Sequence record: SRR20825006_1103
Reading direction: 5' to 3' (one strand)
Length of the DNA stretch: 58,133 nt
The notes under the pieces are model-generated. The model did no database searches. It saw only the letters and a program-made list of their open reading frames with translations, and had not been told where the DNA came from. Position numbers and translations under genes: made by a program. Shown one piece after another: positions 1-58,133 of this stretch. The first letter of the stretch is position 1; each line of letters starts with the position of its first letter.

Positions 1-30
1 TCGTAGGTTCGAGTCCTACTCGCGGAGCCA
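1..30 (+). tRNA. 3' half of a tRNA, probably tRNA-Asn (truncated by window edge)
   Basis: T-arm GTAGG-TTCGAGT-CCTAC, then acceptor strand TCGCGGA, discriminator G and encoded CCA. The ...GGAGCCA end is typical of tRNA-Asn. The anticodon is outside the window. Confidence 0.85.
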
Positions 31-134
31 CCTTCCCTTCCCGAAAAATCCTGTACGTGACGTAGCCCATCCACGGGTCGCAGACTTCCAAGTCTTCTTC
101 TACAAATGCTACACACCCGAAAGGGAGTTCATGT

Positions 135-653
135 ATGGTGGAAAAAGATGGAACGCGGCCGATTGGCGGAACGATCGTCCTTTGGATCGTTGCAACCGGG
201 TTTTGCGTGATCGCCCCCTTCATCACCTACTCGGTTCTCAAACCTGTCGGCCTGACCATCGCAGCACAGAACTGGGAGGCGCGTCCGGCCGTCATCCTGT
301 CCAGCCATGTCCAGAATCGAAACCGGCAATATCGACTGCGAACCGAGTATAGCTATGTCTGGGACAACGAGACTCATGTCTCTCGTCGTACCTTCTTTGA
401 TCAAACCTTGGGCGTTCGGAAATCCTATTATCACCGGCTCAATCGCCAACTGAGTCGGCACATGTCTCGGAATGAGCCCCTATCCGTTTGGATTAATCCG
501 AAAAGCCCCTCCAAGGCCGTCATCTATCGCCATATTCGCTGGGACAAGCTTGGGGCGGGGATCCTGTTTCTGAGCCTTTGGGCGCTGATCACATTCATAT
601 TGGTTCGCTCTGCCTTGGCCGAACTCAATCACGGACCGTCTTCTGAAGACTGA
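135..653 (+). CDS. Membrane protein, DUF3592-like
   Basis: 172-aa ORF after GGGAG RBS. N- and C-terminal hydrophobic helices flank W...Y.Y and VWINPKSPSKAVI motifs typical of DUF3592. Confidence 0.65.
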   Translation: MVEKDGTRPIGGTIVLWIVATGFCVIAPFITYSVLKPVGLTIAAQNWEARPAVILSSHVQNRNRQYRLRTEYSYVWDNETHVSRRTFFDQTLGVRKSYYHRLNRQLSRHMSRNEPLSVWINPKSPSKAVIYRHIRWDKLGAGILFLSLWALITFILVRSALAELNHGPSSED

Positions 654-676
654 ATTCTCCGCCTGGTCAGGACCGA

Positions 677-1267
677 TCAGCCGATCAGACGTTCCCAGAG
701 CCGGATGACGAGATAGCAGCTGCCAACAAGACCCAGCGCCGCAAGAATCAGCACAAATCCATCGCGCGCGGTTAGCGCCAGCCCGAACAGGAGCACCGTC
801 AAACCTGGCAGGACCGGCCCGAAAGGAATGAGGCCGAGCGGAAACGAGACGAGCGCCGCCGCGATACAAATCAACGCCACGAGCTGCACAAAAGGCGGGT
901 CGGTCAGGAATGCGAGTCGCGGTTTCAGGAATCGGTCGACCTGGCAAACATAAGGATGCGCCTGTTCCACGCCCAGGATCAGCGCCGATCGCGGAAACTC
1001 GAAATCCAGAATGCGCCGCGGTACCCATGGATATTTCAGGCCCAGGACGATTTGACCCGCGATTATGAGAATGATCAGGGCGACGAGCCAGTTTGCGCCC
1101 GGAATGATGGTCAACGGGCTGATCGACACAAAACCCAGAAGCAGTAATAGCGGTCCGTAAGAACGTCGACCGACCGCATCAAGCATGGCCCCAACGGTGA
1201 CCTTCTCTCCCGATGTCTGCTCCCGCAGGCTGTCCAGTAGCGATCCGAGATTGTTGACTTGCGTCAT
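677..1267 (-). CDS. exoD: Exopolysaccharide synthesis ExoD family membrane protein
   Basis: GRRSYGPLLLLL, P...IPG, FLKPRL and PLGLIPFG...PG motifs. The ATG at 1267 overlaps the sdaA stop (TGATG). Confidence 0.85.
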   Translation of the reverse strand: MTQVNNLGSLLDSLREQTSGEKVTVGAMLDAVGRRSYGPLLLLLGFVSISPLTIIPGANWLVALIILIIAGQIVLGLKYPWVPRRILDFEFPRSALILGVEQAHPYVCQVDRFLKPRLAFLTDPPFVQLVALICIAAALVSFPLGLIPFGPVLPGLTVLLFGLALTARDGFVLILAALGLVGSCYLVIRLWERLIG

Positions 1268-2643
1268 CAGCACTCCACGACGTTGACGGCTAATCCGCCC
1301 TGACTGGTTTCCTTGTATTTTGTGGACATGTCGAGCCCGGTCTGCCGCATTGTTTCAATGACCTGATCCAGGGAGACATGCGAATGCCCGGTTGAATGCA
1401 AGGCGAGCCGCGCCGCATTGACGGCTTTCACCGCTCCGATGGCATTGCGTTCGATGCAGGGTATCTGGACAAGCCCGCCGACGGGATCGCAGGTCAGGCC
1501 CAGATTGTGCTCCATGCCGATCTCGGCAGCATTGGCCACCTGTTGCGGGTTTGCTCCCCAGACCGCCGCGAGCCCTCCCGCCGCCATCGAACACGCCACA
1601 CCGACTTCACCCTGGCATCCCATTTCCGCGCCCGAAATCGAGGCGCGCTGTTTGTAGAGAATGCCAATCGCGCCCGCGGTAAGCAGGAATTTACGCGTAC
1701 GGTCACGTGCATCGTCTGTATCACTGCAATAATGGCGGATCACGGAAGGGATAATACCAGCGGCGCCATTTGTTGGCGCGGTGACCACCTGGCCCCCCGA
1801 CGCGTTTTCCTCATTCACCGCCATGGCATACACATTGAGCCAGTCAAACAATTGCTCGCGCTCGTTTGAGCCATGATCATTCGCGAGCTTCGCCCAGAGC
1901 GATGCAGCGCGACGTTTGAGATTTAGCTTGCCCGGTAGGGTTCCCGTCTGTGACAGGCCCCGCTCAATGCATTTCGCCATAACGTCAGAGATACGGTCGA
2001 GCGCTTCAAACGTTTCAGACCGAGGCCGCAGGGAATCCTCGTTGGCCAGGACGAGATGTTCGATCGTGAGGTCGTTCTGCGAACACATCGTGATTAGCTC
2101 AGCGGCAGACGAATAAGGGTAAGGCACGTCGACTTGAGTCTGGATGAGATCGTCTTCAAGCGGCTTTTCAAGTTGGCGCTGGGAGGCAATGAATCCCCCG
2201 CCTGTTGAATACCACGTCTCGTCGGACAAAATTTCACCCGATGCGTCGAACGCCCTTAACCGCATGCCGTTGGGATGCAGGCTCGGGATAATTCCATATG
2301 CGAATACGATATCCTTATCCGGATCAAACGTGATCTGGTGCGTTCCGGCCAAGGAGAGATTGTGGCTGGAGTTGATCTCAGAGACGGCCGCATCTGCCGC
2401 GTCCGGATCCAAAGTCTCTGGTGCAAACCCGGCGAGCCCAAGTAGAACCGCCTTCGGCGTAGCATGCCCCTCCCCCGTCAGCGCCAAGGAGCCCTGTAGC
2501 TCCACCTCGATCCGCTGAACTTGTGAGAGATTGCCCGCCTTCGCAAGTTCGTCAGAGAAACGCGCCGCAATCCGGATGGGCCCAACTGTGTGGGAACTGG
2601 AGGGGCCAATCCCCACGCGAAATAGGTCGAGAACTGAAAGCAT
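1267..2643 (-). CDS. sdaA: L-serine ammonia-lyase (Fe-S dependent, single chain)
   Basis: [36 protein letters not shown] and PCIERN motifs. Confidence 0.96.
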
Positions 2644-2657
2644 AGGGATCCGAATAT

Positions 2658-2673
2658 TGTTTCAAATGAAACA
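2658..2673. promoter_or_regulatory. Perfect 7-2-7 inverted repeat upstream of sdaA (candidate operator)
   Basis: TGTTTCA-AA-TGAAACA, about 15 bp upstream of the sdaA start. Confidence 0.45.
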
Positions 2674-2716
2674 TCTGAATGCCCGCTTCCCAGCGAGCTG
2701 ACAAGCCGTGCGCCAC

Positions 2717-3898
2717 TCAGCCCAGCGTGACGTCGTGCCCATACAGCCAGTCATTCCGCGAATGGATAAAGCCCTTCATCATGCGGCCGGCCATCCACAT
2801 GGGACCGTATGTGGATAATTGGGTTATTGGATTACTGCGATGGAAAAGGCTCGCATTCTCTCTCGCGCCCGCCTGAACCTTGCTGGTGCGCGGTTTGCGG
2901 CAGGCCTCATAGGCCTTGAGAGCGTCTGGCAGGTCTGCCGCGGACGAAACTTCCCTTGCAAGCACATAGGCATCTTCAATGGCCATCACGGCGCCCTGCG
3001 CAAGGAAAGGCAACATCGGATGACAGGCATCCCCCATCAATACTGCGCGCCCGTCGGACCAGCGCGGTAGCTCGTCGCGGTCAAACAGCGCCCAGCGATG
3101 CAGCACCGGCGCGTGTTCGATGATGCCGGTGACGGATGAGTGCCATCCCTTGAAATCAGCGAGCGCATCCTCTCGCGATCCTTCAGCGGTCCATGATTCC
3201 AGATGCTTCGCCTTGCGCTCCACCACGCCAACGAAATTGGCGAGACTGCCGCCTCTCAGCAGATAGGTGACCGCATGTCTGCGAGACCCGGTCCAGACTG
3301 TGGCCGTTGGAGGCGGGATTTCGGTCAGGTCCGATACAGCGGACATGGCCCGCCAAGCCGTCATGCCAGTATATCGGGGCGCTTCAGTGCCGAGCATCTG
3401 AGTCCGGACGACAGAATGAATACCATCTGCGCCGACAAGAAGCTCGCCCTCGACAGTTTCGCCGGTGTCCAATGTCGCACGAACGCTAGTCTCATCCTTC
3501 TGATAGGAAACAACTTTTTGGCCAAGACTGACTGCTTCCGGACGGCGTGCGACCAGTGCATCGTAGAGAGCCTGGATCAGGTCAGCCCGGTGGACATGGA
3601 GATAGTCAGCGCCCCAGCGATTGATCGCCGACTTGCGGAGCGGGATGTCGAACAGCCGACGACCGCTGCGGCCCATCCGCATTTCCAGAGCCTTGGGACG
3701 GAACGCATCCTTGAGAATGCGGGCGGATACTCCCAGCTGATTGAGCACCTGCATGCCATTGGGGCTGAGTTGGATACCCGCGCCGACTTCATCCAGCACG
3801 CTGGACTGTTCGAAAACGAAAACCTCGTGTCCAAAATGATCGAGCGCCAGAGCGGCGGTCAGGCCCCCAATGCCTCCGCCTGCTATCAGGACGCGCAT
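2717..3898 (-). CDS. FAD-dependent monooxygenase (salicylate hydroxylase-like, group A)
   Basis: GGGIGG Rossmann motif, GAGIQLSPN, GADGIHS and GDACHPMLPFLAQGA. Confidence 0.9.
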   Translation of the reverse strand: MRVLIAGGGIGGLTAALALDHFGHEVFVFEQSSVLDEVGAGIQLSPNGMQVLNQLGVSARILKDAFRPKALEMRMGRSGRRLFDIPLRKSAINRWGADYLHVHRADLIQALYDALVARRPEAVSLGQKVVSYQKDETSVRATLDTGETVEGELLVGADGIHSVVRTQMLGTEAPRYTGMTAWRAMSAVSDLTEIPPPTATVWTGSRRHAVTYLLRGGSLANFVGVVERKAKHLESWTAEGSREDALADFKGWHSSVTGIIEHAPVLHRWALFDRDELPRWSDGRAVLMGDACHPMLPFLAQGAVMAIEDAYVLAREVSSAADLPDALKAYEACRKPRTSKVQAGARENASLFHRSNPITQLSTYGPMWMAGRMMKGFIHSRNDWLYGHDVTLG

Positions 3899-3928
3899 TC
3901 GGACACCTCACACATCATCCGGCCGCAA

Positions 3929-4132
3929 TCATCGCGCCCGTGAAGGGTCTTGCTTGCCGCCGATCAGAACGAATCGCCGGTCACAATATTTGCACTCGAC
4001 GAAATCCTCGTCGCCCATTTCGTACCAAACGCGCGGATGTCCGAGGGCGCCGCCGCCGCCATTGCACGAGACCCTATGGCTCGTCACCATTGAGATTTCC
4101 GGCGGGTCGAACACATCGCGTTTCGTGGACAT
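3929..4132 (-). CDS. Zinc-finger protein, zf-CHCC (NDUFS6-like)
   Basis: C-x8-GHPRV...C-x2-C pattern (VSCNGGGGALGHPRVW...VECKYCDR). Start set at the ATG of MSTKRD. Confidence 0.85.
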   Translation of the reverse strand: MSTKRDVFDPPEISMVTSHRVSCNGGGGALGHPRVWYEMGDEDFVECKYCDRRFVLIGGKQDPSRAR

Positions 4133-4250
4133 GACTTGTAATTCCATCTGCAATTTCGTTGGCATGGTTGTTACCGGTGCCACATGGTCCTACCTAGATT
4201 GCACCGCCCATCGGCGCAAGATCGAATGGACAGAGTGAAAAGGCCCCCAC

Positions 4251-5204
4251 ATGTCGTCCAGCAAACCTGCCCCTGACTTCGCCATTGAAGTCAAAGACCT
4301 CAACAAAATCTATCGCGCATCTGGCAAGATGCCCGAAAAGCATGCGCTAAAGGGCCTGAATCTGGAGATTCCGCGTGGCTCTATCTTCGGACTGCTTGGT
4401 CCGAACGGTGCGGGAAAATCGACCTTTATCAACATTCTGGCTGGCCTTGTGAACAAGACGTCGGGTTCGGCGAGCATTTGGGGGCTGGATATCGACAAAT
4501 ATCCACGCCAGAGTCGGGCAGCCATCGGAGTGGTCAATCAGGAAATCGTTGCCGATCCCTTCTTCACGCCTTTGGAAATGCTTGAATTGATGGCTGGTTT
4601 TTACGGCGTGCCGAAATCGGAGCGCCGCAGCCTTGAAATCCTCACAGCCGTCGGGCTCGATGACAAGAAGGATGCCTATGTGCGCCAATTGTCGGGCGGC
4701 ATGAAACGTCGCCTGATGGTGGCCAAGGCCCTCGTCCACAATCCCCCCGTCCTGATTCTCGACGAGCCAACAGCGGGTGTCGATGTGGAACTGCGCAGGT
4801 CTCTGTGGACCTATGTGCGGGAACTTCACGACAAAGGCACGACAATCATCCTGACGACTCATTATCTGGAAGAGGCCGAGGAGCTGTGTGATTCAATCGC
4901 CATCGTGAACCATGGTGAAATTGTTGCTTGCGAGCCGACCCCACAACTACTTTCCCGCCTCGACTACAAGACGCTGGTGATTACGCCGAAGGAACCGCTT
5001 GCGACCGTACCCGCTGCCCTGTCGGATATGGATGCAGTGTTGCGCCCCGATGGCGATCTCGCCATTACGTTCCGGTCAAGCGAAACCGGTATCGGCAGGT
5101 TGCTGGAGACTGTACGCTCAAACGGAATCGGAATTGGCGACCTGGTTACAGAAGCACCTGACCTTGAAGACGTCTTCATCGCCCTGACCACGCAAGCTGC
5201 ATAA
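4251..5204 (+). CDS. ABC-2 type transporter ATP-binding protein
   Basis: Walker A GPNGAGKST, signature LSGGMKRR, Walker B LILDEPT, H-loop TTHY. Confidence 0.93.
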   Translation: MSSSKPAPDFAIEVKDLNKIYRASGKMPEKHALKGLNLEIPRGSIFGLLGPNGAGKSTFINILAGLVNKTSGSASIWGLDIDKYPRQSRAAIGVVNQEIVADPFFTPLEMLELMAGFYGVPKSERRSLEILTAVGLDDKKDAYVRQLSGGMKRRLMVAKALVHNPPVLILDEPTAGVDVELRRSLWTYVRELHDKGTTIILTTHYLEEAEELCDSIAIVNHGEIVACEPTPQLLSRLDYKTLVITPKEPLATVPAALSDMDAVLRPDGDLAITFRSSETGIGRLLETVRSNGIGIGDLVTEAPDLEDVFIALTTQAA

Positions 5205-5237
5205 AAAAAACGCCGACATCGCTGCCGGCGTTTCTTC
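5203..5237. terminator. Bidirectional intrinsic terminator
   Basis: A-tract, AAACGCCG...CGGCGTTT stem and T-rich tail between the convergent ABC ATPase and trxA genes. Confidence 0.75.
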
Positions 5238-5259
5238 AATATCTACTTAGCAAGACGTT

Positions 5260-5580
5260 TTAGACGCTTTGCTTGATCCAGTCAGAGATGGCCTGTTTGC
5301 TCATCGCGCCCAAGTGCGTCGCGGCAACTTTGCCATCCTTGAAGATCATGAGAGTCGGCATACCCCGGACTCCATACTTCGAAGGCGCGATTGGGTTCTC
5401 GTCCACGTCGATCTTGGCGACCTTGATCTGGCCTGCCAGCTCTTCGGACACCGCATCAATGTGCGGCGACATCTGCTTACATGGGCCGCACCACTCAGCC
5501 CAGAAGTCCACAACCACCGGCAAATCGGAATCGCCGATCAGGCCGTCAAATTCATCGTCGGTAACATTCACCGCAGCCAT
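5260..5580 (-). CDS. trxA: Thioredoxin
   Basis: DFWAEWCGPC active site, 106 aa, in its canonical position after addA. Confidence 0.96.
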   Translation of the reverse strand: MAAVNVTDDEFDGLIGDSDLPVVVDFWAEWCGPCKQMSPHIDAVSEELAGQIKVAKIDVDENPIAPSKYGVRGMPTLMIFKDGKVAATHLGAMSKQAISDWIKQSV

Positions 5581-5641
5581 AGCGTGGCTCCTTCATGCTT
5601 TCTGTTTCACTTGGAACATACATAGGAACTCTATTGGGAAG

Positions 5642-8600
5642 TCAAACCGGGCTCTGCGCACCCTTTAGAGCTTCTAATAGCATCTCCTCAGGCAAGAACA
5701 TCAGGCGTGGACCGTCAGTCCAGCAAAGCGCCGTGCGCACCGTCCGTCCGGGATAGGCCCGCCTCAGAACAGCCCAATAAGCCGCCATCTGGGCACGATA
5801 CGTTTCTGCTACACCGTCCGGACTGTCAGGCGCAGGCTGATCGGTCTTGAAATCGACAATCAGCACTTCGTCATCCGTCACCACCAGCCGGTCGACCCGG
5901 CCATTGATGATCAGCCCGTCCGGCAGCTCAGGCGCCGAACCGACAATCGCAGCCTCCGCGCGCCCGCCGGGCCGGAACAGACGCTGCATGTCTGGCGCTT
6001 CCAGAATGCCAAAGACCGCAACGTTCATTTCGTGGCGATCAGAATCTGTGAGGTCGGAAAGGCGGGACAGGTACCTATCCGCGGCCGCCTGGCGCGCGGC
6101 AGGGTCCAGCGCCGGCAAGTATTCCAGCAAGGAATGAATGATTCTACCGCGGCGCAGGCGCGCCTGCCGCGTCTGGCTGAAAGGCGCAAGGACCGGTGTC
6201 TTGCGGCCAAGCAGGCTGGACGGCGCGCCGAACCTGCGCTGGCGTTCGGCCTGACGGGGTGGCGTAAACACCCAGTCTGGCAGCGCTGAATGCGCTTTGG
6301 ATTCTTCGAATACATCCCGGTCTTTCGGAGGCACCCGTCCAAACCTGCGGATGCCATCCTCATCAGCCTCTTCAGCAAACCGGCTCATGGCCGCGCCACA
6401 CAATGCGTACCAGCTCCGGTCATGATACCCGGGCGGGCGCGCACCATGCCAATGACCGGCAATGATCAACCGGTCCTGCGCGCGGGTCAGCGCAACATAG
6501 AGAAGCCGGCGAAACTCTTCTTCGGATTTTGCGTTCGCAACAGCACGTTCATGCTCTGCAGCGGGGATGTCGCTGTCCTTGCGGGGAGACCAGATCGGCA
6601 CGTCGCTGACGGTGAACATGGACGATGAAACAGACTTCGGCCCAGCGGTCGTATCGGGCAGCACGACGACCGGAGCCTGAAGCCCCTTGGCACCATGCAC
6701 CGTCATCACCCTGATCTTTCCTTCAGGCGCGGCGAGATCTCGCTTGATCTCGACAAGCTTCGACTCCATCTCTGCAACGAAGGCCTGCAGTGAAGACGGC
6801 TCCGTCGCATCAAAGCCTTGAGCGCGGGAAAGCAGTGCCTCGACAGGATCATGAGCCGGCGCACCAAGCCGTGCATTGATCTTGTCCCAACCCGTCAAAT
6901 CGTCCGCCCCCGGCACACCCAGCACCCGCGAGAGAAATTCGTATGGCGGCTCATGGCGACGCTCCAGCAGGCCTGACAAAAATCTTTCGGCAGCCTGCAC
7001 ATCGGGATCGTCACTCGCCCGAACGCGCGACCAGAGCGTCTCGCCCTTTCTGCGCTTGCTCGCAAGCCGGAACAGATACCGATCATCGTCCACCAGTCCG
7101 ACGAAAGGCCCGCGCAGGATTTCCGCCAGTGTCAGATCACGCTCTGGCAGGAGCGCAAACCGCATCAAGTTCAGACAATCCTGTACTGCAATATGGTCGG
7201 TGAGCCTCAACCGGTCGGCCCCAGCAACCGGGAGACCTTCGGACTTGAGCGCTGAAATCATTGCATCGAAGAGGCCACCCGTCCGGCTACGCACCAAGAT
7301 CAGAATATCCTCAGGCTTCATGGCCCGGCGCTGCCAGTCCCGTGTCGGCAATTCCTCCCATACGGTCTCGCCCCGATCCACCATGGCTTTCAACTGTTTT
7401 GCAAGCCGGCTTGCAAGCTGCGCCTTTGGAGAACTTGAACGCAGCGCATTTACGGGTCGTGACCACGCATCAGCGTCTTCGTCCTCGTCACGCTCATCCA
7501 CCGGCCAGAGCTCTACCAAGCCGGGCTGGTTCGCGCGATGAGCCGTATGTGTCACCTCATCCGCCGTCAGCGGAGGTTGTGCGCCAGATGCAATGTCGAC
7601 CGGCGGGGCCGAGTTCCAGACCGCGTCGACGAAGTCGAGAATTTCCGGCGATGACCGGAACGACATTTCCATGGTTTGGGACAGGGCCGCCGGATCCTTC
7701 TGGATATAGGCCTGCTCCTGCGCACGAAGCTGGGCAGGCTCTGCGCCCTGGAAGGAATAGATAGACTGTTTCTCATCCCCCACCACGAACAAGGTACGCG
7801 GGTCCTGTTGGCGTTCGGCGCCGATGCCCGCGGTGAATTCTTCCGTCAACGCATTGATCAGCTGCCATTGTTCTGGGCTGGTATCCTGTGCTTCATCGAG
7901 CAGTATGTGACCGATTCCTCCGTCCAGTTTGTAAAGTACCCAGTCGGACATGCCGGTCCGGGTGAGCAAGTCACGTGTCTTGCGGATAAGGTCGTCGAAA
8001 TCGAGCGCGCCGCGACGACGCTTCTCTTCCTGGTATGCGACCAGCGCATCCAGCCCGACTTCCAACAGAGCGGAGGTGCGCTCTACGGTCTCGGCCAGCT
8101 TCAACTTCGCCGCGAGCGCCTCAACGCGCGCCACTTCTGACCCAGTTTCATCCTTGGTCGCGAACAGCGCGACCACATTGGCATCCTTACCCGCCTCTGC
8201 ATTGTAAAGGGATTTGTATGCGTTGCCCTGAGCGCCGAAGAAGGCACCCTTGTAACAGCCCCACCGGCGGCCCGGGTCTTCTTCGTAAAGCGCCGCCTCT
8301 ACGGCATTGGCCGTACGGGTATCATCACGCTTACCAGAGGCGCGAAGACTGATGAGGGCCTCTCGCAGTGCACCAACTGGCATCTGCGAGCCCATTTCCA
8401 GCTCGAGAATTTCTGCAGGGCTCGCCTGAGGTGCGTTCAGCCCCTCAATGAGAGCAGCACGCATCGCAGCCTGATTGAATGCATGCGTTTCAGCGAAATC
8501 AAGATAGACGCTCATCTGGAACCGCATGGCATTCAACGCAACGTCCGCACCATCATGCCCCCCCTCCAGCGCCAATACGTTCAAAGCTTCAGGAGCCACC

Positions 8601-9169
8601 TCACTTGCGTTCAGCACCGCTTGCGCACGAACGGATTGCCAAATTGCCTGAGCCTCATCTTCTTCAATCTCTGCGAAGCCGGGTAGCACGCCGGCCTCCA
8701 ACGGGAAGCGTCGCAGGATGCGCGCACAGAACGCATGAATCGTTTCGATCCGAAGGCCGCCCGGTGTTTCAAGCGCGCGAGCGAAGAGTGCGCGGGCCGC
8801 TCTCAGGTCATCTGTCTTGTAGGCATCTTTCGGTCGCCCCTCCAGGCGGGACAATTCCTCGCGCAACTTGTCGTCGCGCATGATCGACCATTTGCCGAGC
8901 GTTCGAAACAGACGCGACAACATCTCGTTTGCGGCGGCCTTTGTGTAAGTTATGCAAAGGATCGAATCCGGAGCAGCGCCCACGCGCCCATCTTCGCGGC
9001 GCAGCAACAGGCGAGCGACGCGATCAATCAGGACTTTTGTCTTGCCGCTGCCCGCATTGGCCATAACGAAAACCGGACGTGCCGGATCGGCCGAAACGAG
9101 CTGGGCAGTGTTCGCACGACGGTAGTCTTCCGTATCCGGCGGAGTAATGGGCATCTTCACGTCAGGCAT
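5642..9169 (-). CDS. addA: Double-strand break repair helicase/nuclease AddA
   Basis: ANAGSGKT, DEAQDT, VGDEKQSIYSFQGA, MTVHGAKGL and LYVALTRA helicase motifs, plus C-terminal RecB-type nuclease GRVDRL...DFKT. Start taken at MPDVK, overlapping the addB stop. Confidence 0.95.
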   Translation of the reverse strand: MPDVKMPITPPDTEDYRRANTAQLVSADPARPVFVMANAGSGKTKVLIDRVARLLLRREDGRVGAAPDSILCITYTKAAANEMLSRLFRTLGKWSIMRDDKLREELSRLEGRPKDAYKTDDLRAARALFARALETPGGLRIETIHAFCARILRRFPLEAGVLPGFAEIEEDEAQAIWQSVRAQAVLNASEVAPEALNVLALEGGHDGADVALNAMRFQMSVYLDFAETHAFNQAAMRAALIEGLNAPQASPAEILELEMGSQMPVGALREALISLRASGKRDDTRTANAVEAALYEEDPGRRWGCYKGAFFGAQGNAYKSLYNAEAGKDANVVALFATKDETGSEVARVEALAAKLKLAETVERTSALLEVGLDALVAYQEEKRRRGALDFDDLIRKTRDLLTRTGMSDWVLYKLDGGIGHILLDEAQDTSPEQWQLINALTEEFTAGIGAERQQDPRTLFVVGDEKQSIYSFQGAEPAQLRAQEQAYIQKDPAALSQTMEMSFRSSPEILDFVDAVWNSAPPVDIASGAQPPLTADEVTHTAHRANQPGLVELWPVDERDEDEDADAWSRPVNALRSSSPKAQLASRLAKQLKAMVDRGETVWEELPTRDWQRRAMKPEDILILVRSRTGGLFDAMISALKSEGLPVAGADRLRLTDHIAVQDCLNLMRFALLPERDLTLAEILRGPFVGLVDDDRYLFRLASKRRKGETLWSRVRASDDPDVQAAERFLSGLLERRHEPPYEFLSRVLGVPGADDLTGWDKINARLGAPAHDPVEALLSRAQGFDATEPSSLQAFVAEMESKLVEIKRDLAAPEGKIRVMTVHGAKGLQAPVVVLPDTTAGPKSVSSSMFTVSDVPIWSPRKDSDIPAAEHERAVANAKSEEEFRRLLYVALTRAQDRLIIAGHWHGARPPGYHDRSWYALCGAAMSRFAEEADEDGIRRFGRVPPKDRDVFEESKAHSALPDWVFTPPRQAERQRRFGAPSSLLGRKTPVLAPFSQTRQARLRRGRIIHSLLEYLPALDPAARQAAADRYLSRLSDLTDSDRHEMNVAVFGILEAPDMQRLFRPGGRAEAAIVGSAPELPDGLIINGRVDRLVVTDDEVLIVDFKTDQPAPDSPDGVAETYRAQMAAYWAVLRRAYPGRTVRTALCWTDGPRLMFLPEEMLLEALKGAQSPV

Positions 9170-12100
9170 CCCCGCCCTCCCCGTCTTCGGTATCACCTGC
9201 CCACTCGGCACGGCGGGCCAGGAGATTGTAGCCATTGTCGTATTTCACGAATTTCACCCGCGGCGCAGACAGGAATTTCGAGCTGGGTTCGCGATAGGCC
9301 TCAATCAGGCGCAACAGGCCATCTTCAGCCATGGTTGCCATGTCGGCGGGCTCTGTCGGGAGGTTGTGCTTGCCCCCCAGGCTGAATGCATCGGGCTTCG
9401 CCTTGAAGGCCACATAGTGCAACTGGTCAACCCGTGCCGCTGGCACCCCGTCATAGCCACCCTTCTGGGCGATGAGGGCCTGCAAAGGCATTTGCTGGCT
9501 AAGCCCTGTGGCCACTTCCTTGTCGCGCGGCGGACTGCCCGTCTTGAAGTCCACAATGACAAGATCGCCCCGGGCCGTTTGCTCTATCCGGTCAGCGGTC
9601 GCCGACAAAGTGAACGGCTGACCGGCGACGCTGTACTCAATGGAACCCTTGACTTCCTGCTTCAACTTGCCGCCCGACGTATCTCGCTGACTACGCCAGA
9701 CCATGAACCAATCTACTGTACGCCGCCACACGGCCTCACGCGCCGCCCATGCGTCGCCAGGTTCGCCCACACGCAGCAATTCCTGCCTGAGCAGGCCCAT
9801 CAAGTGTTCGGCCGTCTTCGGATTTCCGTCTTCCTCGAACAGCTCTAGCGCCCTATGAATTGCGGTCCCACGCGGCGCAGGGCCGAGTTCATCATTCAGC
9901 GCATCGATTGAGGAGAGGCCCAGCACCTGTTCAGCCCAGAGCGCATATGGATCGCGCTGCAACAGGTCGACGCGTGTGGCGGACAAGCGCGCGGGCCAGC
10001 CTTCTGGGCGCGCGGATGGAGTCGGCTCGGCGCTAAAGTCAGAAAATGTATTGACCCGATTCAGCTTTAGACCTTCCACCAGTTCGATCGGATCAAACGC
10101 CGTGGGGGCGAAATGATCTGTAGCCTGATTTTCCAGCGCGCCTTCTGCGAGCGTCTTGAGCCGCCAGACCCAGCGCGACGCGACTGCCGGCGCATCATTT
10201 CGCCGTGAGGCGTAAACCAGAGTGACATCCGGCGCGCAGGCAAGCTGGGCAAAGTCGTGCGCGGCAAGTCCCATGCGCTCTTCAGGATCACCCAGGCCGA
10301 GGCGCGCACGGAAATGCCGGGGCAGGAACGCGTCCGGCGCCGGGCGCTTTGGCCAAACGTCCTCATTAAGTCCAGCAAGGATCACCCGATCCGCAGACTG
10401 AAGTCGCGCTTCCAGCGGCCCCCAGATTGAGAGTTGCGGATGCTCGGCTTCACCAAAACTGACGGTCATCTGGGACGCCTGCGCATTGACGAGATCGGCG
10501 AGCGCGGCCGGTCGCATCGGTCCCAGGGATTCAGAGACCTCGCGCACGAATTCAAGCAAGCGGCTCGTGGCTGCGCCGTCTTCCCCAGCCCAAGGCATCG
10601 GCGTCTGGCTGACCGATTCCGCCAAGGCTGCGATACGTTGAATTGCGTCGTCGCCGGTTACTTCTTCAATCTGGCTAAGGTCCGCATCGGCATGCTCGAA
10701 CCGGGCAATCAGGGATTCCACAAGCGTGATCCCCCTAATCTGATCATCTGGCCCGAATTGCGGATAAGGCTCGATCATATCTCGAGTGCGAATGCTCTCG
10801 ACCAGTTCCTGAAGGGATTTCCATCGTCGCGGACCTCTCAGGAAATGAAGCTCAAAGTCGGCGAGATCATCGACTGGCGCGGCCAGTTCATGCGTTAGAA
10901 CCGCCACGATCAGGACCGGGTCGCCCGGATCGACCGCCCATTTCGCGCAGAGCCCCACGAAGCTACCGGCCGCCGTGCGTCCAACCGGAATACCGGCCGA
11001 CGGCGGCACACTGATGTCCCAACGCTTCAGCAGGGCGGAAACCCGGCGCGCCAAACCAGCATCCGGCGTCACGAGGGCTGCTGTGCGGTCCTTGGCTTCC
11101 AATGTCTCGCGCATCATCAGGGCGATGGCACTTGCTTCAGCAGACTCGTCCGCAGCCTCTACGAGCGACAGGCCCTCCAGCGCGTCTCTTGCAAAACTTG
11201 GTACATCGGTGCCAGCTGTTGCGGAAAGTTGGTCGAGGGTATCTCGCCAGTCTGCTGTGGCATCGGCGGGCGCGAGCGCCTCCATGATCATGCGACGGCG
11301 CGCGTCGCGCTTGGGGCCAATCTCGATGCCAGGCCATTCAGCCACAGCCCCCGGCTCAATTTCGAGCGCGACCAATGTATTGAGCAACGTATTTTGCGGA
11401 TGTCCGACCTCGGAAAGAATACCGGCACGATGCTCTTCCGAGGCGGCAGAATCGAGCCCGGGCAAAACGATAAGCCCCATCGGCAATTGCAGCGCGGCTT
11501 TCATCAACACGCGCCCGGCAGGCGTCGCCCCGGTCGAGCCGGCAATGATGACCGGTGCCTCGGGTGGATGCGCCAGCCAAGCCTCTGCGGTCGCTTCCGC
11601 AGCCAGCAATCTCCGTTGAAGGGGGTCGGTGACGCCCTGCTCTTCAAGCCATTTCGGCCAGGCATCGGTTATGATTTCGAGGAATTTGGCCGAGTTCTCC
11701 CAATGCTGGGCAAGGTCGGCGTCTTTCGCCAGATCTGCCAGCCCACTCCAGTCAGCCCCGGGGCTGAGATGAGCCTGGTCCAGCAATCGCGCCAGCTCGT
11801 TCGCGGCTGCAAGCGCCGACGATGGCGGAACATCCATGCCGGAACTCTCGCGATAATAGGCCTGCACAAGAGAGGCCAATGTTCCGAGCCGCTTGGCAGG
11901 CGCCAGTGCTGGGGGCAAATCGGTTACTGAAAACTCGGCGACAGGCGGGGCCTCGTCGCTTTCGAGATCGCCCATCGCCCGGATGTCTGGCGACAGGATC
12001 GGGGTTTCGTTCGCGGCGAGGAAAAGGGCGGCAGACAATTCCCGCGCAGACCGGCGGTTTGGAACATAAATGGTGGCGTCCGCCAACGCATCCGGGATGT

Positions 12101-12218
12101 TTTGCAAATCCACCGCGCGAGCCAGCTCCGCTGCGAGGCATTTCAGGAAGTTTTCGCCCGGCGGGATGGACCAGACTTTTGGCGCGCCTACGCCAAACAG
12201 GGCAGGATCACGCGCCAT
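9162..12218 (-). CDS. addB: Double-strand break repair protein AddB
   Basis: VPNRRSAR, IIAGSTG, ALVTPD and GPLEARL motifs, plus C-terminal nuclease ADRIE...DFKTG. Lies directly upstream of addA. Confidence 0.93.
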   Translation of the reverse strand: MARDPALFGVGAPKVWSIPPGENFLKCLAAELARAVDLQNIPDALADATIYVPNRRSARELSAALFLAANETPILSPDIRAMGDLESDEAPPVAEFSVTDLPPALAPAKRLGTLASLVQAYYRESSGMDVPPSSALAAANELARLLDQAHLSPGADWSGLADLAKDADLAQHWENSAKFLEIITDAWPKWLEEQGVTDPLQRRLLAAEATAEAWLAHPPEAPVIIAGSTGATPAGRVLMKAALQLPMGLIVLPGLDSAASEEHRAGILSEVGHPQNTLLNTLVALEIEPGAVAEWPGIEIGPKRDARRRMIMEALAPADATADWRDTLDQLSATAGTDVPSFARDALEGLSLVEAADESAEASAIALMMRETLEAKDRTAALVTPDAGLARRVSALLKRWDISVPPSAGIPVGRTAAGSFVGLCAKWAVDPGDPVLIVAVLTHELAAPVDDLADFELHFLRGPRRWKSLQELVESIRTRDMIEPYPQFGPDDQIRGITLVESLIARFEHADADLSQIEEVTGDDAIQRIAALAESVSQTPMPWAGEDGAATSRLLEFVREVSESLGPMRPAALADLVNAQASQMTVSFGEAEHPQLSIWGPLEARLQSADRVILAGLNEDVWPKRPAPDAFLPRHFRARLGLGDPEERMGLAAHDFAQLACAPDVTLVYASRRNDAPAVASRWVWRLKTLAEGALENQATDHFAPTAFDPIELVEGLKLNRVNTFSDFSAEPTPSARPEGWPARLSATRVDLLQRDPYALWAEQVLGLSSIDALNDELGPAPRGTAIHRALELFEEDGNPKTAEHLMGLLRQELLRVGEPGDAWAAREAVWRRTVDWFMVWRSQRDTSGGKLKQEVKGSIEYSVAGQPFTLSATADRIEQTARGDLVIVDFKTGSPPRDKEVATGLSQQMPLQALIAQKGGYDGVPAARVDQLHYVAFKAKPDAFSLGGKHNLPTEPADMATMAEDGLLRLIEAYREPSSKFLSAPRVKFVKYDNGYNLLARRAEWAGDTEDGEGGDA

Positions 12219-12936
12219 GGCAGCGCAACCACATTTCGGCATCTTTCAGGGCGTCCGGATCGCCCACATGCAGCCAGAAATCATCCAGTGGCAGACCATG
12301 CAGCCGTCCGGATTCGACAAGCGGCCCCCAAATTCGCCAAGCAACCGAGAAGCGCTCCACGGCGAGGCCTGAGAATGCTTGCGGTTTGAGGATGCGTACT
12401 CCCGCATAGGCCCATGGGGCAGACGGGTTTTCGCCCCGTCGCTTGAGGCTGCCATCCTCGGCACGGAGAAAGTCTCCGGCGCCCCCATACCCCAGGCTGC
12501 GCTGCGTATCCGCGAGAAGGAGGATCTCGTCCATCTGCGCTGGGTCAAATGCGCTGGCCAGATCGAGGAAAGGTCTCGGATCACCCTTACCCCAGAACGC
12601 ATCTGTATTGACCACGAAGACGGGATCATCGCCAAGCATCGGCGCGGCTTTCACCAGCGCGCCGCCTGTTTCAAGCACTTCGCCACGTTCGTCCGACACA
12701 ATCAGGTCCACACCCTTGATGCCCGAAACATGATCCTCGACCTGATCGGCGAGCCAATGGACATTGACGACGATCCGCTGAACGCCCGCTTCGATCAGTG
12801 GGTCGATCATCCGGTCCATCAGACGCTTGCCACCAACCTCTATCAGGGGCTTCGGACATGTGTCCGTCAGCGGCCGCATCCGGGTACCGAGCCCGGCAGC
12901 CAGCACCATCGCCGTATGCGGAATATTTGATGACAT
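12208..12936 (-). CDS. murU: N-acetylmuramate alpha-1-phosphate uridylyltransferase (nucleotidyltransferase)
   Basis: MVLAAGLGTRMRPLTDTCPKPL and LETGG motifs. Follows the amgK-like kinase. Confidence 0.85.
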   Translation of the reverse strand: MSSNIPHTAMVLAAGLGTRMRPLTDTCPKPLIEVGGKRLMDRMIDPLIEAGVQRIVVNVHWLADQVEDHVSGIKGVDLIVSDERGEVLETGGALVKAAPMLGDDPVFVVNTDAFWGKGDPRPFLDLASAFDPAQMDEILLLADTQRSLGYGGAGDFLRAEDGSLKRRGENPSAPWAYAGVRILKPQAFSGLAVERFSVAWRIWGPLVESGRLHGLPLDDFWLHVGDPDALKDAEMWLRCHGA

Positions 12937-14027
12937 CAGCTTTCCTTGAACACGAAGGGGGTCGTCTCCCGCACGAAGGCCGCCATGGGCTCCAGTGCGG
13001 GGTGGGACAGATTGCGGGCCAGCAGTTTCAGTTGGCGCGGTTGGAATGTGCCATACCGGGCCTTGCCATCACGATGCTGCAACCGGGAGAACACACCAGC
13101 GATACGCAGCGCGTTGAGAGCCCCAATCACGGCGAGCCGCTCGTCAAAGGCCTCGCGCGTCTTGCCGGTCTGGTCGAGATAGTGCCGGATCGCGGCTTCG
13201 GACGCCTCATGCGAAACGTCCCGTCGCGCGTCCTGGGTCAGCATGGCCATATCCCACGCATCCCAGCCCTTCACCGCGTCCTGAAAATCGAGCAGCGCGA
13301 TGCGGTCGTCGCCCAACCAGAGCAGGTTTTCTGCATGATAGTCACGCAGAGTGAACACTCGCGGGAACGACATTGCCTGTTCGATCAGGGCATCACGTTC
13401 GGACTCCCACCTAACGCGGGCAAGTCCAGTCAGCGCACCGCCACCCGCCTCCACTGGCAACCAGTCCGCATACAGGTCAGCATTCGAGGACAATGCGAGG
13501 TGGTCAAAATCGAGAATCGGCCATTGCTCGGACCCATAGATCACAGCCTCGGGGATCGGTTGCTGATGAAGTTTTGCCAACATGCCAGCGGCCAGCATGT
13601 AGGCGGGCACTTCCAAAGCTGGATCCTGCTCGATCTGCCGAGCCAATTCCCTACCGTCGCCGTAATCCTGCAGAATAGCCAACCCGGCTTCAGTATCATG
13701 CGCAAATATCTCCGGCGCCTCAAAACCGAGTAATCTGAGATGGTGCGCAATCAGGACGAAGGCGTCGACACGAGAGGCCGCCAAACGCGTCTGTGCATTC
13801 CAGCCCATCGCGTTGCGCGTGGCATCATCGGCATCCGGTGGGCATGGGTCGGCTTCGATGCGTGGGGCATCCATCAGCATCGCCGCCGAACCATCAGCGC
13901 GCACCATCCGAACATACCGGCGCGTGGATGCGTCTTGTCCCAATGGCTTGAGGTCTGCACCACCCCATCCATGACGCGCAAGAAAATCGGCGATCAGCGC
14001 GTCGCGGGAATTAGAATTGAAATTCAT
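12936..14027 (-). CDS. amgK: Anomeric MurNAc/GlcNAc kinase (APH-family phosphotransferase)
   Basis: DASTRRYVR, LRDYHAENL and LLDFQDA motifs. Sits between tsaE and murU. Confidence 0.85.
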   Translation of the reverse strand: MNFNSNSRDALIADFLARHGWGGADLKPLGQDASTRRYVRMVRADGSAAMLMDAPRIEADPCPPDADDATRNAMGWNAQTRLAASRVDAFVLIAHHLRLLGFEAPEIFAHDTEAGLAILQDYGDGRELARQIEQDPALEVPAYMLAAGMLAKLHQQPIPEAVIYGSEQWPILDFDHLALSSNADLYADWLPVEAGGGALTGLARVRWESERDALIEQAMSFPRVFTLRDYHAENLLWLGDDRIALLDFQDAVKGWDAWDMAMLTQDARRDVSHEASEAAIRHYLDQTGKTREAFDERLAVIGALNALRIAGVFSRLQHRDGKARYGTFQPRQLKLLARNLSHPALEPMAAFVRETTPFVFKES

Positions 14028-14472
14028 TGCAGCGCGCCCGCCAATCTTCGCCATGGGGTTCCAGGGATACGAGCCGATGTTCGCCTTCAAAGTCAAAGAC
14101 GATATCCAGCCGCCACGCAGGAAGGTGCTTTCCCGCTTTCTCCGGCCACTCGACAATCGCTACGCCTTCCGGCGTCTCGTCCCACCCAATCTCAGCCATC
14201 TCGTCAGGCGATCCCAGCCGATAGAGGTCAAAATGCCAGACGGGAAAATCCGGAGCCTCGTAGGCTTGGACCAGAGTATATGTCGGGCTCGGCACTTCCT
14301 GAATGTCCGGTATGAGCGCCCGGACCAGCCCTCGCGTAAATGTCGTCTTCCCGACACCCAGTCCGCCATGCAAGGCAATCACGTCGCCCGGTTTCAGCAA
14401 GGGGGCGATCGCATTGCCGAATGCGAGCGTGTGAGCCTCATTGTCGAGTCGGTAGGTCAATTTCATCATCAT
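14011..14472 (-). CDS. tsaE: tRNA threonylcarbamoyladenosine biosynthesis ATPase
   Basis: GGLGVGKTT, VPSPTYTLVQ, HFDLYRL and IVEWPE motifs. The exact start among consecutive ATGs is uncertain. Confidence 0.93.
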   Translation of the reverse strand: MMMKLTYRLDNEAHTLAFGNAIAPLLKPGDVIALHGGLGVGKTTFTRGLVRALIPDIQEVPSPTYTLVQAYEAPDFPVWHFDLYRLGSPDEMAEIGWDETPEGVAIVEWPEKAGKHLPAWRLDIVFDFEGEHRLVSLEPHGEDWRARCNEFQF

Positions 14473-14629
14473 GTGCATATAAAAGACTGACCTCACACAC
14501 CATCGTTTCCTGACCAAATTGCGGCAAAACGCGTGGTGACATGCCTTGCAGTAGCAGGCAGACTGGCCTAGAACATTAAAAATGACGCAGGCGTCACGAA
14601 TTGACCCTACGTAGACCGGGAATAGCACA

Positions 14630-15877
14630 TTGGATTTGACAGACGCAAAACGCATTGTGGTGCTTGGGGCTGGGCAAGCTGCGGCGCAAGCAATTCAATC
14701 CCTGCGTATGGGTGGCTATACGGGCGAATTGACATTGGTCGGTGAAGAACCGGCACTGCCCTACCAGCGCCCACCATTGTCAAAAGCCTATATGAAGGGG
14801 GAGTTCGCCGAGGAGCGCCTCTACTTCAAACCAGCCGCCTGGTACGAAGACAACAATGTGGAATTGATCCTTTCGACACGTGCAACCAGCATCGACCGGG
14901 CGGAACGCAGAGTGGATCTCGAACATGGTGGCCACCTCGAATATGACGCGCTGATCATCGCGACGGGTTCGCGCCCTCGCGCCCTGCCGATCGACGGTGC
15001 AGAGCTTGAGCATGTCTACGCGCTGCGCGGTCTTGCCGATGTCGAGCGGATCCGGCCGCAAATGGTGGCCGGACGCTCCATGGTGATTATCGGAGCTGGT
15101 TATATCGGTCTTGAAGCAGCGGCCGTCGCCCAGCAAATGGGTCTGAAAACGACCGTTCTGGAAATGGCACCACGTGTTCTAGCCAGAGTTACAAGCCCGG
15201 TCATGAGCGAGTTCTATGAGGCTGAGCATCGCCGCCAGGGCGTTGAGATTCGCACAGAGACGAGCCTGTCGAAGCTTGAAGGGAATGATGGCGCGGTGAC
15301 CGCTGCCGTGCTCACCGATGGGACCAAACTCGATGCGGACATTGTTCTGGTCGGCATCGGTATCCTGCCAAACGAAGCACTCGCCAAAGATTCCGGAATT
15401 GCCTGCAATAACGGCATTCTTGTTGATCGCGATGCGCGCACATCCGACCCACGAATCTTTGCCGCAGGCGATTGCGCCAGTCGGCCGCTGGTGCATTTTG
15501 GTCGCTCTGGCCGGCTTGAAAGCGTCCACAATGCCATCGAGCAGGGCAAGCTCGCTGCCGCCGCCATTCTTGGCAAACCGCGACCGAATGAAGATTGCCC
15601 TTGGTTCTGGTCAGACCAGTACGACCTCAAGCTCCAGATCGCCGGGCTCGGCGCCGGGTATGACGAGATCGTCGTGAGGGGTTCACCGGAGGATCGAAAG
15701 TTTGCGGCCTTCTACCTGAAGAACGGAACGCTCATCGCAGTGGATGCGATCAACAGTCCGCCCGAATTCCTCGCATCCAAGAAGCTCATCATGTCAGGCG
15801 CCAAGCTTTCGGCTGACATTCTTGCAGACACATCAATAACAATGAAAGAGATTGCCACTAACGCAGTGGCAGCTTGA
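14630..15877 (+). CDS. Ferredoxin reductase (putidaredoxin reductase-like FAD/NADH oxidoreductase)
   Basis: [29 protein letters not shown] and PWFWSDQY motifs. TTG start. Confidence 0.9.
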
Positions 15878-15894
15878 AGGAGAGAAACCCGCAC

Positions 15895-16215
15895 ATGGCG
15901 AAAATTACCTATATCGACCACGACGGCACCGAGCGCGTTGTGGAGGCCCAGAACGGCGAGACCGTGATGGAAGCTGCTATCAAGAACTCCATTCCGGGCA
16001 TTGATGCCGATTGCGGCGGCGCCTGCGCGTGTGCCACATGCCATGTATATGTCGACCAGGCCTTCATGGACAAAGTTGGAGAGCAGGAAGAAATGGAAAA
16101 ATCCATGCTGGATTTCGCTGAAAATGTTCAGGAAAATTCCCGCCTGTCTTGCCAGATCACCGTTTCGGAAGATCTGGATGGCTTGAAAGTCACGACACCG
16201 GAGAGCCAGCACTAG
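15895..16215 (+). CDS. [2Fe-2S] ferredoxin, adrenodoxin/putidaredoxin type
   Basis: [13 protein letters not shown]...SRLSCQ motif, with AGGAG upstream. Confidence 0.95.
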
Positions 16216-16237
16216 GCTGCGCCCTATCGAAAACATT

Positions 16238-16270
16238 GAGCGTCCCGGTGATATGCCGGGGCGCTTTTTT
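16238..16270 (+). terminator. Rho-independent terminator after ferredoxin
   Basis: GAGCGTCCCGG-loop-CCGGGGCGCT stem followed by a T run. Confidence 0.8.
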
Positions 16271-16348
16271 GTTCGCATACCCCGGCGTCAAGAGTTGGTT
16301 CCTTTCCAGAACTGACTAAATTGGCGCTCTGTAGTCAGGGAGAGACTG

Positions 16349-17137
16349 ATGGATTTCACCACCCTCATGCGCAGCGGCAAACAGACCGGCGACCATGCCA
16401 TGTCTTTTCATGTGCCGGAGACCTGGATGCAAGGCCGCACAACCTATGGGGGGCTGACTGCGGCGCTGTGCCTGCAGGCCGCGATGCCGACCTCTGGCGG
16501 GCGTCAGATCCGGTCTGCGCAAGTGGCATTTGTCGGGCCTGTGTCGGGTGACGTCGAATGCACCGCCACCCTGCTGCGCGAAGGCAAGAATACCGTCTTT
16601 ACGAGCGTGCGCATGATGGGCGAAGCAGGCGTTGCTGCCGAGGCGATCTTTGCCTTTGGGGCACACCGTGAGTCATCCCTCAATTTTGCAAACCTTCCTG
16701 CGCCTGAAGTTACCTCCCCGGACGAGACCGCATCTTTCTTCGGAGAGTCGCCGAGGCGCCCTGCCTTCACCCGCAACTTCAACATGCGGCTGGCGAATGG
16801 AAGCCCCCCGATGTCGGGTGCGCCAGACGCAGACATGTCTCTCTGGATGCGGCACAAGGATGGCTCGGTTCCGCCGGACGCGGTTTCCGTCCTGGCACTC
16901 GCAGACGCACCACCGCCTGCGGCAATGTCGATGCTGACAGGACAGGCCCGTATCAGCTCCATGACATGGATGGCAGAATTCCTGACAGATGACATTCGGA
17001 CGAACGAGGGGTGGTTCCTGGCCCGGCATGTCGCCGATACGTCAAAGGATGGCTATAACAGCCAAGCCATGACGTTGTGGAATACATCAGGCCAACCGAT
17101 CATGATCGGCCGACAGACCATCGCCGTGTTCGCCTGA
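16349..17137 (+). CDS. Acyl-CoA thioesterase (double hotdog, TesB-like)
   Basis: WMQGRTTYGG, LALADAPPP and SSMTW motifs. Confidence 0.85.
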   Translation: MDFTTLMRSGKQTGDHAMSFHVPETWMQGRTTYGGLTAALCLQAAMPTSGGRQIRSAQVAFVGPVSGDVECTATLLREGKNTVFTSVRMMGEAGVAAEAIFAFGAHRESSLNFANLPAPEVTSPDETASFFGESPRRPAFTRNFNMRLANGSPPMSGAPDADMSLWMRHKDGSVPPDAVSVLALADAPPPAAMSMLTGQARISSMTWMAEFLTDDIRTNEGWFLARHVADTSKDGYNSQAMTLWNTSGQPIMIGRQTIAVFA

Positions 17138-17138
17138 A

Positions 17139-18032
17139 CTAGTTTTCAGGCTCCGGCTCTTCAGTATCATTCACGATCGGCCCCGGCTCGAGCACTTTCA
17201 TGAGTGATGCTGGCACCTGGCCTGCTGGACAGGCTTCCTGAAGGACATAAGCATTTCCGACACCCGGTGCACCGGCATAGACCGGAGCGGTGATCGTCTG
17301 AGAGCGGAAAATCCAGCTCAGGAAAAACATTGCGAACACGGCTGCGCCAACTGCGGCAATCGTGCCCCATCCCATGCCCAATGGATCTGAAGTGGCAGGC
17401 GCCGCTGAGCTTGTTGGGCGTTGGCCTGGACCGGAACTTGCGACATGCGGTTTGACGGAAGCCTTTGCCAAGGCGGCTGCGCTGGCCGTCTCGGCCGCTG
17501 GCGCAGGCTTGATACCCATCGCCTTCTCACGCTTCTTCTTTGCATCAATAGCAAGCGGGTCGTCCGGATGAGCCGTGAGCCAGTCTTCCCGCGCTTCTTC
17601 ATCCTTCGAGCCATACCCCATCCACTCTCGAAGGTCGGAGCGCCCATCGCGCTGGCCGAGCTCTTCGATCAGTTTGTAAAAGCCTTCAGGAGTCTTGCGC
17701 GACGTCATGCCCTCAATCGAGAAACGTTTGTCGCTTTTGAACGGCTCGTAAGGGATCGTCTTGTCGACGCTGACCTGGGCCAACATGCCAGGCCGCGAAT
17801 GCCCGACAGAAGCCGCCGCACGCACCCAGTCGCTCTTCACTGCATGTTCGGACCACATGACAAGCATATGCTTGGAATTGCCCGCATTGCGTGCATCCTT
17901 GGCATCGAACGTATTGTCCACCTGCTTTTGATCGAACCAGACCTTGAACTTCAGCGAACGCAGCCGACGTGCGACCAACTTCGCTATGTCGCGATCTTCG
18001 ATCGCCGATACCAGGAAAACATCGTACGCCAT
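17139..18032 (-). CDS. Membrane-anchored TIR-domain protein
   Basis: N-terminal YDVFLVS...VWFD...LVMWSEHAVKSDWV (TIR_2-like), Ala/Pro-rich linker, one TM helix (GTIAAVGAAVFAMFFLSWIF). GAGG RBS upstream of MAYDVF. Confidence 0.75.
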   Translation of the reverse strand: MAYDVFLVSAIEDRDIAKLVARRLRSLKFKVWFDQKQVDNTFDAKDARNAGNSKHMLVMWSEHAVKSDWVRAAASVGHSRPGMLAQVSVDKTIPYEPFKSDKRFSIEGMTSRKTPEGFYKLIEELGQRDGRSDLREWMGYGSKDEEAREDWLTAHPDDPLAIDAKKKREKAMGIKPAPAAETASAAALAKASVKPHVASSGPGQRPTSSAAPATSDPLGMGWGTIAAVGAAVFAMFFLSWIFRSQTITAPVYAGAPGVGNAYVLQEACPAGQVPASLMKVLEPGPIVNDTEEPEPEN

Positions 18033-18180
18033 ATGCGCGCTACCTCTTGAAGTAATGAGCCAAGCATACCCATAGACCCTTAATATTCCACCCAATTCCG
18101 CTATCAGGCGATATTTCCGTCTGTTTTTCGGCTGTGAATACGGCTATTTGCGCGGCGAACCAGTTACTCAGGAGACCGGT

Positions 18181-19278
18181 ATGGGCTTCAAATGCGGCAT
18201 CGTAGGCCTTCCCAATGTGGGCAAGTCCACACTCTTCAATGCGCTCACTCAGACGGCCACAGCGCAAGCGGCCAACTATCCATTCTGCACGATTGAGCCA
18301 AATGTTGGCGAAGTCGCCGTACCAGAGCCCAGGCTGGAGAAGCTCGCCGAAGTCGGTGGCTCGAAGGAGATCATCCCGGCGCGCATGAACTTCGTGGACA
18401 TTGCGGGTCTCGTAGAGGGCGCCTCCCAAGGTGAAGGCCTTGGCAACAAATTCCTCGCCAATATCCGTGAGACAGACGCGATCATCTATGTCCTTCGCTG
18501 TTTTGAGAATGACGATATCACGCATGTCAGCGGGAAGGTCGACCCGATTGCCGACTTCGAAGTCGTCGAGACCGAACTCATGCTGGCTGACATGGAAAGC
18601 CTTGAAAAGCGCAAGGCCGGCGTCGTGAAAAAGGCCAATTCCGGTGACAAGGAAGCCAAGGCTCAGGTCGCTTTGATTGATCTCGCACTTGCCGAGCTGA
18701 ACGAAGGTCGCCCAGCCCGACGCGCTGTTGTCTCGAAAGACGACACAAAAGCGTGGAACATGCTGCAGCTCTTGACCTCAAAACCGGTTCTGTTCGTCGC
18801 GAACGTTGATGAGGACAGTGCCGCAACAGGTAACGAATATTCCAGTCGTGTCGAGGCCCGCGCGACTGAAGAAGGCGCTGCGTGCGTTGTGATTTCAGCT
18901 CAAATTGAAGCCGAGCTCGCCCTGTTGGATGAGCCGGACCGCAGCGAATATCTTGAGACGCTCGGACTGGAAGAGCCGGGCCTGACCCGTCTGATCCATA
19001 CCGGATACGACCTTCTCGACCTGCAGACCTATTTCACGGTCGGACCGAAGGAATCCCGCGCATGGACCATCCGGAAAGGTTGGAGTGCTCCCAAGGCTGC
19101 CGGGGTTATCCATGGTGACTTTGAGAAAGGCTTTATCCGCGCCGAAACCGTTGCCTACGAGGACTATGTCGAGCATGGCGGCGAAGCAGGCGCGAAAGAA
19201 GCCGGCAAGATGCGGTCAGAAGGCAAGGATTACATAGTCCAGGATGGCGATGTGATGCTGTTTCGCTTCAACGTCTAG
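18181..19278 (+). CDS. ychF: Ribosome-binding ATPase YchF
   Basis: [38 protein letters not shown] and a C-terminal TGS domain. Confidence 0.97.
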
Positions 19279-19279
19279 G

Positions 19280-20350
19280 CTATTTTGCCGACAACGCAGC
19301 GCGCCTTTTCCCGCGCTCGCTTCCAGACAAGCTGGCCCAATCCGGACGGACGTACAGGAAATTGAGCGGCGTGCCGCGAATGAGGGCGTGGAAGGCAAGC
19401 GGTAGCGCAACAGCGAATGTCAGGGTCAAGGCGGACGCCAGCCCCACATCGCCGAAGGGCGCTCCGATTGCAGGCAGCACCAGTCGCTCCATCGCAACGA
19501 GCGGAAACGCGTAGGTCAGGTAGATGACGATCGAGTGCCGACCGCAATATCTGAGAAAGTCTGCTGCGCGGAACCGGGTCAGCAGCGCTGACACGACGCA
19601 GACGGCAGTCGCGCCGGCAATGCCCAGAATGAAACTGGCAACCACTTCTTCATGCAAGGCGAGGCTGACTGCCCACCAATTCAGAATGCCCCAAGCCAGC
19701 AAACCAAGGGCTCCGATCCAGGGCGCTTTGGCCGCCCTTCCGGCAAATCGGAAGATTTGTGGTGCAAACGCGTACCCCATGAAGAAATAAACATACCGGT
19801 TTGCGAACCGGTCGATCACGCCCCATCCCGTATCAATCAGCACAAGTTGGTAGAGAGACTGGAGGACGAAGGCGCCTGCAAACACGATCCAGACCGGCAC
19901 GTTTCGCAGCAAGCGCGTAACCACATAGAAGATCGCCAACATGTGCACGAACCAAAGCGAGTTCGAGGGTTCGACGAAGCTGTAGAACCATAGCTTCAGG
20001 ACATAACCAGGATGGGACACCAACGCATCGAACTCCAGAACGGGAAGCTGGAGCGTGAGCCAGAGCACGTAGAAATATATGAAATGCACGACTTTCCGGT
20101 CGAGATAGTCGGCGAGCGGCGCATGAATCGACCGGCTCAGGAACAGACCCGCCACCAAAAAGAAGTCCGGAATTCGGAAGGGCCGTGCAAAATCGATGAT
20201 GGGATGCATCCATCCTTGCTCATCGAACAGATATTCGACGCCATTTACCGCGTGCATCATTACCACCAGAATGATGCAGATGCCCTTCGCGTAATCTACC
20301 CAATCTACCCGTTGCGCAGGTGGTGCGGCGATAGGATGCGTCGAAACCAT
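19280..20350 (-). CDS. Acyltransferase family 3 (OafA-like) membrane protein
   Basis: RVDWVDYAKGICIILVVMMH, FRIPDFFLVAG and LWF motifs, about 10 hydrophobic segments. Confidence 0.88.
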   Translation of the reverse strand: MVSTHPIAAPPAQRVDWVDYAKGICIILVVMMHAVNGVEYLFDEQGWMHPIIDFARPFRIPDFFLVAGLFLSRSIHAPLADYLDRKVVHFIYFYVLWLTLQLPVLEFDALVSHPGYVLKLWFYSFVEPSNSLWFVHMLAIFYVVTRLLRNVPVWIVFAGAFVLQSLYQLVLIDTGWGVIDRFANRYVYFFMGYAFAPQIFRFAGRAAKAPWIGALGLLAWGILNWWAVSLALHEEVVASFILGIAGATAVCVVSALLTRFRAADFLRYCGRHSIVIYLTYAFPLVAMERLVLPAIGAPFGDVGLASALTLTFAVALPLAFHALIRGTPLNFLYVRPDWASLSGSERGKRRAALSAK

Positions 20351-20378
20351 TCAATGCAACTCCAATGGCGACATCGTT

Positions 20379-21458
20379 TCAGCGTCGGGATGAAGAAACC
20401 ACCGACAAGGTGGGATGATCATTACAATAGGCTTTGATGCAAGCAGTGAACCAATCGAATGTCTGGTCCACGCGGGTGACTGCATCGCGTTGGCGCGACA
20501 AAACGCTGGCCTTGCCATGGGGCAACCAGAAATACGGATTGGCCTCCCATATGATGATGTGCCCCTCTGGACGGATGCTGTAGTCGACCGCGGCAAAGTC
20601 CAGCCCGAGCGCCCTGACCGCCTGAACGAGTTCCTGCGCCTCTTCCAAAGGCGCGGAGAAATATGCCTTGTCTGCAGTAATCAGGTCAGCTCGCAAACGC
20701 TCATGATAGCCAAAATATCTTGCCAGACGCCGCAGTCGGCTCGCCTCCCGCTGGAACAGACTGTTGGACAGGCCAACGATTCTCTCGGTCGAAAAGAACA
20801 GGTGAGATGCCAGAACACGGTCACCACACACGAACGCTCGGGCCTTGTGGTGATAGCGCGCAAAGAGATCGGAGCGGGGCCTGCCAACGTCACGGTATTC
20901 CTGACGGATGTCATACAGCTTCAGAACAACTGCTGGCAGTAAACCCTCGCTGTCCAGCGCCTTTGCGTCCTCAGCCTTGAACAGGGTCGCAACCTGTCTT
21001 TGTGCATGCTCCTGATCACTTCGGACGATACAGGGAAATCCGATTTGCTCGATCGCGCCCGCCATCTCCTCTAATGTAGATGCCGACGCTGCGGCGGCGC
21101 ATGGTACGCCTGCGTCAGCCCAGATATGCGCCTGCATGGATTTGGTCGTGTTGCTGAGCGCGTCTGGATGGTTGAGGATACGAATCCCTCGATCAACCGC
21201 CTCTTCGGCAATGGCCAAAGCATCAACATAACAGGCCGGGTACTTCTGCATCAGAGGATCGCCCAGCCAGAAGATGACCAGCCCCACACCCTCAAAGTTG
21301 GCGGACCCGGAACCTGTGCGATGGATCCGGATATCCTTGAGCAAGGGATGAGACTTCGCTGCCAGCCGTTTCAGGAAAACATCGCCTGTCGGCACTTTGC
21401 GGCCGCGACCCGCGCCATGCGTAATGAAGAGAATCTTGCTGTTGTCGGAGGCGTACAT
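20379..21458 (-). CDS. ATP-grasp fold protein (RimK-like), function unknown
   Basis: ILNHPDALSNTTKS, GFPCIVR, KARAFV and LGLDFAAVDY...IWEANP, matching the ATP-grasp D...ExN pattern. Start uncertain (21458 or 21491). Confidence 0.65.
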   Translation of the reverse strand: MYASDNSKILFITHGAGRGRKVPTGDVFLKRLAAKSHPLLKDIRIHRTGSGSANFEGVGLVIFWLGDPLMQKYPACYVDALAIAEEAVDRGIRILNHPDALSNTTKSMQAHIWADAGVPCAAAASASTLEEMAGAIEQIGFPCIVRSDQEHAQRQVATLFKAEDAKALDSEGLLPAVVLKLYDIRQEYRDVGRPRSDLFARYHHKARAFVCGDRVLASHLFFSTERIVGLSNSLFQREASRLRRLARYFGYHERLRADLITADKAYFSAPLEEAQELVQAVRALGLDFAAVDYSIRPEGHIIIWEANPYFWLPHGKASVLSRQRDAVTRVDQTFDWFTACIKAYCNDHPTLSVVSSSRR

Positions 21459-21801
21459 ACGCACCTTGGTCTCGAATCCTGACAGTCGCACAATCGCCGC
21501 GACACACAGACTCTACGACGCAAAAGGTATGCCAAGATAGAGAAACAAGCACAGGATGCATGCGCCAAGTGTGGCGAGACTGTGTGGCTCTTGGCGCCAC
21601 CGAACCTTGCCCGCCGACTTGGTTGTGACGACCGGATTTTTCAGGCTGCGCAGAACATGCGGAAGCAGGTCGGAAAGCCGCGCGACTGGCGCCGAACCTC
21701 CTGGAAAAAGCTGACATGAGAAATTTGCCGAGCCTGTACAATCGCCTCCGATGCTGCCTAGAACCCCGCCACACGATTTAAGTAAACGGGCATTCTTCAT
21801 C

Positions 21802-22839
21802 ATGCAGACACCTACAGATACGGATGCATCCCATTCTGAAGCGCAATTTGAAGCTCAGATTCGCGCAGCAATCGACGGCAAAACCAAACCAGTTGGCGCG
21901 CTGGGGGGGATCGAAACGCTTGCTGTTCAGATCGCGCAGATCCAGAAATCCCTGACGCCTCGCGCGGACACATGCAGGCTCACCATCTTTGCAGCTGACC
22001 ATGGCATGGCAACAGCGGGTGTCTCGGCATTCCCGCAGGATGTGACCCGCCAGATGGTGCTCAACTTTCTTTCCGAGGGCGCAGCCGCCAATGTCTTCGC
22101 CCGTTCTGTTGGCGCGAGCGTCCGCGTGGTTGACGCTGGAGTAGCTGGACAGCTGATCGATCACCCAGGCCTGATCCCACGTCGGATCGCAGCACGCACG
22201 GCCAACGCCATTGAGCGGCCCGCCATGACACCTTCCGAGCGCGCTGCTGCGCTGTCTTCCGGGTCAGCGCTGGGTCATGAAGGCGACGAAACGGTTGCGT
22301 GTTTTGGCGAGATGGGCATCGGCAACACATCCTCGGCAAGCCTCGTGGCGGCCAAAATACTCGGAGTGCCAGTTGCCGACCTGACTGGACGGGGCACAGG
22401 TCTCGACGATGATGGTCTTCGCCGCAAATGCGAACTGTTGGAAAAAGCTGCAAACCGGACGAACGATAAACTGGAAGCTGGTCTGGCGCTCCAGGAGTAT
22501 GGCGGCTTCGAGATTGCCATGATGGCCGGCGCCATGATCGGGGCGGCAGCGAGCGGCAAGATTGTCATCGTGGACGGCTTCATTGCGACAGTCGCCGCAT
22601 TGGCCGCTGAAGCGATTTCACCCGATTGCCGGAAGAACATGATCTTTGCGCACCAATCCGCCGAGACCGGACATGGGCGTGTACTGGCCGCGCTAAAGGC
22701 CAGGCCTTTGCTGCATCTGGACATGCGCCTGGGCGAGGGTACGGGCGCATTACTCGCCTTTCCGCTTGTGAAGGCAGCCGCAGCGATGCTGCGTGAGATG
22801 GCGAGCTTCGAGAGCGCCGGAGTGAGTGGCCCGGCATGA
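21802..22839 (+). CDS. cobT: Nicotinate-nucleotide--dimethylbenzimidazole phosphoribosyltransferase
   Basis: KTKPVGALG, FAADHG, GEMGIGNT, GRGTG, GGFEI and MRLGEGTG motifs. Confidence 0.96.
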   Translation: MQTPTDTDASHSEAQFEAQIRAAIDGKTKPVGALGGIETLAVQIAQIQKSLTPRADTCRLTIFAADHGMATAGVSAFPQDVTRQMVLNFLSEGAAANVFARSVGASVRVVDAGVAGQLIDHPGLIPRRIAARTANAIERPAMTPSERAAALSSGSALGHEGDETVACFGEMGIGNTSSASLVAAKILGVPVADLTGRGTGLDDDGLRRKCELLEKAANRTNDKLEAGLALQEYGGFEIAMMAGAMIGAAASGKIVIVDGFIATVAALAAEAISPDCRKNMIFAHQSAETGHGRVLAALKARPLLHLDMRLGEGTGALLAFPLVKAAAAMLREMASFESAGVSGPA

Positions 22840-23603
22840 ATGGCGAACGCGCCAAACTCGTACTCGCTGTGCAATTTCTGACTCGGCTACCGCTCAGAAC
22901 AGACAAGATGTTCACACCGGAGCGCATGGCGCAAGCGCCGAGATATTTCCCCCTTGTCGGCATACTTGTGGGACTCGTGAGTGCGGGCGTCTTCTGGATC
23001 GCCGCGCAGGTCCTGCCGGACTTCATGGCGGCGTTGCTGGCGGTCAGCGCAGGCCTGCTGCTGACAGGTGCGTTCCATGAGGATGGCTTGGCCGACACGT
23101 TTGACGGCATTGGCGGCGGACATACACCTGTTCGTGCAATGGAAATCATGAAGGATAGTCGGCTCGGCACATATGGGGCCGCTGCGCTGTTCCTCGCACT
23201 CGCAATCAAGGTGGGTGCGCTGTCGGCGATACCCCCAATCTGGGTCTGCGCTGCCCTGCCCGTTGCGCATTGCGTCTCTCGGTTCTCAGCTGTGTGTGTG
23301 ATCGCGACCAGCCGGTATGTGCGGGAGGTGCGGGAGGAAGGTACGGGAAAGCCTGTGGCAACGGGTATATCTGCGTCCAGCTTGATAATTGCCGGTTTCA
23401 CAGCATTGGGTGCTGTTGCAGTCGGTGCTGTCCTGTTTCCTTTCGTCTCACTCCTGTCCGGTATTGTTTCATTGTGTTTCGCGCATGTTCTAATGCGCCT
23501 GTTCTTTGAGCCCAAACTGGGGGGCTATACGGGCGACACGCTCGGCGCGGTACAGCAAGCAAGCGAGATCGGATTCTATCTGGGGCTCCTCGCATGGCTC
23601 TGA
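22836..23603 (+). CDS. cobS: Adenosylcobinamide-GDP ribazoletransferase (cobalamin synthase)
   Basis: FLTRLP, TGAFHEDGLADTFDG, MKDSRLGTYG and GGYTGDTLGA motifs. Confidence 0.96.
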   Translation: MNGERAKLVLAVQFLTRLPLRTDKMFTPERMAQAPRYFPLVGILVGLVSAGVFWIAAQVLPDFMAALLAVSAGLLLTGAFHEDGLADTFDGIGGGHTPVRAMEIMKDSRLGTYGAAALFLALAIKVGALSAIPPIWVCAALPVAHCVSRFSAVCVIATSRYVREVREEGTGKPVATGISASSLIIAGFTALGAVAVGAVLFPFVSLLSGIVSLCFAHVLMRLFFEPKLGGYTGDTLGAVQQASEIGFYLGLLAWL

Positions 23604-24130
23604 CCCTCCTTCGGCATACAACGCCTGATGTCGCACCCGGCACCTGTTATGGTCGAACTGACCTGGCGCTCGCGACCTCTTTTGCGGACGAGGCCAGCAT
23701 CGTTCTGGCCGGACTGCCACGGATAGACCGCATCGTATCGAGCCCGCTGACCCGGTGCGCTGAACTTGCCGAATTCGTCGGAGAACGGAGTGGGCTGAAC
23801 ATCATCCGGGATGAACGACTGGCCGAGATGGATTTCGGCACATGGGAGATGAAGCCCTGGAGCGAATTGCCGAGAGATGAACTCAATGCCTGGGCGTCGG
23901 ACTTCCTCCATGCAAGGCCTCATGAGGGGGAAAGCGTTGCCATGCTGACCGCCCGCACTCAGAACGCCATAGCCGAACTCAACCACCCCAGCCGCCACAC
24001 TCTGATCGTGACCCATGCCGGCGTCATCAAGGCAGCCTTTGCCGCGCTCGGCGGCCACCATCACTATCAGAGCTCGGTCGCCTATGGCGGCCTCATCACA
24101 CTGCTGGAACACTCAGGAAACGCGACATGA
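23594..24130 (+). CDS. cobC: Alpha-ribazole-5'-phosphate phosphatase (histidine phosphatase)
   Basis: LLRHT...CYGRTD, SSPLTRC, EMDFGTWE and VTHAGVI motifs, located between cobS and cobO. Confidence 0.85.
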   Translation: MALTLLRHTTPDVAPGTCYGRTDLALATSFADEASIVLAGLPRIDRIVSSPLTRCAELAEFVGERSGLNIIRDERLAEMDFGTWEMKPWSELPRDELNAWASDFLHARPHEGESVAMLTARTQNAIAELNHPSRHTLIVTHAGVIKAAFAALGGHHHYQSSVAYGGLITLLEHSGNAT

Positions 24131-24729
24131 CCGACGAAACTTCCCATACTGAAAAGATGAAGGCGCTGCAGGCAGAGCAACGCAAGAAGACCGACGCGGC
24201 CGCCGTGCCTGACCGCGGGCTGGTGCTGGTTCACACGGGAAATGGCAAGGGCAAGTCGAGCTCGGCCTTCGGCGTCATTGCCCGTGCCCTCGGCTGGGGC
24301 CATCGCGTGGGGGTCGTCCAGTTCATCAAGGGCAAATGGATTACCGGTGAACGACAATTCTTCGACAAGTTCCCCGATCAACTCGAATGGCACACAATGG
24401 GTGAAGGCTTCACTTGGGACACACAGGACAAGGCTCGCGACATCGCCGCCGCCGAGGCAGCGTTCGATCGTGCGAAAACCATGATGGCAAATGGCTCCTA
24501 CAATCTTGTTGTGCTGGATGAGATCAACATCGCCATGCGCTATGACTATCTCTCAACCGACGCTGTTCTCGAGGGACTGAAAGCGCGCGACAGCCAGACC
24601 AGCGTCATCCTGACGGGGCGCGATGCCAAACCGGAACTTTGCGACTATGCCGATCTTGTCAGCGAGATGGTCGAGGTGAAGCACCCCTTCAAAGCGGGGC
24701 TCAAAGCCAAGCGTGGCGTCGACTTCTGA
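24127..24729 (+). CDS. cobO: Corrinoid adenosyltransferase (CobO/CobA/BtuR)
   Basis: TGNGKGKSS, VQFIKG, GEGFTW, LDEIN, LTGR and KHPF motifs. Confidence 0.96.
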   Translation: MTDETSHTEKMKALQAEQRKKTDAAAVPDRGLVLVHTGNGKGKSSSAFGVIARALGWGHRVGVVQFIKGKWITGERQFFDKFPDQLEWHTMGEGFTWDTQDKARDIAAAEAAFDRAKTMMANGSYNLVVLDEINIAMRYDYLSTDAVLEGLKARDSQTSVILTGRDAKPELCDYADLVSEMVEVKHPFKAGLKAKRGVDF

Positions 24730-24763
24730 CCATTTTGCCGCGCGTCCTGTAATAGCGGCAGTA

Positions 24764-24792
24764 TTGACAGGTCGCGAGGCTTGCAACATTAC
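24764..24792 (+). promoter_or_regulatory. Candidate sigma70 promoter for the riboswitch-btuB transcript
   Basis: Perfect TTGACA at 24764-24769. The -10 region (GCAACATTAC) is weak and lies just before the riboswitch. Confidence 0.5.
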
Positions 24793-24799
24793 CACGTTC

Positions 24800-24961
24800 A
24801 GATGGTGCTTTCTGCAAGGAAAGCTAAGAGGGAAGCCGATGTGAATTCGGCGCTGTACCCGCAACTGTGAGCCGGGAGTTGAAGGCCATACAGCCACTGG
24901 AGCAATCGCTCTGGGAAGGCGGCCTGAGATGACGATCGGTGAGCCAGGAGACCTGCCATCG
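24800..24961 (+). ncRNA. Cobalamin (AdoCbl) riboswitch
   Basis: GATGGT...AAGAGGGAAGCCG-TGTGAATTCGGCG-CTGTACCCGCAACTGT...GCCACTG...GGGAAGG...GAGCCAGGAGACCTGCCATC (B12 box). P1 is GATGG/CCATC. Located upstream of btuB. Confidence 0.96.
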
Positions 24962-25137
24962 CGTCGTTCGTCCGGAGGCCGGGAATAGTTCTCAGCGGGC
25001 GGGAAGGCTTCAAGCCTATCCTTTGTAACGACATCCGAACCCCTGGGCCTGGCCGTCCGCACCAATCACAAGGTGAGGCCAGATTGTCGTTATGAACTGC
25101 ATCCACCATTCGGGCGGCTGGGATGCGAGGAAAAGAT

Positions 25138-26985
25138 ATGTTCTACAAAACCGCCCTGCTGGGGGCTGTTGCGTTCGGCTTTACCGTCTCGGCGACCGCC
25201 CAGACTGCAAGCATCGAAGAAACCAAACTCGATACGATCATCGTCAATGGATCACGCCTTGACCAGACGATGACCGAAATTGGCTCAAGTGTCTCCGTCA
25301 TCACGCGGGACGACCTGGAAGAGTTGGGCGTCGACTTTGCCCTGGACGCTATTGCAACCGCGCCCGGTGTCACGGTCAACCAGAACGGCGCCTTTGGCGG
25401 CAACGCCAGCGTGCGTATACGCGGTGCTTCCAATGACCAGACATTGGTGCTGATCGACGGCGTACCCGTAAACGATCCGACCGGCACCGGTGGCGGCTAC
25501 AACTTCGCTTATCTGGACACAGACACCATTGAGCGTATCGAAGTGCTGAAAGGCCCGCAATCGACGCTCTGGGGGAGTGATGCCATTGGCGGCGTCGTGT
25601 CCATCACGACCAAGCGCCCCACAGAAGGCTTGTCAGGCACGGTGTTCGGCGAATACGGCTCCTTCAATACATTGCGCGGCGGCGCGTCGATCAGCAATGC
25701 GAATGAAATCGGTGATTTCCGGCTCGCGGCTACCGGACTGACCACGGATGGTATTTCCAAAGCGGATGAGGCGAATGGTAACTCCGAAGACGACGGCTAC
25801 GACTCACAGACGGTCTCGGCGAAAGGCGGTTTGAACCTGCCTGCCAGTGTTCGTCTCGAAACCAGCCTGATGTGGAGCGACGCAGAGTCTGAATATGACA
25901 GCTATGCGTTCGGTGCGCAGGGCAGCGTGGCGGATGGTGATGAGGTCACGAATTCGGAGACGCTGTCTGGAAACATCACCCTGAAAGCGCCACTGTTCGA
26001 TGGCCGACTCGAGAACCTTGTTCAGATTGGCTATGCCGATATTGAACGCGAAAATACGTCAAACGGTGTCCAGAGTTATTTCACCGAAGGTGACCGCGTG
26101 CTGTTTCGCTATCAGGGCACATTCGCCATCAACGACACAAATACATTGGCCTTTGGAACGGAGCGCGAAGAGACAAGTGCCAATGAGCAAGAGTCCTCGA
26201 TTGACAGTTTGTTTGCGCTCTACGAATTCAAACCCGTGGACAATTTGACACTGACAGGCGGAATTCGGGTCGACGATCACGAGACTTTCGGCTCTGAAAC
26301 AACGGGTCGCGTGGCAGCAGCCTGGACCGCAACAGATCAGCTCACCTTCAAGGCAAGCTGGGGTCAGGGCTTCAAGGCACCCAGCATCTTTCAGTCGACC
26401 TATATCTGCACCTTCTGTGGACTGACCGCCCCCAATACCAACCTCAAGGCTGAAACCTCCGAGGCTTATGACATTGGTGTGCAATGGCAGTCTGCTGACG
26501 AGCGCATCGTCCTTGGTGCAACCCTATTCGATCAGGAAACCGAAAACATGATCGATTTCTCTTACACGGCTGGCTACGACAATATCGCCCTTGTGGACTC
26601 GCAGGGGGTCGAGTTGACTGGCGCTTATGCGGTCAATAACTGGCTGGGTATCGCGGCGAGTTATACGTTCATTGACTCAGAAGATGGCAACGGAAACGCA
26701 TTGGCCCGCCTCCCGGAAAGCACCGGGAACATCTCAGCTTCTTTTGATCCGGACGGCCCCTTCTCTGGCGCAGTGCTCGTTCGCTATAATGGCGAAGAAG
26801 CCAATACAGACGGATCCAAACTCGACAGCTGGACACGAGTCGACCTGACCGGCAGCTATGATCTCAATGAAACAGTCGAAATCTATGGCCGGATCGAGAA
26901 CCTGCTTGATGAGGAGTACCAGCAGATCCTGGGATATGGCACACCCGGACTGTCCGGATCTGTCGGCGTGCGGCTCCGCTACTAG
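25138..26985 (+). CDS. btuB: TonB-dependent cobalamin receptor
   Basis: Signal peptide, TonB box DTIIVNG, plug motifs IRG...VLIDGVP and IERIEVLKGPQSTLWGSDAIGGVV, C-terminal aromatic residue. Under the B12 riboswitch. Confidence 0.93.
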   Translation: MFYKTALLGAVAFGFTVSATAQTASIEETKLDTIIVNGSRLDQTMTEIGSSVSVITRDDLEELGVDFALDAIATAPGVTVNQNGAFGGNASVRIRGASNDQTLVLIDGVPVNDPTGTGGGYNFAYLDTDTIERIEVLKGPQSTLWGSDAIGGVVSITTKRPTEGLSGTVFGEYGSFNTLRGGASISNANEIGDFRLAATGLTTDGISKADEANGNSEDDGYDSQTVSAKGGLNLPASVRLETSLMWSDAESEYDSYAFGAQGSVADGDEVTNSETLSGNITLKAPLFDGRLENLVQIGYADIERENTSNGVQSYFTEGDRVLFRYQGTFAINDTNTLAFGTEREETSANEQESSIDSLFALYEFKPVDNLTLTGGIRVDDHETFGSETTGRVAAAWTATDQLTFKASWGQGFKAPSIFQSTYICTFCGLTAPNTNLKAETSEAYDIGVQWQSADERIVLGATLFDQETENMIDFSYTAGYDNIALVDSQGVELTGAYAVNNWLGIAASYTFIDSEDGNGNALARLPESTGNISASFDPDGPFSGAVLVRYNGEEANTDGSKLDSWTRVDLTGSYDLNETVEIYGRIENLLDEEYQQILGYGTPGLSGSVGVRLRY

Positions 26986-26994
26986 GACATCTCC

Positions 26995-27822
26995 ATGTCG
27001 AGGCTGATAATCCCAATTCTTGCGCTTCTTCTGTCTGCTTGCGGACAGGCCGGCAAGAATGTGCTCACAAAGCCTGAGCGCCCTGCCCGGATTGTCAGCC
27101 TCGACTATTGCGCCGACCAGTATGTTTTGAAGCTTGTCGACCGGGAACGCATCCTGGCCTTGTCGCCGGATGCGGGTCGGGAATTTTCCTATATGCGGAA
27201 CACCGCCGACGGCATCGCGACCGTCAGGCCAAACGCCGAGAATGTACTGATCCTCAAGCCCGACCTTGTTGTGCGGTCCTATGGCGGCGGACCGAATGCC
27301 GCCGCGTTCTTCGAGAAGGCAGGCGTGCCTGTGGTGGAAGTTGGTTGGACGCCTGACATTCCTTCCGTGATGAAAAACACGCAACGCATCGCCAACGAGT
27401 TGGGAGAGCCTGAACGGGGTGCGGTCGTGAACACTGAGATGCAACACCGCCTTGCGCGGTTGAGAAAGCGCGAGACTGGCCAGACCGCATTGTACATGAC
27501 GCCCGCAGGTGTAACGACCGGACCGGGCTCGCTGATTCATGAAATGATCGTGGCGGGGGGCCTGACCAATATGGAAACAGAACATGGCTGGCGATCCATC
27601 CCGTTGGAAACGCTTGCCTATGAGAAACCTGATGTCGTAGCGGCTGCCTTCTTCGGATCGCGCACCAATCATCCGGACGCGTGGAGTCCGATGAAGCACC
27701 CTGTCGCAAAGGCGCAGCTTACCCAGAGCGAAGTCGTATCGCTTGAAGGCGCGTGGACCTCGTGTAGCGGCTGGTTCTTGATGGATGCCGTCGAGGCGTT
27801 GGCCGGAAAGGGCGGACAATGA
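26995..27822 (+). CDS. btuF: Cobalamin ABC transporter substrate-binding protein (predicted lipoprotein)
   Basis: RIVSLDYCADQ and AENVLILKPDLV motifs, lipobox LSAC, operon context. Confidence 0.85.
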   Translation: MSRLIIPILALLLSACGQAGKNVLTKPERPARIVSLDYCADQYVLKLVDRERILALSPDAGREFSYMRNTADGIATVRPNAENVLILKPDLVVRSYGGGPNAAAFFEKAGVPVVEVGWTPDIPSVMKNTQRIANELGEPERGAVVNTEMQHRLARLRKRETGQTALYMTPAGVTTGPGSLIHEMIVAGGLTNMETEHGWRSIPLETLAYEKPDVVAAAFFGSRTNHPDAWSPMKHPVAKAQLTQSEVVSLEGAWTSCSGWFLMDAVEALAGKGGQ

Positions 27823-28811
27823 CGCGTGAAACCCTGCTCATGCCGACTTTGATCGCCGCAAGTGTATTGGCAATTCTCTCGGCATGCTTCCTCGGATCAA
27901 CCGCCTTGCCCGCCGACCGGTTGCTGGCAGCCCTCTTCGGGGGAGCGGAAGCGGGCGACCGCCTGGTCGTTTGGCAGATACGGCTGCCGCGGGCGATCGC
28001 GGCTTATATCGTCGGGGCCGCGCTGGGCATCAGCGGCGCTGCCTTGCAGGGCTTGCTGAGGAACCCTCTGGCAGAACCGGGAGTTCTCGGGGTTTCAGCC
28101 TCGGCCTCGCTTATGGCTACGTTCGCGCTCTATTACGGGATCGCCTCGATCACCCCCTGGGCCGTACCGATTGCTGCGATCATCGGTGCGCTGACGGCAA
28201 CAGGCCTCATCACCATCGCCGCATTACGCACACAGTCTGTTGTCACGCTCATCCTGATCGGTGTTGGCCTGTCGAGCTTTGCTGGCGCGGCCATGAGCCT
28301 GTTGATGAACCTGGCACCGAACCCGTTTTCACTATCTGACATGATCAACTGGATGCTGGGCTCAGTTGCCAATCGCAGCTTTGACGAAATTACGCTGGCG
28401 GCGCCCTTCATCCTTGCGGGCGGCGCAACTCTGTTTGCTACGCGGCGCGGTCTGTCTGCATTAACTCTCGGCGAAGAGGCAGCAGCAGGGATTGGCCTCA
28501 ATCTGCGGCGCCAGCAGATATTCACCGTGGTTGGCGCGGGTCTGGCAACCGGTGGCGCGGTGGCGCTGGCTGGAGCAATTGGCTTTGTCGGCATTGTTGC
28601 GCCTCATATCATTCGTCCCTTCGTCGGGCATGACCCAGCGCGCTCGCTTGTGCCGTCTGCGCTGTTCTCCGGATTGATCCTGGTCGTCGCTGACATTTTC
28701 GTTCGCCTGATGCCGACGTCAGCGGAGCTTAAACTCGGCGTTGTCGCGGCGCTCATCGGTGCACCCGCTTTTGTCTGGATCGCGATGCAAAGGCGGACCG
28801 GAAATGACTGA
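27819..28811 (+). CDS. btuC: Cobalamin ABC transporter permease (FecCD family)
   Basis: IRLPR, LQGLLRNPLAEPG, LGEEAA and GAIGFVGIVAPH motifs. Confidence 0.9.
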   Translation: MTRETLLMPTLIAASVLAILSACFLGSTALPADRLLAALFGGAEAGDRLVVWQIRLPRAIAAYIVGAALGISGAALQGLLRNPLAEPGVLGVSASASLMATFALYYGIASITPWAVPIAAIIGALTATGLITIAALRTQSVVTLILIGVGLSSFAGAAMSLLMNLAPNPFSLSDMINWMLGSVANRSFDEITLAAPFILAGGATLFATRRGLSALTLGEEAAAGIGLNLRRQQIFTVVGAGLATGGAVALAGAIGFVGIVAPHIIRPFVGHDPARSLVPSALFSGLILVVADIFVRLMPTSAELKLGVVAALIGAPAFVWIAMQRRTGND

Positions 28812-29565
28812 TCTCGTCGTCGAAAACATCTCGGTTCTCGCAAGGGAGAGTGTGCTGGTAGACGATGCCAGCTTCCGCCTCGGCTGTGGCGAGTTCGTCG
28901 CGCTGCTTGGTCCGAATGGTGCGGGCAAGACGAGCCTGATCCGCGCCGGTCTGGGCCTGCAATCGGCGAGTGCGGGGCTCAGCTTGCTTGGCGGTAAACC
29001 GGTTGATGCTCTCTCACCGACGCAGCGCGCCCGGCAAATAGCCTACCTTCCCCAGACCCGGCCGCTTGCCTGGCCGAATAGTGTCCGCGACGTCGTATCC
29101 CTTGGGCGGTTCAGCCACGGAGCGCCGTTGGGCCGCTTGAAAGGATTAGACGCCGAAGCCGTTGACCGCGCGCTTCAGGCCTGCGGACTTCTGGAACTGG
29201 CGGGGCGCCGAACGGATACGCTTTCAGGCGGGGAGCTGGCCCGCGTCCATTGTGCGCGCGCGTTTGCCGCCGAAGCGCCTTTGCTCATCGCGGATGAGCC
29301 CATAGCTGCGCTGGACCCCCGTCAGCAATTTCGGATTCTCGACCTGATCCGCACCTATGTGGACCAAGGTGGCGGCGCACTGGTCGTGCTCCATGATATT
29401 CAGCTCGCTGCGCGCTACGCCTCTCGCATGATCTGGATGAAGGATGGGCGTATTGAAGCGGATGGCCCTCCGTCCGAAACACTGACAGCCGAGCGAATGA
29501 GAGACATTTATGGCGTTGCGGCACGGGTCGAGGGGTTGAACATTCATATTGACGGTGCCGCATGA
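28804..29565 (+). CDS. btuD: Cobalamin ABC transporter ATPase
   Basis: GPNGAGKTS, LSGGE, ADEP and VLHD motifs. Start at MTDLVV. Confidence 0.9.
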   Translation: MTDLVVENISVLARESVLVDDASFRLGCGEFVALLGPNGAGKTSLIRAGLGLQSASAGLSLLGGKPVDALSPTQRARQIAYLPQTRPLAWPNSVRDVVSLGRFSHGAPLGRLKGLDAEAVDRALQACGLLELAGRRTDTLSGGELARVHCARAFAAEAPLLIADEPIAALDPRQQFRILDLIRTYVDQGGGALVVLHDIQLAARYASRMIWMKDGRIEADGPPSETLTAERMRDIYGVAARVEGLNIHIDGAA

Positions 29566-31046
29566 CCGCCCGCGCACTGATGTTGCAAGGCACTGGCTCG
29601 GATGTCGGCAAGTCTGTCCTGACGGCGGCCCTTTGCCGGATCGCGCGGCGCCGAGGCCTGAGTGTTGCCCCCTTCAAACCTCAGAACATGTCCAACAATG
29701 CCGCCGCCTGTCCAACGGGGGGTGAAATTGGCCGCGCTCAGGCGCTGCAGGCGCGTGCGGCAGGCCTGGATCCCCATGTTGACATGAATCCGGTGCTGCT
29801 GAAGCCCCAGACAGACCGCACCGCGCAGCTCGTCGTGCATGGCAAGGCTACTCATGCCATGGAAGCCGCAGACTATATGGCCAATCGCGACCAGTTGATG
29901 GGCGCAGTCATGGAGAGCTTTGGCCGACTTACCAATGCGTACGACCTGGTCATTGTCGAGGGCGCCGGCAGCCCGGCGGAAATAAATCTGCGCGACCGGG
30001 ACATAGCAAATATGGGGTTTGCCCGACGCGCGGGCGTTCCCGTTTGTCTGGTTGGCGACATCGAAAAAGGTGGTGTCATTGCCAGTCTTGTTGGAACACG
30101 GAATGTAATTGAGAAGAAAGACAGTGCGATGATCCGCGCCTTTCTGGTGAACAAGTTCCGGGGCGATTTGAAACTGTTTGATGAAGGCGTGACGGAAATC
30201 GAAATCCGCGCCAGGTGGCCGTGCCTCGGCGTGATACCCTGGTTGCCCGCCGCTTCGAAACTGCCTGCCGAAGACGCGCTCGTCCTGGACACGCCGCTCA
30301 CACCCTCTGGAAAGGCTTTGAAAATCGCGGCACCCATACTGTCGCGGATTGCAAATTTCGACGATGCCGACCCCCTCAAGCTTGAGGAGAACGTCAAATT
30401 CAGTTGGATTTCTCCGGGCCAGGCCATTCCGCGCAACACGGATGTTGTTATCCTGTTTGGCACGAAATCAACACTCGGTGATCTCGCTTTCCTGCGCGCA
30501 CAGGGTTGGGACCACGACATCATCGCGCACGCACGTGCGGGAGGCCGGGTGCTCGGTATTTGTGGAGGATACCAGATGCTTGGCAATCGGGTCTCTGACC
30601 CTTTCGGCGTCGATGGTGACCCGGGCGAGGCAGCCGGCCTTGGATTGCTCGATGTCGATACGATCATGACCCGGCACAAGGAAGTGAAACCTGTTAGCAG
30701 AGCCGTGACGGCCCTGGGACCGACTACATCCGGTTATGTCATTCATGCTGGTCGCACGTCAGGCCCTGATGCGAACCGGCCATTCATAAATTTTGGTGCG
30801 GAGCAGGATGGCGCGCGCAGCGCAAATGGCCGGATCGAAGGAACATATCTGCACGGAGCATTCGCAGGCAATGAGTTTCGCCGCGCGTGGCTGGAACAGG
30901 CCGGACATTTTCGCGGGGCAAATCTCGACTATGGTGCGGCGGTGGACACCGCTCTGGACGAATTGGCCGATGGCGTCGAGCAAGCCGTGGATGTTGATGC
31001 GCTGCTGAAGCTTGCGGAGGAGCCTGGTTGGCGCCGGAAAACTTGA
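29562..31046 (+). CDS. cobQ: Cobyric acid synthase (CobQ/CbiP)
   Basis: QGTGSDVGKS, PFKPQNMSNN, EGAGSPAEINL, and glutaminase motifs GICGGYQ and YLHG. Confidence 0.96.
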   Translation: MTARALMLQGTGSDVGKSVLTAALCRIARRRGLSVAPFKPQNMSNNAAACPTGGEIGRAQALQARAAGLDPHVDMNPVLLKPQTDRTAQLVVHGKATHAMEAADYMANRDQLMGAVMESFGRLTNAYDLVIVEGAGSPAEINLRDRDIANMGFARRAGVPVCLVGDIEKGGVIASLVGTRNVIEKKDSAMIRAFLVNKFRGDLKLFDEGVTEIEIRARWPCLGVIPWLPAASKLPAEDALVLDTPLTPSGKALKIAAPILSRIANFDDADPLKLEENVKFSWISPGQAIPRNTDVVILFGTKSTLGDLAFLRAQGWDHDIIAHARAGGRVLGICGGYQMLGNRVSDPFGVDGDPGEAAGLGLLDVDTIMTRHKEVKPVSRAVTALGPTTSGYVIHAGRTSGPDANRPFINFGAEQDGARSANGRIEGTYLHGAFAGNEFRRAWLEQAGHFRGANLDYGAAVDTALDELADGVEQAVDVDALLKLAEEPGWRRKT

Positions 31047-31996
31047 TGGGGTTCGCGCCGTTGATACTGTGCGCATGGGGGTTGGAGGTTACAATTGGCT
31101 GGCCTCAACAACTGTTTCGCCGAATTGGTCACCCCGTGACATGGCTGGGCGGAGTAATCGGCACCGCGGACCAGATGCTCAACCGCCCGGATTGGTCGCA
31201 CGGGGTTCGTTACCTGATCGGCGGATTTGCAAGTGCGGTTCTCGTATTGAGTGTCGCCACTCTGGCGCACGCCATTTCGAGCCTGTTGCCTCCAACGCTT
31301 GTCGGAACTGTTCTTGAAGCAGCCATCGCCTCAAGCCTCATCGCGTCCCGTAGCCTTCATTCGCACGTGGCTGACGTGGCGAAACCGCTAACGACCGGAG
31401 ATATCAGTGGAGCACGCCAGGCGGTTTCATTGATCGTGGGCCGGGACCCTGCGCAACTGGAGGAAGATGGCATCGCGCGCGCAGCGCTGGAAAGCCTGGC
31501 CGAAAACATGTCTGACGGCGTGATTGCTCCGGTATTCTGGGGGCTTGTATTCGGATTGCCGGGAATTGCTGCGTACAAAGCCATCAACACACTCGATTCG
31601 ATGATCGGGCATCGCAGTGACCGGCACTATGCGTTCGGTGGTTTTGCCGCAAGACTGGATGACGCGGCAAACTTCCTTCCGGCGCGCCTGACGGGCTTGC
31701 TCCTCGCCTTCACCTCCCTGAAGGGACAAGCGTGGAGAGTGATGCTGAGAGACGCAAGACGACACCGTTCTCCCAATGCTGGATGGCCTGAAGCTGCAAT
31801 GGCCGGCGCGCTTGGCATTCGGCTGTCGGGACCGCGCGCATATGAAGGACGCACCACCAGTCAGCCCTGGCTAAATGTTGGTGCGAGAGATCCGGCGCGG
31901 GGTGATGTGTTGAGGGGACTGGCGCTGTATCGCCGTTCATGCGCGGTGGCATTCGCATTGGTGGCATTGGTCGTTTTCGGAGCGTACATGTTATGA
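31046..31996 (+). CDS. cbiB: Adenosylcobinamide-phosphate synthase (CbiB; called CobD in aerobic-pathway naming)
   Basis: HPV, VGRD, ESLAEN.SDG, YKAINTLDSMIG, ARLDD and SPNAGWPEAAMAGAL motifs. The ATG overlaps the cobQ TGA. Confidence 0.95.
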   Translation: MGFAPLILCAWGLEVTIGWPQQLFRRIGHPVTWLGGVIGTADQMLNRPDWSHGVRYLIGGFASAVLVLSVATLAHAISSLLPPTLVGTVLEAAIASSLIASRSLHSHVADVAKPLTTGDISGARQAVSLIVGRDPAQLEEDGIARAALESLAENMSDGVIAPVFWGLVFGLPGIAAYKAINTLDSMIGHRSDRHYAFGGFAARLDDAANFLPARLTGLLLAFTSLKGQAWRVMLRDARRHRSPNAGWPEAAMAGALGIRLSGPRAYEGRTTSQPWLNVGARDPARGDVLRGLALYRRSCAVAFALVALVVFGAYML

Positions 31997-32991
31997 GGCA
32001 CGATCTCGTTCACGGTGGCTCCCTCGACAAGATGCGCGCCGCATTTCCAAATGCGTCAGGGCCATGGATAGATCTATCGACCGGAATCAATCCGTGGCCC
32101 TATCCCGTACCGGATGTTTCGCCAGATACGCTGAATACCCTGCCGACCCGCGACGCATATCAACAATGCCGAGCCGCCATGGCATCGGTCATTGGCGTGC
32201 CCGCTGACACATTGGCGCTCGCGCCTGGAAGTGAATTGCTGATCCGGATGTTGCCGCAGATCATTTCTCCGAAACGTGTCGCGGTTCTGACCCCCACTTA
32301 TGGGGATCATGCGCAAGTTTGGCGTACCGCAGGATGTGACGTCTTAGAGACCACTTCCCCCCTGTCTTTATCCAGTGACGTAGACGCCGTCGCCATCTGC
32401 AACCCAAACAATCCTGATGGGCGTCTCTTCCAGCCGGATGAACTGGAGGCAGCTCTTGCGAAGCTGGCAGAGCGGGGCGGATGGCTGATCGTGGACGAGG
32501 CGTATACTGACCTTGCACCAGAACTCAGCCTCGCCCGACATGCCGGGGCACCCGGCTTGATTGTGTTGCGGTCCTTTGGAAAATTCTACGGGCTCGCTGG
32601 CCTGCGCCTTGGCGCAATCATCGCTTCTGAAGATATACTGCGACCGATATCAAACCTTCTCGGTGTTTGGCCCGTATCCGGATTGGCGCTCGACATTGGC
32701 AAGCGCGCCTATCAAGACACTTCCTGGCAAGTCAGCACACGAGCGCGGCTTGACGATGCCCGAAGACGTCTGGACGAGATATTGGTGGGCACGGGAATCA
32801 AGGAGATTCACGGAACCAATCTTTTTCGGTTTGTTGAGTGCGAAGATGCTCATCTGATCTGGAGACGACTCGCCGAGCGCGGCATTTACGTGCGTCGCTT
32901 TTCCTGGTCGAACCAGCATCTGCGTTTTGGCCTCATCGCGAACGAAGCTGCAGAGACGCGATTGCGGGAAGCGCTCAGCCTTTCAGTCTGA
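31993..32991 (+). CDS. cobD: L-threonine-O-3-phosphate decarboxylase (CobD; called CobC in aerobic-pathway naming)
   Basis: HGG...WIDLSTGINP, NPNNPDG, VDEAY and RSFGKFYGLAGLRLG (PLP lysine). Confidence 0.92.
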   Translation: MRHDLVHGGSLDKMRAAFPNASGPWIDLSTGINPWPYPVPDVSPDTLNTLPTRDAYQQCRAAMASVIGVPADTLALAPGSELLIRMLPQIISPKRVAVLTPTYGDHAQVWRTAGCDVLETTSPLSLSSDVDAVAICNPNNPDGRLFQPDELEAALAKLAERGGWLIVDEAYTDLAPELSLARHAGAPGLIVLRSFGKFYGLAGLRLGAIIASEDILRPISNLLGVWPVSGLALDIGKRAYQDTSWQVSTRARLDDARRRLDEILVGTGIKEIHGTNLFRFVECEDAHLIWRRLAERGIYVRRFSWSNQHLRFGLIANEAAETRLREALSLSV

Positions 32992-33484
32992 GCGGAAGGC
33001 CGGCAGCGACAAAATCTACCTGATCGCAAACAGCAGCAACATTCTGGTTCAGCCGCCCCTGTGCATCCCGAAAAGCCCGTCCCAAAGATGTCTCCGGCAC
33101 CAACCCCAGGCCAATTTCATTAGAGACGAGTGCAATCTGCACCTGTGACGACTGGAGCGCAGTACAAAGCGCCATAGTTTCCTGCTCTATATCTCGATTG
33201 TGGTGGAATAGATTGGAGAGCCAGAGCGTCAGGCAATCTATGAGTACGGACTCACCCGGATTGATCTCCCCCTGAATCACGGACACCAGATCAAGCGGCG
33301 CTTCAATTGTTCGCCAGCCTTCACCGCGATCGGCCTGATGCCGTTTGATCCTGTCGGTCATTTCGGCATCGAGTGCCTCGGCGGTTGCCACGAACAAGCG
33401 GTGCGGCGAGGCGGTCTCTGCGAGAGCCTGCGCGCGGGCGCTTTTACCGGATCGTGCGCCCCCCAGAATGAGGAATTTCGTCAT
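32975..33484 (-). CDS. cobU: Bifunctional adenosylcobinamide kinase / cobinamide-phosphate guanylyltransferase (CobU/CobP)
   Basis: GGARSGKS, RIKRHQ, IDCLTLW, VSNEIGLG, FRD..GRLNQ and AGLP motifs. Confidence 0.96.
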   Translation of the reverse strand: MTKFLILGGARSGKSARAQALAETASPHRLFVATAEALDAEMTDRIKRHQADRGEGWRTIEAPLDLVSVIQGEINPGESVLIDCLTLWLSNLFHHNRDIEQETMALCTALQSSQVQIALVSNEIGLGLVPETSLGRAFRDAQGRLNQNVAAVCDQVDFVAAGLPLRLKG

Positions 33485-33560
33485 CGGCTCAATAAGCAGA
33501 ATTGCATCGGCTTGGCCAAATTATTCGTCTCGGTTCATGTGCGCTCAGTCGGCGGCTGGA

Positions 33561-33713
33561 TCAGGCGGGTGTATCGTCGTCGTTATCCAGAATGCGATAG
33601 GCAGGTCCCTGCATGTCGTCAAACTGACCCGAGCGGATCGACCATACAAACGCGCCCAACCCCAGCAGGCCAAGTGCCAGAGCAACTGGAATAAGATAGA
33701 TGATGATGGTCAT
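33561..33713 (-). CDS. ccoS: cbb3-type oxidase maturation protein CcoS/FixS (50 aa, not in ORF track)
   Basis: Hand translation MTIIIYLIPVALALGLLGLGAFVWSIRSGQFDDMQGPAYRILDNDDDTPA*, containing the W...SGQFDD...RIL signature. Follows ccoI. Confidence 0.93.
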   Translation of the reverse strand: MTIIIYLIPVALALGLLGLGAFVWSIRSGQFDDMQGPAYRILDNDDDTPA

Positions 33714-33719
33714 AGACCT

Positions 33720-35963
33720 TTAGTTCTCGATTTGCAGCCGCATTGCGTTGAGGGTTACAATAATTGAGGACAGCGACATGGCAATGGCGGCGATCAGAGG
33801 TGTTACGTGCCCGGTCACCGCAATCGGAACGGCGACAACATTGTAGGCAGCGGCCAGCGCGAAATTCTGCCGCATGACCGACCGTGTTTTTCTCGCTACG
33901 CGCAAAACGACCGGAATGGCTTCGAGCCCCCCACTATATACGGCGTCGCTCGCTGACTGGGTGATGTCGATCGCGGCTCCCGGTGCCAAAGATGCGTGGG
34001 CCAGGGACAAAGCGCCGGCATCGTTCAGCCCGTCCCCCACCATCAGGACGCGGCGGCCATCGGCGCGGAGACTCTCCAGACGGGCGACCTTTTCCTGCGG
34101 TGTGGCTTCTCCGGTCCAGTCGCTGATCCCGAGGGCCCCGGCCAGCGAGGCAACGGCGCTATTCTGGTCTCCCGACACTATCTCCAACTCGATGCCCTGG
34201 TCCCGAAGCGTCTCAAGCGCCTCAGCAGCACCCGGCTGTACATCATCAACGAAGCGAAATTGGACCGCTGGAGTGTCGCCCTGGTCGAGCCACAAGGATG
34301 GGCCGTGCAGAGCGCCTTTCGCTGCCGCACCTGTCCAGCCGGCCGAGCCCAGCCGCCAAACCTGACCATCCACTTCCGCCTCAAGACCGCGCCCGGCAAT
34401 TTCATGTACACCTTCCAGCACAGTTCCCGGCCCCGCCATGGCCACGAGGGCGCGCGAAAGCGGATGATGGCTGACACGGGCCATGCTGGCGGCATCTGCA
34501 AGCATGGCCGCAGCCTCAGTCGACGCAAGTGGCACCGGGCAGCCATTCTGCTGAATGCCTTCTAGTTTCGGCGTACCGAGAGTAAGTGTCCCGGTCTTGT
34601 CAAAGACGATATGATCCACTTCGGCAAGACGCTCAAAGGCATCCCCGGACCGTAGATAGACGCCCTTGCGAAACAGTCGCCCCGCCGCCACGACTTGAGC
34701 CACTGGCGCCGCGAGGGCGAGCGCACACGGGCAGGTAATGATGAGGGTCGCTACGGCGATCATCAGCGCCTCTGGCAGTGACGCGCCAAGCAGCAACCAA
34801 CCGACACAGGCGAGCACCGCTGTCGTATGAACGAACGGCACGTAGATGGAAACGGCACGGTCGGCGATCCGGCGATAGGCAGACCGGCGCTGCTCACCAG
34901 CCTCCAGCATTTCGCCAATTTGTGACAGCAACGACTCTTCAGCGACCTTCAACGCCTCACCACGAAGGGGTCCGGTCACGTTGATCGCGCCCGCATGAAG
35001 CGTCATTCCCGGAGAGAATGTACGGGGAAGAGATTCTCCCGTCACGAGGCTCTCATCGACATCGCTAATGCCTGTGAGAATACGCATATCCACCATTGCG
35101 CGCTCTCCTGGCGCGAGCAGGATGCGATCCCCTGCCGCGATGTCGCTGGCCGCAACAGAGACGGCGCTTCCATTGTCGTTCAGGCGGGTGACAGCACTCG
35201 TCTGCATTGCCGCCAGGGCATTCGCTGCCGCATGCGCCTGCCGACGGAGACGCGCATCCAGGAACCGTCCGATCAACAGGAAGAAGCACAACATCACGAC
35301 GGCGTCGAAATAGGCGTGTTCACCGCCGCGTATCGTTTCAAAAACGCTAACCCCAAACGCGAGGCTCAGCGCCAGTGAGATTGGGACATCCATGTTCGCA
35401 TGCCCCTTGCTGAGCGCGGCCCATGCCGAGCGAAAGAAGTGGCGCCCGGAAAACAGGAGGACTGGAAGAGCAATTATCCCGGAGAGCGCATGCAGCGTTT
35501 TGCGTGTCGCCTCGCCCATCTCGCCATGTCCGGCCCAGACAGACACCGACAGCAACATGATGTTGGCGGCCGCAAAGCCTGCGACGCCCATCGAGATGAG
35601 GAGGGAGCGTTCTTCGCGCGCCTTGTCGGCTGCGCCGGTATCGGCTGCCTGCGCCGAAACACCATAACCGAGATCGGATATCGTCTGGGCAATCCGGTCA
35701 GCGGCAAGCGGGCCGGTCCACCGCACCCGCATCTGTCCGTTCGAAAGGTTCAACCGTGCCTGCGTCACACCCGGCAGGGCCGAGACGGATTTTTCAATCT
35801 TGCTGAGGCAGCCACCGCACTTCGCCCCCCGCACAAGGAGATCGATCGCGCGCTCGTCTCCGACAATCCGAACAAAGCCCGAATATCCCCTTTTGGTATC
35901 TCGCGTGGCTGCAGGTGCAAGACCAGAGGGGCATCCGGGTACGGAGGGAATCGCTGTCGTCAC
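33720..35963 (-). CDS. ccoI: Cu-transporting P1B ATPase CcoI/FixI
   Basis: HMA motif CGGC, TGES, CPCAL, DKTGT, GDGLND and YN...MSLSS. Confidence 0.93.
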   Translation of the reverse strand: MTTAIPSVPGCPSGLAPAATRDTKRGYSGFVRIVGDERAIDLLVRGAKCGGCLSKIEKSVSALPGVTQARLNLSNGQMRVRWTGPLAADRIAQTISDLGYGVSAQAADTGAADKAREERSLLISMGVAGFAAANIMLLSVSVWAGHGEMGEATRKTLHALSGIIALPVLLFSGRHFFRSAWAALSKGHANMDVPISLALSLAFGVSVFETIRGGEHAYFDAVVMLCFFLLIGRFLDARLRRQAHAAANALAAMQTSAVTRLNDNGSAVSVAASDIAAGDRILLAPGERAMVDMRILTGISDVDESLVTGESLPRTFSPGMTLHAGAINVTGPLRGEALKVAEESLLSQIGEMLEAGEQRRSAYRRIADRAVSIYVPFVHTTAVLACVGWLLLGASLPEALMIAVATLIITCPCALALAAPVAQVVAAGRLFRKGVYLRSGDAFERLAEVDHIVFDKTGTLTLGTPKLEGIQQNGCPVPLASTEAAAMLADAASMARVSHHPLSRALVAMAGPGTVLEGVHEIAGRGLEAEVDGQVWRLGSAGWTGAAAKGALHGPSLWLDQGDTPAVQFRFVDDVQPGAAEALETLRDQGIELEIVSGDQNSAVASLAGALGISDWTGEATPQEKVARLESLRADGRRVLMVGDGLNDAGALSLAHASLAPGAAIDITQSASDAVYSGGLEAIPVVLRVARKTRSVMRQNFALAAAYNVVAVPIAVTGHVTPLIAAIAMSLSSIIVTLNAMRLQIEN

Positions 35964-36472
35964 GGCACAATCACGATCCGCTTGTTCGCACGGAACACCA
36001 CCTCGTCTCCCTCAACATCAAAGACCTTGAACTGAGCGTCCCATCTACCAGCCGGTAAATCGGCAACACTCGTGACATAGTCACCTGAACCATGAGACTC
36101 GAGCACTACGACCTCGTCGTGCGTCGTACTGCCGGGATGGCGCAACTCGACAGATACCAAACGCGCCGAAATGGGCTCGCCAGCGGAGTCAGCCAGATTG
36201 AACACAAGATTTTCGTCATACAGGCCAGCCGCAGCGCTCCATCCGAGCAGGTCTTGCGAGGCCTTCGCGTCCAGCGTGCTGTTATAGTCCAAACCCTGCA
36301 GGTAGGACTTCTTCACATCCTCACCCGGAAAGCTGGTAATCGCATGATAGAGGAAAATACCGTTCACCGTGAACATGAGACCGAAGAAGCCCAGCATGAT
36401 CCAGAACACATGCCATCCGGTCAATTTTCCACTCTTGGAACTCGGGTCAGCGCTCAGCGCATGGTCTGTCAT
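35960..36472 (-). CDS. ccoH: CcoH/FixH assembly protein
   Basis: LTGWHV...FFG...VN...TSFPG...SY..GLDYN...LGW pattern, in cco operon position. Confidence 0.9.
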   Translation of the reverse strand: MTDHALSADPSSKSGKLTGWHVFWIMLGFFGLMFTVNGIFLYHAITSFPGEDVKKSYLQGLDYNSTLDAKASQDLLGWSAAAGLYDENLVFNLADSAGEPISARLVSVELRHPGSTTHDEVVVLESHGSGDYVTSVADLPAGRWDAQFKVFDVEGDEVVFRANKRIVIVP

Positions 36473-37941
36473 TGTTCATCTCCTCTGAACGAAGATATGT
36501 TTACATCGGTCTCACCCGTGGCCGCGTCGCGCACCGTGAACATCACTTGTCGGCGAGGAACGGTCGCATCTGCCACTACGAGGATGCGGTAGCGATCCAC
36601 CCCAAATGCCTCCACAGGCAATTCGAGCGTGTCGCTGCCTTCATGCTCCATACCGATCACCTTGAACGCCCCCCCTTCCAATCCACTGACATCAAGCAGC
36701 ATTGTACGGGGTTCACTTGTCTTGTTCACGAGCTTGAGTGTGTAACCGTTCTGAATACGTCCGTCCGAAAGGGTGACAAAGGGGGGCGAGCGATCCTTGA
36801 GTATGTTTGCTTCAATGGTCGACTTGGTGGCAAGCCCCCACGCCATCAGACTCCCGATGGCAAGCATGACAACAGCATAGACGACAGTACGTGCTCGAAT
36901 CAGTTTGTGCTTGGGCGGGATCAGCCCTTCATTTCGCGCAGCCACGGCAATCTGTGTATCATAGGCAATAAGACCCTTGGGCCGATCTACCTTCGCCATG
37001 ATCTCGTCGCACGCATCGATGCATAGTGCGCAATGGATGCATTCGAGTTGCTCACCATCCCGGATATCGATGCCCATCGGACAAACCTGAACACATTGAT
37101 TGCAATCAATGCAATCGCCACGGTCGTCCCAGCTCTCGGATTTACGCTTCGGACCTCGGGGTTCACCGCGGTCATAGCGATAGGTCACATTGAGGGCCTG
37201 CTCATCTGTCAAAGCGCCCTGAATGCGCGGCCAAGGGCACATATAAGTGCACACCTGTTCGCGCATCGTCCCTGCCAGGAAATAAGTTGTCAATGTGAGG
37301 ATTCCGGCGAACCAATAGGCGGTCAGGGGCGCATCACCGGTAAACCAGCCAGCAGCGACAGTCGGTGCGTCATGCCAGTAGAGAATGAAAGCGCCACCGG
37401 TCCAGAATGCGATAACAAGCCAGACAGCATGTTTGCCCAGTTTTCTCGCGATCTTGTTTGCCGTCCAAGGTGCTTTGTCGAGACGCATGCGGGCCGCACG
37501 GTCACCCTCAAAGGCGCGCTCGACCCATATGTAGAGATCGGTCCAAACGGTTTGTGGGCATGTGTATCCGCACCAGACCCGACCAAGCAGGGAGGTCACA
37601 AGAAACAACAATAGGGAGGCGAGTATCAGCCCGCCAGCCATGTAGTGGATGTCCTGCGGCCAGAGTTCGATAAAGAAAAAGTAGAATTTTTCGCTGGAGA
37701 AGTCTGCCAACACAGCCTGATCTGGAATGCCTTCACCGCGATTCCATCTTACCCATGGCAAGCCATAGTAAACACCCAGAGTGGCGGCCATCACAATCCA
37801 TTTGATCGTCCGGAACTTGCCATGCGCGAGCTTGGGGTAGATCTGCTTGCGCTTGGCGTAGAGGTCTTCATGCCGCGGTGGCTCCCCGCCCGATTGGGCA
37901 GGGAGTTCCGAAGCGTGGTCGATCAAGGTTGTGCTGGCCAT
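36469..37941 (-). CDS. ccoG: CcoG/FixG 4Fe-4S membrane protein (cupric reductase)
   Basis: GRVWCGYTCPQTVW, CTYMCPW, CIDCNQCVQVCP and CIHCALCIDAC motifs. Confidence 0.95.
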   Translation of the reverse strand: MASTTLIDHASELPAQSGGEPPRHEDLYAKRKQIYPKLAHGKFRTIKWIVMAATLGVYYGLPWVRWNRGEGIPDQAVLADFSSEKFYFFFIELWPQDIHYMAGGLILASLLLFLVTSLLGRVWCGYTCPQTVWTDLYIWVERAFEGDRAARMRLDKAPWTANKIARKLGKHAVWLVIAFWTGGAFILYWHDAPTVAAGWFTGDAPLTAYWFAGILTLTTYFLAGTMREQVCTYMCPWPRIQGALTDEQALNVTYRYDRGEPRGPKRKSESWDDRGDCIDCNQCVQVCPMGIDIRDGEQLECIHCALCIDACDEIMAKVDRPKGLIAYDTQIAVAARNEGLIPPKHKLIRARTVVYAVVMLAIGSLMAWGLATKSTIEANILKDRSPPFVTLSDGRIQNGYTLKLVNKTSEPRTMLLDVSGLEGGAFKVIGMEHEGSDTLELPVEAFGVDRYRILVVADATVPRRQVMFTVRDAATGETDVNISSFRGDEQ

Positions 37942-37949
37942 ACTGGCTC

Positions 37950-38834
37950 CTACTCGCCGCCGCCGAGCGAATGTACGTAAACGGCAATCGCCTTGATAGT
38001 TGCGTCATCCAATCGGTCGTCCCAAGCTGGCATGTGGGAATTGCGGGCATTGTAGATAGTGGCTTCGATGTCCGCCTCGCGATCACCATACAGCCACTCT
38101 GCATCCGTCAAATTTGGTGCCCCTTGGGTGCGATCCCCGGTCCCGTCCGCCCCATGACAAGTAGCGCATTGCTGCTGAAAGATTGGTGCGGCCCGCAATA
38201 CAGCTTCCGGATCATCACTGCGCCCTGACAGATCAAGAACGTACTGCGCAAGATCATCCACTTCGCTGCGCTTCAGCAGGCCATCTCGTCCAAATGCCGG
38301 CATCGCGGAAAAGCGGGTTCCATCATCGGTATCGTGACGGATACCGTGTCGGATCGTGTATTCGATACCGTCCAGGGAACCATCCCAAAGCCAAATGTCA
38401 TCTGCCAGCGCCGGATACCCAATGGCGCCGCGCCCACCTGCCCCATGGCAAGTTGCGCAATTGTCGCCGAAGGCACTTTCGCCCATGGCGAGCGCAAATT
38501 GCTGCAGGGTGCGGTCCGTCTCGATTGTCTCAAGGCCGGCATCGAGAAGGACGACGGATTGCGCATCCCGCGCTGTCTTGAGTTCCGTGACGGCCTTGGC
38601 GACCTCGGCCCGGTCCGAATGACCGCGCAGGCCCTTCGTATTGGTGCCAAGCCCCGGCAGGGCGGGAATGGCAGGCATCAGGATCATGTAGACGATCGCC
38701 CACGCGATCGACATGTACCAGACATACAGCCACCAGCGCGGCAGCGGATTGTTCAGTTCCTTGATCCCGTCCCAGGAATGTCCGGTCGTCTCAACGCCGG
38801 AATACTGGTCGATGTCCTTGGTTTCATCAGTCAT
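37950..38834 (-). CDS. ccoP: cbb3-type cytochrome c oxidase subunit III
   Basis: TGHSWDGIKELNNPLPRWW and two CATCH heme-c motifs. Start at MTDETK. Confidence 0.96.
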   Translation of the reverse strand: MTDETKDIDQYSGVETTGHSWDGIKELNNPLPRWWLYVWYMSIAWAIVYMILMPAIPALPGLGTNTKGLRGHSDRAEVAKAVTELKTARDAQSVVLLDAGLETIETDRTLQQFALAMGESAFGDNCATCHGAGGRGAIGYPALADDIWLWDGSLDGIEYTIRHGIRHDTDDGTRFSAMPAFGRDGLLKRSEVDDLAQYVLDLSGRSDDPEAVLRAAPIFQQQCATCHGADGTGDRTQGAPNLTDAEWLYGDREADIEATIYNARNSHMPAWDDRLDDATIKAIAVYVHSLGGGE

Positions 38835-38988
38835 TTGACGGCCCCTTGTCTTCAAGCGGAGAATTGGCGGCGCGGTCGAAAGTGTCCTGGTTGCTGGGCC
38901 ACAGAGCGTAGACAAGGGCCCCGGCAAACATCAAGACGAAATAGACCAGGCCACCGGTCTGGGCGAAACTTGAGAGTGCTTCATACAT
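38827..38988 (-). CDS. ccoQ: cbb3-type oxidase subunit CcoQ (53 aa, not in ORF track)
   Basis: Hand translation MYEALSSFAQTGGLVYFVLMFAGALVYALWPSNQDTFDRAANSPLEDKGPSND*, with GGAGG RBS, between ccoO and ccoP. Confidence 0.92.
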   Translation of the reverse strand: MYEALSSFAQTGGLVYFVLMFAGALVYALWPSNQDTFDRAANSPLEDKGPSND

Positions 38989-39000
38989 GCGGGTTGCCTC

Positions 39001-39771
39001 CTAGCGCCGGTTGCTGAGGTCATCAGCTTCATAGGTCGAGAAGTCGACGAGCGTGCCGGTCATCTGGAGATAGGCCACAATGGCATCCATCTCCGTGACG
39101 CGCCCAGGATCACCATCATAGTCGCGAAACTCAACGGAGCCCTCGCGCCCGGATGCGCCATCATATTGCTCAAGTAAGCTATCAAGGTGATCATATCCTT
39201 TTTCGTCTGGATCGGCCTGGGCGTAGAGATGGCCCTCGGCATTCTCGATCATTTCATCCGTATAGGGTACGCCAAGCATGCGCTCCGTACGCAGGCGCTC
39301 CGCGATACGGTCGAAGTTCAGCTTCTTGTCCGCCAGGAAGGCGTAAGGCGGCATGACGCTTTCCGGCACCAGAGCCCGTGGGTCCTTGAGGTGGTCGACC
39401 TGCCATTCCGCAGAATACTTGCCGCCGACACGGGCCAGGTCTGGTCCCGTGCGCTTGGAACCCCACTGGAACGGATGGTCGTACATGCTTTCCGCCGCCA
39501 GAGAGTAGTGGCCGTAACGTTCGACCTCGTCGCGCAGGGGCCGCACCATCTGACTGTGGCAGACATAGCAGCCCTCACGGACATAGATATCCCGGCCCAT
39601 AAGTTCGAGCGGGGTGTAGGGACGCATGCCGTCAACCTTCTCGATGGTGTTGTCCATATAGGCGAGGGGCGCCATCTGGATCAGGCCACCAATCGATACA
39701 ACGACAAGGATGCCGACGGTGAGCAGAAGCGAGTGCCGCTCCAGCAATCCATGTTTGTTCATGATGCTCAT
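39001..39771 (-). CDS. ccoO: cbb3-type cytochrome c oxidase subunit II
   Basis: [27 protein letters not shown] and SVMP motifs. Confidence 0.97.
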
Positions 39772-39781
39772 GGAGTCGCTC

Positions 39782-41467
39782 CTATTCAGCCGGAACCAGC
39801 GTCGTGCGTGGTTCGGGAGTTGCGTATGGGTCGGGCTTGGCCTCGACCGGCTCGGCAGCGCCATGGCCAAGTGCGGTACGCACAAGGTTGTAGGCCATGA
39901 TCAAGGCACCGCTGAAGTAAAGGCTGCCGCCCAGCGCACGGATCATGTAGCTGATGTGCTTGGCTTCGACGGTTTCCACGAAGCTGTATTCGAGGAAGCC
40001 ATACTCGTTATAGGCACGCCACATCAGGCCTTCCATGATTCCGGCAAACCACATGGAGATCATGTAGAACAGGATGCCGATCGTGGAGATCCAGAAGTGC
40101 CATTCGACAAGAGACTTCGAGAACAGAGCCTTCTTCTTGTAGAGCCACGGCACGAGGCAATAGAGCGCCCCGAAGCTGATATACCCAACCCAGCCGAGCG
40201 CCCCGGAGTGAACATGCCCGATTCCCCATTCCGTATAGTGACTGAGTGAGTTGACGGCACGCACTGACATAAGCGGACCTTCGAACGTCGCCATGCCGTA
40301 GAACGCCAACGACACGACCATCATGCGAACCACTGGATCCGTGCGCAGCTTATCCCAGGCACCAGACAGGGTCATGACGCCGTTGATCATGCCGCCCCAG
40401 CTGGGCATCCAGAGCATGATCGAGAAGGTCATCCCAAGCGTTTGCGCCCATTGGGGCAGCGCCGTGTAATGGAGGTGATGCGGCCCCGCCCAGATATAGA
40501 TGAAGATAAGGCTCCAGAAGTGAACAATGGACAGCCGGTAGGAATAGACTGGTCGATTCACTCGCTTCGGAATGAAATAATACATGATGGCGAGGAAGCC
40601 TGTGGTCAGGAAAAAGCCGACCGCATTGTGACCGTACCACCATTGCGTCATCGCATCCTGAACACCCGAAAATACCTGCACTGACTTTGTGCCCGTCAAT
40701 GAGACGGGAATGGACAAGTTGTTTACGATGTGAAGCATCGCGATGGTCACGATAAAGGAAAGGTAGAACCAGTTCGCCACATAGATATGCGGCTCTTTGC
40801 GCTTCCACAGCGTACCGAGGAACACGAGCAAGTAAGCAACCCACACAATCGTCAGCCACAGATCTACGTACCATTCAGGCTCTGCATACTCTTTCGACTG
40901 GGTCACCCCCATCAGGTAGCCAGTCGCCGCAAGCACAACGAATATCTGGTAGCCCCAAAAAACAAACCAGGGCCACATACCGCCCGCTATGCGCGTGCGG
41001 CAGGTGCGCTGGACGACATAAAAGCTTGTCGCTAGCAGCACGTTTCCACCAAAGGCGAAGATCACCGCGCTGGTATGCAACGGCCGCAATCGCCCAAAAT
41101 TCGTCCATCCCAGTTCAGGGAAGTAGAAGATGTTCGGGAAGGTCAGTTGAAGCGCGATAATGACGCCAACCAATAGTCCCGCAATACCCCAGAACATGGA
41201 CGCGAACACACCATATTTTACCAGCGTGTCTTCATAGCGCGACTCATCGAATGGATTGCGGTCGAGCAAATTGCCAGCCCACAAACCCGTGCCCACCAGA
41301 AACGCCGTGGCCAGCGCGATGAACGTCATCGCCTGGATGCCCATGGCGTGATCAATCGTGCGTCCTGCGATGATCAGGGCGAGCACCCCGAAGATCGCAA
41401 CCAGCGCGGAGACACTTGCGATACTCCCCCCGCTGGCATTCGATGAATTGGTTCGTGATGTCATCAT
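39782..41467 (-). CDS. ccoN: cbb3-type cytochrome c oxidase subunit I
   Basis: [34 protein letters not shown] and [10 protein letters not shown] motifs. Confidence 0.98.
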
Positions 41468-41544
41468 TCTGTTTAGCCCCTTCCGCAGAGCGTTGCGGTT
41501 GCGTCGTATGGGGCCTGATTACGGTGATCGCTTTGCGGCGCGTA

Positions 41545-41560
41545 TAGGGGCTTTCCCGTA
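41545..41560. promoter_or_regulatory. Candidate FixJ-type binding site between ccoN and the fixL operon
   Basis: TAGGGGCTTTCCCGTA, an imperfect 16-bp palindrome of form TAnG-N8-CnTA. Confidence 0.55.
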
Positions 41561-41615
41561 TGGGACAGTTCGTCCGCTTCTCTTAAACGAGGGCGGAAAT
41601 TGGAGGGTCTTGCCT

Positions 41616-41882
41616 GTGAAACGAATTCATTCTTATGCCATCGCCGCCGCGCTGGTGTTTGCGGGCATCACCAAGATGGTCTTGCAGGCTTCTGCGCAAT
41701 CCACGCTCATCCTGCCGACCTGTCTTGGAAAGTCTGTGACTATTCCGATTGAAAGCGCCGGCGCACAACTGACGCATTGCTGGGGATGCTACGTGCTTCT
41801 GCTCGGGCTGTTGGCTTTCGGTGCGCTCCTGTTGAACGACCTGCGGCATTCACGTCTCCGCACGAGGTCTGTTCTTTCCTAA
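41616..41882 (+). CDS. Small two-TM hypothetical protein with HCWGC motif
   Basis: GGAGGG RBS then GTG. 88 aa with N- and C-terminal hydrophobic segments, a lone Cys and an HCWGC motif. Confidence 0.6.
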   Translation: MKRIHSYAIAAALVFAGITKMVLQASAQSTLILPTCLGKSVTIPIESAGAQLTHCWGCYVLLLGLLAFGALLLNDLRHSRLRTRSVLS

Positions 41883-43076
41883 ATGCCCAGCCGCACCTAC
41901 AGTGCTGGGATCATGCCGAATCCCCTGTCTGACCTCTGGCGCTTGGAGAATACCGACTTTCAGGATTCGGATTCGCTCCAGTCGATTCTGAGATCCATCC
42001 TGCTGTCGGTCCCAGATGCCATGATCGTGATTGATGACACGGGAATCATCATGGCGTTCAGCCGGGCGGCCGAAAACTTGTTCGGCTACAAGTCGGAAGA
42101 TGTCGTTGGGACGAATATCAAATGCCTGATGACCCAATCTGACCAGACGCATCACGACCAATATATCCGCAACTACCTAACCACCGGAGAGCGCCAGATC
42201 ATTGGTATCGGTCGGATCGTTGAAGCGCGCCTCGCAAATGGCGATTCCATACCGGTGGAATTGAAGATTGGCGAAGCCAGTATCGGCGACCGCAAGCTGT
42301 TTACGGGGTTCATCCGTGATATCACCGAGAAACAGGCCAACATGCATCGTATCGGGGAGCTCCAGGCGGAACTCGGAAACTTCTCGCGGCTGAGCGCGGT
42401 CGGGACGATGGCCTCCGCCATGGCTCACGAACTCAATCAGCCGCTCACAGCCGTCGCAAACTATCTCGAAGCCGCACGTGACCTGCTGGATGAACCGAGC
42501 GAGAATGACCTGGCCATGGTTCAGGAAGCGGTGTCCGCCGCTGCAGAACAATCAATCCGGGCTGGCCAGATTGTTCGCCGGTTGCGCGATTACGTCTCAC
42601 GCGGGGAACTCGATCTCAGGCCCGCTCCCCTGAAGGGTGTGATTGACGACGCTGCGGCCATCGCCAAGGTCGGCATCGAAGGCCCCCTCGCCCGAGTAAT
42701 TCTTCGAATGGAAGATCCCGGGATCATTGTCATGGCGGACAGGCTCCAGTTGCGACAGGTGTTCGCCAATCTCATCAGGAATGCCATTGAGGCGCTTTCG
42801 GGAACAGAAACACCTCAGATCTGGATCTATACGCAGTCTTCCGGCGAGGAAGTGACGATCGAGGTCAAGGACAATGGCCCGGGGCTTTCAGAGGAGTTGC
42901 TCCATTCCCCATTTGATGCTTTTCAAACAACCAAAGCCAGTGGCATGGGGCTTGGCTTGTCGATTTGCCAAACCATAATCGAGGCGCATGGCAGCACGAT
43001 TGCGGTTTCGTCCGAACCTGGCGCTGGAGCATCGTTTACGTTTACTTTAAGAGTAGCCACGAACGTGGCAGGGTGA
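41883..43076 (+). CDS. fixL: Heme-PAS oxygen sensor histidine kinase FixL (soluble form)
   Basis: VPDAMIVID..G.I..FS.AAE.LFGY, proximal His (HDQYI..Y), FG loop IIGIGR, HELNQPL H-box, NLIRNA, DNGPG and GMGLGL. Start could be 41883 or 41913. Confidence 0.92.
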   Translation: MPSRTYSAGIMPNPLSDLWRLENTDFQDSDSLQSILRSILLSVPDAMIVIDDTGIIMAFSRAAENLFGYKSEDVVGTNIKCLMTQSDQTHHDQYIRNYLTTGERQIIGIGRIVEARLANGDSIPVELKIGEASIGDRKLFTGFIRDITEKQANMHRIGELQAELGNFSRLSAVGTMASAMAHELNQPLTAVANYLEAARDLLDEPSENDLAMVQEAVSAAAEQSIRAGQIVRRLRDYVSRGELDLRPAPLKGVIDDAAAIAKVGIEGPLARVILRMEDPGIIVMADRLQLRQVFANLIRNAIEALSGTETPQIWIYTQSSGEEVTIEVKDNGPGLSEELLHSPFDAFQTTKASGMGLGLSICQTIIEAHGSTIAVSSEPGAGASFTFTLRVATNVAG

Positions 43077-43083
43077 GCATGCG

Positions 43084-43704
43084 ATGACGAAGACCATTTT
43101 CCTCGTAGATGACGATGATGCCATCCGGCATTCCGCCAGCTTCATGCTGCGGCATGCCGGCTACACGGTGAAGACCTATCCGGATGGCGTGAGCTTCCTG
43201 GACGCATATGAGCCGAACGACTCCGCCTGCATACTTCTGGATGTTCGCATGCCTGTGATGGATGGCCTGACTGTACAGCAGGCCTTGTCCGAACGCGGCA
43301 ACAAGATGCCCATCATTGTGCTCACCGGGCATGGAGATGTATCGGTCGCCGTTCAGGCCATGAAGAATGGCGCCATCGAATTCCTGGAAAAACCTTATGA
43401 GAAAAAGGCTCTGCTTGAAGCCATCGAAACCGGTTTCAGCCGCATTTCCGACGACGAGGCCCAACAAGGGCTCAAGAATGAGGCGGTTGCGAAACTAACC
43501 CGACTAACGACCCGAGAATCCGAAGTGCTCGATTGCCTGGTTGAGGGCATGACCAACAAGGCCATCGCCGACGAATTGTCGATCTCCCCCCGAACGGTGG
43601 AAATTCACCGTGCAAACCTGATGGAAAAACTTGAAGCCGACAGTTTGTCTGCAGCGCTGCGCGTTGCATTCATGGCGGAACGAGGCCGCAAAGAGGCGCG
43701 CTAA
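43084..43704 (+). CDS. fixJ: Response regulator FixJ (REC + LuxR HTH)
   Basis: VDDD, LLDVRMP, LTGHGDV, FLEKP, LTTRESEV and ISPRTVEIHRANLMEKL motifs. Confidence 0.93.
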   Translation: MTKTIFLVDDDDAIRHSASFMLRHAGYTVKTYPDGVSFLDAYEPNDSACILLDVRMPVMDGLTVQQALSERGNKMPIIVLTGHGDVSVAVQAMKNGAIEFLEKPYEKKALLEAIETGFSRISDDEAQQGLKNEAVAKLTRLTTRESEVLDCLVEGMTNKAIADELSISPRTVEIHRANLMEKLEADSLSAALRVAFMAERGRKEAR

Positions 43705-43718
43705 GTAGGTCTACTTAG
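43701..43718. promoter_or_regulatory. Perfect palindrome upstream of the fixT-like gene (candidate FixJ box)
   Basis: CTAAGTAG-GT-CTACTTAG, with the same TAnG-N8-CnTA core as the site at 41545. Confidence 0.6.
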
Positions 43719-43778
43719 AGACGTCATACTCCTGCGATCATAGATGTGTGACTCCGAAACTATCGAGACCACGCCTAA

Positions 43779-44171
43779 ATGAATCAGTCCGTTTCACAGC
43801 CAGACCTGCTGAGGGTTGCACTTGTCGAGGATGATGAGGAGGTTCGCTACTCCCTCATGATGCTCCTGCGATCACGCGGGTTTGCCGTAGATTCCTATCG
43901 CAACGGCATGGAAATCCTGATGAACCAACCAAGTCTGCAAGTCGATTGCCTTTTGATCGATTACAAACTACCTCGGTTTGACGGTGTGGATCTTCTCGAG
44001 AAAATGAGGCTGGCTGGCGACACGACACCCGCAATCCTGATCACTGGCTTTTACTCCACAACGCTCAAGGAGCGCGCGCTCAAGGCTGGATATGCCGCTG
44101 TTGTCGAAAAGTCTTCCGCTCCTCAGGAAATCCTGGACCGATTGTCAGAGGCGACAAAGCAACTCCATTAG
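43779..44171 (+). CDS. Single-domain response regulator (FixT-like)
   Basis: VEDD, LIDYKLP, LITG and VEK receiver motifs with no output domain. Follows fixLJ. Confidence 0.8.
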   Translation: MNQSVSQPDLLRVALVEDDEEVRYSLMMLLRSRGFAVDSYRNGMEILMNQPSLQVDCLLIDYKLPRFDGVDLLEKMRLAGDTTPAILITGFYSTTLKERALKAGYAAVVEKSSAPQEILDRLSEATKQLH

Positions 44172-44194
44172 GTTCGTCTCGTCTTCTGCAGGAA

Positions 44195-44521
44195 TTACTG
44201 GTCGTAGAATTTGCACAATGTCTCTATGACTGCCGTGCCAACACCTCCGGTCGAACGGTAGAATATCGCCTGACCGTCCCGTCGCGACGCAACCAGCCCC
44301 TCGGCCTTCAATTTCGACAAATGTTGCGACACGGCTGATAGCGATTGGTTCACTGCCTCGGCAATCTGGTTTACCGGCATTTCACCGTCAAACAACTCGC
44401 AGAGAATGCGCAGACGGGTCTCATTGGCCATCGCCCGCAGTGTCGCGCAAACTTCGGATACTTGATCCGACAGCGCATCAACTGAATCAGGATCGGGACG
44501 TGGATCGGCAGGCTCGCTCAT
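44195..44521 (-). CDS. ArsR-family repressor, SqrR/BigR-like
   Basis: RLRILC...SAVSQHLSKL..EGLV..RRDGQAIFY. Cys at 25, 41 and 103. Last gene of the rhodanese-MFP-RND operon (ATGA overlap). Confidence 0.85.
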   Translation of the reverse strand: MSEPADPRPDPDSVDALSDQVSEVCATLRAMANETRLRILCELFDGEMPVNQIAEAVNQSLSAVSQHLSKLKAEGLVASRRDGQAIFYRSTGGVGTAVIETLCKFYDQ

Positions 44522-47500
44522 GCCGTCTGACCTTCTGTGACAAGATCGTCATCGCCATCAGAAACCGCTGGCGCCACCCAATCTGGGCCCTTCAGCGCCA
44601 CATAGATCGCCGGAATCACGAGCACCGTCAGAGCCGTTGAAGAGGCAAGCCCGAAAAGGAGCGAAATTGCGAGTCCCTGAAAGATCGGATCTGTCAGAAT
44701 CACTGCCGCACCAATCATCGCCGCCAGCGCCGTCAACAGGATTGGCTTGAAGCGGATCGCGCCCGCATCCAGTAGAACTTCTTTCAATGGCTTGTCCGCA
44801 AATTGGCCATGCCGAACGAAATCGACCAGCAAGATCGAGTTTCGAACAATAATTCCGGCAAGGGCTATAAAGCCAATCATGGAGGTCGCCGTAAAGGCCG
44901 CGCCGAACAGCCAATGCCCGATCATGATGCCGATCAGAGTGAGCGGCACAGGTGTCAGGATAACGAGGGGTGTCCGGAACGTGCCAAACTGGGCGACCAC
45001 CAAAATGTATATGGCGACCAGAGCCACCCCAAACGCCACACCCATGTCACGGAAAGTGACATAGGTGATTTCCCACTCGCCGTCCCAAAGCAGGGAGGGC
45101 TTTGATTCATCAGATGGCTGACCATAGAGACGGATGGCAGGCTGCTCCAGCCCCGCACTTTTCCAATCATACGATTCCACCTGATCCTGAATTGCCAACA
45201 TCCCATAGATCGGCGCTTCGAACCGGCCAGCAAGCTCGCCCATGACCATGTCAGCGAAGTAGCCATCTCTCCGGAAAATCGTCGATGACCCCGCTTCCAT
45301 CCGGGCGTCCACGAGCGTGCCCAGTTCGACAGCTTGCGCGCCCGACTGTATGGGAACTGGCAAACTGGCCGTGCGCTCGGACCAGACCTGCGCAGATTTC
45401 GGTAGGCGGATCGATACGGAGAGTGGGTCACGTCCTTCGCCGCGGGGTGCCACGCCAACGATCTGGCCTGAATAGATCAACGCCAGCGAATCCAGTATAT
45501 CCTGCTCAGCGACGCCCTGATCAGCCGCAATCGTCTCATTCACGGAAAGGACGAGACGCGGTTGCGGTCCTCCGAAGGAATTGTCCACATCGACAATGTA
45601 CTCCGTGTCTCGGAACAATTGCTCAATCACATCGGCCGTCTTGCGCCGCGTTTCGGCATCCGGGCCGTATATCTCGGCCAGCAGTGTCGAAAGGACTGGC
45701 GGACCGGGCGGCACTTCCACCACTTTCACACTCGCCCCTTCGGGCAATGGCACGACATGCAACTGGTCCCGCAAAGCAAGAGCGATGTCATGGCTGGACC
45801 GGTCTCGATGACTCTTTTCCAGAAGATTGACCTGCAAATCCCCTAGTTCCGGTGCGGCGCGCAGGAAGTAGTGACGCACCAACCCATTGAAATTGAACGG
45901 CGCTGCTGTGCCAGCATAAGCCTGAACGGATTCAACTTCCTCTACATCGTACATCGTCGCGGCGAGGGCAAACAGGGTGCGTTCGGTCTCTTCCAATGTC
46001 GTGCCTTCCGGCATGTCCAGCACGATCTGAATTTCCGATTTGTTGTCAAAGGGCAGCAGCTTGACGGTAACAGCCTTGGTGGCAAATAAAGTAAGCGATG
46101 CGAGCGTCGCAACGCCGACAAGCCCCAAGAATATCCAGGCATTTTTCCGGCTCGCGACAATCGGTCCCGCAACAGATCGGTAGAAGCGACCCAAACGGGT
46201 CTCCTCATGCTCTGAGTGCCCACTGACAGGCGCCTTCCCGGCAATCTTCATCAGCAACCAAGGCGCGATTCCCACCGCGACGAAGAAAGAGAACAGCATG
46301 GCGGCCGATGCGTTTGCGGGAATAGGCGCCATGTAAGGGCCCATGAGCCCCGAGACGAACATCATGGGCAAGAGGGCCGCAATAACGGTCAGTGTGGCAA
46401 CAATGGTAGGATTTCCTACTTCCGATACCGCATCGATGGCGGCCTGAGCGCGTGGGCGACCGTCCTTCATCGCCCAATGCCGGGAGATATTTTCGATCAT
46501 GACGATCGCATCATCAACCAGAATGCCGATCGAGAAGATCAGCGCAAACAGGCTGACTCGATTGATCGTGTATCCCATCATCAGTGCCGCAAACAAGGTC
46601 AGCAGGATTGTGGTCGGGATGACAATGAGTGTCACCAAGGCTTCACGCCAACCAATGGAAAACGCGATCAGCACCACAATCGAAACGGTCGCCAGCCCCA
46701 GATGGAAGAGCAACTCATTCGCCTTGTGGTTTGCCGTTTCGCCATAATTGCGGGTCACAGCAATATGGACCCCTTCGGGTATCATTTCACGTTTCAATAG
46801 TTCAAGACGCTCGAGGATCTGATCCGCAACCACCACCGCGTTGGCGCCTGGCCGTTTCGCCAGGGAAAGCGTAACGGCAGGAAGTGATTCGAATTCCGCA
46901 CGCTCAGCATTCCGCTCCAGCGTCCAGGCTCGTGCCTCTGTCTCGATGCCGGCCACACGGACCCGCGCGACGTCGGAAAGATAAACCATGCGACCATCAG
47001 GAGCTTGAATTTCCAGCCGTTCGAGATCGCCCACAGCGGCGATCCGGTCGCCAGCCTGAATGATGATTGAGTCGCCAGAGCCGCGAGCCGTGCCAATGGG
47101 ACGCGCCTGAACGGCCTGTGCCGTCACATCGACCAACGCCTGAAGAGAGACGCCATAAGAAGACAGCGCCTCGATGTCGGGTTCAACGCGAAGCTCGAGA
47201 CTACGTCCCCCAATAACGTTAGTCAGGCCGACATCCTCCACCTTCAGGAGTTCTTTCAGAACCTCATCGGCGAGCATGCGCAGGCTGGTATCGTTCCAGA
47301 CATTTCCGGTCCACGTTTCCGGGGACAGCGTCAATGTAACGATGGGAACATCGTCAATGCCGCGCCCGACAACTTGCGGCATCTGAACTTCAGGTGGGAT
47401 GCGGTCGATATTGGCGCGAATCTTTTCGTGAATTCTCAGAATTGCGTCATCGGCATCAGTACCGACCATGAACCGCGCCGTGACGATAGCGCCGTCATCG

Positions 47501-47769
47501 CGGCTCTGACTGTAGACATGTTCGACGTCGGGAATCGCCTTGATGATTTCTTCCAGCGGCTCAGTGACCTGCTCGACCGTATCAGCCGCTCGCAGCCCGG
47601 GCGACTGAACCAGAATGTCCACCATCGGCACTGATATCTGCGGCTCTTCCTCGCGCGGTATAGTCAACAGGGCGATCAGACCAACAGCCAGCGCTGCCAG
47701 AAGGACCAGAGGCGTTAGCGGTGAACGGATCGTGGCTCGGGTGATGGAGCCGGAAACATCGGCCTTCAT
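44518..47769 (-). CDS. RND efflux transporter permease (AcrB family)
   Basis: 1083 aa. PREEEPQI, TM4 ILVDDAIVMIEN, TM10 IIVRNSILLVDF and TM11 RFKPILLT. Confidence 0.93.
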   Translation of the reverse strand: MKADVSGSITRATIRSPLTPLVLLAALAVGLIALLTIPREEEPQISVPMVDILVQSPGLRAADTVEQVTEPLEEIIKAIPDVEHVYSQSRDDGAIVTARFMVGTDADDAILRIHEKIRANIDRIPPEVQMPQVVGRGIDDVPIVTLTLSPETWTGNVWNDTSLRMLADEVLKELLKVEDVGLTNVIGGRSLELRVEPDIEALSSYGVSLQALVDVTAQAVQARPIGTARGSGDSIIIQAGDRIAAVGDLERLEIQAPDGRMVYLSDVARVRVAGIETEARAWTLERNAERAEFESLPAVTLSLAKRPGANAVVVADQILERLELLKREMIPEGVHIAVTRNYGETANHKANELLFHLGLATVSIVVLIAFSIGWREALVTLIVIPTTILLTLFAALMMGYTINRVSLFALIFSIGILVDDAIVMIENISRHWAMKDGRPRAQAAIDAVSEVGNPTIVATLTVIAALLPMMFVSGLMGPYMAPIPANASAAMLFSFFVAVGIAPWLLMKIAGKAPVSGHSEHEETRLGRFYRSVAGPIVASRKNAWIFLGLVGVATLASLTLFATKAVTVKLLPFDNKSEIQIVLDMPEGTTLEETERTLFALAATMYDVEEVESVQAYAGTAAPFNFNGLVRHYFLRAAPELGDLQVNLLEKSHRDRSSHDIALALRDQLHVVPLPEGASVKVVEVPPGPPVLSTLLAEIYGPDAETRRKTADVIEQLFRDTEYIVDVDNSFGGPQPRLVLSVNETIAADQGVAEQDILDSLALIYSGQIVGVAPRGEGRDPLSVSIRLPKSAQVWSERTASLPVPIQSGAQAVELGTLVDARMEAGSSTIFRRDGYFADMVMGELAGRFEAPIYGMLAIQDQVESYDWKSAGLEQPAIRLYGQPSDESKPSLLWDGEWEITYVTFRDMGVAFGVALVAIYILVVAQFGTFRTPLVILTPVPLTLIGIMIGHWLFGAAFTATSMIGFIALAGIIVRNSILLVDFVRHGQFADKPLKEVLLDAGAIRFKPILLTALAAMIGAAVILTDPIFQGLAISLLFGLASSTALTVLVIPAIYVALKGPDWVAPAVSDGDDDLVTEGQTA

Positions 47770-48755
47770 GAGTTCTCCGCTCCCGGCAATGTGACCACAT
47801 CGCCCGGTCTCAGTCCGGAGAGCACCTCAAAGACCCCATTGGAAACCAATGGCTCCGCCAGCACGACGGGGGCCTCAAAGAAGCGATCACCCACCTTTAC
47901 GCGCACAAAGTCTACTCCATAGCGCGTGGTGACGTATTCCTGTGGCAGAATGATCGCGCGGCGATCACCCACCGGGGCGAGCACATCGGCCCGTTCGCCC
48001 ACCAGCGCATTCAATCCGCCATCCACAACTGCGTCCGCGACCACTGCACCGTCTCGCAGCGCTGGATAAATCTTCTCAATGCGTGCTGTGCGCACGTCAT
48101 TGTCGCGCGCGGGCAGGCGTAACGAAACTTCTCCGCCTTCAGCCAGAAAGTTCAAATGCCGCTCCGGCAAGGACAATCGCACCAGCCCGTCGAGCGTCGC
48201 GAGGTTGGCAACGACCTGCCCCGGAGATACCACACTGCCTTCAACCACGAGTACATCTGTCACTCGTGAGTCAACTGGCGCGCGGACATACCCTTCCGCC
48301 CGACGGGCGATCAGACTGCGGCGTTCTTCCTCTGCGGAGGCTCGATTGGCCTTCACAACATCCAGAGCGGCCTTTTCCTGCTCGAACCGGGCTTTGGGAT
48401 AAAATCCATCTGCTAACAGTTTGCTCGCGCGGGCGAGGTCTTCTTCCTGTTGTGTCATTTGCGCCGTCAATCCATCGACGCGAGATTGGAGTGCATTGAT
48501 TTGCGGCGCTATCGTGTCGTCAGCCACGAAGGCGAGCACCTCACCAGCCTTGACCGTTTGGCCCTCATCGATGCTCAACTGTGTGATGACACCCTGAAGG
48601 CGAGACCGCGCCATAGCTGTATCACTCGCCTCAATACGCCCCACAACCGGACGAAAATCCGTGATGATGGACTCCTGAATGGTCAGTGTCTGCGCGGTGG
48701 CAGTCATGCTCAGCGCCAAGCCAACAATGAGACCACCGATATGTCGGGCGATCAT
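47766..48755 (-). CDS. RND periplasmic adaptor (membrane fusion protein)
   Basis: Signal peptide, lipoyl-like halves G.I..L.I.EGQ.VKAG and VRAP....V....V.EG..V.PG flanking a coiled coil. GGGAGA RBS. Confidence 0.88.
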   Translation of the reverse strand: MIARHIGGLIVGLALSMTATAQTLTIQESIITDFRPVVGRIEASDTAMARSRLQGVITQLSIDEGQTVKAGEVLAFVADDTIAPQINALQSRVDGLTAQMTQQEEDLARASKLLADGFYPKARFEQEKAALDVVKANRASAEEERRSLIARRAEGYVRAPVDSRVTDVLVVEGSVVSPGQVVANLATLDGLVRLSLPERHLNFLAEGGEVSLRLPARDNDVRTARIEKIYPALRDGAVVADAVVDGGLNALVGERADVLAPVGDRRAIILPQEYVTTRYGVDFVRVKVGDRFFEAPVVLAEPLVSNGVFEVLSGLRPGDVVTLPGAENS

Positions 48756-48756
48756 C

Positions 48757-49116
48757 TCAATAGTCTCCCTTGTCAACGATCGCACCCGTCGACGGGTCCA
48801 GCCGAATGCAGGGCTGCCCTGCCGACGTCCAGGCCGCGATGCCTCCCGCCAGATGAGCCGCGTCTGCGCCTGTTTCCTTCATGAAAGTGTTGAGCGCCAT
48901 TCTGGACCGTTTGCCAGATCCACACTGAAACACGATCCGCCTGCTTCCATCCGCAGGAATCGCTTTGGGTTCAAACGTGGATAAGGGGTGCAGCAATGCA
49001 CCATGAATGCGTTGGTTTGCGAATTCTGCAGGCTCGCGGACGTCGACCAATACGATCTTGCCAGCCTTGAGGTCTGTAAAGACACTTTGCGGTGTCAGGT
49101 CATATTTATCAGCCAT
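48757..49116 (-). CDS. Single-domain rhodanese (sulfurtransferase)
   Basis: LVDVREPAEF...IHGA, active-site loop CGSGKRS and LAGGIAAW. Confidence 0.9.
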   Translation of the reverse strand: MADKYDLTPQSVFTDLKAGKIVLVDVREPAEFANQRIHGALLHPLSTFEPKAIPADGSRRIVFQCGSGKRSRMALNTFMKETGADAAHLAGGIAAWTSAGQPCIRLDPSTGAIVDKGDY

Positions 49117-49163
49117 GATTTTTTCCTCTGCCAAGCCACCGGTCGCATTCGCGCAGTCGGTCT

Positions 49164-49177
49164 TTGATTTAGCTCAA
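49164..49177. promoter_or_regulatory. Fnr/FixK box in the rhodanese-sqr divergent promoter
   Basis: TTGATTTAGCTCAA fits TTGA-N6-TCAA exactly and TTGAT-N4-ATCAA with one mismatch. Confidence 0.7.
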
Positions 49178-49208
49178 TGCCATCGTGACCTATATAGGTA
49201 ATATTGCG

Positions 49209-49228
49209 TATTTGCGAAAGTGCTAATA
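49209..49228. promoter_or_regulatory. Candidate ArsR (SqrR/BigR) operator upstream of sqr
   Basis: TATTTGC-GAAAGT-GCTAATA, an AT-rich 7-6-7 inverted repeat with one mismatch. Confidence 0.45.
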
Positions 49229-49259
49229 TACAACATGTTTCCGGCAAGGAGGATTGGTT

Positions 49260-50537
49260 ATGGCGAACATTGTAATTCTCGGCGCGGGCCTAGGCGGATT
49301 GATCGCCGCCTACGAAATCAAAAAGACCCTCGGGCGGGACCATCAGGTTTCGATCATCAGCGAAACGGACTACTACCAGTTCCAACCTTCCAATCCCTGG
49401 GTGATGGTAGGCTGGCGGGATCGCAAGGACATCACGGTCGACTTGGCAAAACCCCTCCGCAAGCGAAACGTCAACTTGATTGTCGGCAGGGCAGAAAAAG
49501 TTGATCCCGCGAACAAATGCGTGCGTATGCCGGATGGGTCGCAGGTAGAATACGACTATCTGGTCATAGCCACGGGCCCCGAACTCGCCTTCGATGATGT
49601 CGAAGGCCTGGGCCCGAACGGCCACACTCAATCGGTCTGCCACATCGACCATGCCGAAGCAGGAGCCTCGGCCTTTGAGGCGTTTTGCAAGAATCCGGGC
49701 CCAATCGTGATTGGAGCGGCACAAGGGGCTTCCTGTTTCGGGCCAGCCTATGAAACCGCGATGATCATTGAGACCGAACTGCGCAAACGCAAGATTCGCG
49801 ATCAAGTGCCGATCACCTTTATCACCCCCGAACCCTATATCGGTCACCTCGGCCTCGATGGTGTGGGCGATACCAAAGGTCTGCTCGAAAGCGAGATGCG
49901 CAATCGCCATATCAAATGGATAACCAACGCCAGAGTTCTTGGCGCCGAAGCCGACATGGTACGTGTTGAGGAGTTGAACGAAGATGGCTCTGTCAAGCAA
50001 ACGCATGAACTGCCGACCCGGTACACTATGCTCATGCCACCTTTCAGGGGGGTCGAAGCCGTGCGTGATGTCGAGGGCTTGGTGAACCCCAAGGGTTTCG
50101 TGATTACGGACGACTTCCAGCGTAATCCAGAATGGCCGGATATCTTTGGTATCGGCGTCTGCATCGCGATTCCGCCCATGGGGAAAACGCCCGTGCCAGT
50201 TGGCGTACCCAAAACAGGCTTCATGATCGAATCCATGGTGGAAGCAACCGCCCGCAACATCGCGCAGCTTATCGAAGGAACCCAGCCAACACACAAGGCG
50301 AGCTGGAATGCGATCTGTCTCGCTGACTTCGGCGATGGCGGCGTGGCGTTCGTTGCGCAGCCCCAGATCCCCCCTCGCAATGTTAACTGGTCGGCTTCCG
50401 GGGGATGGGTACACTTGGCCAAGGCGGGATTCGAAAAGTATTTCCTACACAAGCTGCGTACAGGCCAGTCTGAAACCTTCTATGAAAATGCAGCGTTGGG
50501 TCTGCTGAAGACTCATAAATTGAAAGACCATTCCTGA
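49260..50537 (+). CDS. sqr: Sulfide:quinone oxidoreductase (type I / SqrA-like)
   Basis: GAGLGG and FQPSNPW motifs, three conserved Cys (SVCH, GASCFGPAYE, AICLADFG), PVGVPKTGFMIESM. AGGAGG RBS. Confidence 0.93.
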   Translation: MANIVILGAGLGGLIAAYEIKKTLGRDHQVSIISETDYYQFQPSNPWVMVGWRDRKDITVDLAKPLRKRNVNLIVGRAEKVDPANKCVRMPDGSQVEYDYLVIATGPELAFDDVEGLGPNGHTQSVCHIDHAEAGASAFEAFCKNPGPIVIGAAQGASCFGPAYETAMIIETELRKRKIRDQVPITFITPEPYIGHLGLDGVGDTKGLLESEMRNRHIKWITNARVLGAEADMVRVEELNEDGSVKQTHELPTRYTMLMPPFRGVEAVRDVEGLVNPKGFVITDDFQRNPEWPDIFGIGVCIAIPPMGKTPVPVGVPKTGFMIESMVEATARNIAQLIEGTQPTHKASWNAICLADFGDGGVAFVAQPQIPPRNVNWSASGGWVHLAKAGFEKYFLHKLRTGQSETFYENAALGLLKTHKLKDHS

Positions 50538-50989
50538 TGCCTGATCACCAGCATATTGTTTGCACCAAATGTGGCGCCGTAAATCGTGCGCCCATAGGGA
50601 GTAGCTTGGCGAGAGGCCATTGTGGATCGTGCAAGGGTGACCTTGCGAGCGATGCTCCCGTCGAGATCAACACGAAGATTCTCAACCGACTCATGTCCCG
50701 TGACGAAGGCAGTTTTCTCCTGGATGTATGGGCCCCTTGGTGTGGACCGTGTCGGATGATGGCGCCTTCATTTGCTGAGGCCGCAAAGCACTTTGATGGC
50801 AATCTTCGCTTCTTCAAACTCAACACGGAAGCCCATCCGGAAGGTGGAGCCGCTTTGAATGTTCGCGGCATTCCTGCCCTCCTGTTGTTCCAGGACGGCA
50901 GCGTGATTGATCAGCGGTCTGGTGTAATGACTGCGCCCACAATCATCCAGTGGGTGAATAGCCTGAATATTCTGAAAACCAGCGCCTGA
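50537..50989 (+). CDS. trxC: Thioredoxin 2 with N-terminal Zn site
   Basis: CTKC...CGSC zinc motifs and WAPWCGPC active site. TGATG coupling to sqr. Confidence 0.9.
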   Translation: MPDHQHIVCTKCGAVNRAPIGSSLARGHCGSCKGDLASDAPVEINTKILNRLMSRDEGSFLLDVWAPWCGPCRMMAPSFAEAAKHFDGNLRFFKLNTEAHPEGGAALNVRGIPALLLFQDGSVIDQRSGVMTAPTIIQWVNSLNILKTSA

Positions 50990-51014
50990 CAGTATCTGAC
51001 GAAAGGAAACAGAT

Positions 51015-51218
51015 ATGAATCTTGATCGTGCCGTACTCGCCTTTGCCGGATTGGTCGTTCTGATCAGCCTCGCATTGGGATACTGGGTATCCCCCTATTG
51101 GTTCCTGCTGACTGCTTTTGCGGGGCTTAACATGTTTCAGGCCGCCTTTACCGGTTTTTGTCCGGCTGCACTGGTCTTCAAGGCTATCGGCATACGGAGC
51201 GGCAACGCCTTCAAATAA
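51015..51218 (+). CDS. DUF2892 (YgaP-like membrane domain) protein
   Basis: DR.V..FAG...W.LLT.FAG.N.FQAAFTGFCPA signature. AAGGA RBS. Confidence 0.88.
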   Translation: MNLDRAVLAFAGLVVLISLALGYWVSPYWFLLTAFAGLNMFQAAFTGFCPAALVFKAIGIRSGNAFK

Positions 51219-51291
51219 CGTCTGAGAGATTTGAGTTCGACCTTGGGTCAACAGCACATCACAAGGGCGACGTCCGCCGCCAGCTATCGCA

Positions 51292-51930
51292 CTAAGCTTG
51301 ATGGCTCATCGCTTGTCGCAAACTGAAGGCCAACATGGAAGCCGTCTGCCGAAGGATCTCGCCTTCATCAATCGACGGTTCGTCAAACACCATCTCGACT
51401 ACTGCATACCCGATCTCAACACTCAGCCTCGCTGATGGCAGGATACGTCCATGATCAAGATCAGGTCGTGTTTTGATTATCCGTTCCGCCAACAATCGCG
51501 CAACATGTCGGTGAGACTCAACCCTGACACCCGCCAATACAGGCGTGGCATGCATGGACCGCATAATCCACGCGCCTGCTTTGGTCTGTCGAGTTACCCG
51601 TATTGTCTCGAAGAGTAGCGTTTCGATTTCGGCCTCAAGATTGCTCAAGTCACCTGCGTCGAGGCTCCAATTCTCCATCAAAATATTCTGCTGAGCCATC
51701 AGTCGCTCGCCCAGTTCTTTCAGGACCGAATATTTGTTCGGGAAGTAGCGGTACAATGCCGGCGGCGTGAGTTCAGCTCGTCTACAGATCATGTTTGTCG
51801 AGAGCTTCTCGAACCCGACCTCCTCAATCAAGTCAGCCGCGGCGATCAAAATCTGCTCAAGCGTGTCTCGACTTCGCTGCTGGTTAGGCGCGGATCGTCT
51901 TGTGGTGTTGGGTTCGATTTTCGTTGTCAT
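51292..51930 (-). CDS. TetR/AcrR family transcriptional regulator
   Basis: PNQQRSR...ILIAA..LI.EVGF..LSTN.I.RRA....ALYRYFPNK helix-turn-helix. Confidence 0.92.
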   Translation of the reverse strand: MTTKIEPNTTRRSAPNQQRSRDTLEQILIAAADLIEEVGFEKLSTNMICRRAELTPPALYRYFPNKYSVLKELGERLMAQQNILMENWSLDAGDLSNLEAEIETLLFETIRVTRQTKAGAWIMRSMHATPVLAGVRVESHRHVARLLAERIIKTRPDLDHGRILPSARLSVEIGYAVVEMVFDEPSIDEGEILRQTASMLAFSLRQAMSHQA

Positions 51931-51947
51931 CACTCAAACGTACTTCA

Positions 51948-51981
51948 TTGACAGTTCAAGGGCGGCTGCCTATCGATAGTC
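51948..51981 (+). promoter_or_regulatory. Candidate sigma70 promoter with palindromic operator over the -10
   Basis: TTGACA (51948-51953), 17-bp spacer, then TATCGA, which lies inside the palindrome CTATCGATAG (51970-51979). Confidence 0.5.
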
Positions 51982-52010
51982 ATCGCTACCATTTTTGGGA
52001 GGTTGGCGCA

Positions 52011-53441
52011 ATGGGAGTATCCAGACGGATAGTGGTTCAAGCTGGCCTTGGACTCACGGCAGTATCTGCCGTTCCAATAGTTCAACACGTAGCGTGGGGC
52101 ACGAGAGACTATGTCCGCGAAGACTACGCTCCAGATTATCCTGAGCCACCTATTGGCGAAGAGAGTTGGAGGAACTGGTCAGGCGCGCAAACTGCTACGC
52201 CCAAACAGTTTCGGTCTCCAGCGTCAGCTGCCGAACTTTCAGAAATCATCCGAACTACGCCAGGACACATCCGCCCAAGAGGCAGCGGCCATTCTTTTTC
52301 GGGGCTCGTACCCAGTGAAGGAGTTATTCTGGATGTTGGGCAGCTCGCCGGCTTGAAGGCCTATGACCCTGTAACTCAGCGCGCGACCTTTGGCGCTGGA
52401 ACCGTTCTGTTTCAGGCAGCATCCCAATTGAATGAGATTGATCGGGCCTTTCCAAACCTTCCCGACATTGTCGACCAAACACTCGCGGGATCCTTCTCGA
52501 CCGCCACCCACGGCACAGGCCAAACCCTGACCGCACTTCATGACTACATCCACTCCTTCAAACTGGTAACTGCCGACGGCAGTCTGTTGGACGTCACGGC
52601 CGATTCCAACCCCGATCTGTTTTCTGCGGGCAAAGTCTCTCTCGGTGCGCTGGGCGTGATCAGCGAGTACACGGTTGAGACCATCCCCTCCTTCAATCTG
52701 AGGCGTATCGTCAGTGCAGAACCCATAGATGCCGTACTCGATGACGCTTTTTCCCGTGCCAGCTCATATCGAAATTTCGAATTCTATTATCTTCCAGGTA
52801 CGGGACTCGCTGCCAGTATCACTCACGATCTGCATCGCGGAGAGACGACCGGTCTGGAACCTTCCAACGATGACGATGAAATGTTGGAGGGCCTTAAACA
52901 GTTACGGAATGAATTCGGGTGGTGGCCCTGGCTCCGTAAACGCATTGCGCAATCTGCTCTTCCCAGCGGCACGATTGAAGATGTCAGTGATGCCTCCCTC
53001 CAGCTCCTGGCCACGACCCGCCCGATAAAGTTCAACGAAATGGAGTATCACCTCCCTGGGGACGATGGTCTCAAGGCCTTGAGGCAGATCATCAAAATGA
53101 TGGATCAGCGAAAGCACGTCTTCTTTCCCATGGAGGTCCGGTTTACCGCTCCCGACGATGCCTGGCTTAGCCCGTTCCTTGGTGGCCCCCGAATATCCAT
53201 CGCGATCCATGCGGCAGTCGACGAAGCCTATGATTATTTCTTCAGCGAGTTCGAACCAGTTTTCAAAATGTATGGCGGCCGCCCCCATTGGGGCAAACAC
53301 CACAGCCTGCAACGCAAAGATTTGGAAGCTCTCTATCCGGACTTTACCAAGTTCGCAGACTTGCGCCGTTCGCTCGATCCGACTGGAAAATTCCTGAACC
53401 CCCATCTCGCCGATGTGTTTGGAGTTCCCTTCAATGCCTGA
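52011..53441 (+). CDS. Tat-exported FAD-linked oxidoreductase (ALO/gulonolactone oxidase family), SphC-like
   Basis: SRRIVV twin-arginine signal, WRNWSG, RGSGHSF (covalent-FAD His), STATHGTG, FNEMEY and GGRPHWGK. GGAGG RBS. Confidence 0.85.
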   Translation: MGVSRRIVVQAGLGLTAVSAVPIVQHVAWGTRDYVREDYAPDYPEPPIGEESWRNWSGAQTATPKQFRSPASAAELSEIIRTTPGHIRPRGSGHSFSGLVPSEGVILDVGQLAGLKAYDPVTQRATFGAGTVLFQAASQLNEIDRAFPNLPDIVDQTLAGSFSTATHGTGQTLTALHDYIHSFKLVTADGSLLDVTADSNPDLFSAGKVSLGALGVISEYTVETIPSFNLRRIVSAEPIDAVLDDAFSRASSYRNFEFYYLPGTGLAASITHDLHRGETTGLEPSNDDDEMLEGLKQLRNEFGWWPWLRKRIAQSALPSGTIEDVSDASLQLLATTRPIKFNEMEYHLPGDDGLKALRQIIKMMDQRKHVFFPMEVRFTAPDDAWLSPFLGGPRISIAIHAAVDEAYDYFFSEFEPVFKMYGGRPHWGKHHSLQRKDLEALYPDFTKFADLRRSLDPTGKFLNPHLADVFGVPFNA

Positions 53442-54714
53442 ACTTAGCAGAAGGACACTCTTGATCGGAGGAACAGCTTTAGCAGGAGTAGCAACTCTCA
53501 TGTCGAAACCCAGTGACAAGAGCGGACCAAGAGATCCTTATTTCTTGCAAATGCAAAAAGCTCTCACCGATGCAGGGATCGCAACACCGACCCTGGTGAT
53601 CGATCGCGCACGGCTCAACGCCAATATTGATACGCTGAAACACCACCTGCCCCAGGGCATGGGATATCGTATTGTCGCCAAGTCCCTGCCATCGCTTCGA
53701 TTGATTGACCATATTCGCAAGCGAACCGACACGGATCGGTTGATGACATTCAATTTACCCATGCTGCTGGCACTGAGCACGGAAATGCCCGAAGCCAGCC
53801 AGTTGCTTGGCAAGCCCCTGCCCGTTCAGGCTGCGCGCCAATATTTTCACAAACTACCGCCCGAGCGTTCTGATGCGGCAGGCTGCGTCCAATGGCTCAT
53901 AGATACTCCGAAGCGACTTGAGCAGTACCAGGATCTCGCAAAGGATGTTGGTCGCACCCTGAATATTAATCTGGAACTGGATGTGGGACTCCACAGGGGC
54001 GGCTTCGAACCAGGTTCGGAGTTGGGGGCCGTGTTGCACGAAATAGAACTGGATCCGAATTTGGAATTTGCGGGTTTCATGGGTTACGAACCGCATATTC
54101 CCAGCCTGCCCACAAGCTTGGGCTGGCGCGACAAGGCGCTCGCAGGAGCTTGGCGTTCATACAGGGCGGCGCTTGATCAAGCCGCTGAGGTGTTTGGCAA
54201 GGAAGCCATAGAGCATATCACCCGAAACGCAGCAGGCAGTCCGACCTATCGCTACTACGAGGACACTTCGATTGCGAATGAAGTCTCTGCAGGGTCGTGC
54301 CTGATGAAGCCAACGCATTTTGACACTGAATTGTTGGAGCCCCATACGCCCGCGAGCTTCATTGCAACACCGGTCATCAAATCTGTCGCCAGAACACGAA
54401 TGCCCGGCCTCGAGTTCGCCGACAACACCAAACGGGCGTGGGATCCGAACTACAGCAAGACCATATTCATTTATGGAGGCCACTGGCTCGCCGACCCGGT
54501 TGATCCCCCCGGCCTGGAATACAATTCGACGTTCGGACGCTCCTCCAACCAGGAAATGCTGAATGGTGGGCCGGAGCTGCAAATCGCGCCAGACGAGTTC
54601 GTATTTCTTCGTCCGCACCAGAGCGAAGCAGTCTTCCTGCAATTCGGGGATATCGCCGTTTACGAAGACGGAGAAATTGTGGACTCCTGGCCCGTCTTTG
54701 AGGCTTCAGCTTAG
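53434..54714 (+). CDS. Tat-exported PLP fold-III enzyme (DSD1/D-threonine aldolase-like), SphD-like
   Basis: SRRTLL twin-arginine signal, TPTLVID, RIVAKS (PLP Lys), ELDVGLHRGG, GFMGYEPH, AGSPT and RPHQSE. Confidence 0.82.
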   Translation: MPELSRRTLLIGGTALAGVATLMSKPSDKSGPRDPYFLQMQKALTDAGIATPTLVIDRARLNANIDTLKHHLPQGMGYRIVAKSLPSLRLIDHIRKRTDTDRLMTFNLPMLLALSTEMPEASQLLGKPLPVQAARQYFHKLPPERSDAAGCVQWLIDTPKRLEQYQDLAKDVGRTLNINLELDVGLHRGGFEPGSELGAVLHEIELDPNLEFAGFMGYEPHIPSLPTSLGWRDKALAGAWRSYRAALDQAAEVFGKEAIEHITRNAAGSPTYRYYEDTSIANEVSAGSCLMKPTHFDTELLEPHTPASFIATPVIKSVARTRMPGLEFADNTKRAWDPNYSKTIFIYGGHWLADPVDPPGLEYNSTFGRSSNQEMLNGGPELQIAPDEFVFLRPHQSEAVFLQFGDIAVYEDGEIVDSWPVFEASA

Positions 54715-54947
54715 ACTGTTTCATCAGTATCTTCAGCCAGGAGCGCGAGACTGCTCCGCAACGCCTCGTCCGCTTCGGCCAGACCGTTGCGGGGCATCAT
54801 GGCAACTTCCAGAGATCGGGTACGCAGGGCGACCTGGATCACGCCGCGTCTGTCGAGATCTTTGAAGCGGGTCGGGACACGCCGGACATAGTGACACCAA
54901 CCGCTGCGATCCTTCAGAAATCTTGATCCAAGTGAGAAATGCTTCAT
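54711..54947 (-). pseudogene. Truncated integrase N-terminal fragment (DUF6538-like)
   Basis: RSGW.HYVRRVP......D....I..ALRT.S...A pattern of integrase N-termini. Stops after 78 aa with no catalytic domain. Confidence 0.7.
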
Positions 54948-55086
54948 CGCCGTTTGTTGTGCAACGAGTTTGCATTTTGCGGGGCAAATTGTAGTGCACG
55001 ATCAGCGAAAACGCCTGGAGCGCCTGAGCTTTCCCAAGTATTTTCAATGATTTCAAAGGAGGTGTCAGGCGTCACCCTGAAAGAAA

Positions 55087-55100
55087 TGGCGCGAGTGACG
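55087..55100 (-). mobile_element. att site: 14-nt copy of a tRNA-Asp 3' end
   Basis: Minus strand reads CGTCACTCGCGCCA, the 3' end I recall for alphaproteobacterial tRNA-Asp, with no TTC loop upstream. It lies 140 bp upstream of the integrase remnant and is flanked by IHF-like TTTCAATnnnTT sites. Confidence 0.7.
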
Positions 55101-55359
55101 TGCCACATTCCATATTTTTTATCCATATTTTTCAATCACTTACGGGAAGTGTAATCGATTCTTGGTCCTCAGCTCGGTCTGATTTTGGTCCACAGTTTTG
55201 TAGACCGCTTGAGTTCGACGCCGCTCACCGGCACCGATAGCCATAGTTAACGCGGATTGTACTCCCTGCCAAATCAAGCTTGATCTATAGAACTAGATTT
55301 CACCGCTAACTACAATGCACAGAGCGCCGAAACTCAACACATCATACTAACGTCAACAC

Positions 55360-56982
55360 CTAGCGCTCGACCGATATCCGCATCATGCCCAGCAATCCTC
55401 CAAGAACGATATCGCCGCCCGGCAGGAGGTGAATGACAGAGTAAGCGCCATTGTAAATGTGGCTATCACCAAGGCGAAGCCGTGTAACGGCTTCACCCGT
55501 CTCCCAATCAAGACCTGTGACCTCCCATTTTCCGTCTACGAAACCATTGACATAGACCTGTTGGGCGCCGCCAGAAATCATGGGGACGGTTGATGGGCTC
55601 GATACAGTGGGATTTGCCCAGGCACGCACCCAGCGGTCAGCTTCAACGTCCCATTCAAACTTTTCAGCACCCGTCGGTCCTTTGCGTAGTCTACCAGACA
55701 TGACAACATTCTCCAGCATTGTTGGCAATGGCGATGGCAATGTGTTGTTTACCACCAAGGCACCGTAGCCATATACCGCAACGGATTGCTCAGACTGGGC
55801 GCGCTCAAGGTCAGACTTTCCGAAACTAACCTGAATCTGGTCGGCAATTCGACGCGATTTGGTCCCTGGCTTCTGGACGAAATCCTCTGGAATATCGTCG
55901 CGCCAGAAGGCGACGACATTCATAATCAACTCTCCGTCCGTGATGACAACAAGTTTGTCTTCCTCGTCTCCGAAGCCCATAAGTGAGGGCGTAGAGCCTG
56001 ATCCGTTGCCGAGACTCACGCCGCCAAGTTTGCCGGTGAAGGAATCGTATTCTGATGACCACGCGCCATACCCTCTAGAGTGAAGTGTTTCCCCGTCCCA
56101 AACCAGTTTATGGAGCCTCCTATTTGAGAGAACATAAATGCCACCACCCTCATCAATGGCGATCGAGTTCGTAACCTGCTCATCGTCAGCCAACTCATGA
56201 ATGATCGGTGCCTGTTCAAAATTTCGGTCTACGATGACGACAACGCCGCCCATCGTCACCAGCGCCAGCATGCCATCATAAGTCAGATTCAATCCGAACA
56301 CAGCATCAGGGTCTTCCAGTGTTGGATTGAAATATTCGCGCGGCAGCTGAAAGCGGCGCTTTTCCACCAGTGGTGACAGCGGATTGCCGGGTTCGGCATC
56401 ACCATAAACGACGACATCGTTGTTGACGACAGTGTAGAAGTCACCATTGCGGTCGACGACATTATAGATTGCTGCTCTGGCGACGACCCGCTCAACATAA
56501 CGTGGATAGTTCCGATTGAGATAGCCAAGCAGTTCAGCTTCTGAGGCCGTACTATCCATTTCGACGGCGATACGTTCAGCATCCTCGACAGACATGAAGG
56601 GTTGACCTTCCACAGGCAGAGCATTGATCAGTTGAAACTTGCCATCGCTAATCAGGATTTTGGAGATACGATTATTGTTGGCGGAGATGGCCACCTGCTC
56701 ACCTGAAGGATAAGTTGGTAATTGCATAAGCGTGAGGTTCACCAACCCTGCCGGGACCCTTTGAATACCCTCATCATCAATCTCGTGAATACCGACCGGC
56801 CCAGCAAACGGAAGGGAATCCTGTTGAGCCGGATTAAAATGCGTGGTGGCAAGCTCGCTGTCCACCAGATTTGGGTTCATTGGAGGAAACTCCGGACCCG
56901 ACGCATCAAAGACTGGGATAGTGGAGCATGCACCAAGCACGGCTACGATTGCGACTGCAGCAGCAGCGATATGAGGTTTCAT
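55360..56982 (-). CDS. Uncharacterised lipoprotein (probable beta-propeller)
   Basis: 540-aa ORF with lipobox VLGAC, GGGAGA RBS, beta-rich repeats and a GSGSTPSLMG...VVITDG motif. Confidence 0.7.
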   Translation of the reverse strand: MKPHIAAAAVAIVAVLGACSTIPVFDASGPEFPPMNPNLVDSELATTHFNPAQQDSLPFAGPVGIHEIDDEGIQRVPAGLVNLTLMQLPTYPSGEQVAISANNNRISKILISDGKFQLINALPVEGQPFMSVEDAERIAVEMDSTASEAELLGYLNRNYPRYVERVVARAAIYNVVDRNGDFYTVVNNDVVVYGDAEPGNPLSPLVEKRRFQLPREYFNPTLEDPDAVFGLNLTYDGMLALVTMGGVVVIVDRNFEQAPIIHELADDEQVTNSIAIDEGGGIYVLSNRRLHKLVWDGETLHSRGYGAWSSEYDSFTGKLGGVSLGNGSGSTPSLMGFGDEEDKLVVITDGELIMNVVAFWRDDIPEDFVQKPGTKSRRIADQIQVSFGKSDLERAQSEQSVAVYGYGALVVNNTLPSPLPTMLENVVMSGRLRKGPTGAEKFEWDVEADRWVRAWANPTVSSPSTVPMISGGAQQVYVNGFVDGKWEVTGLDWETGEAVTRLRLGDSHIYNGAYSVIHLLPGGDIVLGGLLGMMRISVER

Positions 56983-57035
56983 TTGTTGTCTCCCAGAGTG
57001 ACAGATTTGTACTGGTTTAGCGAATTGTCAGAATA

Positions 57036-58133
57036 CTATTCAGCTTGAGACGTCGACTGTTGCTCGTCTTGAAACGCCATCCAGGCTCGAGAGAGGATGA
57101 AATCCTCAATATCATCGACTTCCTGTTGGCTTAGGCGGCCGGCGAAGTTGGGCATGCCAATCGCTTCGCCGGCCCCTTGAAGGAGGAAAGCATCAAAAGT
57201 GTCTATCCCGAGAGTCGCTGACTGCCTCAGATCGGGGAGCGTTCCGGACGAAATGGCCGCGCCGCCATGGCAGACACCGCAGAATCGACCGTAGAGGTCT
57301 GTGCCCCGTACAACCGCTTCAGCCGAATGCGGCTGTCGCGCTGGCTCAGGCGTTGCCTTCTGCGGAAGCGCGGCGACGTTTAGCTCGCCCTCTCCGCCAA
57401 GTTTGAAGGCAAGTACATGGCCTTCAACCGGGCCTCCTGTCTGCCCGACATAGAAGCCGGCGAGCAAATTGGCACCACTGCCCCAACCAGCTGATACAGC
57501 AACATACTGCTCGCCATTGACCTCATACGCCACAGGTCCACCGACCATTGCGACACCAACCGGATACGACCACAGTTCTTCGCCTGTTTTGGCGTTGTAA
57601 GCATTGAAAACGCCGCTCGTCGTGCCTTGGAATACCAGATCTCCAGACGTTGTCAGCGTACCTCCATTCCACATTCGCTCATGCTGAACACGCCAGACTT
57701 CTTTCTGAGCTACCGGATCCCAGGCAGCAAGATGTGCTTGGACAAGTTGGCGCAGAAGTGTGCGACGTGCTTCTTCTGTTTCCGGTAATGCGTCTGTCAG
57801 GCTGACACCGATATTGAATGCGTCTCGGTCAAAGCGGGCAATCTCGCCCTCGATCTGATCGGAATAGAGGAAAGGAACATCTTGTGCGGGAATATATACC
57901 AGCCCTGTTTCCGGATTGAATGACATGGGGTGCCAGTTGTGGGCACCAAATGGGCTGGGTTTGACGAGCGCAGGTCCACCAGACAGATAGCGCGCCTCGG
58001 GGTTTTCAACAGGACGCCCGGTCTCCATATCGATATGTGTGGCCCAGTTAATGGGAACAAATGGCTCTGCGGAAATAAGTTCGCCGCTTATTCGGTCGAT
58101 GACATAAAAGAAGCCGTTTTTCGGCGCTTGCAT
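57036..58133 (-). CDS. Quinohemoprotein (PQQ + heme c) alcohol dehydrogenase, type II; 5' part outside window
   Basis: KNGFFYVIDR, GAHNWHPMSF, WNGGTL and G.LVFQG PQQ-propeller motifs, plus a C-terminal cytochrome c domain CGVCH...PDLR...GMP. Confidence 0.92.
   Translation of the reverse strand: MQAPKNGFFYVIDRISGELISAEPFVPINWATHIDMETGRPVENPEARYLSGGPALVKPSPFGAHNWHPMSFNPETGLVYIPAQDVPFLYSDQIEGEIARFDRDAFNIGVSLTDALPETEEARRTLLRQLVQAHLAAWDPVAQKEVWRVQHERMWNGGTLTTSGDLVFQGTTSGVFNAYNAKTGEELWSYPVGVAMVGGPVAYEVNGEQYVAVSAGWGSGANLLAGFYVGQTGGPVEGHVLAFKLGGEGELNVAALPQKATPEPARQPHSAEAVVRGTDLYGRFCGVCHGGAAISSGTLPDLRQSATLGIDTFDAFLLQGAGEAIGMPNFAGRLSQQEVDDIEDFILSRAWMAFQDEQQSTSQAE

Follow-up and report, generated by a model that had tools for sequence, protein, structure and literature searches.

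Gene Content and Organization of the Cluster

Seven genes at positions 44195–51218 of the window (the whole stretch of DNA that was analysed, 58,133 nucleotides) form two divergent, closely packed operons separated by 143 bp, all at the positions given in the initial annotation. The minus-strand operon has the order rhodanese–MFP–RND–ArsR. It begins with a single-domain rhodanese (48757–49116; 119 aa; PF00581, 50 bits), followed by an MFP periplasmic adaptor (47766–48785; at most 339 aa; TIGR01730, 120 bits versus a cut-off of 95), an RND inner-membrane permease (44518–47769; 1083 aa; PF00873, 462 bits) and, as the final gene, an ArsR/SmtB regulator (44195–44521; 108 aa; NF033788, 85 bits versus a cut-off of 55; PF01022, 55 bits). 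The adaptor gene and the start of RND share 4 nt, and another 4-nt overlap occurs at the RND/ArsR junction; the adaptor also gives 55 bits with PF16576, the CusB/HlyD barrel-sandwich family.

The plus-strand operon encodes a type I sulfide:quinone oxidoreductase (SQR; 49260–50537; 425 aa), a TrxC-like thioredoxin of the thioredoxin-2 type (50537–50989; 150 aa; NF008229, 115 bits versus a cut-off of 125; PF00085, 80 bits) and a two-helix membrane protein of the DUF2892/YgaP-TM family (51015–51218; 67 aa; PF11127, 43 bits versus a cut-off of 25). The sqr and trxC genes overlap by 1 nt, and the DUF2892 gene starts 25 nt further on. The likely start of the rhodanese gene is the ATG at 49116, preceded by GAGGAAAA, while AAGGAGG precedes the sqr ATG; with these starts (49116 and 49260), the divergent promoter region (49117–49259) measures 143 bp. 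Genes of the PDO, YeeE/YedE, TauE and OEP families were not found among the 52 ORFs scanned in the window, in line with the proposal that the cluster lacks PDO, TauE and YeeE.

Sulfur-Handling Proteins

SQR aligns over its full length with the enzyme of Acidithiobacillus ferrooxidans (3sz0/3t2z; 470 bits) and also matches that of Aquifex (3hyv; 363 bits). All three of its cysteine motifs (SVCHIDHAE, GASCFGPAYE and AICLADFGD) have aligned equivalents in the solved enzyme. The thioredoxin possesses two N-terminal CxxC motifs in addition to WCGPC. In Rhodobacter capsulatus, TrxC is regulated by SqrR and was shown to reduce it, resetting the repressor (PMC10044876), a role that offers an alternative to TrxC feeding the pump.

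The rhodanese carries the active-site loop CGSGKRS and no signal peptide; its solved relatives include the rhodanese domain of YgaP (34 bits). The DUF2892 protein, whose solved relative is the YgaP transmembrane domain (2mpn; 26 bits), contains a conserved Cys in a TGFCP motif, which 90% or more of 85 sequences retain. The Escherichia coli ygaV-ygaP pair likewise brings together a SqrR/BigR-like regulator, a rhodanese and a membrane domain of the DUF2892 family. However, the two domains are fused in YgaP, its transmembrane domain has Ser in place of the conserved Cys, and the pair includes neither SQR nor a pump.

Regulator and Promoter Region

The ArsR protein is a regulator of the SqrR/BigR/HlyU/YgaV kind possessing Cys41 and Cys103. 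Its solved relatives are HlyU (63 bits), SqrR (52), YgaV (45) and BigR (40), and the BigR equivalog model gives 55 bits versus a cut-off of 155. Cys41 corresponds in the alignment to the sensing cysteine in both HlyU and SqrR and is present in 78 of the 80 aligned cluster regulators. The second Cys lies four residues before that of SqrR, one helical turn off; this placement is shared by 29 of the 80 regulators, the SqrR-type position being found in 49.

An AT-rich element at approximately 49190–49230, containing the palindrome ATAGGTAATATTGCGTAT (49194–49211), is a candidate operator within the 143-bp region. A related AT-rich block with TTGCGTAT, judged by eye, is located upstream of sqr in relatives. 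Pieces of metatranscriptome contigs end at 49160–49172 and resume at 49227–49262, a weak hint at most. The canonical SqrR box, ATTC-N8-GAAT, is absent from the 143-bp promoter; a perfect copy immediately precedes MFP in three Rhodobacterales-type loci, in agreement with the published "rcc1451" SqrR operator.

For R. capsulatus itself, a link between sqrR and an RND transporter is on record (PMC12423496, supplementary Table 1). The pairing of SqrR-like regulators with RND genes is thus already in print. SqrR targets in this species include sqr (rcc00785), a rhodanese (rcc01557) and trxC (rcc02517), so that its regulon and the window cluster have in common type I SQR, TrxC, a single-domain rhodanese and a two-Cys ArsR persulfide sensor with an RND gene beside it. 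In the orthologous pump loci of Rhodobacterales type, the SqrR box also occurs upstream of MFP. However, the R. capsulatus genes are scattered, whereas those of the window form one divergent cluster that includes DUF2892, with the second regulator Cys shifted and the SqrR box missing from the promoter. R. capsulatus also has PDO-type enzymes, none of which were found for the species of the window (in the window itself and in the nearest genome, G001).

The RND Pump

The permease is distant from characterized pumps: its best curated NCBIfam model gives 383 bits versus a cut-off of 1250, the CusA/CzcA model 249 bits versus 701, and the nearest solved pumps 220 bits at most. It contains no Cys. 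The motifs quoted previously (ILVDD, VRNS and RFKPILLT) are all present, within GILVDDAIV, IIVRNSILL and IRFKPILLT, and their key residues are nearly invariant in the subfamily (D419 in 117/117 sequences, D420 in 116/117, R976 and T1013 each in 112/112). In the RND paralogues of G001, which has a 98% identical pump and stands in for the window's own genome, the R976 column is occupied by K, N, G or E. A phylogeny separated the pump clade from the six paralogues of this genome with a support of 100. The pump belongs to a distinct RND clade tied to sulfide-response genes and does not group with drug or metal pumps.

AcrAB-TolC and MexAB-OprM share with this system the full-length ACR_tran fold, the residues of the proton relay (Asp-Asp, Arg and Thr), an adaptor gene adjoining the pump and, in some relatives, an outer-membrane factor (OMF) gene in the cluster. 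Nevertheless, the window pump is only about 25% identical to them and far under every curated subfamily cut-off; the Lys of AcrB-like paralogues is replaced by an Arg that is invariant in its subfamily, its adaptor is short (339 aa), and its genomic partners are sulfur genes.

Asp-Gly in transmembrane helix 4 (TM4) is typical of metal pumps and occurs in two G001 paralogues, whereas the window pump has Asp-Asp. Its periplasmic part contains no invariant Met or Cys and a single invariant His. Together, these features speak against a metal site of the CusA/CzcA type. The PC1 region holds four invariant basic residues (R632, R637, R655 and R667); the periplasmic domain is net negative, as in the paralogues, and no obvious anion-binding signature was recognized in it.

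Conservation of the Gene Neighborhood

Linkage was assessed in 80 orthologous loci with pumps 56–83% identical, counting as neighbors the genes no more than 6 kb from RND. MFP is present in 79 loci, DUF2892 and a two-Cys ArsR in 68 each, sqr in 57, a thioredoxin in 31 and a rhodanese in 26, with 29 different gene orders. As sqr and DUF2892 are approximately single-copy genes, the chance rate of their closeness to the pump would be well under 1%. Among more distant Pseudomonadota (pumps 36–46% identical), DUF2892 and/or sqr adjoins the pump in 17 of 40 further loci. The proposed co-occurrence of the pump with sqr and DUF2892 is therefore conserved across Alphaproteobacteria and beyond them in distant Pseudomonadota. 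Linked loci appear in every deep clade of the pump subfamily (FastTree, 79 rows), while one derived clade of 16 rows has lost the linkage wholly.

DUF2892 accompanies the pump without sqr in 12 of the 80 loci, and MFP–RND stands alone, with no sulfur gene near, in eight. In 11 loci, those of the closest relatives among them, the sqr operon continues from DUF2892 directly into an OMF gene; a CDF cation-efflux gene adjoins the pump in four. Genomic context supports the assignment of the pump as a putative dedicated part of a sulfide/persulfide module.

The BigR-blh-pmpAB clusters of Xylella and Agrobacterium and heterotrophic sqr-pdo clusters similarly join a persulfide-sensing repressor, detoxification and a membrane transporter. 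They employ PDO and YeeE- or TauE-type transporters; in the window cluster, neither was found and an RND system is present. The initial annotation described this as RND "instead of" PDO, which holds for this cluster and for G001. However, a type II PDO is encoded near the cluster in 7 of the 80 loci, so the pump is no simple substitute for PDO.

Sulfur Genes and Outer-Membrane Factors in the Nearest Genome

The search of G001 for sulfur genes covered PDO, YeeE, SoxZ and sulfite oxidase. The pdo and yeeE genes, for which a genome-wide search had been suggested, were not recognized: YeeE was absent, and no PDO was identified among 11 MBL-fold genes, nine of which were scanned. Neither SoxZ nor a sulfite oxidase domain was found. 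G001 possesses three TauE genes, all away from the cluster, and a single copy of DUF2892. It also encodes eight OMFs, three of them adjoining no RND gene, which agrees with the suggestion that the pump uses an outer-membrane factor encoded elsewhere. A stand-alone DUF442 protein is encoded near one of the MBL-fold genes.

A Sulfide-Induced Operon of Similar Gene Kinds in Azospira suillum

The operon Dsui_3440–3443 of Azospira suillum PS has the arrangement DUF2892–RND–SQR–MFP (PMC5358917). It thus unites four of the gene kinds of the window cluster, the likeness being one of kind and not of compared pump sequences. Its RNA levels (log2) rise from about 1–4 to 8–11 with sulfide (PMC5358917, supplementary files 6 and 8). 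Mean BarSeq fitness without stress, with 1 mM H2S and after an H2S spike was −0.76, −2.21 and −2.69 for RND, −0.81, −2.12 and −2.63 for MFP, and −0.75, −0.86 and −1.17 for SQR (PMC5358917). Sulfide induction, as predicted for the pump, is thus observed in an operon of matching gene kinds, in which RND and MFP mutants show a sulfide-specific fitness defect. The organism belongs to another class, SQR is encoded between RND and MFP, and the operon as reported includes none of the ArsR, thioredoxin and rhodanese genes present in the window cluster. Deletion of the whole operon left the rate of sulfide oxidation unchanged (PMC5358917). As the SQR mutant was barely affected while the pump mutants were sick, the task of the pump in A. 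suillum is independent of SQR.

Proposed Function and Alternatives

The occurrence, in a marine bacterium, of an SQR gene beside a distinct pump, in a conserved pairing, points to export of SQR-made sulfur by the pump but falls short of proof. We tentatively regard the cluster, at slightly less than an even chance, as a module that responds to sulfide and persulfide on its own and amounts to the R. capsulatus SqrR regulon in compact form. Export of sulfane sulfur by the pump is the best reading of its role, and we infer it with similar reserve, as nearly but not quite an even call. Counting against the model are the A. suillum results (a pump task independent of SQR, an unchanged oxidation rate in the operon deletion and the metal-sulfide or stress reading of its authors), the seven loci with a type II PDO, the loci without sqr (12 with DUF2892 and eight with MFP–RND alone), the missing SqrR box, the displaced second Cys of the regulator, the net-negative periplasmic domain with no obvious anion-binding signature, and the DUF442 protein encoded near an MBL-fold gene in G001.

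According to this model, the two-Cys ArsR repressor would stay bound to the 143-bp region between the operons until a sulfane-sulfur bridge forms between its cysteines, chemistry demonstrated for SqrR in another species; its release would then switch on both operons. At the membrane, type I SQR would oxidize sulfide with quinone as the electron acceptor, the product being zero-valent sulfur in the form of polysulfide or S8. The rhodanese and TrxC may handle sulfane sulfur reaching cytoplasmic thiols, and TrxC may re-reduce the repressor, turning the system off. MFP–RND, together with an outer-membrane factor, would move sulfide-derived zero-valent sulfur from the membrane or periplasm to the outside; the partner factor is presumably encoded elsewhere in the genome here and inside the operon in some relatives. 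The pump may be the main sulfur disposal route of the organism, since PDO, Sox and sulfite oxidase were not found in G001. DUF2892, a small Cys-bearing protein whose gene is the one most tightly tied to the pump, is probably a pump accessory or a sulfur relay.

Alternatively, the pump may be a general one for envelope stress or hydrophobic toxicants, with environmental organic polysulfides, quinone adducts or damaged lipids as candidate substrates; it would then be merely co-regulated with sulfide oxidation and play no specific part in clearing what SQR produces. Broad substrate ranges are usual among RND pumps, some loci lack any nearby sulfur gene, the linkage has disappeared from the derived clade, and the pump matters more than SQR in A. 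suillum. We nevertheless consider this unlikely: so persistent a linkage to DUF2892, sqr and a persulfide-type regulator, seen in 29 different arrangements and with pumps as little as 36% identical, is difficult to account for unless these genes have a task in common, the OMF gene is co-transcribed with sqr–DUF2892 in 11 loci, and the A. suillum defect is sulfide-specific relative to the no-stress control.

It is less likely still that a sulfide-induced pump expels thiophilic metal ions or metal–sulfide complexes formed in the envelope rather than sulfur. The authors of the A. suillum study favored export of metal sulfides or a stress role and observed iron-starvation and metal-transport responses under sulfide (PMC5358917). 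The CusB/HlyD-type adaptor, a regulator family rich in metal sensors and the CDF gene adjoining four of the pumps are compatible with their view. The permease, however, falls far below the CusA/CzcA cut-off and departs from the metal type in TM4 and in a periplasmic domain with no invariant Met or Cys and a single invariant His, the regulator cysteines form a persulfide-type pair and not a metal site, and the conserved neighbors of the pump handle sulfur, not metals.

RND pumps collect what they transport in the periplasm or from the outer leaflet. Export of sulfite or thiosulfate made from SQR sulfur via rhodanese, replacing a TauE-type exporter, is the least probable option: although known BigR- and CstR-type clusters join sulfur oxidation to sulfite/thiosulfate transporters (PMC12423496), a rhodanese heads the pump operon and the PC1 arginines are invariant, neither the window nor G001, which already has its TauE genes, yielded a sulfite-making enzyme among those sought (PDO, Sox and sulfite oxidase), the uptake side of the pump poorly suits small hydrophilic cytoplasmic anions, and a rhodanese accompanies the pump in just 26 of 80 loci.

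Organisation of the cluster

The locus at 44195–51218 is a real and conserved module for the sulfide response, and its RND pump belongs to a dedicated subfamily. It comprises seven genes in two divergent operons, in agreement with the initial annotation. The minus-strand operon encodes a single-domain rhodanese (48757–49116; active-site loop CGSGKRS), an RND periplasmic adaptor (MFP; 47766–48785), an RND permease of 1083 aa (44518–47769) and an ArsR-family regulator (44195–44521). The plus-strand operon encodes a sulfide:quinone oxidoreductase (SQR; 49260–50537), a thioredoxin carrying two additional CxxC motifs at its N-terminus (50537–50989) and a DUF2892/YgaP-like membrane protein of 67 aa (51015–51218). 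Gene junctions are overlaps of 1–4 nt or a spacing of 25 nt, and the proposed 143-bp gap between the operons corresponds to 49117–49259, taking start codons behind good ribosome-binding sites. The three pump motifs quoted in the annotation are all present in the window sequence. Its statement that certain partner genes are missing also held for the window: among 52 ORFs scanned across the 58 kb, none encodes a persulfide dioxygenase (PDO), YeeE/YedE, TauE or an outer-membrane factor (OMF). Of the three parts of a putative tripartite RND system, the window has a permease with proton-relay residues and an adjacent adaptor, and no OMF gene was found in it.

The RND permease and its subfamily

The general AcrB family model matches the window permease with 462 bits, and the best match to solved pumps reaches 220 bits. 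All multidrug (HAE1) models score below their cut-offs (NF033617, 383 vs 1250 bits; NF000282, 316 vs 1250; TIGR00915, 254 vs 940), as does the CusA/CzcA model TIGR00914 (249 bits; cut-off 701). The genome nearest to the window's organism (G001) encodes a pump orthologue with 98% identity, and the seven further RND loci of this genome do not exceed 29% identity to the window pump over the best matched segments (top scorer 27%, 213 bits). A FastTree phylogeny of 79 permeases separated 73 subfamily members from six G001 paralogues with a support of 100; the tree was built by a quick method and contains long paralogue branches, so only its coarse picture is trustworthy. Judged by sequence, the window pump represents a distinct RND family. 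Grouping with drug or metal pumps, named in the initial annotation as an argument against sulfur export, was not observed, the permease falling into its own clade and scoring below the curated cut-offs.

TM4 of the permease contains an Asp-Asp pair, and the subfamily conserves D419 (117/117), D420 (116/117), R976 (112/112) and T1013 (112/112). The column of R976, which we take to be that of AcrB Lys940, contains K, N, G or E in the paralogues; the arginine pointed out at this position is therefore a subfamily signature. No invariant Met or Cys occurs in the periplasmic domain across the subfamily, and a charge or metal-site signature in this domain was rejected, as no feature set it apart from the paralogues. 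Nor do we read the lack of cysteines in the pump as an adaptation, since the paralogues carry only 0–3 Cys.

Linkage of the pump to sulfur genes

A profile of 12 homologues scanned against one genome per species gave 558 confirmed loci, the best 80 of which were analysed; they derive from Hyphomonadaceae, Caulobacterales, Sphingomonadales, Bradyrhizobium, Rhizobiaceae, Hyphomicrobium and others, with pumps 56–83% identical. The anticipated co-occurrence of the pump with sqr and DUF2892 is evident in these best 80 loci: within 6 kb of the RND gene, an MFP gene was found in 79, DUF2892 and ArsR genes in 68 each, sqr in 57, a thioredoxin gene in 31 and a rhodanese gene in 26, all counts being lower bounds because the upstream sequence is shorter than 6 kb in 13 of the loci. 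Bradyrhizobium accounts for about a quarter of the set, so the 80 entries are not independent. The genes occur in 29 different orders. DUF2892 is present without sqr in 12 loci, and sqr without DUF2892 in a single one, at a contig edge; DUF2892 is more closely tied to the pump than sqr. An OMF gene directly follows DUF2892 in the sqr operon in 11/80 loci, including those of the closest relatives (Henriciella and two Hyphomonadaceae).

A type II PDO gene (387 bits to 4ysk) is located in the flanks of the pump–sqr cluster in 7/80 loci (L108:5949–6878; also L100, L072, L044, L067, L097 and L092), so pump and PDO can coexist. A FixG-like gene adjoins the cluster in seven loci besides the window, and FixLJ homologues are found in L053 and L087. 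A further gene, present in 25/80 loci and absent from the window, encodes a CMD/AhpD-like protein of 119 aa (PF02627, 84 bits) and follows the RND gene immediately or lies close to DUF2892 (for example, at about 13220–13580 in L038, L040, L043, L045, L047, L049 and L059); its role seems to be that of an alternative thiol-redox accessory.

The pump subfamily is widespread: of 401 genomes sampled evenly across the Pseudomonadota, 174 contain pump matches at E ≤ 1e-150. We inspected 19-kb stretches around 40 more distant matches (pump 36–46% identical): DUF2892 and/or sqr were neighbours in 17, only rhodanese, thioredoxin and ArsR genes in one, and none of these in 22. Linked loci were found in every deep clade of the tree. 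Sixteen of the unlinked distant loci (L140–L149, L152, L154, L156, L170, L178 and L179) form a single derived clade with an adaptor gene nearby and no recognisable sulfur gene; their open frames reach 1210–1341 aa because of a C-terminal extension. The simplest reading is that the link to DUF2892/sqr would be ancestral, lost once in the derived clade and sporadically elsewhere. In the clade without sulfur genes, ORFs lacking a Pfam match lie behind the putative pump genes.

SQR, thioredoxin, rhodanese and DUF2892

The window SQR matches the solved enzyme of Acidithiobacillus ferrooxidans over its whole length (residues 2–423; 470 bits). The motifs around its three conserved cysteines align with that enzyme and its N-terminus carries the FAD motif IVILGAGLGG; it is a type I SQR. 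The thioredoxin combines CTKC and CGSC, the zinc-finger cysteines, with a WCGPC active site, which is the feature set of TrxC, and scores slightly below the cut-off of the TrxC model NF008229 (115 bits; cut-off 125).

E. coli YgaP is a solved relative of both the rhodanese and the DUF2892 protein, hence the pair looks like a split YgaP. While YgaP fuses rhodanese with the DUF2892 two-helix membrane domain, the window encodes them as separate genes in opposite operons. Moreover, the cysteine in the TGFCP motif is kept in at least 90% of 85 DUF2892 family sequences, whereas YgaP has Ser at this position.

Gene inventory of the nearest genome

Genome-wide content was assessed in G001, a 99% complete genome that has 38% of sampled 31-mers in common with the window; it serves as a stand-in for the window's own genome and is not that genome itself. 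The initial annotation proposed a genome search for pdo and yeeE, and in G001 neither was found: the YeeE/YedE family has no match, none of the nine MBL-fold genes scanned (all 11 but the two with long open frames, 683 and 590 aa) is PDO-like, and a type II PDO query gave nothing above 42 bits. Three MBL-fold candidates were rejected as PDO, namely a YcbL-like glyoxalase II (L018; 2xf4, 246 bits), GloB (L019) and a LACTB2-like protein (L022). SoxZ and the sulfite oxidase molybdenum domain were likewise not found in G001. The species appears to possess SQR and no known enzyme for further oxidation of its product, sHdr, rDsr and SoeABC lying outside the search.

G001 has three TauE genes, all away from the cluster, and a single DUF2892 gene, the cluster's own. 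Of its eight OMF genes, three have no adjacent RND gene and all eight lie away from the cluster; none is closely related to the OMF of the Henriciella cluster, the best being 32% identical. Elsewhere in this genome (G001:C1:293050–295477; L180, L022), a stand-alone DUF442/Blh-N-terminal-like protein (PF04273, 109 bits) is encoded two genes from the LACTB2-like MBL-fold protein, which has a winged-helix tail. These two could be an unrecognised persulfide-handling pair.

The ArsR-family regulator and the promoter region

The window regulator has the ArsR/SmtB winged helix-turn-helix fold (PF01022, 55 bits, cut-off 22; NF033788, 85 bits, cut-off 55). Among solved structures it is closest to the persulfide-sensing regulators HlyU (63 bits), SqrR (52), YgaV (45) and BigR (40), and it scores 55 bits with the BigR equivalog model, below the cut-off of 155. 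The sensing cysteines of SqrR, BigR and HlyU lie in helix 2 and the C-terminal helix, 66 residues apart (residue numbers in part from PMC10044876 and PMC12423496). Cys41 of the window regulator aligns with the sensing cysteine of SqrR and HlyU and is kept in 78/80 aligned cluster regulators. The second cysteine, Cys103, gives a spacing of 62 and lies four residues, or one helical turn, before the SqrR position. Because 29/80 cluster regulators have a cysteine at the window's position, the displacement is a family trait, not an accident; 49/80 have it at the canonical position, and the two positions are mutually exclusive. Across the ArsR genes of the window and of L031–L176, the two positions look like a lineage-specific shift in sensor geometry.

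The tight SqrR operator used in vitro is described as deriving from the 'rcc1451' promoter, with the box ATTC-N8-GAAT. One perfect box lies just upstream of the adaptor gene in L102, in L103 (Gemmobacter) and in L107 (Paenirhodobacter), with no sqr nearby; among eight MFP-RND-only loci searched, the box is upstream of the adaptor in three, elsewhere in two and absent in three. In the 200 nt upstream of the window sqr, no ATTC-N8-GAAT or ATTC-N8-ATAT site was found with one mismatch allowed. The window promoter region contains an AT-rich block at about 49190–49230, with a palindrome at 49194–49211. In relatives, a block that resembles it and contains TTGCGTAT lies upstream of sqr, as judged by eye only; inverted-repeat counting across 19 relatives gave no single palindrome common to all.

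Both operons are covered by contigs of four seawater metatranscriptome runs from four studies. Among the pieces listed, those on the pump side end at 49160–49172 and those on the sqr side begin at 49227–49262, none covering 49173–49226. This break is at most a weak hint at two divergent starts flanking the AT-rich block, as the assembly may have broken in the AT-rich sequence and such contigs give neither expression level nor strand.

Comparison with published systems

The basic association of the cluster genes is already in print. A survey of two-cysteine ArsR regulators from the Dahl laboratory marks a group encoded beside RND transporters, which includes R. capsulatus SqrR and members from Hyphomicrobium, Rhodomicrobium, Rhodopila, Rhodoplanes, Erythrobacter, Halorhodospira and Acidithiobacillus thiooxidans; in the same text, RND pumps are listed among regulator targets shown or likely to transport sulfur compounds (PMC12423496). 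In R. capsulatus, sqr, the rhodanese gene rcc01557 and trxC are reported to be induced more than 10–20-fold by sulfide and by loss of SqrR, and TrxC is reported to bind SqrR and, by reducing its polysulfide bridge, to serve as an off-switch (PMC10044876, PMC9995734). That regulon is dispersed and has the same gene set, which the window therefore gathers in one place.

Functional data come from Azospira suillum PS, where Dsui_3440–3443 are described as DUF2892, an RND pump, SQR and an adaptor, with RNA levels rising from log2 values of about 1–4 to 8–11 with sulfide (PMC5358917). This pump likely belongs to the subfamily of the window pump, the two being likened by the four-gene composition, not by sequence. 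Mean BarSeq fitness without stress, at 1 mM H2S and after an H2S spike is given as −0.76, −2.21 and −2.69 for the RND pump, −0.81, −2.12 and −2.63 for the MFP adaptor, −0.75, −0.86 and −1.17 for SQR, and −0.08, −0.15 and −0.33 for DUF2892 (PMC5358917); by these values, the pump matters more than SQR. Deletion of the operon is reported to leave the rate of perchlorate-dependent sulfide oxidation unchanged, and the authors assign the pumps to a metal-sulfide or general stress response (PMC5358917).

A paper on a Pseudomonas putida 'SqrR' was rejected as a parallel, as its subjects are a sigma-54 regulator and a MexEF pump that is unrelated. A full-text literature search returned no paper showing a substrate for such a pump or proposing sulfur export by it.

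Proposed function and significance

As the most likely mode of action, we propose that the repressor would keep both promoters occupied until a bridge of sulfane sulfur forms between its two cysteines, and that SQR would then oxidise sulfide to zero-valent sulfur at the membrane. Rhodanese and TrxC would clear sulfane sulfur from cytoplasmic thiols, TrxC also resetting the repressor. The MFP–RND pair together with an OMF would expel a hydrophobic or polyanionic sulfur product from membrane and periplasm, with DUF2892 as a putative pump accessory or sulfur relay. For regulator chemistry, SQR catalysis and TrxC reset, this scheme draws on R. capsulatus experiments and homology, and the probable sulfide-specific need for the pump on the Azospira data. 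Our inference of the pump substrate and of the role of DUF2892 is based on synteny, on the lack of enzymes for downstream oxidation and on the uptake side of RND pumps, which collect their substrates from the outer leaflet and the periplasm.

Export of SQR-derived sulfur by the pump is thus a proposal and is unproven. Perchlorate respiration in Azospira makes S0 in the periplasm, hence the greater weight of the pump than of SQR in that organism fits sulfur removal whatever the origin of the sulfur. It fits the rival readings, such as metal-sulfide export or a general stress response, equally well. We consider it possible, though on balance doubtful, that the RND subfamily and the cysteine-bearing DUF2892 protein are the missing exporter moving polysulfide or S8 from membrane and periplasm across the outer membrane. 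Such an exporter would explain extracellular sulfur deposition by SQR-using bacteria and sulfur disposal by heterotrophs without PDO; it would also be the first pump of the RND type to act on inorganic sulfur. The mechanism by which sulfide oxidisers move insoluble zero-valent sulfur out of the cell envelope was still described as unknown in a 2025 Chlorobaculum paper (PMC12285230). The linked pumps, located beside SQR, a persulfide sensor and a small cysteine-bearing membrane protein, offer a concrete and genetically testable candidate, with one clade being unlinked.

If sulfane sulfur is exported, the cluster would represent a third route of sulfide detoxification in heterotrophs, beside PDO-based oxidation and YeeE/TauE transporters, and would widen the known chemistry of RND pumps; it would also be relevant to marine sulfur cycling, since the locus appears in seawater metatranscriptomes of four studies. 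If the pump is not an exporter of sulfur, the cluster keeps its value as a compact model of the SqrR regulon, one whose sensor has a variant geometry.

Surrounding genes

Directly adjoining the cluster (33720–44171) are the cbb3 oxidase genes ccoNOQP with the assembly genes fixGHIS, together with genes for FixL, FixJ, a lone receiver protein and a copper P-type ATPase; through this neighbourhood, sulfide handling may be tied to microaerobic respiration. Between a thioesterase gene and ychF, a possible defence-type gene (17139–18095, minus strand) encodes a protein of 318 aa with a TIR domain at its N-terminus (PF13676, 37 bits). Two minus-strand ORFs of 540 aa (55360–56982) and 370 aa (20379–21491) have no Pfam match at E ≤ 1e-6. 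The stretch 21751–33484 contains an ordinary cobalamin salvage and late-biosynthesis cluster (cobT, cobS, cobC-like, cobO, cobQ, cobD and cobU), which includes a TonB-dependent receptor and a FecCD-type ABC importer.
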